Shown one piece after another: positions 1 to 64,000 of a stretch of 64,000 nt of DNA (position 1 is its first letter; each line of letters starts with the position of its first letter). Source of the stretch: Myxococcales bacterium (GTDB lineage: Bacteria > Myxococcota_A > Polyangia > Polyangiales > DASUME01); assembly GCA_047601445.1 (NCBI GenBank), contig JASGJH010000001.1, positions 4,160,001-4,224,000 on the forward strand, read 5' to 3'. The notes below the pieces were generated by a model that saw only the letters and a program-made list of their open reading frames with translations, did not search any database and was not told where the DNA came from. The translations under genes were made by a program, and so were the position numbers.

Positions 1-1
1 A

Positions 2-790
2 TGAGGCGAAGCCCAGAAAGCTCGTGACCTTGCCATAGCCCGAGGCGCGCGTGTGCTGGAGGATCCAGAAGCGCATCGGCACGCTGCTTGGGCCGTTCCA
101 GCTGACCCAGTCGCTGACCGGCGACACTTCGGCATACCCCTGGAGTGGAGAGTGCGGAACCGTGGCGAACACGCTGAACAAGGTTTGCCCGAGGGGCGGC
201 TCCGGACTCTTGTAGTTGCCCAGAAAGCCCACGTAGAGCGTGGCGTTGTGGTCCGTCTGTCGCAGAGCCACTGGTAGCGTCGGATCGCGACGCTCGAGCC
301 CGCGATAGATCTCGACGGTCAGAGGTCCCCCTGGGATCGCGACGTAGGCGAACGCAAGATCGTAAGGTGGGTTGACCGGCTCGACGTGAAACCAACCGTC
401 CGCGTCGCTCGTGGTGGTTTGTCCCGCGACGTACACCGCAATGCCAGACACACCGAGGCCGAGCTGATCGACCAGGTGTCCGCATACCCCCGTTGTTGCG
501 GCAGGGTCGTGGGGTGGCGCGCAAACATCCTTGGCGCTTGGCACGCCAGCTTCAGGACTCTCGGCCGCAGCTGCGTCGGTTTGGGCGTCCGGGAGTGTAT
601 TGAGGGAAGAACCATCTATCCGCTCATCTACGGCGCGCCCCCCGTCGCGCACGATGCCGGAATCGGGGACCTCCCCGCCCTGAGGGGAACCGTGGCGACC
701 ACTATCTGCGCACGCCCAGAGCAGAGCCCCGGCAACCAGGCAACCAGACGGACCTCGGAGAACGCGCGCGTTGGAGAGCTCGGAGCGCAT
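2..790 (-). CDS. Putative lipoprotein with a carboxypeptidase-regulatory-like (beta-sandwich) segment; 3' end runs off the window
   Basis: Read by hand, absent from the ORF track: ATG at 790, open to the edge. MRSELSNARVLRGPSGCLVAGALLWAC (lipobox), acidic linker, then GHLVDQLGLGVSGIAVYVAGQTTTSDADGWFHV. Confidence 0.7.
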   Translation of the reverse strand, partial: MRSELSNARVLRGPSGCLVAGALLWACADSGRHGSPQGGEVPDSGIVRDGGRAVDERIDGSSLNTLPDAQTDAAAAESPEAGVPSAKDVCAPPHDPAATTGVCGHLVDQLGLGVSGIAVYVAGQTTTSDADGWFHVEPVNPPYDLAFAYVAIPGGPLTVEIYRGLERRDPTLPVALRQTDHNATLYVGFLGNYKSPEPPLGQTLFSVFATVPHSPLQGYAEVSPVSDWVSWNGPSSVPMRFWILQHTRASGYGKVTSFLGFAS

Positions 791-913
791 CTCCCTTTAT
801 GCGCCCGTGGCCACCATCCTTGGCAAGCTCATAAGCCCTGCAATGCGGGGTGAAACGAGCGATACCGAGGACTGGACGCTCCTGGTAGGAATACGAATGC
901 GCTTGGATATGGC

Positions 914-1123
914 GCGAACCGCGCGTCTGGGCTCTATCAGGCCGAACTCACCAAGCTCGGGCACTTCTCATTCATCTGCGATCATGGGATGGGCCACACC
1001 ATCCCCGCCGGCATCGGCAGCAGCACGGAGCAGTTCTTCGAGGACCATCCCTTCGGCGTTGCGCCGGAACCCTACGCGAAGAAGCTAACGGCCTCGATGC
1101 CCGACGACTGCATGCTGCCGTGA
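914..1123 (+). pseudogene. Probable 3' remnant of a myxobacterial hydrolase-like gene
   Basis: Frame reads ...GHFSFICDHGMGHTIPAGIGSSTEQFFEDHPFGVAPEPYAKKL...CMLP* (TGA 1121-1123). In-frame stop at 851-853 and no start codon before the conserved-looking part. Resemblance to a C-terminal motif is from memory. Confidence 0.4.
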
Positions 1124-1412
1124 CACTCGACCTCGCCTGGTTTCGTTGACTTGCCTTCGACGAAGACGAATGGCGCGCGGTGCATGAGTCGGAGGCCAGC
1201 CGAACGACAGCACGCGTTACCCACACTCGTGTCTCTTTGGCGTATTCGGGGACTCCCATGCGCTTGCTCCGTTGAGGACAGCCTTCACCTGAGCAACCCA
1301 TACGCGAGACCTGCCCATCCGCGCGGGTGGGCGAGCCAACGCTCACCCGCGAGCAACGTTTCGACCCCGCCAGCCCTGGCTGAAATAGGGCGAACCAGTC
1401 CATAATTTACCG

Positions 1413-3941
1413 ATGCATGGCAAGGACGCCGAACGCCTCTGGTTGGAGCGTGAGCTAAGCGAGCTGCGAGCACGGGAAACCAAATATCGCACGCGTCTTT
1501 CCGATCAGGAGGCCGAGGCGACGCGCCTGCGCGAGTACGCGCACTCCTTGCACCGGCTGCTCCAGCGCCGTCCCCCGCTGCGCGAGGAGCTCTCCCACAC
1601 ACTTCGGGCGGTCGCGAGTCTGTCGGCCCGCGCGTTGGGCGTGTCGCGGGCGAACGTCTGGTTCATCGATCAAGAACGCCACGAGCTGCGTTGTGCCGTG
1701 CAGCTCGTGGCCGACACGGAGCTTCCGGTCGACTCCATGGTGCTGCCCCTGGCGAAGTGCCCGAACTACCTGCACGCGCTGGCCGACGAGAGTGCCCTGG
1801 CCGTCACGGACGTCTATGAGGACCCACGCACGCAAGAGCTCGCGTCGTATTTCCGCCAGCACAACATCGGCGCGCTGCTCGACATTCCCATCGTGATTCC
1901 GGGCCAGCTCTTGGGGGTCGTCTGCCACGAGCACGTGGGCGGGCCGCGCAGGTGGCTGTCCGGTGAAATCGAGCTCGCCTCCAACGTGGGCCACCTCGTC
2001 GCCCTCACGCTCGAGACGGAACGACGCCTCACGGCCGAGTTCAGCGCGCGCGACAGCGAGGCCCGTTACCGCTACCTGGTGGAGTCCCTGCCCGTCACCG
2101 TGTACTCATTCGACGGCAAAACGGGCAAACTGCAGTACGTGAGTCCCCAGGCGGTCACGCTGGGAGGCGAGAGTGCGCAGCAGTGGCTCAAGCAAGGCGC
2201 GGGGCCGTGGCTGCATCGCATTCATCCGGACGACCGGGCCAACGTGCGGCTGCGCTTCGAGCGCGGCCTGGCAGGCGGCTTCCCGGAAGAGGTTGTCTAT
2301 CGAGTGAACTTCGAGGACGGAAGCACCCGCTTCGTTCGCGACACCTGTCGCGTAGTGCGTGACTCCTGGGGCGAGGCCATCGCCATCCAGGGCGTGCTCT
2401 CGGATGTCACCGAGAACGTGGAGACGCAGCGTGCGCGCGACGAGATCGAACGGCGATACAAGGCGATCCTCGAGAATGTGGACGTGATCGCGGTCGCGCT
2501 CGACCTGCAAGGCCGCGTGACCTTCGCCAACGACGCCTTCCTGCGAGTATCGGGTCGCTCTCGCCAGGAACTCATGGGCCTGGACTGGTTCGAAGCTTCG
2601 CTCGCACCGGAGCAGCGCGACCCCGTCCGCAAGCGCTTTTTGACCGACATGGCGCGTGACACGGTCGCGCCTCGCTTCGAGCTGCCCATCACCACGACCT
2701 CCGGGCAAACACGGCAGCTGCTCGCCACCAACACGCTCCTGCGCTCCGCCGACGGCAAGACCCAGGGCACGCTCAGCCTGGCGCTCGACGTGACCGACCG
2801 ACGCAACCTGGAACAGCAGCTCATGCATCAGACCAAGCTCGAGAGCCTCGGACGCCTGGCTGCTGGCGTGGCCCACGACTTCAACAACTTGCTCACGGTC
2901 ATGCTGGGCCAGCTGGACATGCTCGAGACTCGCTTTGCTGCGACGATGGACCCCACCACCCAAACCATGTTCGAAGCGTTGGGCAGCGCCATCGACCAAG
3001 CCGCAGACTTGACGCGCTCGTTGCTGCTCTACGGTCGCCAGCAAACCTCTCACGCCGAAGTCTTCGTCCTGGACGACCTCGTGCGGGACAGCCTGCCCCT
3101 GCTGGAGGCCTGCGCTGCGGGCGGCGCAGACCTGAGCCTTTCCTTGAACGCGCCCGACGCGGCCCTCTCGTCCGACAGGGGACGCATGCGTCAGGTGCTA
3201 CTGAACCTCGTCGGCAACGCCGTCGATGCGACCCGAGACTTCGGCAGCAGCATTCGCATCTCGACGCACGTCGACCTCATCGACGACGCGGTCGCACGTG
3301 GCCATGGTGCCCCTCGAGGCGGCGAATGCGTGGTGCTGAGCGTGTCGGATGATGGCCGAGGCATGGATGCCATTACGCGCGCGCGTGTGTTCGACCCGTT
3401 CTTCACCACCAAGCTCGACGGACGCGGCACCGGACTCGGACTCGCAATTACCCAGACCATCGTAAGCCAAATGAACGGCTTCGTCGACGTCATGAGCGAG
3501 CCCGACAAGGGGACGACCTTCCGGGTCCACTTGCCCCTTCGCAAGCAAAACGGGCACGCGACGGCGAGCACGCCTTCGTTGGCACTCGAGCCCAGCGGCC
3601 GCATTCTGGTCGTGCAGGACTCCGCTCTATTGCGCAACCATATCGAGACGACCTTGCGCCAGGCAGGCTACGACGTGTTTGCGGTCACGGACATCCGCGG
3701 GGCGACCGAGGCGCTCAGCTCGGCCAAGTTCGACCTGCTGATCACGGATTCCCAGCTCACGGACGGGTCGGGCGCGGCGTTGGCCCGGAGCGCGCGACGA
3801 CTGGAAGACCTGAAGGTCGTGCTCATCTCCGACAGCCAGGCGAGTGAGGAGTTTGCTGACGAGACCCTGATCAGCCCCTTCGACCCCGCCACGCTGCTCT
3901 CCCTGGTTTCGCGCGCGATCGACTCGAACCGCGGCGTCTGA
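1413..3941 (+). CDS. Hybrid sensor histidine kinase (GAF-PAS-PAS-HisKA-HATPase-REC)
   Basis: H-box AGVAHDFNNLL, N-box NLVGNAVDA, G1 DDGRGM, F-box FDPFFTTK, G2 GTGLGL; GAF (LLDIPI..GVVCHEH); PAS (IHPDD); C-terminal receiver-like domain. Confidence 0.95.
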   Translation: MHGKDAERLWLERELSELRARETKYRTRLSDQEAEATRLREYAHSLHRLLQRRPPLREELSHTLRAVASLSARALGVSRANVWFIDQERHELRCAVQLVADTELPVDSMVLPLAKCPNYLHALADESALAVTDVYEDPRTQELASYFRQHNIGALLDIPIVIPGQLLGVVCHEHVGGPRRWLSGEIELASNVGHLVALTLETERRLTAEFSARDSEARYRYLVESLPVTVYSFDGKTGKLQYVSPQAVTLGGESAQQWLKQGAGPWLHRIHPDDRANVRLRFERGLAGGFPEEVVYRVNFEDGSTRFVRDTCRVVRDSWGEAIAIQGVLSDVTENVETQRARDEIERRYKAILENVDVIAVALDLQGRVTFANDAFLRVSGRSRQELMGLDWFEASLAPEQRDPVRKRFLTDMARDTVAPRFELPITTTSGQTRQLLATNTLLRSADGKTQGTLSLALDVTDRRNLEQQLMHQTKLESLGRLAAGVAHDFNNLLTVMLGQLDMLETRFAATMDPTTQTMFEALGSAIDQAADLTRSLLLYGRQQTSHAEVFVLDDLVRDSLPLLEACAAGGADLSLSLNAPDAALSSDRGRMRQVLLNLVGNAVDATRDFGSSIRISTHVDLIDDAVARGHGAPRGGECVVLSVSDDGRGMDAITRARVFDPFFTTKLDGRGTGLGLAITQTIVSQMNGFVDVMSEPDKGTTFRVHLPLRKQNGHATASTPSLALEPSGRILVVQDSALLRNHIETTLRQAGYDVFAVTDIRGATEALSSAKFDLLITDSQLTDGSGAALARSARRLEDLKVVLISDSQASEEFADETLISPFDPATLLSLVSRAIDSNRGV

Positions 3942-4148
3942 CCGGCCCACGTCCGCTCCCGCGATCGTGGCCGATTGGTGCGCCAGCGTGCGCCGAACGC
4001 GCTGTCCGCCCCCGCCGTTTGCAACGCCAATCACACCTGTCGTTCAACAACGCCCCGGTCGGCCGAGAGCGCGTCTGCTCCGAGCAGTGCTTGCTCTCTT
4101 CTTCCTCCAGACAAGGAGCCAACCAACCTGGCAATCGATCGCGGCTTG

Positions 4149-7100
4149 ATGCGCCACTCGAGTCAATTGCTCCCGCAAGACCTGCGAGCCCCAAGCGGTG
4201 TGGGTGCATCGCGTACGTTCCCAGGAGACGCCGTGGGTCGATACGATCCCATCGTGAGCGTCTCGCACACGGCACGTCAGCCTGCGCCAACGGGGAGCGG
4301 TGCGCCTCCGCTTCCCAAGCTCGTGGGTCGCTATCAATTGCGCTCGGAGCTGGGGCGCGGCGGCATGGCGACGGTGTACCGCGCGTTCGACGAGGGCAAG
4401 CAACGCGAGGTCGCGCTGAAGGTGCTCGAGCGCAGCGAGGAGCGCTTGATCAGTCTCTTCGAGCGCGAGTTCGAGACCCTGGCATACCTCGCGCACCCGC
4501 GCGTGATCGCCGCCTACGACTTTGGCATCGCAGAAGGCAGGCGCTTCTACACCATGGAGCTGCTCACAGGGCAGGACCTCCTCGCGCTCTCTCCGCTGCC
4601 GTGGCTCCGCGTCTGTGAAATCGCGCGCGATGTGTGTACTTCGCTGGTTCTGCTGCACGCCCAGCGACTCGTTCACCGCGACGTCAACCCGCTCAACGTG
4701 CGGATCGATGGCGAGGGACGCGCCAAGCTGATCGACTTCGGTGCACTCTGCGATTTCGGACGAGCCACGGAGGCGGTGGGCACACCGAACTGCGTCGCGC
4801 CCGAGGTCTTGCGCGGACGCGAGCTGGATCAGCGAACCGACTTGTTCTCGCTCGGCTCCGTGATGTACTACGCCCTCACGGGAACGACGCCCTACGCCGT
4901 CCCCAGGTTCTCGGAGGCGGAGGCCGCCTGGCGCAGGCCACCCGAGGAGCCTTCGCAGCGCGTGCAGGCCATCCCCAAGGCACTCGATGAGCTGGTCCTC
5001 TCGCTGCTCAGCCTGGATCCCATGGGGAGGCCCGGCCATGCAGCGGAGCTCATCGATCGCTTGAGCGCGCTGGCGCAGCTCGACGACGAGCCGCTGGCGG
5101 GCCTGGCGGGCAATCACCTGTTCAGTTCGCTCTTGGTCGGGCGCGAGCGTGAGCAAAGCGAGCTGGGACGCCTCGGCTCCCTCGCGCGGACGGGCCAGGG
5201 CGAAGTGGTGGTGGTCGCAGGGAACTCAGGCATCGGCAAGACACGCTTGGTCGCCTCCGCATGCGTCGACGCGCAGCTGAGCGGCGTGACGACGCTGCGC
5301 GTGGAAGCTCGCTCGTGCGCTGGCGGCGACGAGCTGTTGCGCGCCCTCATCGCCAGCGCCTTCGAGGCCGCCCCCGCCGAAGCTACACGCGCGCTCCCCG
5401 ACCATCTCGAGCAGCTGCGCGAGCTCTTGCCAGCACCTCCGGACATGGCGTTGAAGCAGCGCATGGCGCCCGCGAACGACGTCACGCCGCGCGGTCGCGA
5501 AAACGAGCGCGCATCCCTCGTTCGACGCCAACTCGCCACGGCGAGATGGCTCGGAGCGATCGCACGCAACACTCCGCTGCTCCTGGCCATCGATGACGCG
5601 CACCTGCTCCCTCCCGATGCAGCCGGCGTTCTCACGATGCTCGCCGAACGCGCCTACGAGCGCCCGCTGGTGCTGCTGGTCGCTCACTGCGGCGAGGTTC
5701 CCACGGCGCCCGCCGTGGCGCAGCTACCTTTCATGGGAACGCAGGTGAACGTTCTTCCCTTCGATGAGTTGGCGGTGGACAAGCTGGTGCGCTCCATCTT
5801 CGGCGACGTGCCCCAGCGCACGCGGCTGTCCGAGTGGCTGGTTCGCTCGGCTCAGGGCAACCCGGGCAAGGTGGTCTCCCTGCTCAGCCGGCTGCTCGCC
5901 TCCAAGGCCATCCGCTACGCCGGTGGCGCGTGGGTGCTGCCGCACGAGCTCCGCGATACGGATCTGGATGAGGTGGAGGTCGCGCCCGAGCGTTTGAACT
6001 CCCTCTCCGCCAACGCACGACGCCTGGCACAGCTGCTGGGCCTGGAGGCGGGCGCCACCTCCGAAGTGTTCTTGTCGCGAGTCTGCGCGCATCTGGAGGC
6101 TTCCGAGCTGAGCGATGCACTGACCGAGTTGGTGAGGGCGCAGGCGGTGATCGCCGAGCAAGGGACCTATCGCCTGGCCAGTGCCCGCGTCCGCGAACTG
6201 GTAGACGCCGCACTCGGCCTGGACGAGCGTAGGGCCCTTCACCGGGCCATGGCCGAGGCCTTGCGCGGGAGCCAGGCGAGCGAACACGCGGCCATTCTCG
6301 CCGGACGCCCACACGAGCTCTCTGCGCTTGCACTGCTGCACGCCATCCGCTGCGGACTGCATTCCTTGCGCGCCGGCGAAGAAGCTCTCGCTACCCAGGT
6401 GCTGTGCATTTGCGCGACGGAGCTCGCCAAACGCGGCGACGCCTTGATGACGGCGGTGCCCGACCTCGAAGGCGCCATCCACACCTATCGAGCGCTCGGC
6501 CGGTCCCGCAACGTCTACGCCCCCTTGACGAGCGTACTGGTCCTCGCCGGGACGTACTCCGACTTCCGACTGAATTATCGCTATGGTGAAGAGCTACTGG
6601 ACACCTTCGCCGAAGCGGCAGGGCTGAAATGGGCTGCGCGGCTCGAGCGCCACGTGCCGGGGCGCGTCGCTCTCTATCTTTCGTTAGCGGTGGCCTTCGT
6701 TCTGTCCATGCTGGCGCCCCGCAGGCGCATAGGCACGGGTTTTCGCGATGTGATGTTGGGTTTGATCGGGGTGGGCTCGGCCGTGCTCGGGATCTGTCCC
6801 GTTACCCAGGACCGGTTGCGTGCCGAGCGCGTCCGCGAGCAGCTCCGGATGCTCTGGTACTTCCCTCAGGGGCACCCCGCCCATCAGGTGCACGGCTTTC
6901 AGCTGGCCCTGGTCGATCATGCCGCAGGTCGCTTTCGCGAGTCCGCCGAGCGCTGCCGCAAGACCCTGGCATATCTGAGCTCGCCAGCGGCCCGCAAGGC
7001 TCTGCGCGAAGATGCACGCGCCCAACTGGAGTCCGGCATCTATACGCTCCTGGCGCAGCTCGACGCGCTGCGCACTGACGACACACTGCGCGAGACTCTC

Positions 7101-8387
7101 GAGGCAACGACCCGACTGCGCGCCTTCACGGCCCCCCAGACGCGGGCCGCTGCGCGCGTGACGTACCATGGCCACCGCGGAGAGCGCGCTCAGTTTCTCA
7201 AGGCCCTCGAAGAACTGGACCAGCTCGCCGCAGCGAGCGGTGCGACCTGGCGCAACGACGTGCAGGTGCCACGCATGATGTGGAGCACCTATGCGATGTG
7301 CGAGGACGTGCTAAGCCTGAAGCGCGCCGTACAGCAGCTGGATCGACTCGCCGAGGTCTTGCCCTCGGTGGCGGAGATGCGCGATGCCGTCAATGCCTGC
7401 TACCTGACCGAGCGTGGCCTGTACGACGAGGCGTTGGCCCACTACGCCGGACTCTTCGAGGCGCCTCGCGAGGGGCTGCGCCGCACGCAATACCGGGCTG
7501 CCCATGCACGTTTGTTGCGCAAGGCGGGCCGGGCCAGCCATGCCCGAAAGCTCTGCGAGGAAGAGCTCGCGCTGCTGGTGCCTGGCGACTACGACTATGC
7601 CGTTCTGGTGTTTGCGGTGGAACGCGAGTTGGTGCTGGCGTTGACCGCGGAGGGCAATCTCGACCGTGCGCGTCAGCTGGCCGACAAGCTGGTAGCCGAC
7701 CAGAGCGGTCATGACAACGGGCTGCTGATCGGTCTCGCACACGGGGCACGCGCCGAAGTCGCACTGGCCGAGAGCGACACCCTGGCCTTCGAGCATCACC
7801 TGGAGCAGATGCGCAAGGCGGTGCGGCCCCTCGACAACCCGGCCCTCTTTGCGTGCGCACAGCGCCTGCAGGACCGCGCTCGGGGCAACCGCGCGAAGGG
7901 CAGTGTCCGGCCGGCTGCGCGCGACGAAGCCACCCAAGTCCTCGCCCTCTCGACCAGCGACCGGCTGGATCCCGCCCAGCGTGCACGGCAAGCACTGGAG
8001 GCCGCCGTGCAGGCAGCGGGAGCCGATGGAGGCTACCTCTTTGTCACGGAAGCGGGCTCGCTGGTCATGCGCGAGCGAACGCTCGACGGGCCCACAGCCG
8101 ACTGCATCGAAGAGCTGACGACGAGCGCGCTCTTTGAAGACGGCAGCTTCTCCACGGATCTGACCTCCGCAGGTGGTGCCGCCGTCACGCCCGCTGAGGC
8201 TGCCGAGGGCGCCACCGGTGCGCCCCTGTCGCAGCCGTGGTCAGGCCGTCAGGCATACTGGTTCTCGCTGCCCATCTCCCACGCTAGCCAGCACCAGCAG
8301 CCTGGCACCCTGGTCCTGGTGGCCCGAGACAAGCAGCTTGCGCGGGTTCCGTTCAGTATTCTCACGCGGCTCGCCTCGGCCGTCTGA
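4149..8387 (+). CDS. Ser/Thr protein kinase fused to an AAA/STAND-type ATPase and a helical (TPR-like) C-terminus; start uncertain (3975/4149/4254)
   Basis: GRGGMATVY, VALK, HRDVNPLN, DFG, APE, DLFSLG; Walker A GNSGIGKT, Walker B LLAIDDAH, GNP motif. Confidence 0.9.
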   Translation: MRHSSQLLPQDLRAPSGVGASRTFPGDAVGRYDPIVSVSHTARQPAPTGSGAPPLPKLVGRYQLRSELGRGGMATVYRAFDEGKQREVALKVLERSEERLISLFEREFETLAYLAHPRVIAAYDFGIAEGRRFYTMELLTGQDLLALSPLPWLRVCEIARDVCTSLVLLHAQRLVHRDVNPLNVRIDGEGRAKLIDFGALCDFGRATEAVGTPNCVAPEVLRGRELDQRTDLFSLGSVMYYALTGTTPYAVPRFSEAEAAWRRPPEEPSQRVQAIPKALDELVLSLLSLDPMGRPGHAAELIDRLSALAQLDDEPLAGLAGNHLFSSLLVGREREQSELGRLGSLARTGQGEVVVVAGNSGIGKTRLVASACVDAQLSGVTTLRVEARSCAGGDELLRALIASAFEAAPAEATRALPDHLEQLRELLPAPPDMALKQRMAPANDVTPRGRENERASLVRRQLATARWLGAIARNTPLLLAIDDAHLLPPDAAGVLTMLAERAYERPLVLLVAHCGEVPTAPAVAQLPFMGTQVNVLPFDELAVDKLVRSIFGDVPQRTRLSEWLVRSAQGNPGKVVSLLSRLLASKAIRYAGGAWVLPHELRDTDLDEVEVAPERLNSLSANARRLAQLLGLEAGATSEVFLSRVCAHLEASELSDALTELVRAQAVIAEQGTYRLASARVRELVDAALGLDERRALHRAMAEALRGSQASEHAAILAGRPHELSALALLHAIRCGLHSLRAGEEALATQVLCICATELAKRGDALMTAVPDLEGAIHTYRALGRSRNVYAPLTSVLVLAGTYSDFRLNYRYGEELLDTFAEAAGLKWAARLERHVPGRVALYLSLAVAFVLSMLAPRRRIGTGFRDVMLGLIGVGSAVLGICPVTQDRLRAERVREQLRMLWYFPQGHPAHQVHGFQLALVDHAAGRFRESAERCRKTLAYLSSPAARKALREDARAQLESGIYTLLAQLDALRTDDTLRETLEATTRLRAFTAPQTRAAARVTYHGHRGERAQFLKALEELDQLAAASGATWRNDVQVPRMMWSTYAMCEDVLSLKRAVQQLDRLAEVLPSVAEMRDAVNACYLTERGLYDEALAHYAGLFEAPREGLRRTQYRAAHARLLRKAGRASHARKLCEEELALLVPGDYDYAVLVFAVERELVLALTAEGNLDRARQLADKLVADQSGHDNGLLIGLAHGARAEVALAESDTLAFEHHLEQMRKAVRPLDNPALFACAQRLQDRARGNRAKGSVRPAARDEATQVLALSTSDRLDPAQRARQALEAAVQAAGADGGYLFVTEAGSLVMRERTLDGPTADCIEELTTSALFEDGSFSTDLTSAGGAAVTPAEAAEGATGAPLSQPWSGRQAYWFSLPISHASQHQQPGTLVLVARDKQLARVPFSILTRLASAV

Positions 8388-8453
8388 GCGCGAGCCCAAC
8401 GCGGTGGCGGATGAACGACGGCGGCTGCCATGCGCGCACGACATGCCCGGCTC

Positions 8454-9059
8454 TCATTCAGTTGCCGAGAGAAGCCCCACGAGCATTCTTGCTCCGCACA
8501 GCGTGCTGACCAATCCCGCCGAGACCACCAGCCGGCGGCGCACGACGCGTGCAGACGATGCTCGGAACAGGTAAGCCAGAGCGAGCGTAATCACGATCAT
8601 GCCGAGCACCGTACCGAGACCGAACAGCGCGAGGTAGAGCAGTGCATGTAGCGCGGAGCCGATCGTGGTGAGCGCCAGCAAGGCGACGGCCGCGGAGCCC
8701 GCCAGGCCGTGAATGCAGCCGAGCGCTACGGGACGAGCCGGATGAGGGGCGGTCTCGAGGCTTGGCTCGCGGGCACTCGGCAGAAGTTGTAACAGCCCCA
8801 GGAACAGCAGGCTCAGCGCCACCAAGGCTTCCACGCCGACCTCGAACTCGTGCGGCATACGAAGTTCGAAGCGCACCATCGCAAGGCCCACCGCGAGAAA
8901 GGTCAGCGTGTGTCCGAGGCCCCAGAACGCCGCCGTGCGCAAAGCCCCCGTGATGCTGGTACGCCCGACGACCACGCTTGCGATGGTCGCCACGTGATCC
9001 ACGTCAGCGGCGTGTCGAACTCCGAGCGCAAGGCCGAGTAGCAAAGGAGAAGCGAACAC
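8454..9059 (-). CDS. NiCoT/UreH-like nickel/cobalt permease, last gene of the cobalamin operon
   Basis: GVRHAADVDH, WGLGH and GCIHGLAGSAA motifs with about six hydrophobic helices; GTG 9059 with upstream GGAG, 44 bp after the cbiA stop. Confidence 0.75.
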   Translation of the reverse strand: MFASPLLLGLALGVRHAADVDHVATIASVVVGRTSITGALRTAAFWGLGHTLTFLAVGLAMVRFELRMPHEFEVGVEALVALSLLFLGLLQLLPSAREPSLETAPHPARPVALGCIHGLAGSAAVALLALTTIGSALHALLYLALFGLGTVLGMIVITLALAYLFRASSARVVRRRLVVSAGLVSTLCGARMLVGLLSATE

Positions 9060-9102
9060 GTGATGGGATCTCCGGGTCAGTTGTCCTACGGAATCGGCTT
9101 CG

Positions 9103-10470
9103 CTAGCAGCTTGCGCGAAGGCATGCCCCCACGAGGCCAGCAGCGACGTCGGGGTTCGATGCCCAGTGAGCATGGACGTAGCTCGCCAATACGGAACCCC
9201 GTCCGTAGCCTTCCGGGTTGATAGCCCCGTTGCGCCGCGTGCAGACCTGATAGCGTTGCGCCGGCACATCCGTGTCGAAGCGGGAATAGCGAAACTGGTG
9301 ACCACGGAAGCAGGTTCCGGCCCTGCCCAGAATGGTGTCCTCCCGCGTCTCTACCTCCACGTAGCCCAGGGCGGCGAGGCGCGGCTGCATGCAGGCGATG
9401 CCTGGTACGAGGCCCATCATGGGGTGACGCTGCCCATCGAGGGTGACGATCGCATCGCTCAAGAACATGAGCCCGCCGCACTCGGCGTAGATTGGCCTTC
9501 CACGCGCGGCAAACTCCTGAAGCGCAGCGCGCAGGTGTGCTTTGCGTGCCAGAGCCTGAGCATGGAGCTCGGGGTACCCGCCGCCGAAATAGAGGCCATC
9601 CACGTCCGGCAAGCCAGTGTCAGCCAATGGCGAGAAGTACACGAGCTCCGCGCCCAACGCCTCGAGAAGCCGCAGGTTGTATGGGTAGTAGAAGGAGAAC
9701 GCCTGGTCACGCGCGACGCCGATACGACAGCGCCCGAAGCGCACGAGGGGCGCACCCGGCCGAGCTCGGAGAGGAGCGGCAGCCCGCGCCAAAGAGAGCA
9801 CATCGTCGAGGTTGGTGTAGGCGAGCAAGCGCTCCGCCCAGACGTCGAGAACCTGCTCGCTCACCGCCTGGTCAGCCGTGTGTAGGCCGAGGTGGCGGGA
9901 AGGAAACTGCCCATCTTCTGCCTTCAGCAAGCTACCGACGAGCGGAGGATCGCCGCAGGCGCTAGCGAGTAGCGCGTGATGGCTAGCGCTACCCACGCGA
10001 TTGCACAGAACGCCAGCCACATGCACCTCGGGCGCGAACTGGCCAAAGCCCCGGGCGACTGCCGCCACCGAGCGCGCCATGCCGCTCGCGTCCACCACGA
10101 GCAGTACCGGCGCAGACAGCCAGCTCGCGATCTCTGCCGAGGAACCTTCGTTGCTGGTCGGGCCCGCCCCGTCGAACAGGCCCATCGCCCCCTCGATCAG
10201 CGCAATGTCGGCGCCGCGGGTCAGCTCGAGGAACGTCTCGACAACGGCGTCGCGCCCCATCATCCAGCCGTCCAGATTGTGGCTGGGCCTAGCCGTGGCG
10301 AGTCGATGGTAGGTCGGGTCGAGATAGTCAGGGCCGCATTTGAACAGCACGGTCTTCAGGCCTCGCTTGCGCAACGCGCGGGCGAGCGCGACCGTCATGG
10401 TGGTCTTGCCCACGCCGCTCGACACGCCTGCGATCAACAGGCGTGGGACGTGGACGGCCTCACTCTGCAT
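9103..10470 (-). CDS. cbiA: Cobyrinate a,c-diamide synthase
   Basis: SGVGKTT, FKCGPDYLD, IEGAMGLFDG, PSRHLGL, AFSFYY, YAECGG, SYVHAH. Confidence 0.95.
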   Translation of the reverse strand: MQSEAVHVPRLLIAGVSSGVGKTTMTVALARALRKRGLKTVLFKCGPDYLDPTYHRLATARPSHNLDGWMMGRDAVVETFLELTRGADIALIEGAMGLFDGAGPTSNEGSSAEIASWLSAPVLLVVDASGMARSVAAVARGFGQFAPEVHVAGVLCNRVGSASHHALLASACGDPPLVGSLLKAEDGQFPSRHLGLHTADQAVSEQVLDVWAERLLAYTNLDDVLSLARAAAPLRARPGAPLVRFGRCRIGVARDQAFSFYYPYNLRLLEALGAELVYFSPLADTGLPDVDGLYFGGGYPELHAQALARKAHLRAALQEFAARGRPIYAECGGLMFLSDAIVTLDGQRHPMMGLVPGIACMQPRLAALGYVEVETREDTILGRAGTCFRGHQFRYSRFDTDVPAQRYQVCTRRNGAINPEGYGRGSVLASYVHAHWASNPDVAAGLVGACLRASC

Positions 10471-11245
10471 CGGTGGCTCGCTCGCCCGTTACGGTGCCGC
10501 GCCGAAAGCGGTGGGTGAAGGTGGGGTCGTACAGGCGCGAGTTGGCGAAGTCTTTCGCGGAGAGGACGCGACCCACGATCACCATCGATTGTGAGCGCAA
10601 GCCGGCGTCTCGAGCCCGCTGCGCGATGTCAGCCAGCGTACCCATGACGACGCGCTGGTCCGGACAGCTGGCCTTGTGCACTACGGCCACAGGGCAGTCC
10701 TCGCCGTAGTGCGGCGAGAGCTCGCGTGCGACGTCGCGCAGCAAGTTGATGCTGAGGAACAGGCACATGGTCGCCCCGTGCGCCGCCAACCCGGCCAACT
10801 TCTCGCCTGCGGGCATGGGCGTGCGTCCTTCGGCACGGGTCAGGATCACGGTCTGGCTGAGCTCGGGTAGCGTGAGCTCCTTGCCTAGCGCCGCAGCGGC
10901 CGCCGTAAAAGAGGAGACGCCTGGCACGATCTCGAATTCGATGCCGAGCTCCTCGAGTTTGCGGATCTGCTCCGCCGTGGATCCGAAAATCGAGGGGTCT
11001 CCAGTGTGAACTCGGGCCACGTCCTGATTGCGCTCGTGTGCCTCCCTGATGATGGCGATGATCTCGTCGAGGGTCATCCCCGAGGAATCGAGCACCCTGG
11101 CATCGGCCCTCGCTCGCGCGACCGCCTCCTTCGGCACCAGAGAGCCAGTGTAGAGAACGACCGGGCAGCGCTCGATCAGCTCGGCTGCGCGAAGGGTAAG
11201 CAACTTGGGGTCGCCGGGGCCCGCTCCGATGATGTACACACGCAT
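10460..11245 (-). CDS. cbiF: Cobalt-precorrin-4 C11-methyltransferase (CobM/CbiF)
   Basis: MRVYIIGAGPGDP, LYTGSLV, RVHTGDPSIFG, ELTLPELSQTVILTR, SRLYDPTFTHRFR; ATG at 11245. Confidence 0.95.
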   Translation of the reverse strand: MRVYIIGAGPGDPKLLTLRAAELIERCPVVLYTGSLVPKEAVARARADARVLDSSGMTLDEIIAIIREAHERNQDVARVHTGDPSIFGSTAEQIRKLEELGIEFEIVPGVSSFTAAAAALGKELTLPELSQTVILTRAEGRTPMPAGEKLAGLAAHGATMCLFLSINLLRDVARELSPHYGEDCPVAVVHKASCPDQRVVMGTLADIAQRARDAGLRSQSMVIVGRVLSAKDFANSRLYDPTFTHRFRRGTVTGERATDAE

Positions 11246-11256
11246 TCGATCACTCC

Positions 11257-11670
11257 TCAAGTGCAGCGCAGCACGGTGTCGCGCACCACATCCCAAACCC
11301 GTTCGGGAGCTTCGACGAACCAGCGCGCTTCGATGGACTCGGGCAGGCCCTCGTCGTCGGCGTCGTCGTGTCCACATATCAACCGCCAGAGCCGATCGCT
11401 CACGGACCCGTTGCGCTGGATGAGCAAGCGCTCGGCGAGCAGCCTGGGAAGTGGCTCGCCTTCGAGTCCAAGCCTGAGCCAGGGCGCCTCGAGCTTCACT
11501 TCAGCGAGCGTCTCGAGCCGAACGTACGGCTGCGAGAGCGCGTCGATCACCGAGGGCTTCACCAGGCCGTACACCTCGAAGTCGACTGGTCGCTTGGTGT
11601 TGCCCACCAGGTAGTAGACGCCCTCAGTCTCGACAAGCATGGCGCCTGCCAATCGCGCAACTCTGGCCAT
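11257..11670 (-). CDS. Hypothetical protein embedded in the cobalamin operon
   Basis: 137 aa; start overlaps the cbiH stop at 11670 and stop lies 11 bp before the cbiF start; no motif recognised. Confidence 0.75.
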   Translation of the reverse strand: MARVARLAGAMLVETEGVYYLVGNTKRPVDFEVYGLVKPSVIDALSQPYVRLETLAEVKLEAPWLRLGLEGEPLPRLLAERLLIQRNGSVSDRLWRLICGHDDADDEGLPESIEARWFVEAPERVWDVVRDTVLRCT

Positions 11671-12512
11671 CAGGTGGTTCCTTGATCGAGCCCACCGTCG
11701 ACGACCAGCGAATGGGCGGGACGCTGCCCAGGTAGGGTCTCGCCCTGCCAGGTGTACTTGTTGGTGTATCCGCGCGGCGTGACCATGAAGCCTTCGAATA
11801 CGAAGCTGTTGCTGGAGCCGATCAGCACCGTGGTCAGCATACCGATCTCGAAGTCAAGGAAGCTGTCGAGGTCACTGAGCTCGGTGGTCTGCAGCTTGCG
11901 ATAGGCGCTCTTGACGAGCGCGACCGGGGTGCTGCCGGGACGATGGCGGCGGATGATCTGTTGCGCCTCGACGATCTGGCGCTGCCGTCTCCCGCTCGCC
12001 GGGTTGTAGAGGCCGATCACGAAGTCGGCGCTCGCCGCTGCCTCGATGCGCCGGGCGATCACGGACCAAGGGGTCAACAGGTCCGACAATGAGATCGAAC
12101 AGAAGTCGTGGCCGAGCGGCGCGCCCACCAAAGACGCGCACGAATTCAGCGCCGTCATGCCCGGGATGACACGTAGCTCGGGCGACTGGCCGCGCGTCCA
12201 GCCCACTTCCTGCAGGACCTGGAACACGAGGCTCGCCATGCCGTACACACCAGCATCGCCAGAGGAAATAATGGCCACCTTGGCGCCGCCGCGCGCGCGC
12301 TCGACGGCCGCCCGCGCACGTCCGATCTCCTCGGTCATCCCAGTACGCACGACTTCCTTCCCCTCGATCAACGGCTTGACCAGCTTGATGTACGTGCTGT
12401 AGCCAACGATGAGGTCGGCATCGGCGATGGCCCGCAGGGCTGCGGGCGTCGTGTGTTCTTCGGCGCCTGGTCCGATGCCCACCACGTACAGAACGCCTTG
12501 GCTCTCACTCAC
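11670..12512 (-). CDS. cbiH: Cobalt-precorrin-3 C17-methyltransferase (CobJ/CbiH)
   Basis: LYVVGIGPG, ISSGDAGVYGMA, GAPLGHDFCSISLSDLLTPW, LYNP, MVTPRGY; GTG 12512 after GAGGAGG. Confidence 0.95.
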   Translation of the reverse strand: MSESQGVLYVVGIGPGAEEHTTPAALRAIADADLIVGYSTYIKLVKPLIEGKEVVRTGMTEEIGRARAAVERARGGAKVAIISSGDAGVYGMASLVFQVLQEVGWTRGQSPELRVIPGMTALNSCASLVGAPLGHDFCSISLSDLLTPWSVIARRIEAAASADFVIGLYNPASGRRQRQIVEAQQIIRRHRPGSTPVALVKSAYRKLQTTELSDLDSFLDFEIGMLTTVLIGSSNSFVFEGFMVTPRGYTNKYTWQGETLPGQRPAHSLVVDGGLDQGTT

Positions 12513-13656
12513 GGCTCGCCTCCTCACGCTTCTGAAACGGCACGCGCGCTACCGCGACCGTCATACTGCGACCTGCTCCATCTTCGGTGTAAACCGTCTT
12601 CGGTACGATGACGCGCTCGGCCCCCGCCAGTAGGCGAGCCGCCGGCTCACAAACACCGCGCGTGCCGACATGACGCAACACCGTGGCCGACGGATTCTGG
12701 AGATCGGGCACGCTGTCCAGCTCTTCGGCCGTATAGAAGGTCAGCGGCCAACCGCGCTTCTCCGACAAGGCCAGGAGTCCGGGTTCGTCGCTCTTCTTGT
12801 CGATGCTCGCCATGGCTCTCACGCTCTTGGCAGACAGCCCCTGGTCCGCGAGCACCTTGTCGATGCCGCGCTCGATCAGGGCCAGCGGAGTATTGCGATC
12901 GCAGCCGAGCCCGAGCACGAGGCTCTTCGGCCGATAGACGACGCTGTTGTCGAAGTGCGCAGGATGGCTGCGCGCCACGTCCCGGTCGCTCGCGATCAGT
13001 AGGATCTCGAACGCGCCCGGGTCCACTCCCTCCAAGCCGAGCGCATACTCGACCCCAGGAGGCAGAGCCTTGTCCAGCGGCCAAAACGCGGCGTCGCCGG
13101 CCTCGTGCACGAACAGGACTCGGGCCTGATTGACCACCGCCGCGCAGCCACGGGTCACGTTGCGATCCATGTCGTCGAGGGTCCAACCAAGGTCGCGCCC
13201 GAGGATATCCACCGTGAGCGTGCCGATCGCGTCGCTGGCCGTCGTGATGACCGGCGTCGCTCCGAGTGCCTCCGCAACGCGTTCCGTGAAGGCGTTGCCT
13301 CGGCCCACGTGCCCCGAGAGCACGCAGATCGCAAAGCGCGCCGTGTCATCCACGCACAGCACGGCGGGATCGATCTTCTTGTTCGCCAGCAGCGGCGCGA
13401 CCATGCGGACCACCGCTCCGACGCTGATGACGTGCACGTGGCAGTCGTACGCCTTCCAGGTGTCGCGCAGCAGGGGCCCCATGGGTAGCGGCAGCGGCCG
13501 AGCTTCAGCGAGACTTGGTAGCTCGCGGGCGCCAGCCAAGAGCTTCTCGGATACGTAGACGTCGGCATCCGGCAATGCCGCGACCAACCGCGCAGCATGC
13601 TTCAACCCGTGGCGTGTGATCGCGTAGATCGCATAGGGTTTGCGCTGCTGAATCAT
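12505..13656 (-). CDS. cbiG: Cobalt-precorrin-5A hydrolase
   Basis: GAVVRMVAPLL..K..DPAV, LSGHVGRGN, VITTASD, LGLGC, KKSDEPGL, GVCEPAA. Confidence 0.93.
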   Translation of the reverse strand: MIQQRKPYAIYAITRHGLKHAARLVAALPDADVYVSEKLLAGARELPSLAEARPLPLPMGPLLRDTWKAYDCHVHVISVGAVVRMVAPLLANKKIDPAVLCVDDTARFAICVLSGHVGRGNAFTERVAEALGATPVITTASDAIGTLTVDILGRDLGWTLDDMDRNVTRGCAAVVNQARVLFVHEAGDAAFWPLDKALPPGVEYALGLEGVDPGAFEILLIASDRDVARSHPAHFDNSVVYRPKSLVLGLGCDRNTPLALIERGIDKVLADQGLSAKSVRAMASIDKKSDEPGLLALSEKRGWPLTFYTAEELDSVPDLQNPSATVLRHVGTRGVCEPAARLLAGAERVIVPKTVYTEDGAGRSMTVAVARVPFQKREEASRE

Positions 13657-14438
13657 GGCGCCTCCTCCACCGCAGCGGGCCGAGGCGTACTAGGCACATC
13701 GCCCATCAACACGCCCTTGCGCTCGTTGCGCGACACCACGATCATCGCGAAACAGTCCCCCCGCTGGTCCTGCACCTGGGTCAGGTCGCGCACGATGCGC
13801 TGCTCTTCCATGGTGGCCCGCGATACGTAGGCCGCCCGTTCGAGCAGCGACAACTTTCGCAAGGTCTCGATGATGTGTGGCAGTTCAGGTCCCACCTTCA
13901 TCAGCACCACGGTGTCGAAGCGTGCGAGCACCTCGGCAAGGTCGTCGAAGCCGCTCGTGCCGGAGAGGATCGCAACCCGCTCCTGACCATCGGCGAGTCC
14001 GATGCCCAGGGCCGCGGGCACCGCCATGATGGACGACACCCCTGGCACCACTTCGACAGGCAGCTCCGGGATGCGGGCGCGCAGCTCACGTCGCACGTAA
14101 AGAAACGTGCTGAAGGTGGAGGCATCGCCTTCACTGACGAAGGCCACCGACTTGCCCTCGCGCAGGCGCGCTTCGATCTGACTGCAAGCGCGCAGCACGG
14201 CCGGCCTCACGCGCTCCGGATCCTTGCTCATCGGAAACGTGAGAAGAAGCCGCTCCTGATCGGCGCGCGGCTCCAAGACGGGCTTCACGATGCGCAGCGC
14301 CATCGATTCGCCGAAGTCCGATCCGCGCGGCAGAGCGAGCACCGCCACCTCGCGCAGCACTTCGAGCGCGCGAAGCGTAAGCAAGTTGGTGGCACCGGGC
14401 CCAGCGCCGACACCGTAGAGGGTCCCTAGGTAGTTCAT
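13653..14438 (-). CDS. cbiL: Cobalt-precorrin-2 C20-methyltransferase (CobI/CbiL)
   Basis: LYGVGAGPG, LTFPM, EGDASTFSTF, VVPGVSS, VVLMKV; ATG 14438 in an ATGA overlap with cbiET. Confidence 0.92.
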   Translation of the reverse strand: MNYLGTLYGVGAGPGATNLLTLRALEVLREVAVLALPRGSDFGESMALRIVKPVLEPRADQERLLLTFPMSKDPERVRPAVLRACSQIEARLREGKSVAFVSEGDASTFSTFLYVRRELRARIPELPVEVVPGVSSIMAVPAALGIGLADGQERVAILSGTSGFDDLAEVLARFDTVVLMKVGPELPHIIETLRKLSLLERAAYVSRATMEEQRIVRDLTQVQDQRGDCFAMIVVSRNERKGVLMGDVPSTPRPAAVEEAP

Positions 14439-15667
14439 GGCCGCGTCACCGCGAAGATTTGAATAGGATTGAGGGCATCGAAGCGCATGTAGCGCGCCAG
14501 CGGCGCGGCTCTCGATACCTGCAGCATGGTGACCTCGGGGATCAGGTCGCGCTCGCGCAGGCACGCGTAACACTCATGACTGTTCTCGAGCGTGATCGCA
14601 TTCACAACCAGCCGGCCACCGGGCTTGAGTCGCTGAAGCGCGAGCTCGATGATGGCCCGCATACTGCCCTTGCTGCCGCCCACGAACACAGCGTCGGGCG
14701 CTGGCAGGTCTCCGAGCGCCTGCGGGGCGAGACCGCTGATCACGGTCATGTTGTCGGCACCGTGCGTCCTGGCGTTCTCGCGGCAGATCTCCACGCCTTC
14801 CGGGTCGACCTCTACGGCATAGACGTGGCCCGAGCTGGCCAGCAGTGCGGCTTCGATGCCCACCGAACCGGACCCGGCGCCCACGTCCCACACCACGCTG
14901 TCGCGACGCAGCTGCATGGCGCCGAGCGAGAGCAGCCGAACCTCGCGCTTGGTGATCAGCCCCTGCTTGGGCATACGCTTCTCGAAGGCGCTCTCGGGCA
15001 GATAGGGAATCAGTGCAGGCTCGCGAAAGTCGGGATCGCTGCGCTCGAGCAGCAGGACGTTGAGCGGGCCGACGTCGTCGCATTGCGCGAGTGATGAGAG
15101 GTCGAACGAGCGACAGCGCTCGCCCGGTCCGCACAGGTTCTCCAGCACGAACGCGGAAAAACCCGTCTCTCCGTAGGCGATCAGGTGCGCGGCGATGCGC
15201 TGAGGCGTGTTCTCTCGGTCGGTGAGGATGGCCACGCGCCGCTCGCCGCGGATGCGCGAGACGACCTGCTCCAGGGGACGCCCGTGCAGCGACAGGACCC
15301 GAGCGTGGTCGTAGGCGATGCCGGCGCGGGCAAATGCCCACTGCACGCTGGACGGCTGAGGGATCACCTCCACGTGCGCGCGTCCCACCGTCTCGATGAT
15401 CCGGGCTCCGATGCCGAAGAAGAGCGGGTCGCCCGAGGCGAGGACACAGACCGAGCGGTCCTCGGCCCACTGCGCGACGCGCGCGAGCACCGCGTCGAGC
15501 CCCCCCTTGATCGGGAGTCGCTCGCCGTGAAACTCGGGAAAGAAGGCCAGCTGGCGCTCTCCGCCAACGAGGACCTGCGCGCGCGCGATGGCGTCCATCG
15601 CTCGGCTGGTGAGGCCACGACAGCCGTCATCGCCGATCCCCACAATCGAAACGGCCCGCCTGCTCAT
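14435..15667 (-). CDS. cbiET: Bifunctional C5-methyltransferase / C15-methyltransferase-decarboxylase (CbiET/CobL)
   Basis: VLASGDPLFFGIG, SLHGR, ILTD; C-terminal ITKREVR, WDVGAGSGSV, VFVGG, GGRLVVNAITLE. Confidence 0.95.
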   Translation of the reverse strand: MSRRAVSIVGIGDDGCRGLTSRAMDAIARAQVLVGGERQLAFFPEFHGERLPIKGGLDAVLARVAQWAEDRSVCVLASGDPLFFGIGARIIETVGRAHVEVIPQPSSVQWAFARAGIAYDHARVLSLHGRPLEQVVSRIRGERRVAILTDRENTPQRIAAHLIAYGETGFSAFVLENLCGPGERCRSFDLSSLAQCDDVGPLNVLLLERSDPDFREPALIPYLPESAFEKRMPKQGLITKREVRLLSLGAMQLRRDSVVWDVGAGSGSVGIEAALLASSGHVYAVEVDPEGVEICRENARTHGADNMTVISGLAPQALGDLPAPDAVFVGGSKGSMRAIIELALQRLKPGGRLVVNAITLENSHECYACLRERDLIPEVTMLQVSRAAPLARYMRFDALNPIQIFAVTRP

Positions 15668-16317
15668 GTCGCACGCTCCGTCGAGAGCAGGAGCAACGCA
15701 TGCAGGATGGCGACTGCGATCGGACTTCCGCCCTTGCGCCCACGAGCCACGATGCTCGGCAGGGCCTCTACCGCGAGCACGGCCTCCTTGGACTCCGCCG
15801 CCGAGACGAAGCCCACGGGCACGCCTACGATCAACGCGGGTCTCGCCCCCTCTTCTTGCATCAGTCGGAGGAGCTCCAATAGCGCAGTCGGCGCATTGCC
15901 GACCGCGATCACCGCGCCATCGACGAGACCCATCCTGTGCGCCTTCCGCATCGCCTCGATCGCGCGCGTGCTGTTCTTGCGCTTCGCCTCGCTGATTACG
16001 TCTTCATCGGAGATGAAGCAGTGCACCTTGCAGCCGTAGCTAGCCAAGCGCTCCTCATTGAGGCCCACCTGGATCATGCGCACGTCTACCAACACCGGGC
16101 AGCCACGCTTGAGTGCTGCGATACCTGCATCGATGGCGTGCGGATGAACCCTGGTCAGGGTCGCGAACTCGAAGTCGGCGGTGGCATGGATCACGCGGCG
16201 CACCACCTGCCAGGCATCGGGTGTGAAGCCGTGCTCGCCGATCTCACGATCGATGATCGCGAAGCTACCGTCCTCTATGCTACGGCCAAGGGCCGTCATC
16301 TGTCTCATGTCGTTCAC
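15664..16317 (-). CDS. cbiC: Cobalt-precorrin-8 methylmutase (CobH/CbiC)
   Basis: SFAIID, RVIHATADF, GNAPTAL, GVPVGFVSAAESK, GRKGGS. Confidence 0.95.
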   Translation of the reverse strand: MNDMRQMTALGRSIEDGSFAIIDREIGEHGFTPDAWQVVRRVIHATADFEFATLTRVHPHAIDAGIAALKRGCPVLVDVRMIQVGLNEERLASYGCKVHCFISDEDVISEAKRKNSTRAIEAMRKAHRMGLVDGAVIAVGNAPTALLELLRLMQEEGARPALIVGVPVGFVSAAESKEAVLAVEALPSIVARGRKGGSPIAVAILHALLLLSTERAT

Positions 16318-17435
16318 GAAGGTCCTCCTGGGATCACGGCTTCCACGCGCGGGTGGCGCGCGAGCAGCGCACCACCGAAGTCGACCATGATGGCGGCGAT
16401 GGCCAGACTGCTGCCGGCGTGCTTCTCGGTGTGTTCGACCGCGCGCTGGCAGATCAACTCGGTCAGGTGCACGATGCCGCGCTCGGTGCAGATCTCCAGT
16501 ACGTGACGGGCGGTGTTCGCGGCGCCGATGCGCTCGCAGGTCGCGAAGTCGGCTCCAAGCTCTCGTGCAAACCCCGCCAGCAGCTCGAGGTTGACCTCCG
16601 AGCCGGCGACGTGGGTCTGCATCTTGCCGTTCGCCATCTTCGACAGCTTGCCGATCATGCCCACGATGTGTGCGCGCGGAAATCGCCGGCGGGCGGCGTG
16701 CTTGACGGCCACACCCACGAAATCGCCCATCTGCACGAAGGCCTCCTCGGGCAGGTGCGGGAAGAGCTTCATGGCATAGGCTTCGCTCTTGCCGCCCGTC
16801 GTGAGCACGACGTCGTCGATGCCTCGCTCCTTGGCCACGTCGATGGCCTGGACGACGCTCGCACGATAGGCGGCCGTCGAGTACGGCTTGACGATCCCGG
16901 AGGTGCCGAGGATCGAGATCCCTCCGAGCAAGCCCAGGCGAGCGTTGGTGGTCTGCTTCGCGAGCTCTTCTCCGCCAGGCACGCTGATGGTCACCACGGC
17001 GCCGGCATACTGGGAACCTCGCAACTCCTCTTCGACCATCTCCGCGATGTTGCGGCGCGGCACGGGATTGATGGCCGGGCCGCCCACCTCGAGACCGAGG
17101 CCCGGCTTGGTGACCGTGGCTACACCTTCGCCGCCGCGAATCTCCACGCCCGCCGTGTTGCGCAGGCTGACCTCCGCCACGATCCGTGCTCCGTGCGTGC
17201 AGTCCGGGTCGTCGCCGCCGTCCTTCACCACCGCGCAGCGAGCCAGATCTCCTTCACGTTCGGCGTGCGCCAGCGGAAAGATCACGCGCTGGCGATTCGG
17301 AAGGGTGCTCTCGATGCTCTCGAGCGGTGCCGCGCGAAGCAAGATGCGCGTGGCGGCCTTGGCGGCTGCAGCGGCGCAGGCCCCGGTGGTGAAACCGGTG
17401 CGCAACCCCTTCTTGTCGCGAGGCGGAACGGCCAT
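16314..17435 (-). CDS. cbiD: Cobalt-precorrin-5B C1-methyltransferase
   Basis: LRTGFTTGACAAAAAKAA, KDGGDDPDCTHG, AINPVPR, NARLGLLGGISILGTSGIV.P.S. Confidence 0.96.
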   Translation of the reverse strand: MAVPPRDKKGLRTGFTTGACAAAAAKAATRILLRAAPLESIESTLPNRQRVIFPLAHAEREGDLARCAVVKDGGDDPDCTHGARIVAEVSLRNTAGVEIRGGEGVATVTKPGLGLEVGGPAINPVPRRNIAEMVEEELRGSQYAGAVVTISVPGGEELAKQTTNARLGLLGGISILGTSGIVKPYSTAAYRASVVQAIDVAKERGIDDVVLTTGGKSEAYAMKLFPHLPEEAFVQMGDFVGVAVKHAARRRFPRAHIVGMIGKLSKMANGKMQTHVAGSEVNLELLAGFARELGADFATCERIGAANTARHVLEICTERGIVHLTELICQRAVEHTEKHAGSSLAIAAIMVDFGGALLARHPRVEAVIPGGPS

Positions 17436-18172
17436 CAGAGCAACGAGGCCTTTCTGACGGGGTGGTGGAAGAAGTTCTCGCTCTGAATCGGCACGTCCGC
17501 GAGCCCCCGCTGGTCCAGGAACGCGCGCGCGAAGGCAGGCAGTTCACCGTCGCCGGCCAGGTACACACGCGTGGGAGGGCCCTCGCTCGCGAGAGCGTCG
17601 AGGCAGCCTACGAACGCTGTCTGGCGCTCCGGGGTGCCGACTGCGGGCGAGCGGATATGACGTAGACGCAGGTCGCCGGGACACCGTGCCTCGACCTCCG
17701 TGGGCGATAGGAAGTACTCGCGTGAGGCCGCCCACCAAACGAGTGTGGTGTGCTGGAGAGCGGGCGCGAAGCCCGCGCCGCGAAGCAATCCGAGTGCGGC
17801 CGTGATGCCGGTGTCGCTGGCCACGACCCAGACACGTTCCTCGCTCTCCGCCAACACGGGAGCAAGCTTGCCCCAAGGCCCGCTGAATCGAACCTGCGTG
17901 CCCGCTTCGAGCGCGAGCATGGTCGCAGCCCCGAGTCCGCCCGCGACGGGGTAAACGGCGAGCTCGAATCGGCCCTGATCGGAGTCACTGGAAGTCAGCG
18001 AGTAGGCGCGTTTTCGGCGCTTTCCATCGGGCAGGTCGAGCCCCGTGTCCACGATGATGTACTGTCCTCCGCGAAATCCGAGCGGTGCACCATCGCTCAT
18101 CTCGAAACGCAAGAAGGCGCCGTCACCAACGGGCTGGCGCTCGAGCAGTCGTGCGGTGCGCACCGTGGCCAT
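17435..18172 (-). CDS. Ferredoxin-NADP reductase-like FAD/NAD(P)-binding oxidoreductase
   Basis: FRGGQYI, RAYSLTS (RxYS flavin motif), GPWG, DTGITA, YLAG, C-terminal ENFF; stop overlaps the cbiD start. Confidence 0.85.
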   Translation of the reverse strand: MATVRTARLLERQPVGDGAFLRFEMSDGAPLGFRGGQYIIVDTGLDLPDGKRRKRAYSLTSSDSDQGRFELAVYPVAGGLGAATMLALEAGTQVRFSGPWGKLAPVLAESEERVWVVASDTGITAALGLLRGAGFAPALQHTTLVWWAASREYFLSPTEVEARCPGDLRLRHIRSPAVGTPERQTAFVGCLDALASEGPPTRVYLAGDGELPAFARAFLDQRGLADVPIQSENFFHHPVRKASLL

Positions 18173-18175
18173 CGC

Positions 18176-18556
18176 TCAACCCTCCTCGGCGGGATAGAGC
18201 TCATGAACGAAGTCGTGCATCTCCTCGAGCTCCTGGCAGAAGCGCGCCATGCCCTCGACGTGGGCGTTCAATTCGAGCTCGACCTTCTTGGTGAGGACCA
18301 TGAGTGACGCGAGGTAGGGGCGCTCGGGTGCGCTGGCGGCGGTCTTCGCGACCTTCTCTTCCAGGCCGACCAGCGCGTGTTCGAAGCGTTCCCGCAGCGC
18401 TCGCAGTTCGCGTGTGCTCGCCAGCGTGGCGAGCGCCCCCGGTGCACTCGCGAGCGCGCCGAGCTCGGCTCGCTCGTGTTCACGTTCGCTCTCGTCGAAT
18501 CCACCGAGCACGTTCATGAGTCCGAGTCGCAGTGCTGCAATTTCGTGGCAAGCCAT
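18176..18556 (-). CDS. DUF3209-family protein
   Basis: N-terminus MACHEIAALRLGLMNVLG and C-terminal H..HE.YP match my recollection of DUF3209 from haloarchaeal cobalamin clusters. Confidence 0.75.
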   Translation of the reverse strand: MACHEIAALRLGLMNVLGGFDESEREHERAELGALASAPGALATLASTRELRALRERFEHALVGLEEKVAKTAASAPERPYLASLMVLTKKVELELNAHVEGMARFCQELEEMHDFVHELYPAEEG

Positions 18557-18570
18557 GTTTCGCGTTCCTT

Positions 18571-19770
18571 TCAGGCCATGATGTTGTCGACGAGTCGCGC
18601 CAGGATGCGGTCGCCTTGCAGGTGCTCGGCGATCAGCTCGGGCGTGTCCTGTTCGCGCACGCCGCGGTACCAGATGCCGTCCGGATACACGACCACCGCC
18701 GGGCCCTCTCCGCAGCGGCCCATGCAGCCCGTGCGCGTGACGCGGATGTCACGCTCGAGATGGACCTGCTTGAGCCGCCGTCGCAGTGCGGACAGGACCG
18801 CCATGCTGCCGCGCTCGACGCAGTCGCCGTTGCCACACACCAGCACGTGCTTTTTGAGCGGTCGGTGTGCATGCGCGTGGGGAGCGGCCTGGCCGTGGGT
18901 GACGCCGTGACGAACGCTGTAGAGCAGAGCCTTGAGTCCACCCACTCCGTCGGCAATCGCGCCGATGGGGGTACGGTACTGACACGTGTCGCACGGCAAT
19001 GGACTCGCGCCGGAGAGCGCGTTCTCGATGCGTTCCTCGAGCGCTCGTAGGACCTCGGGCTGTGCGCCGATGGGGTCACAGAGCGCGAAGTCGATCCACG
19101 GCGCCGCCTGTACGACTGCAGCGAGCTGTTCGCGCAGCTTGTCGAAGATCCGCCCCGCGAACAGCAGATAGGGTGCGACGACTACCCGCTTCGGGCGGCC
19201 CCGGATGGCCCGCTGTAGAGCGTCCTCGAAACTGGGCTTGGCGATGCCTGCGAAGCAAGGTTCGAAGGAGCTGATCGGCCTTCCTTCGGCGGTGAGGCGC
19301 GCGAGCTTGTACAGGTCGGCGTTGGCATCCGGATCACTCGCTCCGCGCCCGACCACCACCAGGGTCGTCGGTTCGGCCGGGCTGGTGAGCTGCGGCGCGA
19401 TGCGCTGCCAAAATGCGTTCAGCATGGCGGGATGCAGCCCGAGAGGCTCTGCCGCGACGAACTGGACCCGCGGGTGTTGCCGGCGTGCCCGGGACAGCGC
19501 CAGCGGGATGTCGTTCTTGACGTGCGGCGCGGTGAACAAGAGGACGGGCGCCACGACTACGCGTGAACTCATCCGCGCTGCGGCATGCAAAGCGGCGTCG
19601 AGAAGGGGCTGCGCGAGCTCGACGTACGCCGGGACAGCTCGCCTGCCGGTCGCCTCGCCATACCTCGCAACGAGCCCTTCGAACGCGAAGTTCGCGCCCG
19701 CTTCGCGGCTGCCGTGGCCGACGAGCACGACGACCGGCGCTTCCGATCCTGCGCACGCTAGATGGTCCAT
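18571..19770 (-). CDS. cbiX: Sirohydrochlorin cobaltochelatase CbiX fused to a thioredoxin-like [2Fe-2S] ferredoxin
   Basis: VGHGSR, YVELAQP, HVKNDIP; second domain VGRGASD; CDTCQY; His-rich HGVTHGQAAPHAHAH; C-terminal CGNGDC...CMGRCGEGP..VVYPDGIWY. Confidence 0.9.
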   Translation of the reverse strand: MDHLACAGSEAPVVVLVGHGSREAGANFAFEGLVARYGEATGRRAVPAYVELAQPLLDAALHAAARMSSRVVVAPVLLFTAPHVKNDIPLALSRARRQHPRVQFVAAEPLGLHPAMLNAFWQRIAPQLTSPAEPTTLVVVGRGASDPDANADLYKLARLTAEGRPISSFEPCFAGIAKPSFEDALQRAIRGRPKRVVVAPYLLFAGRIFDKLREQLAAVVQAAPWIDFALCDPIGAQPEVLRALEERIENALSGASPLPCDTCQYRTPIGAIADGVGGLKALLYSVRHGVTHGQAAPHAHAHRPLKKHVLVCGNGDCVERGSMAVLSALRRRLKQVHLERDIRVTRTGCMGRCGEGPAVVVYPDGIWYRGVREQDTPELIAEHLQGDRILARLVDNIMA

Positions 19771-19971
19771 GGCGGATCATCCAGGAGTCGGCTGGGTAGC
19801 CGCGGTCTTGATCACCCACCCGGCCCATCGTCTTTGGCTCGTCATCCTCGGGTCTCCCCGCTCGGGACCACGCGGACGAACCCATAGGGGTCACCGACCC
19901 CATGCAGAACGCGCCCCGAAGGACCCCGGCCGTTGCCTCCGTGTCCACGCGGAGTGCTGCCAACGCATCGA

Positions 19972-20143
19972 GGTAGGTCTCCTGGCTCGCAGGTTCGGGT
20001 TTAACCCTCGCTTTCGCCGCCTTCCCCGGTTCTCGACCGAGTGACCTTGACGAAAAGCTCCCTGCTTACAGTGGCGGGACCGCGCCGGTCTTGCACCGGC
20101 TTCCCTTTTACGCCCGCGCGTTGTCCGCGAAGGCACCCAGATA
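19972..20143 (-). ncRNA. Cobalamin riboswitch (B12 element)
   Basis: Minus strand: GGTGCC...AAAAGGGAAGCCGGTGCAAGACCGGCGCGGTCCCGCCACTGTAA...GGGAAGGC...GCGAGCCAGGAGACCTACC, directly upstream of the cbi operon. Confidence 0.95.
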
Positions 20144-20166
20144 CGGCCGCCATCGGCGGCAGGTGT

Positions 20167-20194
20167 AAAGTAGCGGGACACACCGAGCCGTCAA
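20167..20194 (-). promoter_or_regulatory. Putative sigma70 promoter of the riboswitch/cbi operon
   Basis: Minus strand TTGACG-N16-TACTTT, about 25 nt upstream of the riboswitch. Confidence 0.55.
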
Positions 20195-20273
20195 GGGCCC
20201 GTCGTCGTCACGCTGGATACAGCGCGCGAGCCTCCACCGGAACGGACATTTGCGGGGGCGTTCTTGAAGGGCT

Positions 20274-22553
20274 CTAGGTTCCCGACTGCTGCGGCAGGGA
20301 TTCGTCGAGCGTGCCGCCCGTCTCCTTGGACCAGGCCGCGCCCCTCTGAATCGACCAGCCAGTGCTCAATCCGACCACGAAGGCCACCAGGGACACGGTC
20401 CCCGCAGCGAACAGCGTGTCACCGATCACGCGCATCCATCGCAACCTTTGCATGACGTCGCCCTGGAGGAACTCGGAGCTGCGCGCGTACCAGTATCCAT
20501 GCTCCACCGAGGCCCAGGTCTGCATCAACCCCACCGGCAGGAGGCTCAACACGATCATCGCCACGAGCCCGCCGTTGATGGCCCAGAAAGCAAAACTCAA
20601 GGTTCCCTCTCGCCAAACCGCATCCGGCTTCAGGGCACGGAAGCAAAACAGCATGAGTCCGATACCCAGCATCCCGTAGACGCCGAACAGCGCGGCGTGA
20701 CCGTGCACCGGAGTGGTGTTGAGTCCCTGCATGTAATAGAGCGCCACAGGCGGATTGATCATGAATCCGAACAGGCCCGCGCCCACGAGGTTCCAGAAGG
20801 CCACGGCCACGAAGAAATAGATCGGCCAGCGGTACTTGCGCACCCAGGGCCGCGTCTTGGTGAGCTTGAGGTTGTGCCAAGCTTCGAAGCCCACGAACAG
20901 CAGCGGCACCACTTCGAGGGCGCTGAAGACGGCCCCTAGCGCGAGAACCAGGGTGGGCGTCCCCGAGTAGTACAGATGGTGCAGGGTGCCGATGATTCCC
21001 CCCGAGAGGAAGATCGTCGAGGCCAACACGGTGGCCGTGCCGGCGGTCTTCAAGCTCACCAGGTGTAGCCGTGCGAACAGGAAGGCGATGACCACCGTGG
21101 CGAAGACCTCGAAGAACCCCTCGACCCACAAGTGTACGACCCACCAGCGCCAGTACTCGGCGACCGCCAGGTTCGTGCTCCGCCCGGCGCCGAGCGCCGC
21201 TCCGTAGAAGCCTGCGATGGCAAACGAGGAGACGAGAAAGAGCGTCAGGATGGTCCGCTGCTCGTCGCGACGCCGCAGCGCCGGCAAGATCGCGCGGATC
21301 AGCAGGGCGAGCCATAGAAACAGACCGACCAGCAGCGCGATCTGAAACGCTCGCCCGAGGTCGATGTACTCGTAGCCGCTGTGGCCGAAATAGAACCAGG
21401 CGTCGCCTGTGAGCCGCTGCTTCACGCTCAGCCATTGCCCTGCCATCGAGCCGACGACCACCACGAGCAGCGCTCCGAAGAGCACATTGACGCCAAGCCG
21501 TTGAAAGCGTGGCTCGGTGCCCACGGCGGGTGCCAAGTACAACCCTGCGGCCAGCCAGGCCGTGGCGATCCAGAAGATGCCGAGCTGAAGGTGCCACGTG
21601 CGCGTGATGACGTAGGGCAACATGGCGTCGATCGGCACGCCATAGAAGCCGCTGCCCTCCACGCCATAGTGCGCGGTGATCACCCCCAGCATGACCTGCA
21701 CCAGGATCAACGCCGCGACGGTCCAGAAGTACTTCACCACTGCGCGCTGCGAAGGCGTGGACGCGGACCCGAGCAAGGGATCATCGCCCGGGATGTCGCC
21801 GGGCGGCAGCTCTTCCTTATGCGTCGCATATCGGAAAGCCATGGCGCCGATGCCGGCCAGCAGCACGATGATGCTGACCCCGGTCCACACCAGGGCTTCT
21901 CCCGTGGGCCGATTGCCGATCAGGGGTTCGTGGGGCCAGTTGCTCGTGTATGTGATGTCCTCTCCAGGTCGCTTGGTGGCCGCCGCCCACGCACTCCAGA
22001 AAGTGAACGCAGCCAGTTGAGCGAGCCGCTGCGGGTCGGTCAGCGTATCCCGCGGAATCGCGTACTCCGCGCGCCCCTTCGTGAAGATGTCACGGTAGTG
22101 CTCGGCGTTGGCGCGATACGCGTGGGCGCGCACGGGGTCGATCGTCAAGGTTCGTGTTTCGGGATCGTAGTGATTCTCCCGAAAGCGGGCCTCCAGGCGA
22201 CGTTGCAATGCCCCTTGCTGCTCGGGACCCAGCCGTGCGTAGGGCTTGCCGAACTCGACTCGAGACCATTCATCGAGGATGAAGATGAGCTCTCGGTGAA
22301 GCCAATCCGCCGTCCAATCGGGTGCAACGTAGCTACCGTGGCCCCAAATGGAGCCGAGCTCCATTCCGCCCATGGCCTGCCAAACGTTCTGCCCTGCGCC
22401 GATGGCACCCGCCGGAACGACCTCCTCACCATCGGTCGTCACGACGCGTTCGGGGATCGGCGGCGCTTGTTGATAGATGCGCAGGCCCGTCCACCCCAAG
22501 ACGGCGAAAGACAACGTCATCACGGCGATGAAGCCGACCCAGACACGCGACAT
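20274..22553 (-). CDS. norZ: Quinol-dependent nitric oxide reductase (qNOR, NorZ-type)
   Basis: 759 aa; GSIWGHGSYVAPDWTADWLHRE, YTSNWP, RTWHLQ, WWVVHLWVEGFFE, GTLHHLY, HGHAALFGVYG. Confidence 0.95.
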   Translation of the reverse strand: MSRVWVGFIAVMTLSFAVLGWTGLRIYQQAPPIPERVVTTDGEEVVPAGAIGAGQNVWQAMGGMELGSIWGHGSYVAPDWTADWLHRELIFILDEWSRVEFGKPYARLGPEQQGALQRRLEARFRENHYDPETRTLTIDPVRAHAYRANAEHYRDIFTKGRAEYAIPRDTLTDPQRLAQLAAFTFWSAWAAATKRPGEDITYTSNWPHEPLIGNRPTGEALVWTGVSIIVLLAGIGAMAFRYATHKEELPPGDIPGDDPLLGSASTPSQRAVVKYFWTVAALILVQVMLGVITAHYGVEGSGFYGVPIDAMLPYVITRTWHLQLGIFWIATAWLAAGLYLAPAVGTEPRFQRLGVNVLFGALLVVVVGSMAGQWLSVKQRLTGDAWFYFGHSGYEYIDLGRAFQIALLVGLFLWLALLIRAILPALRRRDEQRTILTLFLVSSFAIAGFYGAALGAGRSTNLAVAEYWRWWVVHLWVEGFFEVFATVVIAFLFARLHLVSLKTAGTATVLASTIFLSGGIIGTLHHLYYSGTPTLVLALGAVFSALEVVPLLFVGFEAWHNLKLTKTRPWVRKYRWPIYFFVAVAFWNLVGAGLFGFMINPPVALYYMQGLNTTPVHGHAALFGVYGMLGIGLMLFCFRALKPDAVWREGTLSFAFWAINGGLVAMIVLSLLPVGLMQTWASVEHGYWYARSSEFLQGDVMQRLRWMRVIGDTLFAAGTVSLVAFVVGLSTGWSIQRGAAWSKETGGTLDESLPQQSGT

Positions 22554-22587
22554 GAGCTCCTCCTGCTAAGCGTTGGAAGGACCCATG

Positions 22588-22603
22588 TGCACAGGTCATG
22601 CCT
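22588..22603 (-). promoter_or_regulatory. Putative sigma54 (-24/-12) promoter for qNOR
   Basis: Minus strand AGGCATGACCTGTGCA (GG-N10-GC), 35 bp upstream of the ATG. Confidence 0.5.
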
Positions 22604-22666
22604 CGAGGGCCCGACCGGCCAAGAACAGCGCTATTCGCCACGAGATGGCATGCGCGAGCAGGCGGC

Positions 22667-22682
22667 TGGCCCGCGCTTTGCA
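22667..22682 (+). promoter_or_regulatory. Putative sigma54 (-24/-12) promoter for the small His-rich protein
   Basis: TGGCCCGCGCTTTGCA (TGGC...TTGCA, GG-N10-GC), about 46 bp upstream of ATG 22729. Confidence 0.6.
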
Positions 22683-22728
22683 CACACCTGGGCATCACCA
22701 ATTTACCACTGCTCACGGAGTGCGTTCC

Positions 22729-23100
22729 ATGAAAGCCCATGTTCAAGCCCTCTTCCTCGCTCTCGCGTTCGCGGTCGTATCGTCGCCCCTGATGGGGCAA
22801 GCCGCGCTTGCACAAGAGGTCTTGGTGCCAGCCACCGCCGCGGATCACCTTGCGCTCGCCAAGACCTATTCGGAGAAGGCGGCCGCGTATCACAAGGAAG
22901 GCGAGTACCACCACAAGATGGCCGAGGCTTACAAGAAGAGCATCGCCACGTCTCCCAAGCAGCCCCAGCCCGATCCGCGGGTGAAGAAGATGGAGAAGCA
23001 CTGTCAGGCCATCGCGAGCGGAGCCGAGAAGCTCGCCAAGGACGCACAAGCGATGGCTGACTACCATACCGCTCGCGCGAAGGAGCTCGAGGGCAAGTAG
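22729..23100 (+). CDS. Small secreted helical His/Met-rich protein
   Basis: GGAG then ATG 22729; Sec signal MKAHVQALFLALAFAVVSSPLMGQAALA; mature part has 6 His, 3 Met and 1 Cys in amphipathic helices. Confidence 0.8.
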   Translation: MKAHVQALFLALAFAVVSSPLMGQAALAQEVLVPATAADHLALAKTYSEKAAAYHKEGEYHHKMAEAYKKSIATSPKQPQPDPRVKKMEKHCQAIASGAEKLAKDAQAMADYHTARAKELEGK

Positions 23101-23290
23101 TCGCTCGCAGGAAATGCGTCCAGGACTACAGAGCCGCGCATTGCTTGCGAGCCGCTGACCTTCGGGCCACGGGCCAGCCGCCTCAAGGATCGGCGAACCT
23201 GTCGCAAACAGTTTCAACCCGCGTCGAGGCTCGACCCACCCTACGGGGACCGCACCCAAGTGCACTGGGCGCGCGTATGTAGGGAAAAAC

Positions 23291-26200
23291 ATGCAGAGAA
23301 TTCCGGCTTCGTCGGGACTGATTCGCGTCGTACATGTGAAGCTCGCATTGGCCGCCTGCTTGCTCTTGGGCAGCGCGTGCAGCGGGGACCCCGACGCGAA
23401 GGGGGACGCCGATCCCGATGGTGGACCCAGCTCGGACTCGGGCCTACACGGAGACGGAGACGGAGGGGTCATCGACCCGGCCCTGTGTGGCAACCTGAAG
23501 CTCGACCCAGCCGAGAGGTGCGACGACGGTAACCGCGCGCCCGCCGATGGCTGCAGCGCGCTCTGCCAGATCGAACCCAATGGCTGGCAGTGTCCGGTCG
23601 TGGGCCAGGCCTGTGAGTTGTGCGGCAATGGCACGATCGACGCGAACGAGAAATGCGACGACGGCAACCGGACCAGCGGCGACGGCTGTCGGGCCGATTG
23701 CTACGAGGTCGAGGAGCACTTCCAGTGCTTCGACGGCGCCTGTGAGCACTGCGGCAATGGAGTCCGCGAAACCCACGAGGCCTGCGACGACGGCAACAAC
23801 CAGTCGGACGACGGCTGCACCTTCAACTGCCTCGCGGTCGAGGCCGGCTGGGTCTGCGATCAGAGCGGTGGCGGCTGCACGATCTGCGGCGACGGGTTCA
23901 TCGACCCCAATCTCGAAGAGTGTGACGACGGCAACGGGTTGAACGACGACGGCTGCAGCAACGAATGCACCAAGGAACCGGGCGCCGTGTGTCTGATCAC
24001 GGGCGCGGTCTGCTCGGTGTGCGGCAACGGCGTGATCGAGGCGGTGTCGATCAACGACCAAGGTACCGCCACCACGAGCGACGACACCTACGAGATCGAA
24101 GGGTGCGACGACGGCAACCGCAATGACGGCGATGGCTGCTCGGCCGGCTGCGGGGTGGAAGAGGGTTTCATCTGCAAGGTCCCCGGCTTTCCCTGCTACA
24201 AGTGCGGCGACGGCGTGGTGGCCGCAGGCATCGAGGCCTGCGACGATGGCAACACCAAGAGCAGCGACGGCTGCCGTGCCGACTGCTACCTCGTCGAGCC
24301 GTACTACAGCTGCACGACGCCGGGCGCGCTGTGCGAGAAGTGCGGCGACGGCAACGTCGGCCCGGGCGAGACCTGCGACGACGGCAAGACTCCGCCCACG
24401 GCGGGCGATGGCTGTGACGTGCTCTGTCAAATCGAGTCCGGGTGGTCCTGCGACGGCGGCACCTGCCTCATGTGCGGCAACGGCGTCAAGGACGCGGGCG
24501 AAGCCTGCGACGACCGCAACAGCAAGGATGGCGACGGCTGCAGCGCGGACTGCAAGAGCGTGGAAGCCGGCTTCAACTGCTTTTTCCCTGGCTTTGCCTG
24601 CGCCAAGTGCGGCGACGGAAAGCTTCAGCCTGGCGAGGAGTGCGATGAGGGCACGTTCACGGATGGCGTGGGCTGCACGGCCCAGTGCCAGAACCAGAAC
24701 GGCTATGTGTGCGTCGTGCCGAACACCAAGTGCACGCTGTGCGGTGACGGCACCAAGGAAGGCCTCGAAGGCTGCGACGACAAGAACGGCGCGAATGGCG
24801 ACGGCTGCAGCTCCCAGTGTCAGGTGGAACCCGGCTACGTCTGCTCCGGGACGCAGTGCTTCGCGGGCGCTTGCGGTGACGCCGTGCGCGCCGGTGCCGA
24901 GGAGTGCGACGACGGCAACCTGAAGGCGGGTGACGGCTGCAATTTCGTGTGCAAGCTCGAGAGCGGCTGGTCCTGCGAAGGCAGCAAGGGCTGCCACCGC
25001 GTAGTCTGCGGCGACAAGATCATCGAGGGCGACGAGGAGTGCGAGGACAACGACGCTCCGCCCGCGTCCAACGACGGCTGCAGCGCGACCTGCCAGCTCG
25101 AGATCGGCTACAAGTGTCCGACGCCCGGCGCTGCATGCGTGACGACCACCTGCAACGACAAGCTCGTCGAAGGCGCCGAGCAGTGCGATGACGGCAACAC
25201 CAACGTGGGCGACGGCTGCGGCGCCACCTGTCAGCTCGAGTCGGGCTACTACTGCCCCACCCCGGGTTCGGCGTGCAAGCCCACCGTCTGCGGCGACAAG
25301 GCGATCCAGGGCCTCGAAGCTTGCGACGACGGCAACAAGGTCGCCGGCGACGGCTGCAGCGATACCTGCACGGTGGAGAAGTTCTACCACTGCAGCACGC
25401 CCGCTGCTGGTCAGGCGAGCGACTGCAAGCCGCTCTTCGAGTTCGTGGCCATCCGCAGCTTCAACATCCAGAACGTCTATCCGGAAGGCCTGGTGTACGA
25501 CCCGATCCGGCGCTCCTTCGGCGGCTTCAAGCAGTCCGCCAGCGCCAACAAGGATCCCATCGAGCTGTGCATGGACGGCACCATCATCGACCCCAACGAC
25601 ACCGCGTCGGGCTCGCAATACGGCACCATCTACCGTCCGGACGGGACGATGGAGCAGGTCGCCCAGAGCTACAAGCAGGTGCCGCGTCCCGTGACCTCCG
25701 GGACACTCCTGGAGGGTGCCTACGATCCCTTCACCGGGCACTACTTGTACCTGAGCACGAACGGGTCCACCGTGACACTGACGGATGTGCCCCTCTGCAC
25801 CACGGGCCTCTCCTGCCCGGCCACTTACTTCGACCCCACAGCGGCCGACGCTGCCAGCAAGCTGCCCAAGTATCAGGCCACGCTGAACGGAGTCACGGAC
25901 GCCGCAGGGCTCACCGTGGGTGAGGACGGCGACCTGTACGTCACCGACAGCAGCCTGGAAAAGATCGTGGTGTTCGCGCGTCGCCGGGATGCCAAGCAAA
26001 GCATCGTGGTGCCCAACTGCGTGAGCGCGCCCGAGGCAAACTGCACGAGCTTTGCGACCTCGTCGGGCTACAGCTTCGCGGACGCTGCCACCGACGTGCT
26101 CAAGAGCATCTTCACCGTGCCCGGTGTCGACATGGTGGGCACGTTCCACGGCGCCTCGGACGCCTCCTATCCGAAGGACCTCTACTTCAACTTCTATCAG

Positions 26201-27898
26201 CGTTCGCTGGGCACGAATCCGCCGCTGTACGGGCGCTCGACGCTCCCCGGCTTGCTCTTCGATCTGGGCAAGGTCGGTAGCAGCTACACCAAGTACTCCC
26301 AGTCGGCCGAGACGGCCGCCGACGGCGGTGCCTTCGTGATCTGCTCGGCCAACCCGAGCGAGCCTTGCCAGATGTTCGCTCGCCTGTGCGACACGGACGC
26401 CGACTGCGCCGGCGTGGGCCAAGGCACGCGCTGCACCAAGGACGCCAACACGGCGTTCAGCTACTGCGCCTCGAAGGGTGATGCGCGCGACGATCTGACC
26501 TCCGTGGCCACCGGCGCCAAGAACGTTGCTATCGACGTGCTGGCCAACGATAGTCGCAGTGAAGCCTCCTGCGTCGACCCGCGCATGCGCGTGATCAAGG
26601 TCAACGACGTGGGCACGCCGAACACCACGTCTCCGACCACCAAGGGCGGTACCGTGAGCTTCCCGGTGGATGGTTCGAACGTAGTTTACACGGCCCCCTC
26701 GAGCGGCTGCGGCCTCGTCGACACCTTCACGTACACGGCGGACCTGGGCGGCGGTGTCACGGACACCGCCACCGTCAGCATCATCATCAAGTGCGAGTGC
26801 GGCAACGGTGTGGTCGAGGGCGGCGAGCAGTGCGACGACAAGAACAACGTCGACACCGATCGCTGCAACAACCTCTGCCTCATCAACATCAAGTGCGGTG
26901 ACGGCTTCGTCGACGGCGGCGAGCAGTGCGACGACAAGAACACCGCCAACGGCGACGGCTGCAGCTCGATCTGCACACTGGAGTCGGTGTGCGGCGACAG
27001 CAACAAGGTCGGCGCCGAGCAGTGCGACGACGGCAACACCGTGTCGGGCGATGGCTGCAACGCCAACTGCACAGTCCCCAGCTGCGGGGACGGTCGCGTC
27101 GACCTCGACAACCCCGCCGGCGCCGAACAGTGCGACGACAGCAACGCCATCGCCGGCGACGGATGCTATCAGTGCAAGCTCGAGAGCAAGTGCGGCAACC
27201 ACATGATCGAAGGCAGCGAGCAATGCGACGACGGCAACATCCTGCAGGGCGACGGCTGCAATCAGTTCTGCAAGATCGAGGGTGGTTGCGGTGATGGCGT
27301 GATCCAGAGCAGCGAGCAGTGCGATGGCGCCGCCACCGGCACGTGCAAGGCTGGCTGCACCAACATCTGCATCTGCGCCAACTACTGCGGTGACGGCAAG
27401 CTCGGCGGGCTCGAGCAGTGCGACGACGGCAATAACGCGACGGGTGACTCCTGCAACGCCGACTGCACGGTCCCGCGCTGCGGCGACAAGAACGTCGACA
27501 GCCAGGCCCCGTTCAGCGAACAATGCGACGACGGCAACACCAACCCCTCCGACGGGTGCACGAACAACTGCAAGATCGTGGTGATCTGCGGCAACGGCGT
27601 GAAGGAAGGCAACGAGCAGTGCGACGACGGCAACACCACCAACGGCGACGGCTGCAGCAGCCTGTGCACCGTCGAGACCGGTGGCACCTGCGGTAACGGC
27701 ACGATCGAGGCCCCCGAGACGTGCGACGACGGCAACACCGCCAGCTTCGATGGCTGCAGCAACGTCTGCCGCACCGAAAGCGGCAGCCAGAACTGCGGCA
27801 ACGGCGCGGTCGAGGGCACCGAACAGTGCGACGACGGGAACCTGATCAGCGGTGACGGCTGTGACTCCAGCTGCCTCTGGGAGATCATCGTTCTCTGA
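23291..27898 (+). CDS. Giant cysteine-rich surface lipoprotein (myxobacterial CDDGN/DUF4215-type repeats) with a central non-repeat domain and an Ig/cadherin-like domain
   Basis: Lipobox LGSAC; about 14 N-terminal and 11 C-terminal CG[ND]G..E.CDDGN...DGC units; Ig-like ARDD...IDVLAND...DTFTYT...DTATV. Confidence 0.9.
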   Translation: MQRIPASSGLIRVVHVKLALAACLLLGSACSGDPDAKGDADPDGGPSSDSGLHGDGDGGVIDPALCGNLKLDPAERCDDGNRAPADGCSALCQIEPNGWQCPVVGQACELCGNGTIDANEKCDDGNRTSGDGCRADCYEVEEHFQCFDGACEHCGNGVRETHEACDDGNNQSDDGCTFNCLAVEAGWVCDQSGGGCTICGDGFIDPNLEECDDGNGLNDDGCSNECTKEPGAVCLITGAVCSVCGNGVIEAVSINDQGTATTSDDTYEIEGCDDGNRNDGDGCSAGCGVEEGFICKVPGFPCYKCGDGVVAAGIEACDDGNTKSSDGCRADCYLVEPYYSCTTPGALCEKCGDGNVGPGETCDDGKTPPTAGDGCDVLCQIESGWSCDGGTCLMCGNGVKDAGEACDDRNSKDGDGCSADCKSVEAGFNCFFPGFACAKCGDGKLQPGEECDEGTFTDGVGCTAQCQNQNGYVCVVPNTKCTLCGDGTKEGLEGCDDKNGANGDGCSSQCQVEPGYVCSGTQCFAGACGDAVRAGAEECDDGNLKAGDGCNFVCKLESGWSCEGSKGCHRVVCGDKIIEGDEECEDNDAPPASNDGCSATCQLEIGYKCPTPGAACVTTTCNDKLVEGAEQCDDGNTNVGDGCGATCQLESGYYCPTPGSACKPTVCGDKAIQGLEACDDGNKVAGDGCSDTCTVEKFYHCSTPAAGQASDCKPLFEFVAIRSFNIQNVYPEGLVYDPIRRSFGGFKQSASANKDPIELCMDGTIIDPNDTASGSQYGTIYRPDGTMEQVAQSYKQVPRPVTSGTLLEGAYDPFTGHYLYLSTNGSTVTLTDVPLCTTGLSCPATYFDPTAADAASKLPKYQATLNGVTDAAGLTVGEDGDLYVTDSSLEKIVVFARRRDAKQSIVVPNCVSAPEANCTSFATSSGYSFADAATDVLKSIFTVPGVDMVGTFHGASDASYPKDLYFNFYQRSLGTNPPLYGRSTLPGLLFDLGKVGSSYTKYSQSAETAADGGAFVICSANPSEPCQMFARLCDTDADCAGVGQGTRCTKDANTAFSYCASKGDARDDLTSVATGAKNVAIDVLANDSRSEASCVDPRMRVIKVNDVGTPNTTSPTTKGGTVSFPVDGSNVVYTAPSSGCGLVDTFTYTADLGGGVTDTATVSIIIKCECGNGVVEGGEQCDDKNNVDTDRCNNLCLINIKCGDGFVDGGEQCDDKNTANGDGCSSICTLESVCGDSNKVGAEQCDDGNTVSGDGCNANCTVPSCGDGRVDLDNPAGAEQCDDSNAIAGDGCYQCKLESKCGNHMIEGSEQCDDGNILQGDGCNQFCKIEGGCGDGVIQSSEQCDGAATGTCKAGCTNICICANYCGDGKLGGLEQCDDGNNATGDSCNADCTVPRCGDKNVDSQAPFSEQCDDGNTNPSDGCTNNCKIVVICGNGVKEGNEQCDDGNTTNGDGCSSLCTVETGGTCGNGTIEAPETCDDGNTASFDGCSNVCRTESGSQNCGNGAVEGTEQCDDGNLISGDGCDSSCLWEIIVL

Positions 27899-28154
27899 GC
27901 CTGGCGGGCGTGCGACGCGCCCCCATCGAGTCCCCGCAGACTTGGCAGCTTGCCTGAGAGCTCAGGTCGCGGGCTCGGTTCGCACGCGAATTTTTCGAAC
28001 TCGCGCAAACTCGAGCCGTTTTCGAGCCTCCCTCGATGTCGTTTGGCGCAACCAGCAAGAATGCTGTCGCGAACGGCATCATACGCCCTGGAGCGGGGCC
28101 CCACTCACCACCAGGCGTGAGTCCATCCACGGATGGCGAGCCCTGGGGAGCAAC

Positions 28155-28916
28155 ATGAAGAACACGATCCTTGGAATTGCGAGCAGTGCCTGTTTGCTGG
28201 GTCTGGTGATGGCCGGAGCCGGCTGCGCCGACGGCGGCGCGGAGCAGGGAGAGCAGGACGACCAGAATGTCGGCACGAGCGAGCTCGAGCTCAGCATCAT
28301 CGACTGTCAGCAGCAGCGCCTGCAGTGTGCGCTGAAGGCCACCAGCATCGCGGACGTGCAAGCCTGCGATCAGGCGCTCGGCAGCTGTCTGCAGACGGTG
28401 GGAACCCCCGGTGCGCCGACGCCCAATCCGCCCGCGGCTTCCGGCCTGACCGCCTGTCGCAATCAGGCGACCACGTGCGTGCAAAAGGGAGGCGTGCAGG
28501 CGCTATCGAGCTGTCGCTCTACCTTCGAAGCCTGCGTGCAAGGACTCGCGGCAGATGCTGGTACACCGGCACCGGGTGGCGGCGGCGCAGCTGGAGGCGG
28601 CGGTCTTCCCGGCGGCGGTACCGGCGGATTGCTCGGCGGTGCGGGCGGCCTGCTCGGTGGCAACGGCGGATTGCCTGGCGGCAACGGCGGATTGCCCGGT
28701 GGCAGCGGCGGTCTTCTGGGTGGCGGCGGCCTGCCGACGGTTGATGCGGGCCTGCCGAGCTTGCCCGGGGCCGGCGGCGGCATGCCCTCGCTGCCCGGTA
28801 CTTCTTGCCTGAGCACGCTGCGCCAGTGCGTGCAGAGCGGGAAGACCTCCCCCAGTGATTGCGCCAATCAGGCGCGCGCCTGCCTGCGCGGCTCGCTGCC
28901 GGACGCAGGTCCGTGA
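28155..28916 (+). CDS. Cys-rich lipoprotein with three helical 4-Cys units and a Gly-rich linker
   Basis: GGAG then ATG 28155; MKNTILG...MAGAGC; repeated C-x6-C...C-x6-C units; GGLLGG/GGLPGG run. Confidence 0.8.
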   Translation: MKNTILGIASSACLLGLVMAGAGCADGGAEQGEQDDQNVGTSELELSIIDCQQQRLQCALKATSIADVQACDQALGSCLQTVGTPGAPTPNPPAASGLTACRNQATTCVQKGGVQALSSCRSTFEACVQGLAADAGTPAPGGGGAAGGGGLPGGGTGGLLGGAGGLLGGNGGLPGGNGGLPGGSGGLLGGGGLPTVDAGLPSLPGAGGGMPSLPGTSCLSTLRQCVQSGKTSPSDCANQARACLRGSLPDAGP

Positions 28917-29389
28917 ACGTACGCTGGTGCCTCAGCGCACTCGGGCTCGTCTGCGTCTATGCGGCCGTTGGCTGCGGAGACGATCCGGCGAGCCCGAACC
29001 TTTCGTCCGACGCGGGGCGATCGCATGGCGACGGCGACGGCGATGGGGACGGTGACCGGAATCCCGACGAGAGCGACGCGGGCGCCAACGCCTGCTGCAC
29101 GGCTCGCAAGGCCCCCGGTTGTCCGGATCCAGACGTGGAAGAGTGCGTGTGCAACGACGTCGCCGATTGCTGTCAGAGCAATTGGGACGTGGTGTGCATA
29201 CAGCTCGCCGACTCGCTCGGCTGCACCTCGTGCAAGGGCGAGTGCTGCGCCGGCAGCTCCACCCCGGGCTGCAACGACGCCAAGGTCGAGCAATGCGTTT
29301 GCGAGAAGGCGCCGGAGTGCTGCAAATCCGAGTGGGACGAGTTCTGCTCGACCCTGGTGGAAGGCTTGTCCTGCGGTAGCTGCGAGTAA
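28913..29389 (+). CDS. Small Cys-rich lipoprotein with two tandem CC..PGC.D..VE.CVC....CC.S.WD..C repeats
   Basis: GTGA overlap with the upstream stop; lipobox AAVGC; obvious internal duplication. Confidence 0.8.
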   Translation: MNVRWCLSALGLVCVYAAVGCGDDPASPNLSSDAGRSHGDGDGDGDGDRNPDESDAGANACCTARKAPGCPDPDVEECVCNDVADCCQSNWDVVCIQLADSLGCTSCKGECCAGSSTPGCNDAKVEQCVCEKAPECCKSEWDEFCSTLVEGLSCGSCE

Positions 29390-29499
29390 AGGCGGCGCGC
29401 CCGAATCTCCGTTTGGGCCAGGCACATTCGCACTAGATCGCCACAAAGCCGCTCAGCTCATCGTGGCACATCGGTCGTTGGTGCGTACCTCACAGCAAC

Positions 29500-30792
29500 A
29501 TGCTTGCCGTCGAGTCCTCTCCAGCGTGGCACCCGAGGTCCCATGCCTATGGCCGCTACGTCATCGGCCTGCTCACGCTGGTTAACTTCGCGAACTACCT
29601 CGACCGCATGGTGGTCGTCACCATGTACGAAGACCTGCGTCGCGAGTTCCACTTCTCGAACGGCCAGCTGGGAGCGTTGTCGACGGGCTTCTTCGTAGTG
29701 CACTCGCTGTGCACACTGCCCTTCGGCTGGGCCGCCGACCGCTTCGACCGTCGCCGCGTCATGGCCGTCGGCGTCGTGTGTTGGTCGATCGCTACGCTGA
29801 GCAGCTCGTTCGCGCAGGGATTCATGTCGCTCATGCTCCTACGCGCCTTCGTGGGCGTCGGCGAAGCGGCCTACGGCCCCGCCTCGGCCGCCATCTTGTG
29901 CGAGGTCGACGCGAACAAGAAAGCTCGCCTCAACGCGATCTACAACGGCGGGATGTTCGCGGGTGCATGCGCCGGGCTTTGGCTCGGAGGCACGCTCGGG
30001 TTCCCCCGCGCGTTTCGACTGGTTGGGCCGCCCGGCATCGTGTTTGCGGTGCTCTTGATGATGCTCAAGATTCCGCCACGGCGCGTGGGCGTGCGGAGAC
30101 AGAGTGCCCCGTCCTTTGGCGCCGTTGCGCGCACGCTGGGTCAGGCCATCCGCCGAACGTTCGCGATTCGAACCCTGCGCTGGATGCTGCTGTCCGGCAT
30201 TTTTGCGAGCTTTGCGGCTGGGGGATACATCACGTGGATCGTCGACTTCACGGTCCAGGTGAAGGGCATGTCGCAGGCGGAGGCACGTCCACTCTATGCA
30301 CTGATCGCGCTCACCGGAGGAATCGCAGGCGTGGTCACCGGCGGCACCCTTGGGGACTACTGGCAACGGCGCTCGCCCCGCGGACGGGTCCTGACGATCG
30401 CCACCGGCTTTCTCGCGGCCTCCCCGTTCTGCCTCGGCATCATCCTCATCGATCACGGCATCCCGTACATCGTCGTGTCGTGGCTGCTCATGTTCTTCTT
30501 GCCCTTCTACAACGGCCCCATGCCAGCGGTGATCGACGACGTGGTGGACGACGATCAAGCGACTTCCGCTCAAGCGAGCTTCATCCCGTTCCTGCATATC
30601 CTGGGCACGGGTTCCGCGGCCACCATCGTGGGAGTCGTCTCGCAGATTCATGGCATCGGCCTGCGAGGAGCCTTTGCGCTGCCCGCGATCGCGACCTTGC
30701 TCGCCGGCCTATTTGCGCTGCGCGCGTCGCACTTCGTGGCGCACGACATCGCGGCACGCAACGAGCGGGCAAATGGACACGGGCGCGCTTGA
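29500..30792 (+). CDS. MFS transporter (Spinster-like)
   Basis: NYLDR, motif A GWAADRFDRRR, R...GVGEA, about 12 hydrophobic segments. Confidence 0.9.
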   Translation: MLAVESSPAWHPRSHAYGRYVIGLLTLVNFANYLDRMVVVTMYEDLRREFHFSNGQLGALSTGFFVVHSLCTLPFGWAADRFDRRRVMAVGVVCWSIATLSSSFAQGFMSLMLLRAFVGVGEAAYGPASAAILCEVDANKKARLNAIYNGGMFAGACAGLWLGGTLGFPRAFRLVGPPGIVFAVLLMMLKIPPRRVGVRRQSAPSFGAVARTLGQAIRRTFAIRTLRWMLLSGIFASFAAGGYITWIVDFTVQVKGMSQAEARPLYALIALTGGIAGVVTGGTLGDYWQRRSPRGRVLTIATGFLAASPFCLGIILIDHGIPYIVVSWLLMFFLPFYNGPMPAVIDDVVDDDQATSAQASFIPFLHILGTGSAATIVGVVSQIHGIGLRGAFALPAIATLLAGLFALRASHFVAHDIAARNERANGHGRA

Positions 30793-30828
30793 GCTTGGAG
30801 GCATGGACGCTGGCATCCGAGAAAAACT

Positions 30829-30864
30829 AGAGGCCCCGAAACGCCGCTGCGCTTCGGGGCCTCT
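30829..30864. terminator. Probable bidirectional intrinsic terminator between convergent genes
   Basis: AGAGGCCCCGAA-N12-TTCGGGGCCTCT, 12-bp perfect stem; A-run on the left gives a U-tract on the minus strand. Confidence 0.7.
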
Positions 30865-30914
30865 CTCGTTCGCACGAGGTCAGACGACCTGCATGCGCTT
30901 TCCGAGCGAGCTCG

Positions 30915-33595
<2,681 letters not shown>

Positions 33596-33814
33596 TAGCA
33601 GTCACTTAAGGAGCTCATGCGTCATCGGATCGCGTCAAGACCGAGGAAACTCGGACGCAATAACCACCGGTGACCTGCACAGCGCGCGCCTGCGACACAG
33701 GGACCACCGCACCGAGGCGACCTTGAACTTGTCTTGGCTACGCTCGAGCGCGCGTTGGAACGCCAGCCAGCGCAGACTATGACCCCGCACGCGCCGGCTC
33801 CAATGCCGTTCAAC

Positions 33815-34981
33815 TCAGGTCTGGGGCGCCTCGGTCGAATCGCCGGCACGCTTCGCCTCGAGCTTGGACTCGGCAAAACGCCGGTTTTGCTCGACGCGCT
33901 CGCGCTGATCTGCGGGAAGCGCAGCGCCGTTCAATAACTTGATCGCTGCATCGAGGGATTTCTGATACTCGCCCACCCAATAGGCGGCGATGCCGAACTC
34001 GTCGAGCGCGCGCCACTCGTACACGGAGTCGTCGACGAACAGCAGATCGTCGGGCCTGGGAATGCACACCGCCTGTTGGGCAAACAGATAGCTCAAATGG
34101 TGCTCTTTCCGGATGCGGTGAAGCTGCGCCAATGAACAAAGCGTTTCGGCCCGTGTGGGGCGAAATTGGTACGCCTGCAGCTGGGCAGCCACGGCCGCGT
34201 GGTACTTGCCGAGCTGAGCCGAGATTTCTCCAACGATGTGCAGCGAGTGCCAGACCTCCTCCTCCCAGCCGCCCATATCGGCGCGTCTGAGGAAGTTCTC
34301 AAGCGCCTTCTGTGGCTCTCCTGCGTCTCGATAGCTCCTGGCGAGGTAATAGCGATAGCGAGCATTGTCCGGCTCCCTCTTCAGAGCCTCCTCCAGCACC
34401 CGGGCATCGCGACCGTACTTCTCCTTGGCGTCGACCTGATTGCGCGCGCTATCGAAGTGCCCCACGCACAGCAGCTCCTCGACGCGACCCAGCCGGTGCT
34501 TTCCCCCACCAATGGCGACCTCGTGGAGGATCCCCTCATAGCGCCACGGCGCGGTCGTCTTGAAGAACTGCAAGCGCAGGAAGCTCACCACCGAGGTGCT
34601 GCTCCGGTGGCGCGTGTAGTACGCTTCGGCCTCGAGCTTGGGCCGCTGGAAACCCGCGGGTGCCTCCAGTGTCTCGTCCGCGTCGATGACGAGAGAGTAG
34701 TCGCCCCAGGGGCGCGCCAGCTCGAGCGCCTCCGTGCGGTTGTGGCCGAAATCCTTCCACGGTCGCTCATGCAGCTGTCCAGGCAGGTGCTTCAGCGTAT
34801 CCCTTACCAGCTCGTGGGTTCCGTCCGTGGAGCCCGTGTCCACCACGCTCCAGCAGTCGATGAAGGGCAAAACCGAGTTCAAGCAGCGCCTGATGACCTG
34901 GCTTTCGTTCTTCACGATCATGGTCAGGCAAACGCTGGGTCGCCCGTCCTGCCGAGTTACTTTCCGCTTCGTGCTTTCCAC
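33815..34981 (-). CDS. GT2 glycosyltransferase with C-terminal TPR repeats (protein-glycosyltransferase-like)
   Basis: CLTMIVKNE, VVDTGSTDGT, DFGHNR, VIDADE (DxD), YEGILHE, then TPR-like helices (PDNARYRYYLARSY). Confidence 0.92.
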   Translation of the reverse strand: MESTKRKVTRQDGRPSVCLTMIVKNESQVIRRCLNSVLPFIDCWSVVDTGSTDGTHELVRDTLKHLPGQLHERPWKDFGHNRTEALELARPWGDYSLVIDADETLEAPAGFQRPKLEAEAYYTRHRSSTSVVSFLRLQFFKTTAPWRYEGILHEVAIGGGKHRLGRVEELLCVGHFDSARNQVDAKEKYGRDARVLEEALKREPDNARYRYYLARSYRDAGEPQKALENFLRRADMGGWEEEVWHSLHIVGEISAQLGKYHAAVAAQLQAYQFRPTRAETLCSLAQLHRIRKEHHLSYLFAQQAVCIPRPDDLLFVDDSVYEWRALDEFGIAAYWVGEYQKSLDAAIKLLNGAALPADQRERVEQNRRFAESKLEAKRAGDSTEAPQT

Positions 34982-35022
34982 GACTGTGTCGTATCACACG
35001 CGGCTTTGCGCCGCGATTTCCC

Positions 35023-36246
35023 TCACTCGTGAGCCTCCGAAGCCACCTCCGGCTCATCGTCTCCGGCATCCACCGCAAATAGGCCTCGCCGCCCGTCGAC
35101 TCTCGCCTTGCGCAGCAAGCTCGCCACTTGCTTGGCGACCGTCGAAGCGCTCGTCTTTCGTGCGTCCGCGATCTCTCGGTTGGACAACCCGAGCTTGACC
35201 AAGCGCAGCACCTCTTGCTCGCTGGACGTCAAGCTTCCCGCCAGCAGGTGGTAACGCCCGCTCGCGCGCAGTGTCGACGCGACACGCAATAGGTCGTGCC
35301 GCGTGCGAAACCCGAGCTTGTTCGCTGCACTGAGCAAAAGCTCCGAAATGCGAGAGTCTTGCAGCCCGGTGGAGTACGCCACGTACTTGCCGGGCAGCCC
35401 CTGGATCGATTGGTCGAGCACGCTGGCTTCGCTCGGCGTGAGAGCTCGATAGGCACGTGACTGAGGCGCGTTTTCGTAGGCGAAGTAGAGCCGCTTCCCA
35501 TCGCTGTCGACCCGCTCCACCACGCTCCATTGACCATCGACCAAGGCGTTCCAAACCTGCAGAGCGTCGTCCTTGAAGCGCTCACGCTGGGTGCGAAGGC
35601 GCGCGATGACCTTCGTATGCTGGACGAGCGGCTCCGACCCGCCGCTCTCGCCGAGCGCTCCTTCCAAGTGCAGAACCTTGCCTTCGGACGAGAGCACCGC
35701 GACAGCTTGCTCCGGAGACAGCAGGCGCAGCCGCTCGCCGGACTCCACGTGAATCCGCATGCGGTGGAGCGTCGAGCGAACTGCAGGTGTGATCTCCCGG
35801 CCTCGCCCAACGACGAGACTCAGCGCAAAGATCCACCCAGGTGCAGGGTACCCCAGCAGCCCGAGCAGGTCGTCGGCTCCCATGGCGCTGCAAACGGCTC
35901 GAAAGCCGAGCTGGGAGACGCGCCCCATCTTGGCCACGAGCGGAGAAGCCAAGGTGACCGGCTGCCGTGGATAGAAGTAGCGCTCGTAGCTCTCCCCTCT
36001 CAAGCGCTCGACCAGCGGTGTACCGATGCGGTGGAACGCAGGATGAACTCCGCGCGTCAACAGGGTCTCCACCTTGGCGCGATCACCGTGCTCTTTGTAG
36101 AGCGTGAAGGTCATCCCGCCGCCGAGGTCGAGGACGGTCCCAATGCTGTCGAGCACGTTGCCTATCCAGCGTTCATCGCTGGTTTGGGCCTCGTAGCAGC
36201 TCTCGACGACGGAAAGATAGTCCCCCTTTCTCGAGTTCGGTGGCAT
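35023..36246 (-). CDS. LuxR-family transcriptional regulator with two HTH-like domains
   Basis: LTPSEASVL...G...KYVAYSTGL...LLSAANKLG and LTSSEQEVLRLVKLGLSNREIA..R.TS.STVAKQVASLLRK; ATG 36246. Confidence 0.85.
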   Translation of the reverse strand: MPPNSRKGDYLSVVESCYEAQTSDERWIGNVLDSIGTVLDLGGGMTFTLYKEHGDRAKVETLLTRGVHPAFHRIGTPLVERLRGESYERYFYPRQPVTLASPLVAKMGRVSQLGFRAVCSAMGADDLLGLLGYPAPGWIFALSLVVGRGREITPAVRSTLHRMRIHVESGERLRLLSPEQAVAVLSSEGKVLHLEGALGESGGSEPLVQHTKVIARLRTQRERFKDDALQVWNALVDGQWSVVERVDSDGKRLYFAYENAPQSRAYRALTPSEASVLDQSIQGLPGKYVAYSTGLQDSRISELLLSAANKLGFRTRHDLLRVASTLRASGRYHLLAGSLTSSEQEVLRLVKLGLSNREIADARKTSASTVAKQVASLLRKARVDGRRGLFAVDAGDDEPEVASEAHE

Positions 36247-36411
36247 AAAAGCCTTATAGCCCACCGGTGGGAGAGCGAGAGCGACGAGTTCGAGCGGCTG
36301 ATCAGCTGGGCAAGTCGAGGGCTCGGGCTCGCCGACACTCCGGCCTGGCTGAGACAGCACGAGCCCCCATCTCGGCCCCCGCTCTCTCACGAAACAAGCT
36401 AGGATTGCCTC

Positions 36412-37158
36412 GTGTTTCGTCACGAAGGGCCGGCGCGTGATCCGCGCCTCAACGCGCGAATCGCAGCTTATCTCGCCTCCAACGCGGGGTTCGTCAATTC
36501 GGCCGGGATCGTTCTGACGGGGGTCTTCACCTCGCACGTGACCGGTAGCGTCGGCCGCGCGAGCACGGATGCAGCCGCCGGTGACTTCTCCGCCGCATTT
36601 TCTGCCGTTTTGCTGGTGCTGTGCTTCTTCCTCGGCGCATTCGCGGCCAGCCTCGTGGTCGAAGGAAGCTCTCCTAGCACCCCGGTGGCCTACGGCATCG
36701 CGCTCTTGCTGCAATCGGGCGTATTGGCGGCATTCCTGTTGGCGGTGTGGGCATTCCCCAACTCCGACCCGCGCCTGCTAGACGCGCAGGCCGCCATCCT
36801 GTGCACGGCCATGGGCATGCAAAACAGCCTCGTCACGCGGCTGTCGGGAGCCGTGGTTCGGACAACCCATCTCACGGGCATCGTGACGGACCTCGGCATC
36901 GAAGTCGCTCGCTGGTACCGATGGCATCGCTCTCGAATCAGGTTGCCCGTGCTCTTCAAGGGACGCCTCCCGCCGGAGAAGCCGGCCGCGCACAGAGCAG
37001 CCCTTCTCTTCACCATCGCGTTTTGGTTCTCCGTCGGGGCCTTCGTCGGCGCGGTGTGCGCAGTAAGAGCACCGGGCCTGGCGATGATGGTCCCGGCTGC
37101 AGCCACGTTCGCTGCGGCGCTGTATGCCCTCGCGCAGGCGCGCGCAGAACACGACTAG
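36412..37158 (+). CDS. YoaK/DUF1275-family membrane protein
   Basis: AGFVN, FTSHVTG, AMGMQN, VRTTHLTGIVTDLG. Confidence 0.9.
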   Translation: MFRHEGPARDPRLNARIAAYLASNAGFVNSAGIVLTGVFTSHVTGSVGRASTDAAAGDFSAAFSAVLLVLCFFLGAFAASLVVEGSSPSTPVAYGIALLLQSGVLAAFLLAVWAFPNSDPRLLDAQAAILCTAMGMQNSLVTRLSGAVVRTTHLTGIVTDLGIEVARWYRWHRSRIRLPVLFKGRLPPEKPAAHRAALLFTIAFWFSVGAFVGAVCAVRAPGLAMMVPAAATFAAALYALAQARAEHD

Positions 37159-37177
37159 CGCGGGTTGCCGGGGCCAA

Positions 37178-37729
37178 TCAGGAGCCAGCGAGCCATTCCC
37201 CGCACGTCGTGACTTCCACCGCGCGACTGGGAAAGACCTTGTCCATGAAGAACTCATGCACTCCGGGGTCGCCATCCGCGCAGCCATCACGGAGCACCGT
37301 CATCCGATAGCCCCGGTCGGCCGCGTCGTAGCAGGTGGCAGCGACCATGGCGCTGGTGGCCACTCCCGCGACGGCGATCGAATCCACGGAGCGAGCACGC
37401 AGCACGAGATCCAGGTCCGTTCCGGCGAAGGCGCTTGCGCGACGTTTCATCACACGGACATCCTGCGCGTGCACCGGTAAGGCGATCTCGTTTCCAGGTC
37501 GTCCCTCGTGGAAGATGTCGCCCGCTTCGAAGAACGCCCCGAACAACGGGTTCTCCGGCGGGAGGTCGGCGCGGTTGGCGCGGAAAGCGATGTGCACGAA
37601 GACCACGAGCACACCGGCAGACCTGGCGCGCGGAAGGAGCTCATTCAGCGGTGGGACGACCTGACGCGCGAACGGGTAGGCCTCGAGGATCCCGCGCTGG
37701 ATGTCACCAATGATGAGTGCAGTCGTCAT
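37178..37729 (-). CDS. Isochorismatase-family (cysteine hydrolase fold) protein
   Basis: ALIIGDIQ, KRRASAFAGTDLDLVLR, GVATS, DAADRGY, DGCAD; ATG 37729 after GGAG. Confidence 0.88.
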   Translation of the reverse strand: MTTALIIGDIQRGILEAYPFARQVVPPLNELLPRARSAGVLVVFVHIAFRANRADLPPENPLFGAFFEAGDIFHEGRPGNEIALPVHAQDVRVMKRRASAFAGTDLDLVLRARSVDSIAVAGVATSAMVAATCYDAADRGYRMTVLRDGCADGDPGVHEFFMDKVFPSRAVEVTTCGEWLAGS

Positions 37730-37984
37730 ACCGTGAGGCTCCCTTCGTGGCGTTGCATCCAAGAGTGGGTCGTATCGCGCTTTGCTGGATCGGGGCAGGA
37801 TAAGCGGAGACCACCCGACGCGCAGCTGAAATGCCGCTCACAACTCGCTATCCCAAGCTGTTCGCTGCCTGACGGAAGCTTGCATTTGCGTCCGCATTTC
37901 GTCGTGACACTCGCTGAGGCACAGAATAGGTGCGCCGCGAGCCCGTCGCGCGTTCGAACGCTTCGTTCCACGAATGGGGGATAC

Positions 37985-38605
37985 ATGAAACGAGCACTGC
38001 TGCGCGCGGGTACGGTAATTGGACTCCTACTTACGGCGATGTCACCCGCCAAGGCGCTAGAAACGGCCGCGACGGCCAGCGCCACGGAAGACAGCCAGGA
38101 GGCCCCCAGCAGCAAGGGCAAGCCCGCGCCGAACTCCGTGTACATCGAAGGCCTGGGCAGCGGACTCTTTTACTCCGTGAACTACGAGCGGCGCGTGATC
38201 GACGACCTCGGCGTGCGCGCCGGGCTGAGCTACATGTCGATCTCCAGCTCGGCCTCTACCGGCTCGGCGACCGCCACCGCGAGCTCCACGTATCTCACCG
38301 TCCCGCTCACCGTCAGCTATCTCGGCGTGCGTGGACGACGCAGCGGTCTGGAGGTGGGCGGCGGGCTGACCCTCGCCTATTCGAGCGGTTCCGCGTCGAC
38401 AGGTGTCTCTTCTGCCTCCGGGTCAGGCATGACGCCCTTCGGCACGCTGATGGTGGGGTATCGCCTGCATCCCGTGGACCACGCCGGTTTCCAATTCCGC
38501 GTGGGCGTGATGGCGCTGGCCGCGAAAGGACTCTCCTTCGACCCCGATCCCAACAAGTTCGGCGTACTCCCGTGGTTCTACATGAGCTGCGGCGCGGGCT
38601 TCTGA
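37985..38605 (+). CDS. Putative small outer-membrane beta-barrel protein
   Basis: Signal peptide ...PAKA; NSVYIEGLGSGLFYSVNYER; alternating strands; C-terminal Phe. Confidence 0.75.
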   Translation: MKRALLRAGTVIGLLLTAMSPAKALETAATASATEDSQEAPSSKGKPAPNSVYIEGLGSGLFYSVNYERRVIDDLGVRAGLSYMSISSSASTGSATATASSTYLTVPLTVSYLGVRGRRSGLEVGGGLTLAYSSGSASTGVSSASGSGMTPFGTLMVGYRLHPVDHAGFQFRVGVMALAAKGLSFDPDPNKFGVLPWFYMSCGAGF

Positions 38606-38949
38606 GCTCCTAGGGACGGGCGATCGAAGACCTGTGGTGTGAGACGCTGTGGCCATTGCGTGGGCGTGGGCGTGGACGCGACGCCCCTGGTGGCGAGCGC
38701 CAACCGCCAGGGCCACGCTCACCGACACGATCAGAACTGTTTGTCCGCTTCTCCGCGTTGCCGCGAGCTACGCAATCAGCCTGCAGCCTCTCGCCCACGC
38801 CGCGCGCGTGCATCCACGACGCCCTGGCGCCGTCACCGCCGGATCGTCACGGGAGATCACCTGCTCGCGCACCGCGTGCCCGGGGTGCATCTATTGAGCC
38901 CGACCCGGCAGGAGGCGCAGCTCACGCCCTTCGCCGTGGTCGGACCGCA

Positions 38950-39948
38950 CTACCGCGTCACGTATCCTGTCGAATCGGCGTAGCTCGAGGCCCCGCTCGA
39001 GCGCTGCATGCTGGTGCGCAATGGATCGAACGGCTGCTGGTGATACGCGGTGAACGACCATGCCAAATAGACGAACGCAAGCTGTTGCGTATAGCTACCG
39101 CGATCGAGCGGCATGTCGCGTTCGAACGTGATGCTCACCTCGAACGGTGCAAAGCGGAGCGCGGCGCCGAGCGTGAGGTCCAACTCGCTCGGTCGGACCG
39201 CTACGCGCGCCCTGCGGTCGCTGAAGAACGTACTGTCCACGAGGAAGCCCAGGTGTTGCTGCGGCAGAGACCAATCGAGGTGCAGCGCATACCGAAGCAG
39301 GGCCAGGCCGCTGTTGTCGGGCCGTGCCGCATAGCTCGGGTTGTAGGCGAACCAGCCGAGTGTGGCGGAGCCGAGGACGTCGGTCCCGTGCAGCGCATCT
39401 CTGAGTCTCGAGCTCATCTGCGAGGCAGACATCAAGAGCTTGGCACGGGCATCGGCATAGGTCTGGACGCGCCCTCGACGATCGACTGGCATGTCGCGCT
39501 CGTAGCGCGCTCCCAGCTCGATGGCCGAGCCCTCCCACAGTCCCCAGGTGCTCGTGACACCCGAAATCAGGTCGAGCTCGCTCGGCGCGACCTTGCCGAG
39601 GCCGCTACGCCGTCGGTCGCTGAACACATTGACGTCCAGTGGAATCGAGAGGCGATGCCCGATCAAGTCGAAGTCAAAGTGCGGGGCCACGCGCAATAGC
39701 GCCAACCCCGTGTTGTCGGGGCGCGCTGCGTAGCTCGGATTGTAGAGCGCCGAGCCTGCCAGCAGCGAGCCGCCAATCTCCAGGCCGCTGCTTGGCCCTG
39801 CCACCTGCCCGCCGTGAGCGCTGCCTTGCTTGTCGAGGGCGCACGCGACGCCCGGGCGCACGAACACCGAAAGCGAAGTGAGCAACAGGCACCAGAGCGC
39901 AAACGGCGTATCGGAAAGGGAGGGCACGGACGACGACGACTCTTGCAA
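38950..39948 (-). CDS. Secreted or outer-membrane hypothetical protein built from an internal tandem duplication; start uncertain
   Basis: Signal ...GVACA; two copies of YNPSYAARPDN[TS]GLALLR...FSDRR...PSELDL...ERDMP[VL]DR. Confidence 0.75.
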   Translation of the reverse strand: MQESSSSVPSLSDTPFALWCLLLTSLSVFVRPGVACALDKQGSAHGGQVAGPSSGLEIGGSLLAGSALYNPSYAARPDNTGLALLRVAPHFDFDLIGHRLSIPLDVNVFSDRRRSGLGKVAPSELDLISGVTSTWGLWEGSAIELGARYERDMPVDRRGRVQTYADARAKLLMSASQMSSRLRDALHGTDVLGSATLGWFAYNPSYAARPDNSGLALLRYALHLDWSLPQQHLGFLVDSTFFSDRRARVAVRPSELDLTLGAALRFAPFEVSITFERDMPLDRGSYTQQLAFVYLAWSFTAYHQQPFDPLRTSMQRSSGASSYADSTGYVTR

Positions 39949-40082
39949 GAGAACGGGCGGCTCCGGCTGGAGACGTCATCGGCGGCCTTTCGGTTCCGCG
40001 GCAGTCGCGTTCTTACTGAATGTCCTCAAGCGCGGTGGGGGTTTTGCCCCAGGCTGCCGTCCCCGCTGCCGCCGAACCTCGC

Positions 40083-41300
40083 TCAGTCCGAAAACCCGCC
40101 CAACACCCGGTGGCCACCTGCCGCCTGCCACTGCAGAAAGCCGATCCCTTGACGGGGGCCCACGGTGTAGCGCGCGATGTCCGGCCAGAGCAGCAAGCCG
40201 AACGCCTTGAGCTCGACCTTCGAGGGCAGAGTCGTGTTGGTCGGGTCGGCCATCGACCTGAGCTCCGACATGGAGGGCGCGAAGTCGTCGCCACGCTCGA
40301 CCCAGTAAATCCTGGACGGCTGGCCGGGCCTGAACACGGCGAGGATGCCGCTTGGAAAGTCCCCCGTCGAAGTGAAGAGCGTCTTGTAGTTCTTACCATC
40401 CCTGAGCGACGTCCAGGTCAGACCGGCTGCCTCACCCGCCACGCGCTCGTTGACGTAGACATTGCCAGGATCGACCGAAAACCCGCTGACGCTGTGGCCC
40501 GGAGCGAGCTTGCGCAGGATAGCGGGAGTCCCTCCGTTGAGTGAATTGAGGGGGATCCAGCGAATGAAGTGCACCTGGGTCGACGCAGGCAAGCTAGGGT
40601 CCCAGGTCTCCGCGTAGACGCTCACGCTGTCGCCGCCGAGCAAGCGCATGCTGTGACCAGCCGGAGCAAAGTACAGCGTCGTGAGGCCACTGCCGGTCTT
40701 GTTGGCCTTCATGAGGGCGCTCGGCGTTTGTCCCGACGCCTGCTTGGTCCAGTACAGACTGGTGGAATCTACCAACAGGGCATCCGCACCACGCGTGTTC
40801 GGGACTGAGCTCGTGAAGCCGTCCGCGAGCCTCACTCTGTACATCTCGCCGATCACGCCATCCAGACTCGCCGCGAGATAGAGGTCGGTACCGTCCGACT
40901 TGGCCCCGAGGATGCGGAGCTTGCAGTTCAGGGCTCCGCCCGCTGCGCCGCCGAAGAGGGTCTTCCGAGTGCCATCGCCTCCGGACTTGAAGCTCTCGAC
41001 CAAGGGCATCTTGGGGTCGCCCGGTTGGCAAGAGGCCACCGAGGTGTAGTCGTAGATCACGTAACCTTGCTGATCGTCGGTCGTGAAGCGAACGACTTGT
41101 CCAGAAATACCCGTGCTGATCGAGTTCGCGGTCAGCGCCTGCTCCGTACCGGAAACCTCTTGTTCGCCTTCGCCGTCTGTGTCGTCGAGCGGGGCGTCGT
41201 CTTCGAGCTCACCCGCACAGCCTGTGCAAGCCACACCGAGCGCCAGCGTGAAGACGAGTCGTCGCGCCAATCCGATCACACTACCCAAGCATCCGTACAT
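40083..41300 (-). CDS. Lipoprotein with probable beta-propeller repeats
   Basis: Lipobox ACTGC; acidic linker; repeats such as [26 protein letters not shown]. Confidence 0.75.
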
Positions 41301-41513
41301 AAAGAGGGGCCTCCTGTGTTTCGTCTATCAGCCGACATTTGTCGGGCAACTTTGGTTCACACCAAGCTCCCCTCATTCACCCGCAACGGCTTTGGGCCTC
41401 GGCACTGGCCGCCCAATCACCCAAAGGCACACTTGCGTCAACACTCAGGTCTTGACGCCTGCCTCGATTGCCGCGACCTTCACTGCCAGCGGCGCGCAGC
41501 ATACGGGGGGCCC

Positions 41514-42932
41514 ATGGGATCGTACGAAAAGCTCTACATCGCGGGAAACTGGGTCACACCGTCAGGCCTGGACTCCATCGACGTCATCAACGCGAGCACC
41601 GAGCAGAAGATGGGCGCCGTGCCAGCGGGCTCCGAAGCAGACGCCGATCAGGCCGTCAGGGCCGCGCAGGCAGCCTTCGAGGCCTGGGCAGCCACCCCCG
41701 TCGCGACGCGCGCCGGCTATCTCGCCAAGATCGCGGAAGGCCTCGGCGCACGCACGAAGGAGTTGGCGCGGCTGATCGCGCAAGAAGTGGGGATGCCCTT
41801 GCCCTTGAGCCAGGCCGTACAGGTGGGCCTACCGGTGGCGAATTTCGCGGCGCACGCCAAGTTGGCCACGGAGTTTCGCTACGAGGAGCAAGTCGGGAAC
41901 TCGCTGGTGTTGCGCGAACCGGTGGGCGTGGTCGCCTGCATCACCCCCTGGAACTATCCGCTGCATCAGATCGCCGCCAAGGTCGCACCTGCCCTGGCCG
42001 CGGGCTGTACGGTGGTCGTGAAGCCGAGTGAGGTCGCGCCGCTGAACGCGTTCCTGCTAGCTGAAGTCATCCACAGCGTGGGATTGCCGCCGGGGGTGTT
42101 CAATCTGGTCAGTGGCCACGGACCGGTGGTGGGCGAGGCGCTCGCACGTCATGCAGGAGTGGACATGGTGTCGTTCACGGGGTCCACCCGTGCGGGCCGC
42201 CGTGTGTCCGAGTTGGCGGCACAGACCATCAAGCGCGTGCATCTCGAGCTCGGCGGAAAGTCTGCCAGCGTGGTGCTGGACGACGCGGAGTTCGAACAGG
42301 CCGTCACGAGTTCGGTGGCTGCCTGCTTCTTGAACTCGGGTCAAACCTGCAGTGCGCAGAGCCGTCTGCTGGTGCCCGAAGCGCGCATGGATGAAGCGGC
42401 AGCGATCGCCAAGCGGGTTGCCGAGACCTACACGCTCGGCAATCCCCTCGAGAGCCGCAGCAAGCTCGGTCCCCTGGTCTCGGCCGCCCAGCGCGAGCGC
42501 GTGCGGGACTACATCCGTCAGGGCGTCGCCGAGGGAGCACGGCTCGTGACCGGCGGTCCAGAGCAGCCGGAAGGCCTTTCCCAGGGCTACTTCGTCAAGC
42601 CCACGGTGTTCGCCGACGTGAAAGGCGGCATGACGATCGAACGCGAGGAAATCTTCGGCCCGGTGCTCGCCATCCTCGGCTACACGAGCGAGGACGAGGC
42701 CGTGCGCATCGCCAACGCCAGTCTGTATGGCCTGGGAGGCGGCGTCTGGTCGCGGGATGTGGAGCGCGCCAAGCGCGTCGCGCGCCGCCTGCGCACGGGA
42801 CAGGTCGACATCAACGGCGGCCGCTTCAACCTGCTCGCTCCCTTTGGCGGCTACAAGCAATCCGGGAATGGACGCGAACTGGGGAAGTTCGGTCTCGAAG
42901 AGTTCATGGAAATTAAATCACTACAGCTCTGA
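41514..42932 (+). CDS. Aldehyde dehydrogenase
   Basis: [47 protein letters not shown] 41514. Confidence 0.95.
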
Positions 42933-43040
42933 GCACCCGTCCCGCACCGCAACCGGCCATCCCGCGCAGCCTGCAGGCGCGGTGAATCTTTTGGCATAGC
43001 CGGTCCTAGGTCCGCGCCGTTCGCTCCCTATCCTGCGTGC

Positions 43041-45005
43041 ATGCTCCAGGATCTCCATGACCGCCAGCCCGCGCAACGCGCGAAGCTTCGGGCCTTCTGC
43101 GACACCCTGTTCGCGAGCACAGGTACGGCCCCCGATCCGCACGGGCTCCACGCGCGCCAGGCCAGCGATTTTGGCGTGGACTACGCGCTTTTCGAGCTGC
43201 TCTCTTCGCGTGTGCCCGAGCCTGCCTTGACGAGCCTGTGGCGACTGATCGACGCCTGGTCCGAGGCCTGCGGCCCGGGGACCGAGCAAGCGCTGCGCGA
43301 AACCCGCATGCACCAGCTCGCTGCGAGTTCAGCCGAAGCAGGAGCCGGGCTAGCGATGCTGCAGAAGCTCGTGCTGGCACTGTGCTACGCGCTGCCGGAC
43401 GCTCAAGGCCAGAATCCCAACTGGCCCGCGCTCTCCTATCCGGGACCGCGCCCCAAGCCCGCCCCCGCAGCGAAGGCGCTGCGACCGCTCGACATCGCGG
43501 CCGACACCGTACTCGATGCAGACGTGTGCGTGGTGGGCTCCGGAGCGGGCGGCGGCGTGATCGCCGATGCGCTCGCCCAGCGTGGACTGAGCGTGGTGGT
43601 GCTCGAAGCGGGCGGCTACTTCAGCGAGACGGACTTCAACCAGCTCGAACTGTGGGCCTACCAAAACCTCTATTGGCGCGGCGGCATCACGCCCACCGCC
43701 GACGGGAATGTGCAGCTGGTCGCTGGCGGCGCGCTAGGCGGCGGCACCCTCGTGAACTGGCAGAACTGCGTGCGTCCCCCCGACGCCGTGCGGCGCGAGT
43801 GGGCCCGCGCTCACGGCTTGCACGATCTGGACACGGCAAGCTTCGACGCACACATCGATCAGGTGCTCGAGCGCCTGATGGCGAACGATCGCTGCAGCGA
43901 GCTGAACGGCCCCCACCAGCGTCTTCGCGACGCCGCGAGCTCGCTGGGGTACGCATTCAAGACTGCACTGCGCAGCGTGGACCCGCGCAAGCACGATCCA
44001 GAGCTGGCAGGCTTTCATGGCTTTGGGGACGTCACCGGCAGCCGCCGCAGCAGCCTGAACGCTTACCTGGAGCCGGCGCAGGCGGCCGGTGCACGCATCG
44101 TGGTGGGCGCGCGCGCCGAGCGAATTCTCGTCACAGCCGGCCGAGCCCACGGCGTGGTGGCGCGCTGTGTGCGGGCAGACCGAACGCACTCGCTCGAGGT
44201 TCGCGCCCGGCACGTGGTCTGTGCCTGCGGGGCGCTCGAGACTCCCGCGCTCCTGCTGCGCTCCGGCATCGGAGGACCTGCCGTGGGCCAATATCTGAGA
44301 CTGCACCCCGTGGTCTCGCTAGCGGGCGTGTACGCAGAGGAGCAGCGACCATGGTGGGGCCCGGCCCAAGCTGCGCTCTGCGATGAGTTCCTGCAGCTAC
44401 GGGATGACCACGGCTTCTTGATCGAATGCGCACACCATTCGCTGTCCAGCGCTGCCGCGAGCATCCCCTGGCGCTCGGCGCGCGATCACAAGGTGCGCAT
44501 GACGGATCTCCCGCACACGACGGCTTTCATCGCCATCGTTCGCGACCGCGGACACGGCAGGGTCCGCATCGATGCAACGGGCGCGAGCGTACCGACCTAT
44601 GCGCTCGACGATGAGTTGGACCGCGCACACCTCGCGCGGGCGACCCTCGAGATGGCGCGGCTACACCAGGCGGCGGGCGCCCAGCGCATGCTGACGACCG
44701 TGGGGAACGAGCTCAGGGAGTATACGCGTGGCGAGGCGCTCTCCAGCTTCGTCGAGCCGCTCGCCAGCGCCCCCTACGGCGCGGGTGGGCGGCCGGTGTT
44801 CAGCGCCCATCAGATGGGCTCCGCGCGCATGGGAACCGACCCCGAAGAGAGCGTGGCCCAGCCCAGCGGCGAGCTTCACGACACACGCGGCGTGTGGATC
44901 GGCGACACCAGCGCATTCCCCACCGCACCCGGTGTGAATCCAGCCCTCACTTGCATGGCACTCGCCGCCCGAACCGCAGCGCAGCTCGCCAATCAACCTC
45001 GCTGA
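43041..45005 (+). CDS. GMC oxidoreductase (long-chain alcohol oxidase-like)
   Basis: VVGSGAGGG, LEAG, GGALGGGTLVNW, ETPALLLRSG, SAHQMGSARMG, GVNP. Confidence 0.9.
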   Translation: MLQDLHDRQPAQRAKLRAFCDTLFASTGTAPDPHGLHARQASDFGVDYALFELLSSRVPEPALTSLWRLIDAWSEACGPGTEQALRETRMHQLAASSAEAGAGLAMLQKLVLALCYALPDAQGQNPNWPALSYPGPRPKPAPAAKALRPLDIAADTVLDADVCVVGSGAGGGVIADALAQRGLSVVVLEAGGYFSETDFNQLELWAYQNLYWRGGITPTADGNVQLVAGGALGGGTLVNWQNCVRPPDAVRREWARAHGLHDLDTASFDAHIDQVLERLMANDRCSELNGPHQRLRDAASSLGYAFKTALRSVDPRKHDPELAGFHGFGDVTGSRRSSLNAYLEPAQAAGARIVVGARAERILVTAGRAHGVVARCVRADRTHSLEVRARHVVCACGALETPALLLRSGIGGPAVGQYLRLHPVVSLAGVYAEEQRPWWGPAQAALCDEFLQLRDDHGFLIECAHHSLSSAAASIPWRSARDHKVRMTDLPHTTAFIAIVRDRGHGRVRIDATGASVPTYALDDELDRAHLARATLEMARLHQAAGAQRMLTTVGNELREYTRGEALSSFVEPLASAPYGAGGRPVFSAHQMGSARMGTDPEESVAQPSGELHDTRGVWIGDTSAFPTAPGVNPALTCMALAARTAAQLANQPR

Positions 45006-45081
45006 CGGCCGCTCATGGCTCGATGCCGTTGTAGAACGAAGCGTTCCAAATCAGCTTTCTCTGCTTGTCCCGAGGTAGCGT

Positions 45082-45672
45082 TTAGCCGCGGCGGGTCTCG
45101 TAGGTCAAGATGACTTTCCCGCTCGGGGTCCGCTCCACGCCCACGAAAGTGAGCGCTCTACGCTTTTCCACGCCCGCAAAGAGCGGCCGCCCGCCCGCCA
45201 GCAGCAGCGGGTGAACGATCAGCCTGAGCTCGTCCAGCAGATCCGCGTTCAGCAGCGCGACCACGAGCGTGGGCCCGCCGACCACGTAGATGTTCTTGCC
45301 AGGCTGCCGCTTCAGGACGCGCAGCGGCTCCAGGTCCCGCACAATCTGCGTGTTGGGTGGCCAGGCCACCCGCTCCAGCGTGCGCGAGAAGACGTAGTGG
45401 GGCGACTTGGCGGCCAGCTTGGCGTAGGCGACTTCACGCTCGTTGGGAAGACGATTCATGTACGGGGGAACCTGCGTCGGATCCCTCTCGACCGCGGACC
45501 AGTGCTCGCCGTAGGCCGGATGCATGCGCCCGCCCTGCACGAAGGCGTCCACGTCGGAGATCAGGTGGAGCGCGTCGGCCCACGAATCGACCCATTCGGG
45601 CTCGCCCCGGTCGGACGCCTGCGTGAAGCCGTCCAGCGAGATCTGGAGCGCGGCGATCATCTTTCTGCTCAT
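45082..45672 (-). CDS. Dihydrofolate reductase/RibD C-terminal family protein
   Basis: ISLDGF, VFSRTL, GKNIYVVGG, LLDEL...HPLLL.GG..LF; ATG 45672 after AAGGAG. Confidence 0.88.
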   Translation of the reverse strand: MSRKMIAALQISLDGFTQASDRGEPEWVDSWADALHLISDVDAFVQGGRMHPAYGEHWSAVERDPTQVPPYMNRLPNEREVAYAKLAAKSPHYVFSRTLERVAWPPNTQIVRDLEPLRVLKRQPGKNIYVVGGPTLVVALLNADLLDELRLIVHPLLLAGGRPLFAGVEKRRALTFVGVERTPSGKVILTYETRRG

Positions 45673-45975
45673 GGCCTGTCTCCTTCGCAGCAGCTTCATC
45701 GCTGCACTCCGGAACCTACGGCGCAGGCAGATGCGCGGGGAGTAACATCGTCGTCGCGGTCGAGGCGGCGCGGCGTCCCGCGAGAAATTCGAAGCTGACG
45801 CGGGCGCTCCATGCCCGCTTCGAAACGGCAGATACGTCGCCTTTACGCACGATCTTCCTCGGCAGAATCGCCTTTTTTCGAGTGTCGACGTTCGCACAAC
45901 AACCGTTGTGTCGCATGCAGCGGTGCACCGAATTCTCGATCCAGAAAAGCCGAACAAAATCGTTCGCGACGATGG

Positions 45976-45991
45976 TGGCACGAGTACTGCT
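45976..45991 (+). promoter_or_regulatory. Putative sigma54 (-24/-12) promoter
   Basis: TGGCACGAGTACTGCT, near-consensus, about 58 bp upstream of ATG 46050. Confidence 0.7.
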
Positions 45992-46049
45992 CACGGAAGA
46001 GCCATCCAACGCGCCCTGCGGCGCGCAACCAAAGAGGCTCTCGAAGAAC

Positions 46050-48518
46050 ATGAAAAACTCCTCCTGGCAGCGCACGGTGTTCTCCACATCGTTGCTCGCG
46101 ATGGGCGCCTGCAGCGCGCCGCTCGACGACACCAGCATCGACATCGACCAAGCGCCCGCGGGCAATCTCGACGTTCAGCAGACGTCCCAGGCCATCCTGG
46201 GCAACACGGGCGCCTCGCTGCGCGTCGTCACGTACAACACTGCGTTCATGTCGCTCGACTTCCCCTTCCCGGTCGGCGAGGTGGACACCAACGACGGCAA
46301 GTTCGGGGGCTTCACCTATCAAGATCGCGCGTTCGCGATTGCGCAACGCATCCTGGCGGCCGATGACGATGTGGTGGCCTTGAACGAGGTGTTCTCGTCG
46401 GACGCCCGCAAGGAGCTCATCTCGCAGCTGGCGGCCACGTACCCGCACTACATCAGCGAGGTCCGCGGCAAGGCGCCCAACCCCGGCGCGCAGCTCGGCA
46501 GCGACCTCCTGAAGTTCGTGCCCGACGGGCTGAAGCCCAAGCCCAACAACAGCGGTCTCATGATCTTCTCGAAGCGCCCCTTCGAGCCGTTCTCGGCAGG
46601 CGCATCCCCCAAGCAAGAGGGCGTCGAATACATCGACGGCATGAATGGCCCCGACACGTGGGGCGAGAAGCCCGAGGAGGTGTCTGCGGTGGCGTATCCG
46701 TTTGCCGCCAATGACGATGGGCTTGCCAGCAAGGCGGTGGCGATGGTGCGCGTGAAGAACGTGGACGGGCTCATCCACAACATCGCTTTCACGCACATGC
46801 AGGCCGACAACAAGCCGGGAGACCCCACCTGCATCGGCACGCGCGCCCTGCAATTCGCTCAGATTCGCGACCTGATCGAGCAGAGCCTCACGGCCAACGA
46901 GCGCGCGACGCAGCCGATCTACGTGATCGGCGACACCAACGTGATCGGCGGCAACAAGGCGAACCCGGGCGCCATCAGCGAATGGCAGGACGTGTATCAG
47001 ACCGGCAATACGCTCGCGTTCTTCTCGTGTGGCAACCTTGCCTGCGATGACAAACGCTTCATGACGGACGCCTGGGGCTTCGAAACATCGGAGCACGACT
47101 TCGGCGAATCGAACAACACCGACAAGGCGCGCCTCGACTACTTCCTCCACAACAAGCCTGTCTGGAAGGAGCACGAGGACAAGTTCGAGCTGTGCGTCCA
47201 GTACATCTCCAAGGCCTACGACTACGGCCTCGATACGCCGAACGGCCTCCAGCAGCTGTCGGATCACTTCGCGCTGCGCACGGACCTCAACAAGAAGGCT
47301 CCGCACTGCAGCGCCAACGGGGATGCCGGGCAGTTCGGCCCCTACGTGACCGACTTCAAGGCGGCTCCGACGCAGAACTTCGGCCCCAACGAGGGCGCCG
47401 AGATCAAGTTCCCAGGCTCCATGCAGTGGGTTCGCATCGACCAGGCCGGCAGTTATGCCATTCAGTTCATGGGGGTTAACAAGCAGAACTTCGGGTTCGA
47501 GGTCTACGCGGCTGACGATCTCTCGACCCCGTTGCCGCCTTTCCACGGCGAGGTCGACGCGGAGTTCGGAGCCAAGTACACGATGCCCGCGCCTCCCTAC
47601 TATGTGCGTACGTTCGCGCGCGATCCGAACACGGGCCTTCCAGATCGCACGGCCACGGGCAGCTACACGCTCTCCGTCCATCGCTATACGGGCACCTCGG
47701 CCAGCGAGGCGATGTTCCTGACGGGCGGCGACACCCAGGCCTATGTGTGGCCCGGCGCAAATCAGCTCGAGTACCCGTTTGTGTGGTTCAAGATCTACAC
47801 GAGCCAGACCAAGACCGGTGACTTCCCGTTCATCACCATGCTGCTCGACATCCCGCTCAACGCGACGGATTCGGACTTCGACGTGACCTTGCACGAAGAG
47901 GTGATCGTCAAGGGCAAGAAGACCTACCCGCAGATCGCCTGGCAGAAGGTCGACGTGATCAAGGATCCCAACACCAAGCTACCGCTCAAGCGCTTGGTGC
48001 CCAAGGCTCTGACCGGCAACCCCAACGCACAGCCCAAGGCCTACTACCTGAAAATGTCGCGCATTCAGCCGTGGCACAACGTCCCCATGACCAGCCACTT
48101 GAGCTACGGCACCACGCTCACCTACCTACGGCCCGAAAACTGGCTCGCCCTCGATATGGAGGACGACTGGCCCGACTACGACAACATCCAGTTCCAGTTC
48201 ATGCTGGACGGACCCGTGCAGAAGAGTGCCTGCGTGAACTGCTTCGGCCCCTTCCAGGTGGGCGAGGGCGTCGCCATCGAGATTCAGAAGGACGGGCCGC
48301 AGATCTACGCGGATCACGCGGTGGTCGATCTGTGGAAGGAGGGCGAATACCTTGCCGACCAGTGCCAAGTGCCGGTGAAGATGATCCCGCATCTCTACGA
48401 CTTCACCCTGTTCGACAAGACCGGCTCGCTCCTGTGGGCCGACGCTGGCAACGTCGACAAGGCCGACTTCTGGTACACGCTCTCCTACAAGCTCTGGCAC
48501 GAATCCACGCCGTTCTGA
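46050..48518 (+). CDS. Lipoprotein with a neutral sphingomyelinase-like EEP domain and a long unassigned C-terminal region
   Basis: Lipobox AMGAC; VTYN, ALNEVF, SGLMIFSK, ASK, FTHMQA, IGDTN, RLDY, LSDH. Confidence 0.85.
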   Translation: MKNSSWQRTVFSTSLLAMGACSAPLDDTSIDIDQAPAGNLDVQQTSQAILGNTGASLRVVTYNTAFMSLDFPFPVGEVDTNDGKFGGFTYQDRAFAIAQRILAADDDVVALNEVFSSDARKELISQLAATYPHYISEVRGKAPNPGAQLGSDLLKFVPDGLKPKPNNSGLMIFSKRPFEPFSAGASPKQEGVEYIDGMNGPDTWGEKPEEVSAVAYPFAANDDGLASKAVAMVRVKNVDGLIHNIAFTHMQADNKPGDPTCIGTRALQFAQIRDLIEQSLTANERATQPIYVIGDTNVIGGNKANPGAISEWQDVYQTGNTLAFFSCGNLACDDKRFMTDAWGFETSEHDFGESNNTDKARLDYFLHNKPVWKEHEDKFELCVQYISKAYDYGLDTPNGLQQLSDHFALRTDLNKKAPHCSANGDAGQFGPYVTDFKAAPTQNFGPNEGAEIKFPGSMQWVRIDQAGSYAIQFMGVNKQNFGFEVYAADDLSTPLPPFHGEVDAEFGAKYTMPAPPYYVRTFARDPNTGLPDRTATGSYTLSVHRYTGTSASEAMFLTGGDTQAYVWPGANQLEYPFVWFKIYTSQTKTGDFPFITMLLDIPLNATDSDFDVTLHEEVIVKGKKTYPQIAWQKVDVIKDPNTKLPLKRLVPKALTGNPNAQPKAYYLKMSRIQPWHNVPMTSHLSYGTTLTYLRPENWLALDMEDDWPDYDNIQFQFMLDGPVQKSACVNCFGPFQVGEGVAIEIQKDGPQIYADHAVVDLWKEGEYLADQCQVPVKMIPHLYDFTLFDKTGSLLWADAGNVDKADFWYTLSYKLWHESTPF

Positions 48519-48611
48519 GCTCGCGCTCGTACCGAATCGCTCGCCTCACCCCGGGGTGAGCAAGCCGACCGCCCCTCCGTCGCGTGCTATTTGGCCGCCT
48601 CGGAGGGTTCC

Positions 48612-50879
48612 GTGTCCCATATCAACCTTGGGTTGCGCCGTGCAGTCCTGGTCTCGCTGCTTCTCTCCTTGGTGGGCTGCTCTTCGGGGCCGCGGTCGAT
48701 CGAGGGCGATAGCGACCCAGATGCCGGTGATGCATCCATACCCCGGCGCGATTCGGGGCAATCGCCGACCGAGGACGACGCTGGGGGACCCGACGCTGGC
48801 CATGACTCCGGGATGGCCCCCACGGAGGACGACTCCGGGACCGGCGCCATGAGCGACGCCGGCTCGGACAGCGGCCCGGGCACAGGTGGAGACGGGGACG
48901 ACCCCACCGCGTGCACCGACGTGGACGGCGATGGCTACGGCTCAGGTTGCACCAAGGGCCCTGACTGCGACGACGGCAACGAGGCCATCCATCCGACCGC
49001 CACCGAGATCGATTGGGACGCCATCGATCAGAACTGCAACGGCAAGCTCGGCAAGCGCCTGGTGCAAGATGCGGTGAGCCCTCACGACCCGAGCAATGGA
49101 GTCGCGTTGTTCGACAACGGCCTGTTCGTGGTGCTCAATCAGTCGATCGCCATCTACGCCATCGATGACTTGAACGAGCCCGTGTTCGAGGGCCCGCTGC
49201 TCGAGGACTACCCGAATGGTGCGTCGTTCAAGGCAGGCACCCTGGCGGCGCGCTCGGGCGGTGCCTTCGAGATCTTGTTGTTCGACGTGAGTTCGCCCGA
49301 AGAAGGGGCGGTCGCGGCGGGTAGCGTCGACCCGGAGGGCATCAGCACCTTCGATCTGAGTACCGATGGCGACACGCTCTACGTATACACGGAAGACGAC
49401 GATCTCGGTGTCGTGCTGCGCGTCTACGACGTGAGCGAGCCGAGCGACCCCGAGCTGCTCGACACGCTCGAAACCGACTGCTTTCAGCGCTTCGGGGTGC
49501 GCGTCGACCGGGGCATGCTGGCCCTCACCTGCAAGGGTCAAAAGTGGAACGAGCTGCACGTCTTCGATCTGGATGACCCGCAAAGTCCGGCTCTGGTCGC
49601 TTCGCACAATTACGACGGCGATCGCGACTACTTCATGAGCGTTTCCCAGGGCTACGCCTACTTCAAAGAGCAGCTCCACTATCGGCGCTATCCGATCACC
49701 GACCAGGGCTTTGGGACCTCGGAAGAACTCGATATGCTCGAGACGACGGGTGACTCATGGTTCGGGCCCCACGTAGCTGCCGAGGCGGGTCTGTTTACCG
49801 TGCACAAGGCACCCGACGCCCTGGAGCAAGAGCTGTGTCTCCTCACCGCCGATGAGCTCACCCCACGTTGCTTCGCCGGCCTGATGGACAACGGCGAGCT
49901 GTACGCTGCAACTCGCATCTTGGCCGACGGGTCCCAGCTGCTCCTGACCACGTTCGAGCACGCTCGGCGTGTCGACATGAGCGACCTGGACGAGCCCGCC
50001 CTCGGTTCGCAGTGGGTGCGTCTGTCTACCCGCCAGGGCCTCAGCTTCGCGGGAGACGGCGATGAGCTCATCGTCACGACTGGACAAGGCCTCGCCGTGT
50101 ACGAGACCGAAAGCCTGGCTCGCGACGCCTATGCCGCGCTGGACTCCGACATGATGTTCTGTACCACCGCAAGCGGAGATCTCGCCTACGGCCTGGCGTT
50201 GAACGGCCTCATCAGCGTGGTCTCCGTCGTCGATCCGAGCGCGCCCCACGTCCTTCAGCGAGTTGCCGCCGCGGAGCGCCCCCACCGATGTCAGGTGCTC
50301 GTTCGCCCAAGCGGCCGCTACCTGCTCGTCAGCTATGAGAAGGCGATACGCATCTTCCAGCTCGACGCGGCGGGTCTGGTCGCCCAGCTGAACGTCCACC
50401 GCAGCTACGAGGGTCTGCACGGCTTCGCGGACGACGGTAGCCGGCTCTTCGTGGCCAGTAGCACCACCGACAATCAAAGCCATCCCCTCAAGTACAGCGT
50501 GTCGGTGCTGCCGCTCGCCTTCGGGGACGCCCCCGATGCGTTCGACATGGACCTGGACAAGGCCTGGGGCATCCTTCGCTTCGCCGACAAACTCGCCGTG
50601 TACAGCTCGGACGGCATCCGTCTCATCGACCTCGATGACAAGTCCCACGTGGATTACGCGCAAGCAGGCATTTTCACCCTTTTTTCCGCCTCGGGCTATC
50701 TGTTCGCGCTAACCAACGACGTCGTCTCGCTTCGCGTGCTGACGCCCGGCGGACTGGTTAGCGTGCCGGTCGCCGAACAACCGAATGACGGCTGGTGGAG
50801 CGTCGCTGCACTCGGGAACCGGATCGCGTTCCTGCACGGCGGGGACATCGCGTCCTTCGAGGTCGTCGACGAGCACTGA
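48612..50879 (+). CDS. Lipoprotein with a MopE-like Cys/Asp motif and LVIVD-type propeller repeats
   Basis: GGAGG then GTG 48612; lipobox SLVGC; CTDVDGDGYG...DCDD...IHP.ATEI..DAIDQNCNG; repeats VYDVSEPSDPEL, VFDLDDPQSPAL, VSVVDPSAP. Confidence 0.8.
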   Translation: MSHINLGLRRAVLVSLLLSLVGCSSGPRSIEGDSDPDAGDASIPRRDSGQSPTEDDAGGPDAGHDSGMAPTEDDSGTGAMSDAGSDSGPGTGGDGDDPTACTDVDGDGYGSGCTKGPDCDDGNEAIHPTATEIDWDAIDQNCNGKLGKRLVQDAVSPHDPSNGVALFDNGLFVVLNQSIAIYAIDDLNEPVFEGPLLEDYPNGASFKAGTLAARSGGAFEILLFDVSSPEEGAVAAGSVDPEGISTFDLSTDGDTLYVYTEDDDLGVVLRVYDVSEPSDPELLDTLETDCFQRFGVRVDRGMLALTCKGQKWNELHVFDLDDPQSPALVASHNYDGDRDYFMSVSQGYAYFKEQLHYRRYPITDQGFGTSEELDMLETTGDSWFGPHVAAEAGLFTVHKAPDALEQELCLLTADELTPRCFAGLMDNGELYAATRILADGSQLLLTTFEHARRVDMSDLDEPALGSQWVRLSTRQGLSFAGDGDELIVTTGQGLAVYETESLARDAYAALDSDMMFCTTASGDLAYGLALNGLISVVSVVDPSAPHVLQRVAAAERPHRCQVLVRPSGRYLLVSYEKAIRIFQLDAAGLVAQLNVHRSYEGLHGFADDGSRLFVASSTTDNQSHPLKYSVSVLPLAFGDAPDAFDMDLDKAWGILRFADKLAVYSSDGIRLIDLDDKSHVDYAQAGIFTLFSASGYLFALTNDVVSLRVLTPGGLVSVPVAEQPNDGWWSVAALGNRIAFLHGGDIASFEVVDEH

Positions 50880-50961
50880 GCGAGCCGAACTACCGCACGA
50901 AGGACTCACCATGGTCCGCCGAGCGTTGGCACTCCTCGGCCGGCGATGATACTGGAAGGCC

Positions 50962-51435
50962 ATGGGCGTTCGACTCGAGCGGATGACAGCCACAACCGCC
51001 GCGGCACTTCTAGAAGGCAAGCGCCCGTCTGATATTCGAGTCGCCGACGACTACCCGAGCGAGTTCTCCCAGGGCGTCGCCGCGCAGGTTGCCGACGGCA
51101 GCGACCTCGGCCCCTACGTAATCTACCCCTCGACGGAAGCCATCGTAGTCGGTGAGATCGGTGGTGCATTTACGGGCGCCGGCACGGTGGAGATTGGCTA
51201 CGCCGTGGTGCGCTCCCACTGGGGGCGAGGCATCGCGACGGACGCGGTTCGCGCGCTGGTCAGCGTCCTCCGCAAGCAGGCAGACGTCCAGCGCATCGTC
51301 GCGCACACACCTTTGGACCGTCCGGAGAGTGCGCGCGTCGTCGAGAAGGCGGGCTTCATCCTGGTGGGCGAGATCGAAGATTCCCACGAAGGGGTCGCGC
51401 TCCGCGTGAAAGAGTGGGAGCTTCGGCTCGACTAG
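50962..51435 (+). CDS. GNAT-family N-acetyltransferase (RimJ/RimL-like)
   Basis: VEIGYAV...WGRGIAT, S.RVVEKAGF. Confidence 0.88.
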   Translation: MGVRLERMTATTAAALLEGKRPSDIRVADDYPSEFSQGVAAQVADGSDLGPYVIYPSTEAIVVGEIGGAFTGAGTVEIGYAVVRSHWGRGIATDAVRALVSVLRKQADVQRIVAHTPLDRPESARVVEKAGFILVGEIEDSHEGVALRVKEWELRLD

Positions 51436-51438
51436 CGG

Positions 51439-52878
51439 CTAAAGCCGCGCCAAGCGGAGCCCCACCTTGCCGGAGACACACCCGAGGGGCGTATACGTGT
51501 GGCGAGCTTCGTAGTCGGGGGCGAGCTCGAAGCGGCACCTCGTGAGGAGCCGGTGAAACAGCAGCTTGGCTTCCAGGGTCGCGAGCTGCATGCCAATGCA
51601 CGCGTGGGCCCCGCCGCCGAAAGGCAGGAAGATAGCGGGGTGGCGCTTGTCCTCGGCGCGCTCGGGCGAGAAGCGCTCGGGATCGAAGGCGAGCGGGTTT
51701 TTCCACCAGGCCGCATGCAACCCCAACGGCCCGATGGCGGCGCCCAGGTAGGTGCCAGGCGCGAGCTGGTGGCCGAGGATGGTCGTGGCGCGCAGGGAGC
51801 GACGGGGCAGAGACGAGGTCACTGGATACAGGCGCAAGGACTCCTTCCATGCCCACTCGAACTGCTCGAGGCTCTGGAGTCCGCCACCTTCGAGGGCGTC
51901 GTCCGGCACGCGCTGCGCCTCGCTGCGCAAGCGCTCCTGCCAGTCTTGGTGCTTGGCCAGCAGGTACGCCATGCTGGTGACCGCAGCCGAGGTCGTGTCG
52001 TAGGCCGCCAGCATGATGGTGATGAACAAGCGCGCCAGCGCCTCGTCGCCTGCCTCTCCTTGCGCGCCTCGGCACATGAGCGTGAACAGGTCGCTGCCGG
52101 TCCCCTCCCGACGCTCGCGTGCGAGTCCGGTGAAGAATTCCTTGAGCGTGGTGTAGCCACGGCGCGCACGCCGGAAGCCCGGGCTCCAGCGCGCGTCTTT
52201 GATGAGCGCCTGGGGTCCGTGCCAGGTGTCGGTCAGCGCGCGGTCCACGTGCGCGATCTGCCGCGGGTCGGAGATCCCCGTGAAGATGTCGCTCGCCACC
52301 GCGGCCAGCAGCTTGCGCACCTCGGGCTTGAAATCGATGCGACCACGCTCGAGCCACTCGGGCACGGCCACGTCGATGCGCCGCAGGCCGATCTGCGCAT
52401 AGCCGCGCATGGCCTTGCTGGTGAACGCGGGCTGGAACAGCTTGCGGGCAGCCCGATGCGGGTCGAAATCGAGCGAGAGCAGCGAGCCAGCGTTGCCGCC
52501 CGCAGGGTCAAGTCGCTCGAACATCGTGTTGTCCCAGCCCATGGCCGTCGACCACAGCTGGTCTTCGTTGCGCAGGATCTTCTGCACCTCGTCGGGATCG
52601 TGCACCTCCACGAGCGGCAAGGATGGACTCATGCCGCCGTAGATCTCACCGTACTTCTGACGCAGTGCCTCGAGGTGCCCGGCCCCCTTGCGTGTCATGT
52701 GATAGATGACGCGGATGGCCGCCCAGAAACCGAGCTCGCGCGGTATGCTGTCGGGCAGTGGGACTGCCTGCATGACGCCCGTGGGAGCGCCCGGGTCACC
52801 GATCACGGCGGCCACCTCCGGTGCTACGGCGACGACGGGTTTGCTCCCTGGTTGCATGATGGTGACGCCTTCCGACAT
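51439..52878 (-). CDS. Cytochrome P450
   Basis: I-helix AAYDTT, ESLR (ExxR), FDPERF, heme motif FGGGAHACIG. Confidence 0.95.
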   Translation of the reverse strand: MSEGVTIMQPGSKPVVAVAPEVAAVIGDPGAPTGVMQAVPLPDSIPRELGFWAAIRVIYHMTRKGAGHLEALRQKYGEIYGGMSPSLPLVEVHDPDEVQKILRNEDQLWSTAMGWDNTMFERLDPAGGNAGSLLSLDFDPHRAARKLFQPAFTSKAMRGYAQIGLRRIDVAVPEWLERGRIDFKPEVRKLLAAVASDIFTGISDPRQIAHVDRALTDTWHGPQALIKDARWSPGFRRARRGYTTLKEFFTGLARERREGTGSDLFTLMCRGAQGEAGDEALARLFITIMLAAYDTTSAAVTSMAYLLAKHQDWQERLRSEAQRVPDDALEGGGLQSLEQFEWAWKESLRLYPVTSSLPRRSLRATTILGHQLAPGTYLGAAIGPLGLHAAWWKNPLAFDPERFSPERAEDKRHPAIFLPFGGGAHACIGMQLATLEAKLLFHRLLTRCRFELAPDYEARHTYTPLGCVSGKVGLRLARL

Positions 52879-53399
52879 GGATCGCTGGCTCCTGGCTGGG
52901 CGGATGAATGAAGCGACGCTAGATCGTAGCTTCAAGCGGCCCGCTGGCCCCCCGATCAAAGGGTGATCGCTCCGACCGGCATGCCCAGGTTCACGCCCGG
53001 GCAGATGACCGCCGACAGCGCACCGGCACCGCCGACCCCTTGGAACGAATTCGTTCTGAGGCAGCTGGACGACGCGTTCCGAACAAAGGTGCAGTCAGCG
53101 CAGCGCCCCAAAACGTCAGCGAAAAGCGACGCCAATCATTGCCGATTGATCGGAAACACGAGGAGCGAACTCCGCTGAGAATGCGCGCATTTTCGCGGAA
53201 ACACGCTTCATCCACGAGACTCTTCTCGGGTTTCATCGCACGGACTCGTCGATTTGATGCGTGGCTCCGCCACGAGCGCGCGCGCAAGAACAGCGCGAGC
53301 GCGTGCACGATGAACTTGACTCGGCCTACTTAAATCGCGCATGCGACGGCCTTGAATTGTCCTGACTGAACAGAGGCTACTCAGACCGCGGAGGTCTTC

Positions 53400-54551
53400 A
53401 TGCAAACGTATTCCAATTCGATCGATTCGACCCCGGTTCGGCTAGGCCAAAGTCACGGTTATCGGATCGAAAATGACACCGTCGCCATCAACGCCGACCT
53501 CACCGTCGCGAATGACGTGGCGGGAAGTCAGGCTCAGTGGGCACTGCAGCTCTGGGCTTGTGACGCGCCGTACGCAGGCGGACTTCTCTCGGGCATCAAG
53601 GTCGCTGAGGCGCCGGTGACGCTGTACGAGCTTCCGGAAGCACAGCCGTTGCGCTTCGACGCCCAGACCGCTGCCTGCTTGCCGGGTGGCCAGCGCGAAT
53701 ACTCGATGGTCCTGGTGTTGGCCGCAGGGCAACCTGGTGCCTTTCTAGTGCACGATTTCGCGAACTACCCGGCGCGTGAGCACTTCGCCGGCCCCAAACT
53801 CGCCGGCTCGGTGAGCTACGTGATCGACGGCAGCGAGGTCACGGTCCGCGCGGAGCGTGTGTCGAACACGCGCCCCGTGGACAACTTGAGCGGCTCCCTG
53901 GTGCTCGAGCTGTGGGCACAGTCGATGACCGCCGACGACGTCGCGAGGCACGTGACCTGCCTTGCGCAAGTTCAACTGGGCCGACTCTCTGGGCAGACCA
54001 GCCTCGAAGCCATCGAACAGCGAGTGCCGTTTCAAATTCCCTCTCGCGGCGACTGGAAGCTTTCGCTGCTGCTCCGTGAGTGGACCGCGCATGCTAGCTA
54101 CATCACGCGCGACGCCTGCGACTTCGCGGTGGCCTACGCGGCGGCACCGCTGGCCCCCGTGGTGGAAGCGTTCAGACCCGTCGAGGGCGTGCCGGCCGTC
54201 CAGGCGGCCGTGAATGCCGCTGCGCCAACCCAAGTTGCAGAGCCGTTCCAGGCCCCCGAAGCCGCGGAGCCGACCGAGGCAAGCAAGGCTTCGAAGGGGA
54301 AGAAGGCTCGCGACGGTGCCCGTGCTTCCGCGCGTCGCGCGCCGGCCGCCGCCAATGCCATCGACAGCGATCAGCGCATCTCGATCACGCAAGCGAGCGT
54401 CGAGGAGCTCTCTGCGCTGGAGGGCCTCAGCCGGAAGGTCGCGCTCGAGATCGTCAAATCGCGTCCGTTTGCTTCGATCGACGAGCTGGTTCGGGTACGC
54501 GGCATCGGTCCGCGCATGCTGCAGAATCTGCGCGGCCGTCTGAAGCTCTGA
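53400..54551 (+). CDS. Protein with a duplicated N-terminal beta domain and a C-terminal ComEA-like helix-hairpin-helix
   Basis: ISITQASVEELSALEGL...A..IV..RPF.SIDEL.RVRGIG; two copies of Y.I....V......L[QE]LWA; GGAGG RBS. Confidence 0.8.
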   Translation: MQTYSNSIDSTPVRLGQSHGYRIENDTVAINADLTVANDVAGSQAQWALQLWACDAPYAGGLLSGIKVAEAPVTLYELPEAQPLRFDAQTAACLPGGQREYSMVLVLAAGQPGAFLVHDFANYPAREHFAGPKLAGSVSYVIDGSEVTVRAERVSNTRPVDNLSGSLVLELWAQSMTADDVARHVTCLAQVQLGRLSGQTSLEAIEQRVPFQIPSRGDWKLSLLLREWTAHASYITRDACDFAVAYAAAPLAPVVEAFRPVEGVPAVQAAVNAAAPTQVAEPFQAPEAAEPTEASKASKGKKARDGARASARRAPAAANAIDSDQRISITQASVEELSALEGLSRKVALEIVKSRPFASIDELVRVRGIGPRMLQNLRGRLKL

Positions 54552-54608
54552 GCGCGCGACCGCTGCGTCGGCGCTCAGCGCCTCGGCGCTCCCGTTAGCA
54601 CCGACTCG

Positions 54609-55277
54609 CTACGGCGACGGCGACGGCGCGGCTTGCTGAATCGGCAATTCCACGTCCGCGATCACGTGGATCGGAACCTGGGTCTTATCGTCGACTGCAG
54701 GCGTGTATTCACACCACCCCTGCGTGCAACTGCCGCCCAACGGGCCGCCACAGGGATAGGGGTCGACCAAAGTAGACGAGCGCTTGCTGACCACGTCGCC
54801 CTCGACGCGCACGCGCAGGCGGGAAGATTGGTAGGAGAGGATGTCGTACGACCCGGAAACCCACTCGGGATTGTAGGGGGTCTCGAACCAAACAAAGCTG
54901 CCCGCGGTCTTGTACTTGCGGAAGTTCTCCAGCGAGTATCCCTCGCGCAGGATGCGATCGTCGAACGTGAGCATGAGCCCCCCTTCCAGGAACGAGGCGT
55001 CGTACTCCGTGATGGGTGAATAAGGACCGCCGTTCTCGACGAGCTGATCGGGCGGCGCCGGCGCGCAGGTCTCCTGGCTCTGATTGCAGGTCAGCCGCGC
55101 GCCGAGGGGCGAGCGCACGGTGATCTGCTCCACCTTGTCGAAGCAGGCTTGCGGCTCGCAACGGTCGGCCTGGGTGGCCCCGGAGAGATGCCAGCAGGTT
55201 CGCTTGGGCGACGGCACCTCCGGGGAGCACGCCGAGACGGCGGACAAGGCAAAAAGCAGGGCGAGCGAGCGCGACAT
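54609..55277 (-). CDS. Hypothetical Cys-containing lipoprotein
   Basis: MSRSLALLFALSAVSAC lipobox; several paired Cys. Confidence 0.65.
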   Translation of the reverse strand: MSRSLALLFALSAVSACSPEVPSPKRTCWHLSGATQADRCEPQACFDKVEQITVRSPLGARLTCNQSQETCAPAPPDQLVENGGPYSPITEYDASFLEGGLMLTFDDRILREGYSLENFRKYKTAGSFVWFETPYNPEWVSGSYDILSYQSSRLRVRVEGDVVSKRSSTLVDPYPCGGPLGGSCTQGWCEYTPAVDDKTQVPIHVIADVELPIQQAAPSPSP

Positions 55278-55513
55278 GGGACCTCGTTGGAACGGCGCCA
55301 CTCTTGAACGGGCCTCCCACCCAAGTCAACGAACGGCGCGAGGACGCCAAGAAACCACTATGACTGCAAACGCTCTGATGCAGCATACGGATGCGGCGGC
55401 CGATTTTGATGGGCGGCGTTCGGGGCCTTTACCAGTGCTACAAAAATCCGCTCTCTACGGCCAATTGCCGAAAAAGGTGACTCTTCGCGGAGCTCATCTG
55501 ACAGGCTGCCGCG

Positions 55514-57199
55514 ATGACCGCGTCGTCCTACCTCCGAGCTGCTCGCAGGCATCTCCTCGGCATCTCAGCACTGTGCCTACTCGCCGCCTGCGCGCCCCTC
55601 GACTCGAACACGAGCGACGGCGGGCTCGAGCCGGACACCTCCATGCGCGATCAGCCCCCGGATACGTTGGACGCGCAGGCCGCGGCCAGCGACGCGGGGG
55701 ACGGAGGGCGACCTCAGACCGACGCAGCCCACCCCGCCGATGGCGACGCGGGTGCTTCCGACGCGGGTCCAACGGCGCCGCAGGCCGCCGACCTCGCGTA
55801 CGATGCCTTCACCAAGGTTTTCTTCACGGGCCAGAGCGGCAAGGGCTACTACGTCAACAACTCCGGCACCTCGACCGCTGACGCGTGGTGGACCCAGGCC
55901 GAGCTGATCGAAATGGCGATCGACGCCTACGAGCGACAACCCAGCGCTGCGTATCGCACGCTGATGACGCAGCTCGTGGCCGGATTCGTCGCCAAGCAGG
56001 GCGCTGACTGGACCTACAACGACTTCAACGACGACATCGCCTGGATGGTGATCGCCAGCGCCCGTGCCCACCTCCTGACGAAGAACGCGGATTTCCTGGG
56101 CTACGCCAGGCAGAACTGGGATGCGATGTACACGCGCGCGTCCAGCGCGGACTACGGCGGCGGGCTCTGGTGGAAGGTGAACGGGAACAGTAAGAACGCG
56201 TGCATCAATGGTCCTGGCGCCATCGGCGCCTACTTGCTGTACAAGGCCACCGGCGAGGCGGGCTACCTGCAAAAGGCCAAGGCGCTCTACGCCTGGGAGC
56301 GAGCCACCCTCTTCGACACCAAGACCGGCGCCATCTACGACAACGTCAACCCCAGCGGGGGCGACAAGTGGACCTTCACGTACAACAGCGGCACGTTCAT
56401 CGGCATCGCCAACTTTCTGTTCCAGGAGACGAAGGACAAGGCGTACTTCGATGATGCCAAGCTCGCGGCGGACTTCGTGAAGGGCCAGCTGAGCGACGCT
56501 GAAGGCCTGATCAAGGAGAACGCCATCTCGGGCGACGGCGCCGCGTTCAAGTCGATCATGTTCCGTTGGTTGAGCAAGTTCGTCAAAGACAACCAGCTCG
56601 AGAACGTCTACCTGCCCTGGCTCCAGACCAACGCCAATCGCGCCTGGGCCAATCGCCGGGCCGGCGACAGCATCTCGTGGAACGACTGGAAGCAGGCCAC
56701 GCCGCACGGGATCTTCGACTCGCACGGTGCCATGGCCACCGTGCAGATCCTGCAGGTGGTGCCGCCGGGGGGCACGGACATCGCGTGGTACAACAGCGCT
56801 CCCCAGAATGGCCGCAATCAAGTCGAGGCCGAGAACTGCGACGAGAAGCGCGGAGCGACGACCGAAGCCTCGGAAGCCAGCGGCAAGCAGCTAGGCGGCA
56901 TCGGCAACGACGCCTGGGCGCGCTACGGCCAGGTGGATTTCGGACAGGGCGCCACGATGTTCGATGCGCGCATCTCGGTGGCCCCGGGGGCAGGCGGAAG
57001 CATCGAGATCCACATCGACGCCAAGGATGGTCCCGTGATCGGCACGCTGATGACGCAGTCTACGGGGAGCTGGACCACGTACACGCAGGTGAGCACCTCG
57101 CTCGCCAGCACGAGCGGCGTGCACGATGTCTACCTCGTCTTCAAGACGGGCCCCGGCAGCAGCTTCGTGACCAACCTGAACTGGTTCAAACTTCACTGA
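55514..57199 (+). CDS. GH76 alpha-1,6-mannanase-like lipoprotein with C-terminal CBM6
   Basis: Lipobox LLAAC; WW.QAE, FNDDIAW (catalytic DD), GGLWW, KNAC, FTYN.G, DG..FK.I; CBM6 EAE...VDFG...GVHDVYLVF...NLNWF. Confidence 0.9.
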   Translation: MTASSYLRAARRHLLGISALCLLAACAPLDSNTSDGGLEPDTSMRDQPPDTLDAQAAASDAGDGGRPQTDAAHPADGDAGASDAGPTAPQAADLAYDAFTKVFFTGQSGKGYYVNNSGTSTADAWWTQAELIEMAIDAYERQPSAAYRTLMTQLVAGFVAKQGADWTYNDFNDDIAWMVIASARAHLLTKNADFLGYARQNWDAMYTRASSADYGGGLWWKVNGNSKNACINGPGAIGAYLLYKATGEAGYLQKAKALYAWERATLFDTKTGAIYDNVNPSGGDKWTFTYNSGTFIGIANFLFQETKDKAYFDDAKLAADFVKGQLSDAEGLIKENAISGDGAAFKSIMFRWLSKFVKDNQLENVYLPWLQTNANRAWANRRAGDSISWNDWKQATPHGIFDSHGAMATVQILQVVPPGGTDIAWYNSAPQNGRNQVEAENCDEKRGATTEASEASGKQLGGIGNDAWARYGQVDFGQGATMFDARISVAPGAGGSIEIHIDAKDGPVIGTLMTQSTGSWTTYTQVSTSLASTSGVHDVYLVFKTGPGSSFVTNLNWFKLH

Positions 57200-57222
57200 C
57201 CGACAAGGCAGCGCTGCACCCT

Positions 57223-57316
57223 GAACGGAGCTCGCACCGAACGAACGGAGTGAGCACGCTCGGTCAGCAAACGACCGAGCGCCGCCTGGAAGGCGCCGCA
57301 ACGGAATGCCTCTTGC
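57223..57316 (+). promoter_or_regulatory. Possible sigma54 promoter with upstream tandem direct repeats
   Basis: GAACGGAG at 57223 and 57243 (20-bp period); CGGAATGCCTCTTGC (GG-N10-GC) at 57302-57316. Confidence 0.4.
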
Positions 57317-57347
57317 GTGCCCTGCGCTCGAACCAAGGAGGTCTTCC

Positions 57348-57917
57348 ATGCGAGCAAGTGCTGCGCGAAGCCGTTCATTCCTGCTGCTTTTCAGCGTTTT
57401 TATGCTCACACTATCGGTGAGCGGGTCGACCGCGGTCGCGGATGATGCCGACGAGATCGACCAGAGCGTCGACGAGGCGCTCGAGCGCTTTCGCACACAA
57501 GTCAAGGGCGCGTCGGACTATCTCAGCGCTGCCAACGGGGTGCTCGTGATTCCGGAAGTGAAGAAGATGGGCCTGGTCCTGGCGGGACAGTGGGGCGAGG
57601 GAGCTCTGCGCATCGGCAAGGAGAACACCGCCTACTACAAGATGAACACCGGTTCGCTCGGCTTTCAGGGCGGCTATCAAGAGGCCGACTTCGTGTTCGT
57701 GTTCTTCACCGACAAGGCCCTCGACGACTTCCGGAGAGCCGACAAGTGGACGGTCGGCGCAGAAAGCGGCATTACGATTGTCGAGAAGGGCTTCGGAGGT
57801 TCGGTGGACACGCTCAAGAGTCAAAACCCGGTCGCGGGCTTCGCCTTCGGGAAGAAGGGCCTCATGGCCGGATGGTCGCTGAAAGGCACCAAGTTCACTC
57901 GCTTCACGCCCAAATGA
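57348..57917 (+). CDS. Secreted YSC84/SYLF-domain protein
   Basis: AAGGAGG then ATG 57348; A.GVLVIP.V.K.G...G...GEG.L, GSLGFQ.G, KGLMAG.SL.GTK. Confidence 0.85.
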   Translation: MRASAARSRSFLLLFSVFMLTLSVSGSTAVADDADEIDQSVDEALERFRTQVKGASDYLSAANGVLVIPEVKKMGLVLAGQWGEGALRIGKENTAYYKMNTGSLGFQGGYQEADFVFVFFTDKALDDFRRADKWTVGAESGITIVEKGFGGSVDTLKSQNPVAGFAFGKKGLMAGWSLKGTKFTRFTPK

Positions 57918-58468
57918 CTTGGCGCGTGTCCGTCATCGCCATACTCGTCTTGCTCCTCGGTTCGGGCCTGGTCGTGGCCTGGTTGCTGCGCCGACCCAAG
58001 CCATCTCCAAGCTCGGCGGACGACGGTTGGGAGCACCCTTTCGGGCTCAGCCTCAGCGGCCCGTCCCACGCAAAGCTACCCGCGCCCGACGCCGAGCCGA
58101 CCGTTGCCTACCCTGCGGTGATCACCGCCCAGCTCGCGCTTCCAACCTCGTTGTGGGGCGCCCGCGAGCGCTTACGCCTGGTGCTTCGCAGCGAGGACGG
58201 GCGAACGTGGGAGAACACGTTCGGCGCGCTGGACCAGCCGCTCGGCATCCTGATCGAGCGGGCCTACGAGCCCCCGTCGGACGTGCCCCTCCTGACCGAG
58301 GCACTCCTCGTACCGGATCATGACCGGACCGCCGTCCAGTCCGAGTTTCGCGCCAATATCGCGCTGCTCGATCTGCCGCTCGGTACGCACCTCTTTCACG
58401 CCCGGGCCATGCTCGACGATCTGCGCTCGAACGAGATCACACTCGAGATCAGCGTCGGTGCTCCCTAG
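57914..58468 (+). CDS. Hypothetical membrane-anchored protein
   Basis: ATGA overlap with the upstream stop; N-terminal helix VSVIAILVLLLGSGLVVAWLL. Confidence 0.65.
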   Translation: MTWRVSVIAILVLLLGSGLVVAWLLRRPKPSPSSADDGWEHPFGLSLSGPSHAKLPAPDAEPTVAYPAVITAQLALPTSLWGARERLRLVLRSEDGRTWENTFGALDQPLGILIERAYEPPSDVPLLTEALLVPDHDRTAVQSEFRANIALLDLPLGTHLFHARAMLDDLRSNEITLEISVGAP

Positions 58469-59118
58469 GCGTTCCGCAACACGCGCTGCACGACCCGCTG
58501 ACATAGCGCGGCATCGAACGCATAGACCTGCGGGATCACGTCGTGGAGCTCCTCCAGCCCAGAGCTCGCCCACGAATCCTGAGCACGACGAAGTCGTAAC
58601 TGCACGTTCGCGTCACTCATTCCCAGGCAGGCTGCGACTTGGGCGATGCTCAGCTGCTCGACCCGGGCCAAGGTGAATACGATCCGCTGATCGAGGGGAA
58701 GTTGGTCGAGGCAGCGTTCGAGCATGGCCACCAGCGGATCCGCCGCCTGCGGCGTGACCCCGCCGACCTCCTCCGCTGGCTCGAGAGGTGGAACCGAACG
58801 GCGAAGACGGGGCTGTCGCAGCGCCAGCTGGACGGAGCGTCGACCGAGCCAGGTGCTGAGGTCCACGTAGGACTCGTTCTGCATGAACGCTCGATAGGCC
58901 TCGAGCCAGACATCGCAGGTCACCCGCTCGGCTTGCGCGCCCGAGATGGCCCGCACGCTCCGAAAAACCAAGCGACCGCGCTGGTGGATCAACGACGCGA
59001 GGGCAGCCCTCGATGCAGCGGCGGCACCGCGGTCCTGCTGGACGATGCGGCGCACCAGCCCGCGCTCCGAGGCCGCCGACGACTGCGCTGTTCTGGGTAG
59101 AGATTGTGTGGACGCCAT
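58465..59118 (-). CDS. Divergent ECF-type RNA polymerase sigma factor
   Basis: Region 4 LDQLP...RIVFTL..VEQLS..QVA.CLGMS..NV..RL.RA; weak region 2; short C-terminal extension YAFDAALCQRVV. Confidence 0.75.
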   Translation of the reverse strand: MASTQSLPRTAQSSAASERGLVRRIVQQDRGAAAASRAALASLIHQRGRLVFRSVRAISGAQAERVTCDVWLEAYRAFMQNESYVDLSTWLGRRSVQLALRQPRLRRSVPPLEPAEEVGGVTPQAADPLVAMLERCLDQLPLDQRIVFTLARVEQLSIAQVAACLGMSDANVQLRLRRAQDSWASSGLEELHDVIPQVYAFDAALCQRVVQRVLRNA

Positions 59119-59284
59119 ATTTCCCCAGAGCATCGAGGGCCCAAAACGTTCCCGAGGACGATCCGCTGTAACCTTTTCGCCCCTCGCGACTCCATGGGCG
59201 AAGCGTGACGAGTTCCGCACACGGAGGACCGATGATCGAGCCCACGACGATGGTCAGCGCGGTTGCCCGCATGGCGCCCCGCTG

Positions 59285-59476
59285 ATGCTCGGGCTCTGCC
59301 ATCCAAGCCACCCTGTGTGGCGCCTGGCAGCCGTTGCCTTCCTAGTCGGCGCCACGGCCTTCAGCGTGACAGCCGTTTGGGTACCTCAGCTGGCCGATGT
59401 GGCGCACTGGACGTGGCTCGCGTGCCTGGGGTGCAGCGCGATAGCCGCCTTCAATTTGCTGAAATCATTGGATTAA
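59285..59476 (+). CDS. Possible small two-helix membrane protein (63 aa)
   Basis: 3' end of a longer shadow ORF; WRLAAVAFLVGATAFSVTAVW and WTWLACLGCSAIAAFNLL; no clear RBS. Confidence 0.45.
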   Translation: MLGLCHPSHPVWRLAAVAFLVGATAFSVTAVWVPQLADVAHWTWLACLGCSAIAAFNLLKSLD

Positions 59477-59552
59477 CCTCCGAGCCATCCTTGAGCGCTC
59501 TGACCGGGGTGGTCAGCGCTGGACGTTGAAGGTCGCCACGGCGCAGACCAAA

Positions 59553-60158
59553 ATGGGCGCTCGCCAGATGTTCGAGGCTCACGTCACCGTTTCTTCCCTG
59601 CTGGATGAACGCGCTCTACACGGATGGGCTTGCGAGCGTGGCTTGTCCTCCCTGTGCATCGAGCTGGATCGCGGAGCAACACCGCGGCAGCAGATGGTGA
59701 CAGCGCGCTACGAAGGGGGAATCTCCCAGGCGCTGGCTTCCTTGGAGACGTTGATTCGGGACCTCCGCAGCCTAACGGGTGTGGAGGTACGCCGCTCGAA
59801 GCTCGAGCTCGACTTGCGGAGCGTTCCCTCCGAGCTGCCTTCCCACGCTCGCTACCTCGAGCATCACCTCAAAGTGCGCACGCAGCCGTCGGGGATGTCC
59901 ATGTTGGAGGAGCTCGGTCGCGCCCATGCCGGTCACGTGTCCAAGAACGCCTACAAGAGCTTGGGGGCAGGCCTCGAAGAGCGCTTCCTCACCCAGCGCT
60001 TCCCTCTCGCACAGCGCGCCGACGCGGAGCGTTCGTTGAACGCACTCCGAACGTCGCTGGAGCAACGTGGCTTCGTCGTCCTGAAGAGCGAGCGCGAGGT
60101 GGTACTTCACGACGACAATCTGCAGCTGGACCACGGCTGGATGAAGGCGGCGGTATGA
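59553..60158 (+). CDS. Hypothetical protein translationally coupled to a nucleotidyltransferase; start uncertain
   Basis: FEAHVTV...IELDRG...RSKLE...YLEHHLKV...HVSKNA...ERFLTQR...D.N..LD.GW; ATGA overlap with the next gene. Confidence 0.75.
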   Translation: MGARQMFEAHVTVSSLLDERALHGWACERGLSSLCIELDRGATPRQQMVTARYEGGISQALASLETLIRDLRSLTGVEVRRSKLELDLRSVPSELPSHARYLEHHLKVRTQPSGMSMLEELGRAHAGHVSKNAYKSLGAGLEERFLTQRFPLAQRADAERSLNALRTSLEQRGFVVLKSEREVVLHDDNLQLDHGWMKAAV

Positions 60159-61060
60159 GCTCCATCAAGGGCTGGCGGCGCCCTTCACCGCCAAAGGGAT
60201 ATCCGCGAGGCTACCTTCCAGATCCAGAACGCCAAGATGTCTTCGATCCAGCGCTCAAGCACCATCCCAATGCGTTCGTGAAGGCAGAGCCCGAGTTCAG
60301 CAATGTCGCCGAACGGCTCGCGTTCCAGAAGGCGCGCGCGCGTGTGCTCGAGATCGCTGTGGCTGCCCTGGCTGACTCTAAAGTGCGCGACCACTTGGTC
60401 GTGCGAGGCAGCATCACGCTGCAGCACTGGTTCGGCTCACTCGCGCGCCCAGCGAAAGACATCGATCTGGTCGTCGTCCCGGCTGCGTGGAAGCCGACCA
60501 GTGCAGAGGCGACGAAACTGCTGACCGCGATTCAAGACTGTGTATGCCGAGCCTTGGTCGAGGCGCACGTTGGGCCAATCGCGGACGGCGTGCGGATCGA
60601 CTCGATCTGGACGTACGAACGGGCCGAGGGACGGCGGCTATCGTTTCTGTGGATCTGGAACGACATGCAGCCGGAGCAGTTGCAGATCGACGTCGTATTC
60701 TGCGAGCCGCTGCAGACCGCACCGATCCTCGAGTCGCTGACGTACGGCTCGCTGTGGTTCGCGTCCCAGTCCGAATCGTTGGCATGGAAGCTCCTGTGGC
60801 TGGAGTCCGATTTCCATCCCCAAGCCAAGGATCTCTACGACGCCATTTTGCTCGCGGAAGCCACATCGCTCCCGCTCTCGTTGTTGCGCAAGGTCTTCCA
60901 GGGCAAGGACAGGGACTGGGATGCTCGGTACGAAGATCCAGCCTTCGTGATCGACTGGGACGTCCCCAGCGAAGACATCGTCGTCAGCTGCCCGGAGCTC
61001 GCTCCTCCCACGGGCCCCGAGGGACTCGTGCGCCTGCGAGATGCTCTGAGGTTCGTCTAG
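60155..61060 (+). CDS. AbiEii/AbiGii (DUF1814)-like nucleotidyltransferase
   Basis: LVVRGS...RPAKDIDL (GS + DxD), LQIDV, SLAWK...KDLYD; ATG 60155. Confidence 0.8.
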   Translation: MSSIKGWRRPSPPKGYPRGYLPDPERQDVFDPALKHHPNAFVKAEPEFSNVAERLAFQKARARVLEIAVAALADSKVRDHLVVRGSITLQHWFGSLARPAKDIDLVVVPAAWKPTSAEATKLLTAIQDCVCRALVEAHVGPIADGVRIDSIWTYERAEGRRLSFLWIWNDMQPEQLQIDVVFCEPLQTAPILESLTYGSLWFASQSESLAWKLLWLESDFHPQAKDLYDAILLAEATSLPLSLLRKVFQGKDRDWDARYEDPAFVIDWDVPSEDIVVSCPELAPPTGPEGLVRLRDALRFV

Positions 61061-61269
61061 CCGTAGCTCCCCCTGTGCCCTCGGTGCACCGCGACCTCTA
61101 TCCGGAGGGCGGCGGGCCCCAGGAAAACAGGAGCCATGGGGTAGGCGCCTCACTCGGCGCGTTCATTTGGCCCGCCGCGTCAGCCGCGCCCCGCCGGAGC
61201 TCCGGCCGGAGCCCAGATCGAGACGGCCCGGCTGGGTCGTAAAACAGGAATTACTGCCCAAGAGGAGAG

Positions 61270-61287
61270 TTGGGAATTAGTTCCCAA
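61270..61287. promoter_or_regulatory. Palindromic operator-like site upstream of the RND gene
   Basis: TTGGGAA-TTAG-TTCCCAA, perfect 7-bp inverted repeat in an AT-rich patch. Confidence 0.55.
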
Positions 61288-61335
61288 TACAGAGATTAAT
61301 TTCGATATTGGAAAAACCGGCGTAAAACCGCTCCC

Positions 61336-64000
61336 ATGTTCGCGCGATTTCTACACCGGCCTGCACTGGCGATCGTAATTTCGCTACTCATTCTATTCAT
61401 GGGTGGCCTCTCGATCAAGATGCTGCCGATCTCGCAGTTTCCCGACGTCGCGCCGCCCACAGTGCGCGTGTCGGTGTCCTATCCGGGCGCCAGCGCCAAG
61501 ATCCTGGTCGATTCGACGTTGACCATCCTGGAGCAGGCCATCAACGGCGTCCCCTACATGCGTTACATGACGGGCGACGCCACCAGCGCCGGCGAAGGGA
61601 CGATCACCATCATCTTCGAGCCGGGCACGGACCCGGACAACGCGGTCATGCAGGTGAACAACCGCGTTCTGGCGGTGAAGAACCAGCTCCCTGAGATCGT
61701 GCAGCGCGAGGGCCTCATCGTTCTGCAGAACATGACCAGCATGCTGATGTACGTGAACGTCTTCAGCACGGACCCCACGGTCGACCAGAACTTTTTGTAC
61801 AACTTCACGGCCGTCAACATCCAGCGCGACCTCAAGCGCATCCCAGGCGTGGGTCGCGCCGAGATCCTCGGCAACCGCGCCTACGCCATGCGCGTCGAGC
61901 TGGATCCCGACCGCATGCGCGCCTACCGGGTGTCCGCCGAAGACGTCATGAAGGCCCTCGCCGACCAGAGCATGATCGGCTCGCCCGGACGACTCGGCCA
62001 GGCCACGGGAAAGAAGTCGCAGACCCTCGAATACGTGCTGACCTGGATCGGACGCTACACGACCGAGGCGGAGTACGGGGAGATCATCCTGCGAGCCAAC
62101 CCCGACGGCCAAATTCTGAAGCTGAAAGACGTCGCCGAGATCAGCCTGGGCTCGTCCTTTTACGACCTCTACTCGGACCTCGACGGCTACCCCTCGGCAG
62201 CCATCGTGCTCAAGCAAATCCCCGGCTCCAACGCCGCGGACGTCATCAAAGAGGTCAAGGCCAAGCTCGCGGAGATCAAGGGGACGAGTTTCCCGCCGGG
62301 GATGGACTACAAGATCACCTACGACGTTTCGGGCTTCCTCGACGCGTCCATCGAGAAGGTCCTCCACACCCTGTTCGAAGCCTTCATCCTCGTGTCGCTG
62401 GTGGTGTTCCTGTTCCTGGGTGACTTCCGCAGCACCTTGATTCCTACCCTGGCTGTTCCCGTCTCGTTGATCGGAACCTTCTTCTTCATGCGCGCCTTCG
62501 GCATGTCGATCAACTTGATCACGCTCTTCGCGTTGGTGCTCGCGATCGGCGTCGTGGTGGATGACGCCATCGTGGTGGTCGAGGCCGTGCACGAGAAGAT
62601 GGCCACCAAACACCTCTCGCCCTACGACGCCACCATGGAGGTCGTGCACGAGATCAGCGGCGCCATCATCGCTATTACTCTCGTGATGACCGCCGTGTTC
62701 ATCCCCGTGACCTTCGTTCCCGGGCCGGTGGGTGTGTTCTACCGCCAGTTCGGCATCACCATGGCCACGGCCATCGTGCTCTCTGGTCTGGTCGCCCTGA
62801 CGCTCACGCCGGTGCTCTGCGCGATGATCCTGAAGCCGCACGGTCACGGCGAAGCGCCCTCGGGGCTGCTCGGCATCGTGAGCCGTCGTATCGATGCATC
62901 AGGCAGCAAGGCTCCCGTCGTGCGTGCCGTGGCCAGCGCGCTGCTCGGTCTCATCGTCGCGGTCGCTGCCTACTTCACGCTTCACAACGAGGTCGTCCAC
63001 GAGCTGGTCAGCGAGCAGGTCGAGCTCACGTCGGTCAAGGTCCTCGTGATCACCGCTATCGTCGCGGTGTTCGCTTTCTTGTCGTTCCGCGCCAAGCTCT
63101 CGGGAAGCGATGCCGCGGGCGAGCAGAAGCGCGGACCGATCGGGGTTTTCCTGAAGCACTTCGACCGCGCAGTGAACAAGGTCACCGCCGTCTACGCGGC
63201 CATCGTGGGGCGGATCATCTCGCGACGCCTCCTCACCATGCTCATCATCGGCGGGTTCTGCTTCGGCATTCTGACCGTGAACAAGGTGCTTCCCAGCGGC
63301 TTCATCCCGCTGGAAGACCAGGGCATGATCTACGGCATCATCCAGACGCCCCCGGGTTCGACGCTCGAGTACACCAACTCCAAGAGCCATGAGCTGGCCG
63401 AACTCGCCCGCGAGTTGGAAGAGGTGACCGCCGTCGCTTCGGTTGCCGGTTACGAGGTTCTCACCGAGGGACGTGGTTCCAACTCGGGCACCGTGCTCAT
63501 CAACTTGAAGCCATGGGCCGAGCGCAAGAGCACGTCCAAGCAGATCATCGAAGAGCTCGAGCACCGAGGGAAGAAGATCGCCAACGTCAAGCTCGAGTTC
63601 TTCGAGCCACCCGCGGTCCCGGGCTTCGGTGTGGCCGGCGGCTTCACGGTCAACCTGCTCGATAAGACGAACAGCTCGGGCTACGGAGGGCTCGCGGAGC
63701 AGACGGAAAAGTTCATGAAGGCCTTGTCCGAGCGCAAGGAGCTCAAGGGTCTGTTCACCTTCTTTGCCTCCACGTACCCGCAGTACGAGATCCTGATCGA
63801 CAATCGGGCAGCCATGCAGAAGGGCGTGTCGATCCGCGACGCGATGGACAACCTTTCCATCATGGTGGGTAGCACCTGGGAGCAGGGCTTCGTGCGCTTC
63901 GGCCAGTTCTACAAGGTCTACGTGCAAGCCAAGCCGGAGTTTCGGCGCTTCCCCAAGGACCTCGACAACTTCTTCGTCAAGAACGACAAGGGCGACATGG
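61336..64000 (+). CDS. RND efflux transporter permease (HAE1/AcrB family); 3' end runs off the window
   Basis: Read by hand, absent from the ORF track: MFARFLHRPALAIVIS...LPISQFPDVAPP, YPGASA, VLAIGVVVDDAIVVVE, ALTLTPVLCA, GFIPLEDQG. Confidence 0.95.
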   Translation, partial: MFARFLHRPALAIVISLLILFMGGLSIKMLPISQFPDVAPPTVRVSVSYPGASAKILVDSTLTILEQAINGVPYMRYMTGDATSAGEGTITIIFEPGTDPDNAVMQVNNRVLAVKNQLPEIVQREGLIVLQNMTSMLMYVNVFSTDPTVDQNFLYNFTAVNIQRDLKRIPGVGRAEILGNRAYAMRVELDPDRMRAYRVSAEDVMKALADQSMIGSPGRLGQATGKKSQTLEYVLTWIGRYTTEAEYGEIILRANPDGQILKLKDVAEISLGSSFYDLYSDLDGYPSAAIVLKQIPGSNAADVIKEVKAKLAEIKGTSFPPGMDYKITYDVSGFLDASIEKVLHTLFEAFILVSLVVFLFLGDFRSTLIPTLAVPVSLIGTFFFMRAFGMSINLITLFALVLAIGVVVDDAIVVVEAVHEKMATKHLSPYDATMEVVHEISGAIIAITLVMTAVFIPVTFVPGPVGVFYRQFGITMATAIVLSGLVALTLTPVLCAMILKPHGHGEAPSGLLGIVSRRIDASGSKAPVVRAVASALLGLIVAVAAYFTLHNEVVHELVSEQVELTSVKVLVITAIVAVFAFLSFRAKLSGSDAAGEQKRGPIGVFLKHFDRAVNKVTAVYAAIVGRIISRRLLTMLIIGGFCFGILTVNKVLPSGFIPLEDQGMIYGIIQTPPGSTLEYTNSKSHELAELARELEEVTAVASVAGYEVLTEGRGSNSGTVLINLKPWAERKSTSKQIIEELEHRGKKIANVKLEFFEPPAVPGFGVAGGFTVNLLDKTNSSGYGGLAEQTEKFMKALSERKELKGLFTFFASTYPQYEILIDNRAAMQKGVSIRDAMDNLSIMVGSTWEQGFVRFGQFYKVYVQAKPEFRRFPKDLDNFFVKNDKGDM

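Follow-up and report, generated by a model that had tools for sequence, protein, structure and literature searches.

In corrin ring synthesis, CbiD makes cobalt-precorrin-6A, which CbiJ reduces with NADH before CbiT/E act on it (PMC7242693). CobK, as described in PMC4663756, consists of two Rossmann domains and transfers hydride directly from NADPH; C18 is protonated and hydride goes to C19, with no residue positioned to give the proton according to that description. Absence of cbiJ from B12 pathways that are complete in other respects has been noted since at least 2004, in delta-proteobacteria (PMC545781), and also in Methylocaldum (PMC10974252) and Desulforhopalus (PMC12908670), and the gap is still credited to unnamed "alternative reductases" (PMC12908670, PMC10974252, PMC8305020). 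For haloarchaea, four cluster genes lacking an assignment, a ferredoxin and DUF3209 included, have been proposed for two gaps, one of them EC 1.3.1.106 (PMC8305020 supplement). In Leptospira, LB_163 is tabulated as a "flavodoxin reductase" of the cobI/III cluster, a generic name to which Table 2 attaches no role in the CbiJ gap (PMC4758666).

Here we describe a relative of LB_163, an ORF of 245 aa (17435..18172, minus strand; PF00970, E 1e-11) that encodes an FNR-fold flavoprotein specific to B12 operons. We suggest, with about even confidence and from its genomic context, that it is a dedicated FAD enzyme of the FNR fold supplying cobalt-precorrin-6A reduction beside CbiD, possibly fed by ferredoxin. 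We found no paper giving this family the CbiJ role (subscription papers and some supplements lay outside the search); the gene is known in print under its generic name and, as far as that search reached, the assignment to the CbiJ step is new.

The operon and its source genome

Within the window (the whole stretch of 64,000 nucleotides that was analysed), Pfam and NCBIfam profiles resolve a cobalt-early operon, on the minus strand and led by a cobalamin riboswitch (19955..20155; Rfam RF00174, 107.6 bits). The first gene, cbiX (18571..19770; PF01903 and PF01257, with NF041612 below cut-off), encodes a cobaltochelatase fused to a C-terminal thioredoxin-like [2Fe-2S] ferredoxin, and is followed by a DUF3209 gene (18176..18556; PF11483, E 7e-42), the ORF, cbiD (16314..17435; TIGR00312 over cut-off) and cbiC, for precorrin-8X methylmutase (15664..16317; PF02570). 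Then come cbiET, for the bifunctional C5/C15 methyltransferase that acts after the reduction step (14435..15667; TIGR02467 and TIGR02469 over cut-off), cbiL, for the C20 methyltransferase (13653..14435; TIGR01467 over cut-off), cbiG, for cobalt-precorrin-5A hydrolase (12505..13656; PF11760, PF11761, PF01890), and cbiH, for the C17 methyltransferase (11670..12527; TIGR01466 over cut-off). A conserved ORF of 137 aa (11257..11670), with no match in Pfam or NCBIfam and no usable Atlas match, separates cbiH from cbiF, for the C11 methyltransferase (10460..11260, start codon provisional; TIGR01465 over cut-off); cbiA (9103..10470; NF002204 and TIGR00379 over cut-off) and a HupE/NicO-like membrane protein, probably for cobalt uptake (8454..9104, start provisional; PF13795), close the series. 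The ORF starts 3 bases past the DUF3209 stop, and its own stop overlaps the cbiD ATG as TGATG, in agreement with the coupling to cbiD claimed in an earlier note on this DNA. The same note had listed cbiX, L, H, F, G, D, ET, C and A without CbiJ, and the profiles bear this out; the DUF3209 gene, the 137-aa ORF, the HupE/NicO-like transporter and the riboswitch go beyond it. The 137-aa ORF lies between cbiH and cbiF in 63 of the 80 loci surveyed (the best 80 of 128 relatives of the reductase) and has a homologue fused to CbiH in Leptospira (L082); it is possibly a CbiH accessory domain. Directly upstream of the riboswitch, the window holds a quinol-type nitric oxide reductase with NorB/COX1 domains (20274-22553, minus strand), and farther on a 1535-aa protein with many Cys-rich "CGDG...EQCDDGN" repeats (23291-27898) and, at 30915-32621, one of 568 aa whose GAT repeat is collagen-like.

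The source genome is a single contig of 9.5 Mb, 98.68% complete. The whole-genome profile search that the earlier note had proposed returned no CbiJ/CobK, the best PF02571 match reaching 12.2 bits against a cut-off of 28.6; as a control, the same search at E 0.001 found CbiJ in 2 of 14 genomes. A local profile of 20 CbiJ sequences gave a sole, weak match in the source genome, to the C-terminal part of CbiD, and neither search revealed a hidden cbiJ. As to a possible CbiJ-like domain in CbiD, the CbiJ profile in HHalign matched this part of CbiD (16317-16889, residues ~185-270) with P=90.6% over 86 columns, LTTG-x-K being present in both, and scored <3% against each of 12 other operon families; CobK was absent among the fold matches listed for a model of the CbiD C-terminal domain.

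Homologues of cobO, cbiZ, cobU, cobQ, cbiB, cobT and bluB are found elsewhere in the genome (cobO at ~3.5 Mb from the ORF), as are a uroporphyrinogen methyltransferase and two SirC-like genes. A Thermus CobS query had no match in the source genome, which may reflect divergence, given that cobT, cobU, cbiB and cobQ are there. Precorrin-2 dehydrogenase (SirC/CysG-N) is over cut-off in 61 of 76 core carriers of the reductase, and twice in the source genome. Since it is present in most carriers, ring reduction is the only textbook redox step of the ring pathway that is left without a gene.

A reductase family with an altered nucleotide site

The model of the ORF (pLDDT 93) has the two-domain FNR fold, an N-terminal FAD-binding beta-barrel followed by an alpha/beta domain. 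In fold it comes nearest to oxygenase reductases and bacterial Fpr (Z 20-21, rmsd ~3.3 A over ~220 residues, ~20% identity; for 4WQM, Z 21.0 and rmsd 3.3 over 216 aligned). The family is well defined, with 168 clusters at 50% identity scoring below E 1e-30, and is monophyletic with respect to ordinary FNR-fold proteins in two trees (145/145 rows, support 0.97, 7 outgroups; 73/73 rows, support 0.99, 13 outgroups).

The FAD motif RxYS is intact and kept as RAYS (R in 329 and S in 321 of 334 aligned rows). For the NAD(P) domain, motifs were counted on 128 family representatives. The GxGxxP loop is replaced by TDTGITA: of 124 representatives, 110 have Asp for the first Gly and none has the Pro. 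Cys of the CG motif occurs in 14 of 121, and its place is taken by G-D-G (G 120, D 112 and G 116 of 121), whereas ordinary FNR-fold proteins aligned alongside keep CG. At position 147, after the second NAD-domain strand, a bulky residue stands where ordinary members have Gly. The late Glu and aromatic are retained (E232 in 114, F234 in 110 and F235 in 115 of 120) within a conserved E-x-FF-N/H, beyond which the chain runs on. PF00175 had no match in 68 members at E 0.1. The atypical loops reported earlier for the ORF, ASDTGITA and YLAG, are thus real (residues 118-125 and 204-207), and changes of the NAD(P) site run through the whole family. Because the site is altered in a conserved way, we regard the loop as a selected family trait rather than decay, and NAD(P)H use is not to be assumed. 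The earlier description as a flavin/NAD(P) oxidoreductase holds for the FNR fold and the FAD motif; its NAD(P) part is unproven. A canonical NAD(P)H-dependent FNR/Fpr would bind FAD, oxidise NAD(P)H and reduce ferredoxin or flavodoxin.

Gene order, CbiD fusions and distribution against CbiJ

We surveyed the loci of the best 80 of 128 relatives in a genome collection. Because 79 of these 80 lie in cbi operons, the linkage is not chance. The sole exception (L054) belongs to a genome that keeps a contiguous cbiX-ferredoxin/DUF3209/cbiD block on another contig, so there the reductase gene has moved and been kept. Carriers belong to Myxococcota, Nitrospirota, Elusimicrobiota, Planctomycetota, Acidobacteriota and other phyla, and the operon largely spreads as one mobile unit common to most of them. 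On its upstream side the reductase adjoins DUF3209 in 73 of the 80 loci and cbiX in 6, the remaining 1 having a contig end there, and the next recognised B12 gene after the reductase is cbiD in 72, cbiC in 5 and none in 3. Small genes sometimes stand between reductase and cbiD, HutX-like in Nitrospira and PduO-type in Binataceae. The HutX/ChuX-like gene (haem-carrier fold), a possible tetrapyrrole carrier, directly follows the reductase in Nitrospira and in one Elusimicrobia locus (L019:10723-11100; L013:10732-11124).

Two other architectures were observed. In all four other CbiD genomes of the own-phylum sample, divergent and shortened members (~210-240 aa; L233:6550-7188, L234:14666-15292, L125:17974-18696, L130:9239-9874) stand behind cbiX-ferredoxin/DUF3209 and apart from cbiD. 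This clade keeps AGDG and E-x-F, has D120 in 1 of 4, and adjoins a uroporphyrinogen methyltransferase-like gene; a SirC match was found in 0 of its 4 genomes. In five Elusimicrobia loci, the reductase lies directly behind a CbiX without ferredoxin; these genomes have DUF3209 in 0 of 5, and ferredoxin-like matches in them are weak and unlinked. Altogether, the reductase is without a linked ferredoxin in 6 of the best 80 of 128 loci, one of them in a genome flagged unpublished (G053, loci L057 and L094) that is the sole Methylococcales carrier, the centre of the Methylococcales sample and one row in each of the counts of 78, 87, 124, 12 and 76 used here. Two metagenome loci have the same operon without the reductase, with relocation possible.

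The best evidence linking the reductase to the CbiD step is its fusion with CbiD. Single reductase-CbiD chains number eight among the best 150 representatives, with three further clusters from a search for longer proteins, and one family member is fused to CbiG_C. CbiD is attached in 14 of the 265 stored family proteins; DUF3209, ferredoxin and CbiX are attached in none, although DUF3209 lies just as near on the upstream side. Parsimony on a tree of 152 sequences, most of whose support values near the fusions are modest, counts 8 changes for the 11 distinct fusions; in two of the fusion clusters the 2-3 members come from different sources. The fusions are known from protein sequences alone, and a metagenome scan for their DNA context gave 23 loci, none fused. 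The TGATG overlap makes such a fusion mechanically easy.

CbiJ was found in none of 87 carrier genomes, that is 78 genomes from the 80 loci (two loci being from assemblies already included), the source genome and 8 further carriers; most are metagenome assemblies, and 8 are titled complete genomes. Since carriers share a mobile operon, they are not independent, and 0/87 stands for few independent events. As background, we took samples of 401 own-phylum, 151 Methylococcales and 201 Nitrospirota genomes, of which 124 have CbiD when the source genome is set aside (in the own-phylum sample, CbiD occurs in only 5 of 401). CbiJ is present in 25 of the 124, the reductase family in 12, both in none and neither in 87; the expected overlap is 2.4 (Fisher p=0.12, or 0.20 without 4 seed genomes). 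Divergent members in two genomes (G414 and G426) escaped a first profile at E 1e-15 and were recovered only by reading loci. With a broadened profile, on which 10 held-out family members scored 135-220, and a motif check, the 25 genomes with CbiD and CbiJ yielded no family member, all matches being <=85 bits and without the family signature. For 64 of the 87 genomes with neither, reading the loci up to ~10 kb either side of cbiD revealed no family member; the rest were scored with the E 1e-15 profile. In 301 Elusimicrobiota genomes there were 2 true family members and 0 CbiJ, too few to inform; three weaker matches there were ordinary FNRs.

Mutual exclusion of the reductase and CbiJ is compatible with replacement, without being proof. 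The phylogenetic profile shows the absence of co-occurrence expected from the earlier note, and yet it is weak evidence, because lack of cbiJ is usual in these lineages with or without the reductase. No family member is found in 87 of the 99 CbiJ-less CbiD genomes, and the 12 others have one. A Thermus megaplasmid, for instance, has CbiX-ferredoxin, DUF3209 and CbiD with neither reductase nor CbiJ there. In CbiJ-less, reductase-less operons, a conserved protein of ~420 aa with a weak BPL_N match follows cbiH (L175:3423-4685 and 16 other Nitrospirota loci). DUF3209 goes together with the CbiX-ferredoxin fusion and is present also in Thermus and Haloferax, without CbiJ over cut-off; it is a second candidate for the CbiJ gap.

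Proposed role, alternatives and known systems

In the role that we propose, the reductase would cover the CbiJ step, the two-electron reduction of the C18-C19 double bond of cobalt-precorrin-6A, next to CbiD, the maker of this labile compound. A hydride equivalent would pass from reduced FAD to C19, and the C18 proton might be given by the family-specific D120 or D208. Electrons could be supplied by NAD(P)H, in an unusual binding mode, or singly by the CbiX-fused [2Fe-2S] ferredoxin. Several answers to the missing CbiJ would then exist, the reductase being one and not the general one. The proposal starts from the fold, the intact FAD motif, confinement to cbi operons, carriers free of CbiJ, repeated fusion with CbiD and the altered pyridine-nucleotide site. 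Against it, the neighbour kept most regularly is the cbiX-ferredoxin/DUF3209 block on the upstream side, and the four divergent members are apart from cbiD, behind that block. FNR-fold enzymes also usually hand electrons to carriers and do not reduce a macrocycle. Moreover, a deletion has removed the gene from L. santarosai and L. alstoni, which are scored as having the other ring genes, in a paper part of which ascribes losses in the tested strains to subculture with B12 (PMC4758666); these deletions and the two metagenome operons without the gene count against an essential role. The earlier inference of a non-orthologous CbiJ replacement thus gains from the lack of CbiJ, the lack of co-occurrence and the CbiD fusions, and loses from the many CbiJ-less CbiD genomes that have no reductase.

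The earlier note had offered as an alternative that the reductase gives electrons to the CbiX-fused ferredoxin. On this reading they would pass from NAD(P)H by way of FAD to [2Fe-2S], and the reduced ferredoxin would serve early steps (cobalt redox state, or reduction of factor-level intermediates before CbiH) or reduce cobalt-precorrin-6A indirectly, perhaps with DUF3209. We consider this possible but doubtful. Among the loci of the best 80 of 128 relatives, wherever an upstream gene exists (79 of 79), and likewise in 4 of 4 divergent operons, the reductase stands behind the cbiX(-ferredoxin/DUF3209) block, as it does in every architecture observed; its nearest folds are ferredoxin-linked reductases; a free ferredoxin accompanies 20 of 24 CbiJ-less Methylococcales loci versus 2 of 7 with CbiJ; and ferredoxin and DUF3209 stand together on the haloarchaeal list (PMC8305020 supplement). 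However, the family-wide loss of NAD(P) motifs is unexpected in an enzyme that takes electrons from NAD(P)H, fusions go to CbiD and in none of the 265 proteins to ferredoxin or CbiX, the reductase is kept in the six loci without linked ferredoxin, and ferredoxin persists without it in Thermus and Methylococcales. The two readings may be non-exclusive, and they merge if ferredoxin feeds the flavin, which fits the altered NAD(P) site, the Methylococcales ferredoxin counts and the haloarchaeal candidates. In its most specific form, to which we give a rather low probability, the enzyme would be a ferredoxin:cobalt-precorrin-6A oxidoreductase: the NADP site would have turned into a tetrapyrrole site, two single electrons would arrive from the CbiX-fused [2Fe-2S] ferredoxin, FAD would give the hydride and D120 or D208 would protonate C18. 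If this is true, a single enzyme accounts at once for the missing CbiJ, the fusions with CbiD and the link to ferredoxin, and points to ferredoxin-based reduction in other CbiJ-less B12 producers.

It is quite improbable, in our estimate, that the reductase is instead a one-electron cobalt reductase, keeping the CbiD substrate or neighbouring intermediates as Co(II) in air-exposed cells while something else reduces C18-C19. This would account for the CbiD fusions and for the gene being losable, and many named hosts are aerobes. An FNR-fold siderophore reductase described in PMC11965169 reduces a metal chelate without hydride transfer and is a precedent. A cobalt reductase nevertheless predicts some co-occurrence with CbiJ, and there is none in the 87 and 25 genomes; siderophore reductases are no closer to it in fold than ordinary FNRs are (Z 18.7 versus 21.0). 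Less probable still is a function late in the pathway, as a corrin reductase (Co(III)/Co(II) to Co(II)/Co(I)) feeding adenosylation, for which the Fpr/flavodoxin and CobR systems are models. A PduO-type adenosyltransferase gene (PF01923) does lie between reductase and cbiD in one locus (L020), with an ORF of the same size at that place in two others (L052, L069), but cobO is far away in the source genome, and the long members scanned carry CbiD or CbiG_C and no adenosyltransferase. Replacement of precorrin-2 dehydrogenase, making sirohydrochlorin for CbiX, is very improbable: the reductase always adjoins the cbiX block, and the four divergent members match this idea in their neighbour and their lack of SirC, but the SirC/CysG-N genes of most core carriers reject it for the core family, a rejection limited to that family and not extending to the divergent clade.

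Under the proposed role, the reductase is one named, clonable candidate for the CbiJ gap, and its natural CbiD fusions are ready test proteins. If the role is true, Nitrospira, myxobacteria, Leptospira and the other carriers have a complete ring pathway, metagenomes scored as having an "incomplete pathway" are corrected, and corrin ring reduction gains a flavin route. The gap would be filled only in part, in 12 of the 99 CbiJ-less CbiD genomes in our sample.

Compared with siderophore-interacting proteins, in which the FNR fold is repurposed for a metal chelate, the family may have in common acidic residues in the nucleotide loops, and gives weak PF08021 matches in 13 of 68 members. It has no PF04954 C-terminal domain (0/68 at E 0.1), and the structural match ranks 50 (Z 18.7), below ordinary FNRs; kinship beyond the common fold is unsupported. 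With ferredoxin(flavodoxin)-NADP and oxygenase reductases (E. coli Fpr 1FDR, BenC 1KRH, T4moF 4WQM) it has in common the FNR fold, RxYS and the late Glu and aromatic, at ~20% identity; it differs from them in TDTGITA for GxGxxP, xGDG for CG, a bulky residue for Gly and a longer C-terminal end, in having no PF00175 match (68 members), and in forming its own clade, confined to cbi operons. Relative to CbiJ/CobK (EC 1.3.1.106 / 1.3.1.54), the proposed reaction and the slot after CbiD would be the same, but the proteins are not homologous: the profile comparison gives a probability of 0.07%, there is no PF02571 homology, and the model has the FNR fold, not the flavin-free double Rossmann fold of CbiJ/CobK. 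Leptospira LB_163 is a member of the same family at 34% identity, and in L. interrogans too the order is cbiX-ferredoxin, DUF3209, reductase, cbiD.
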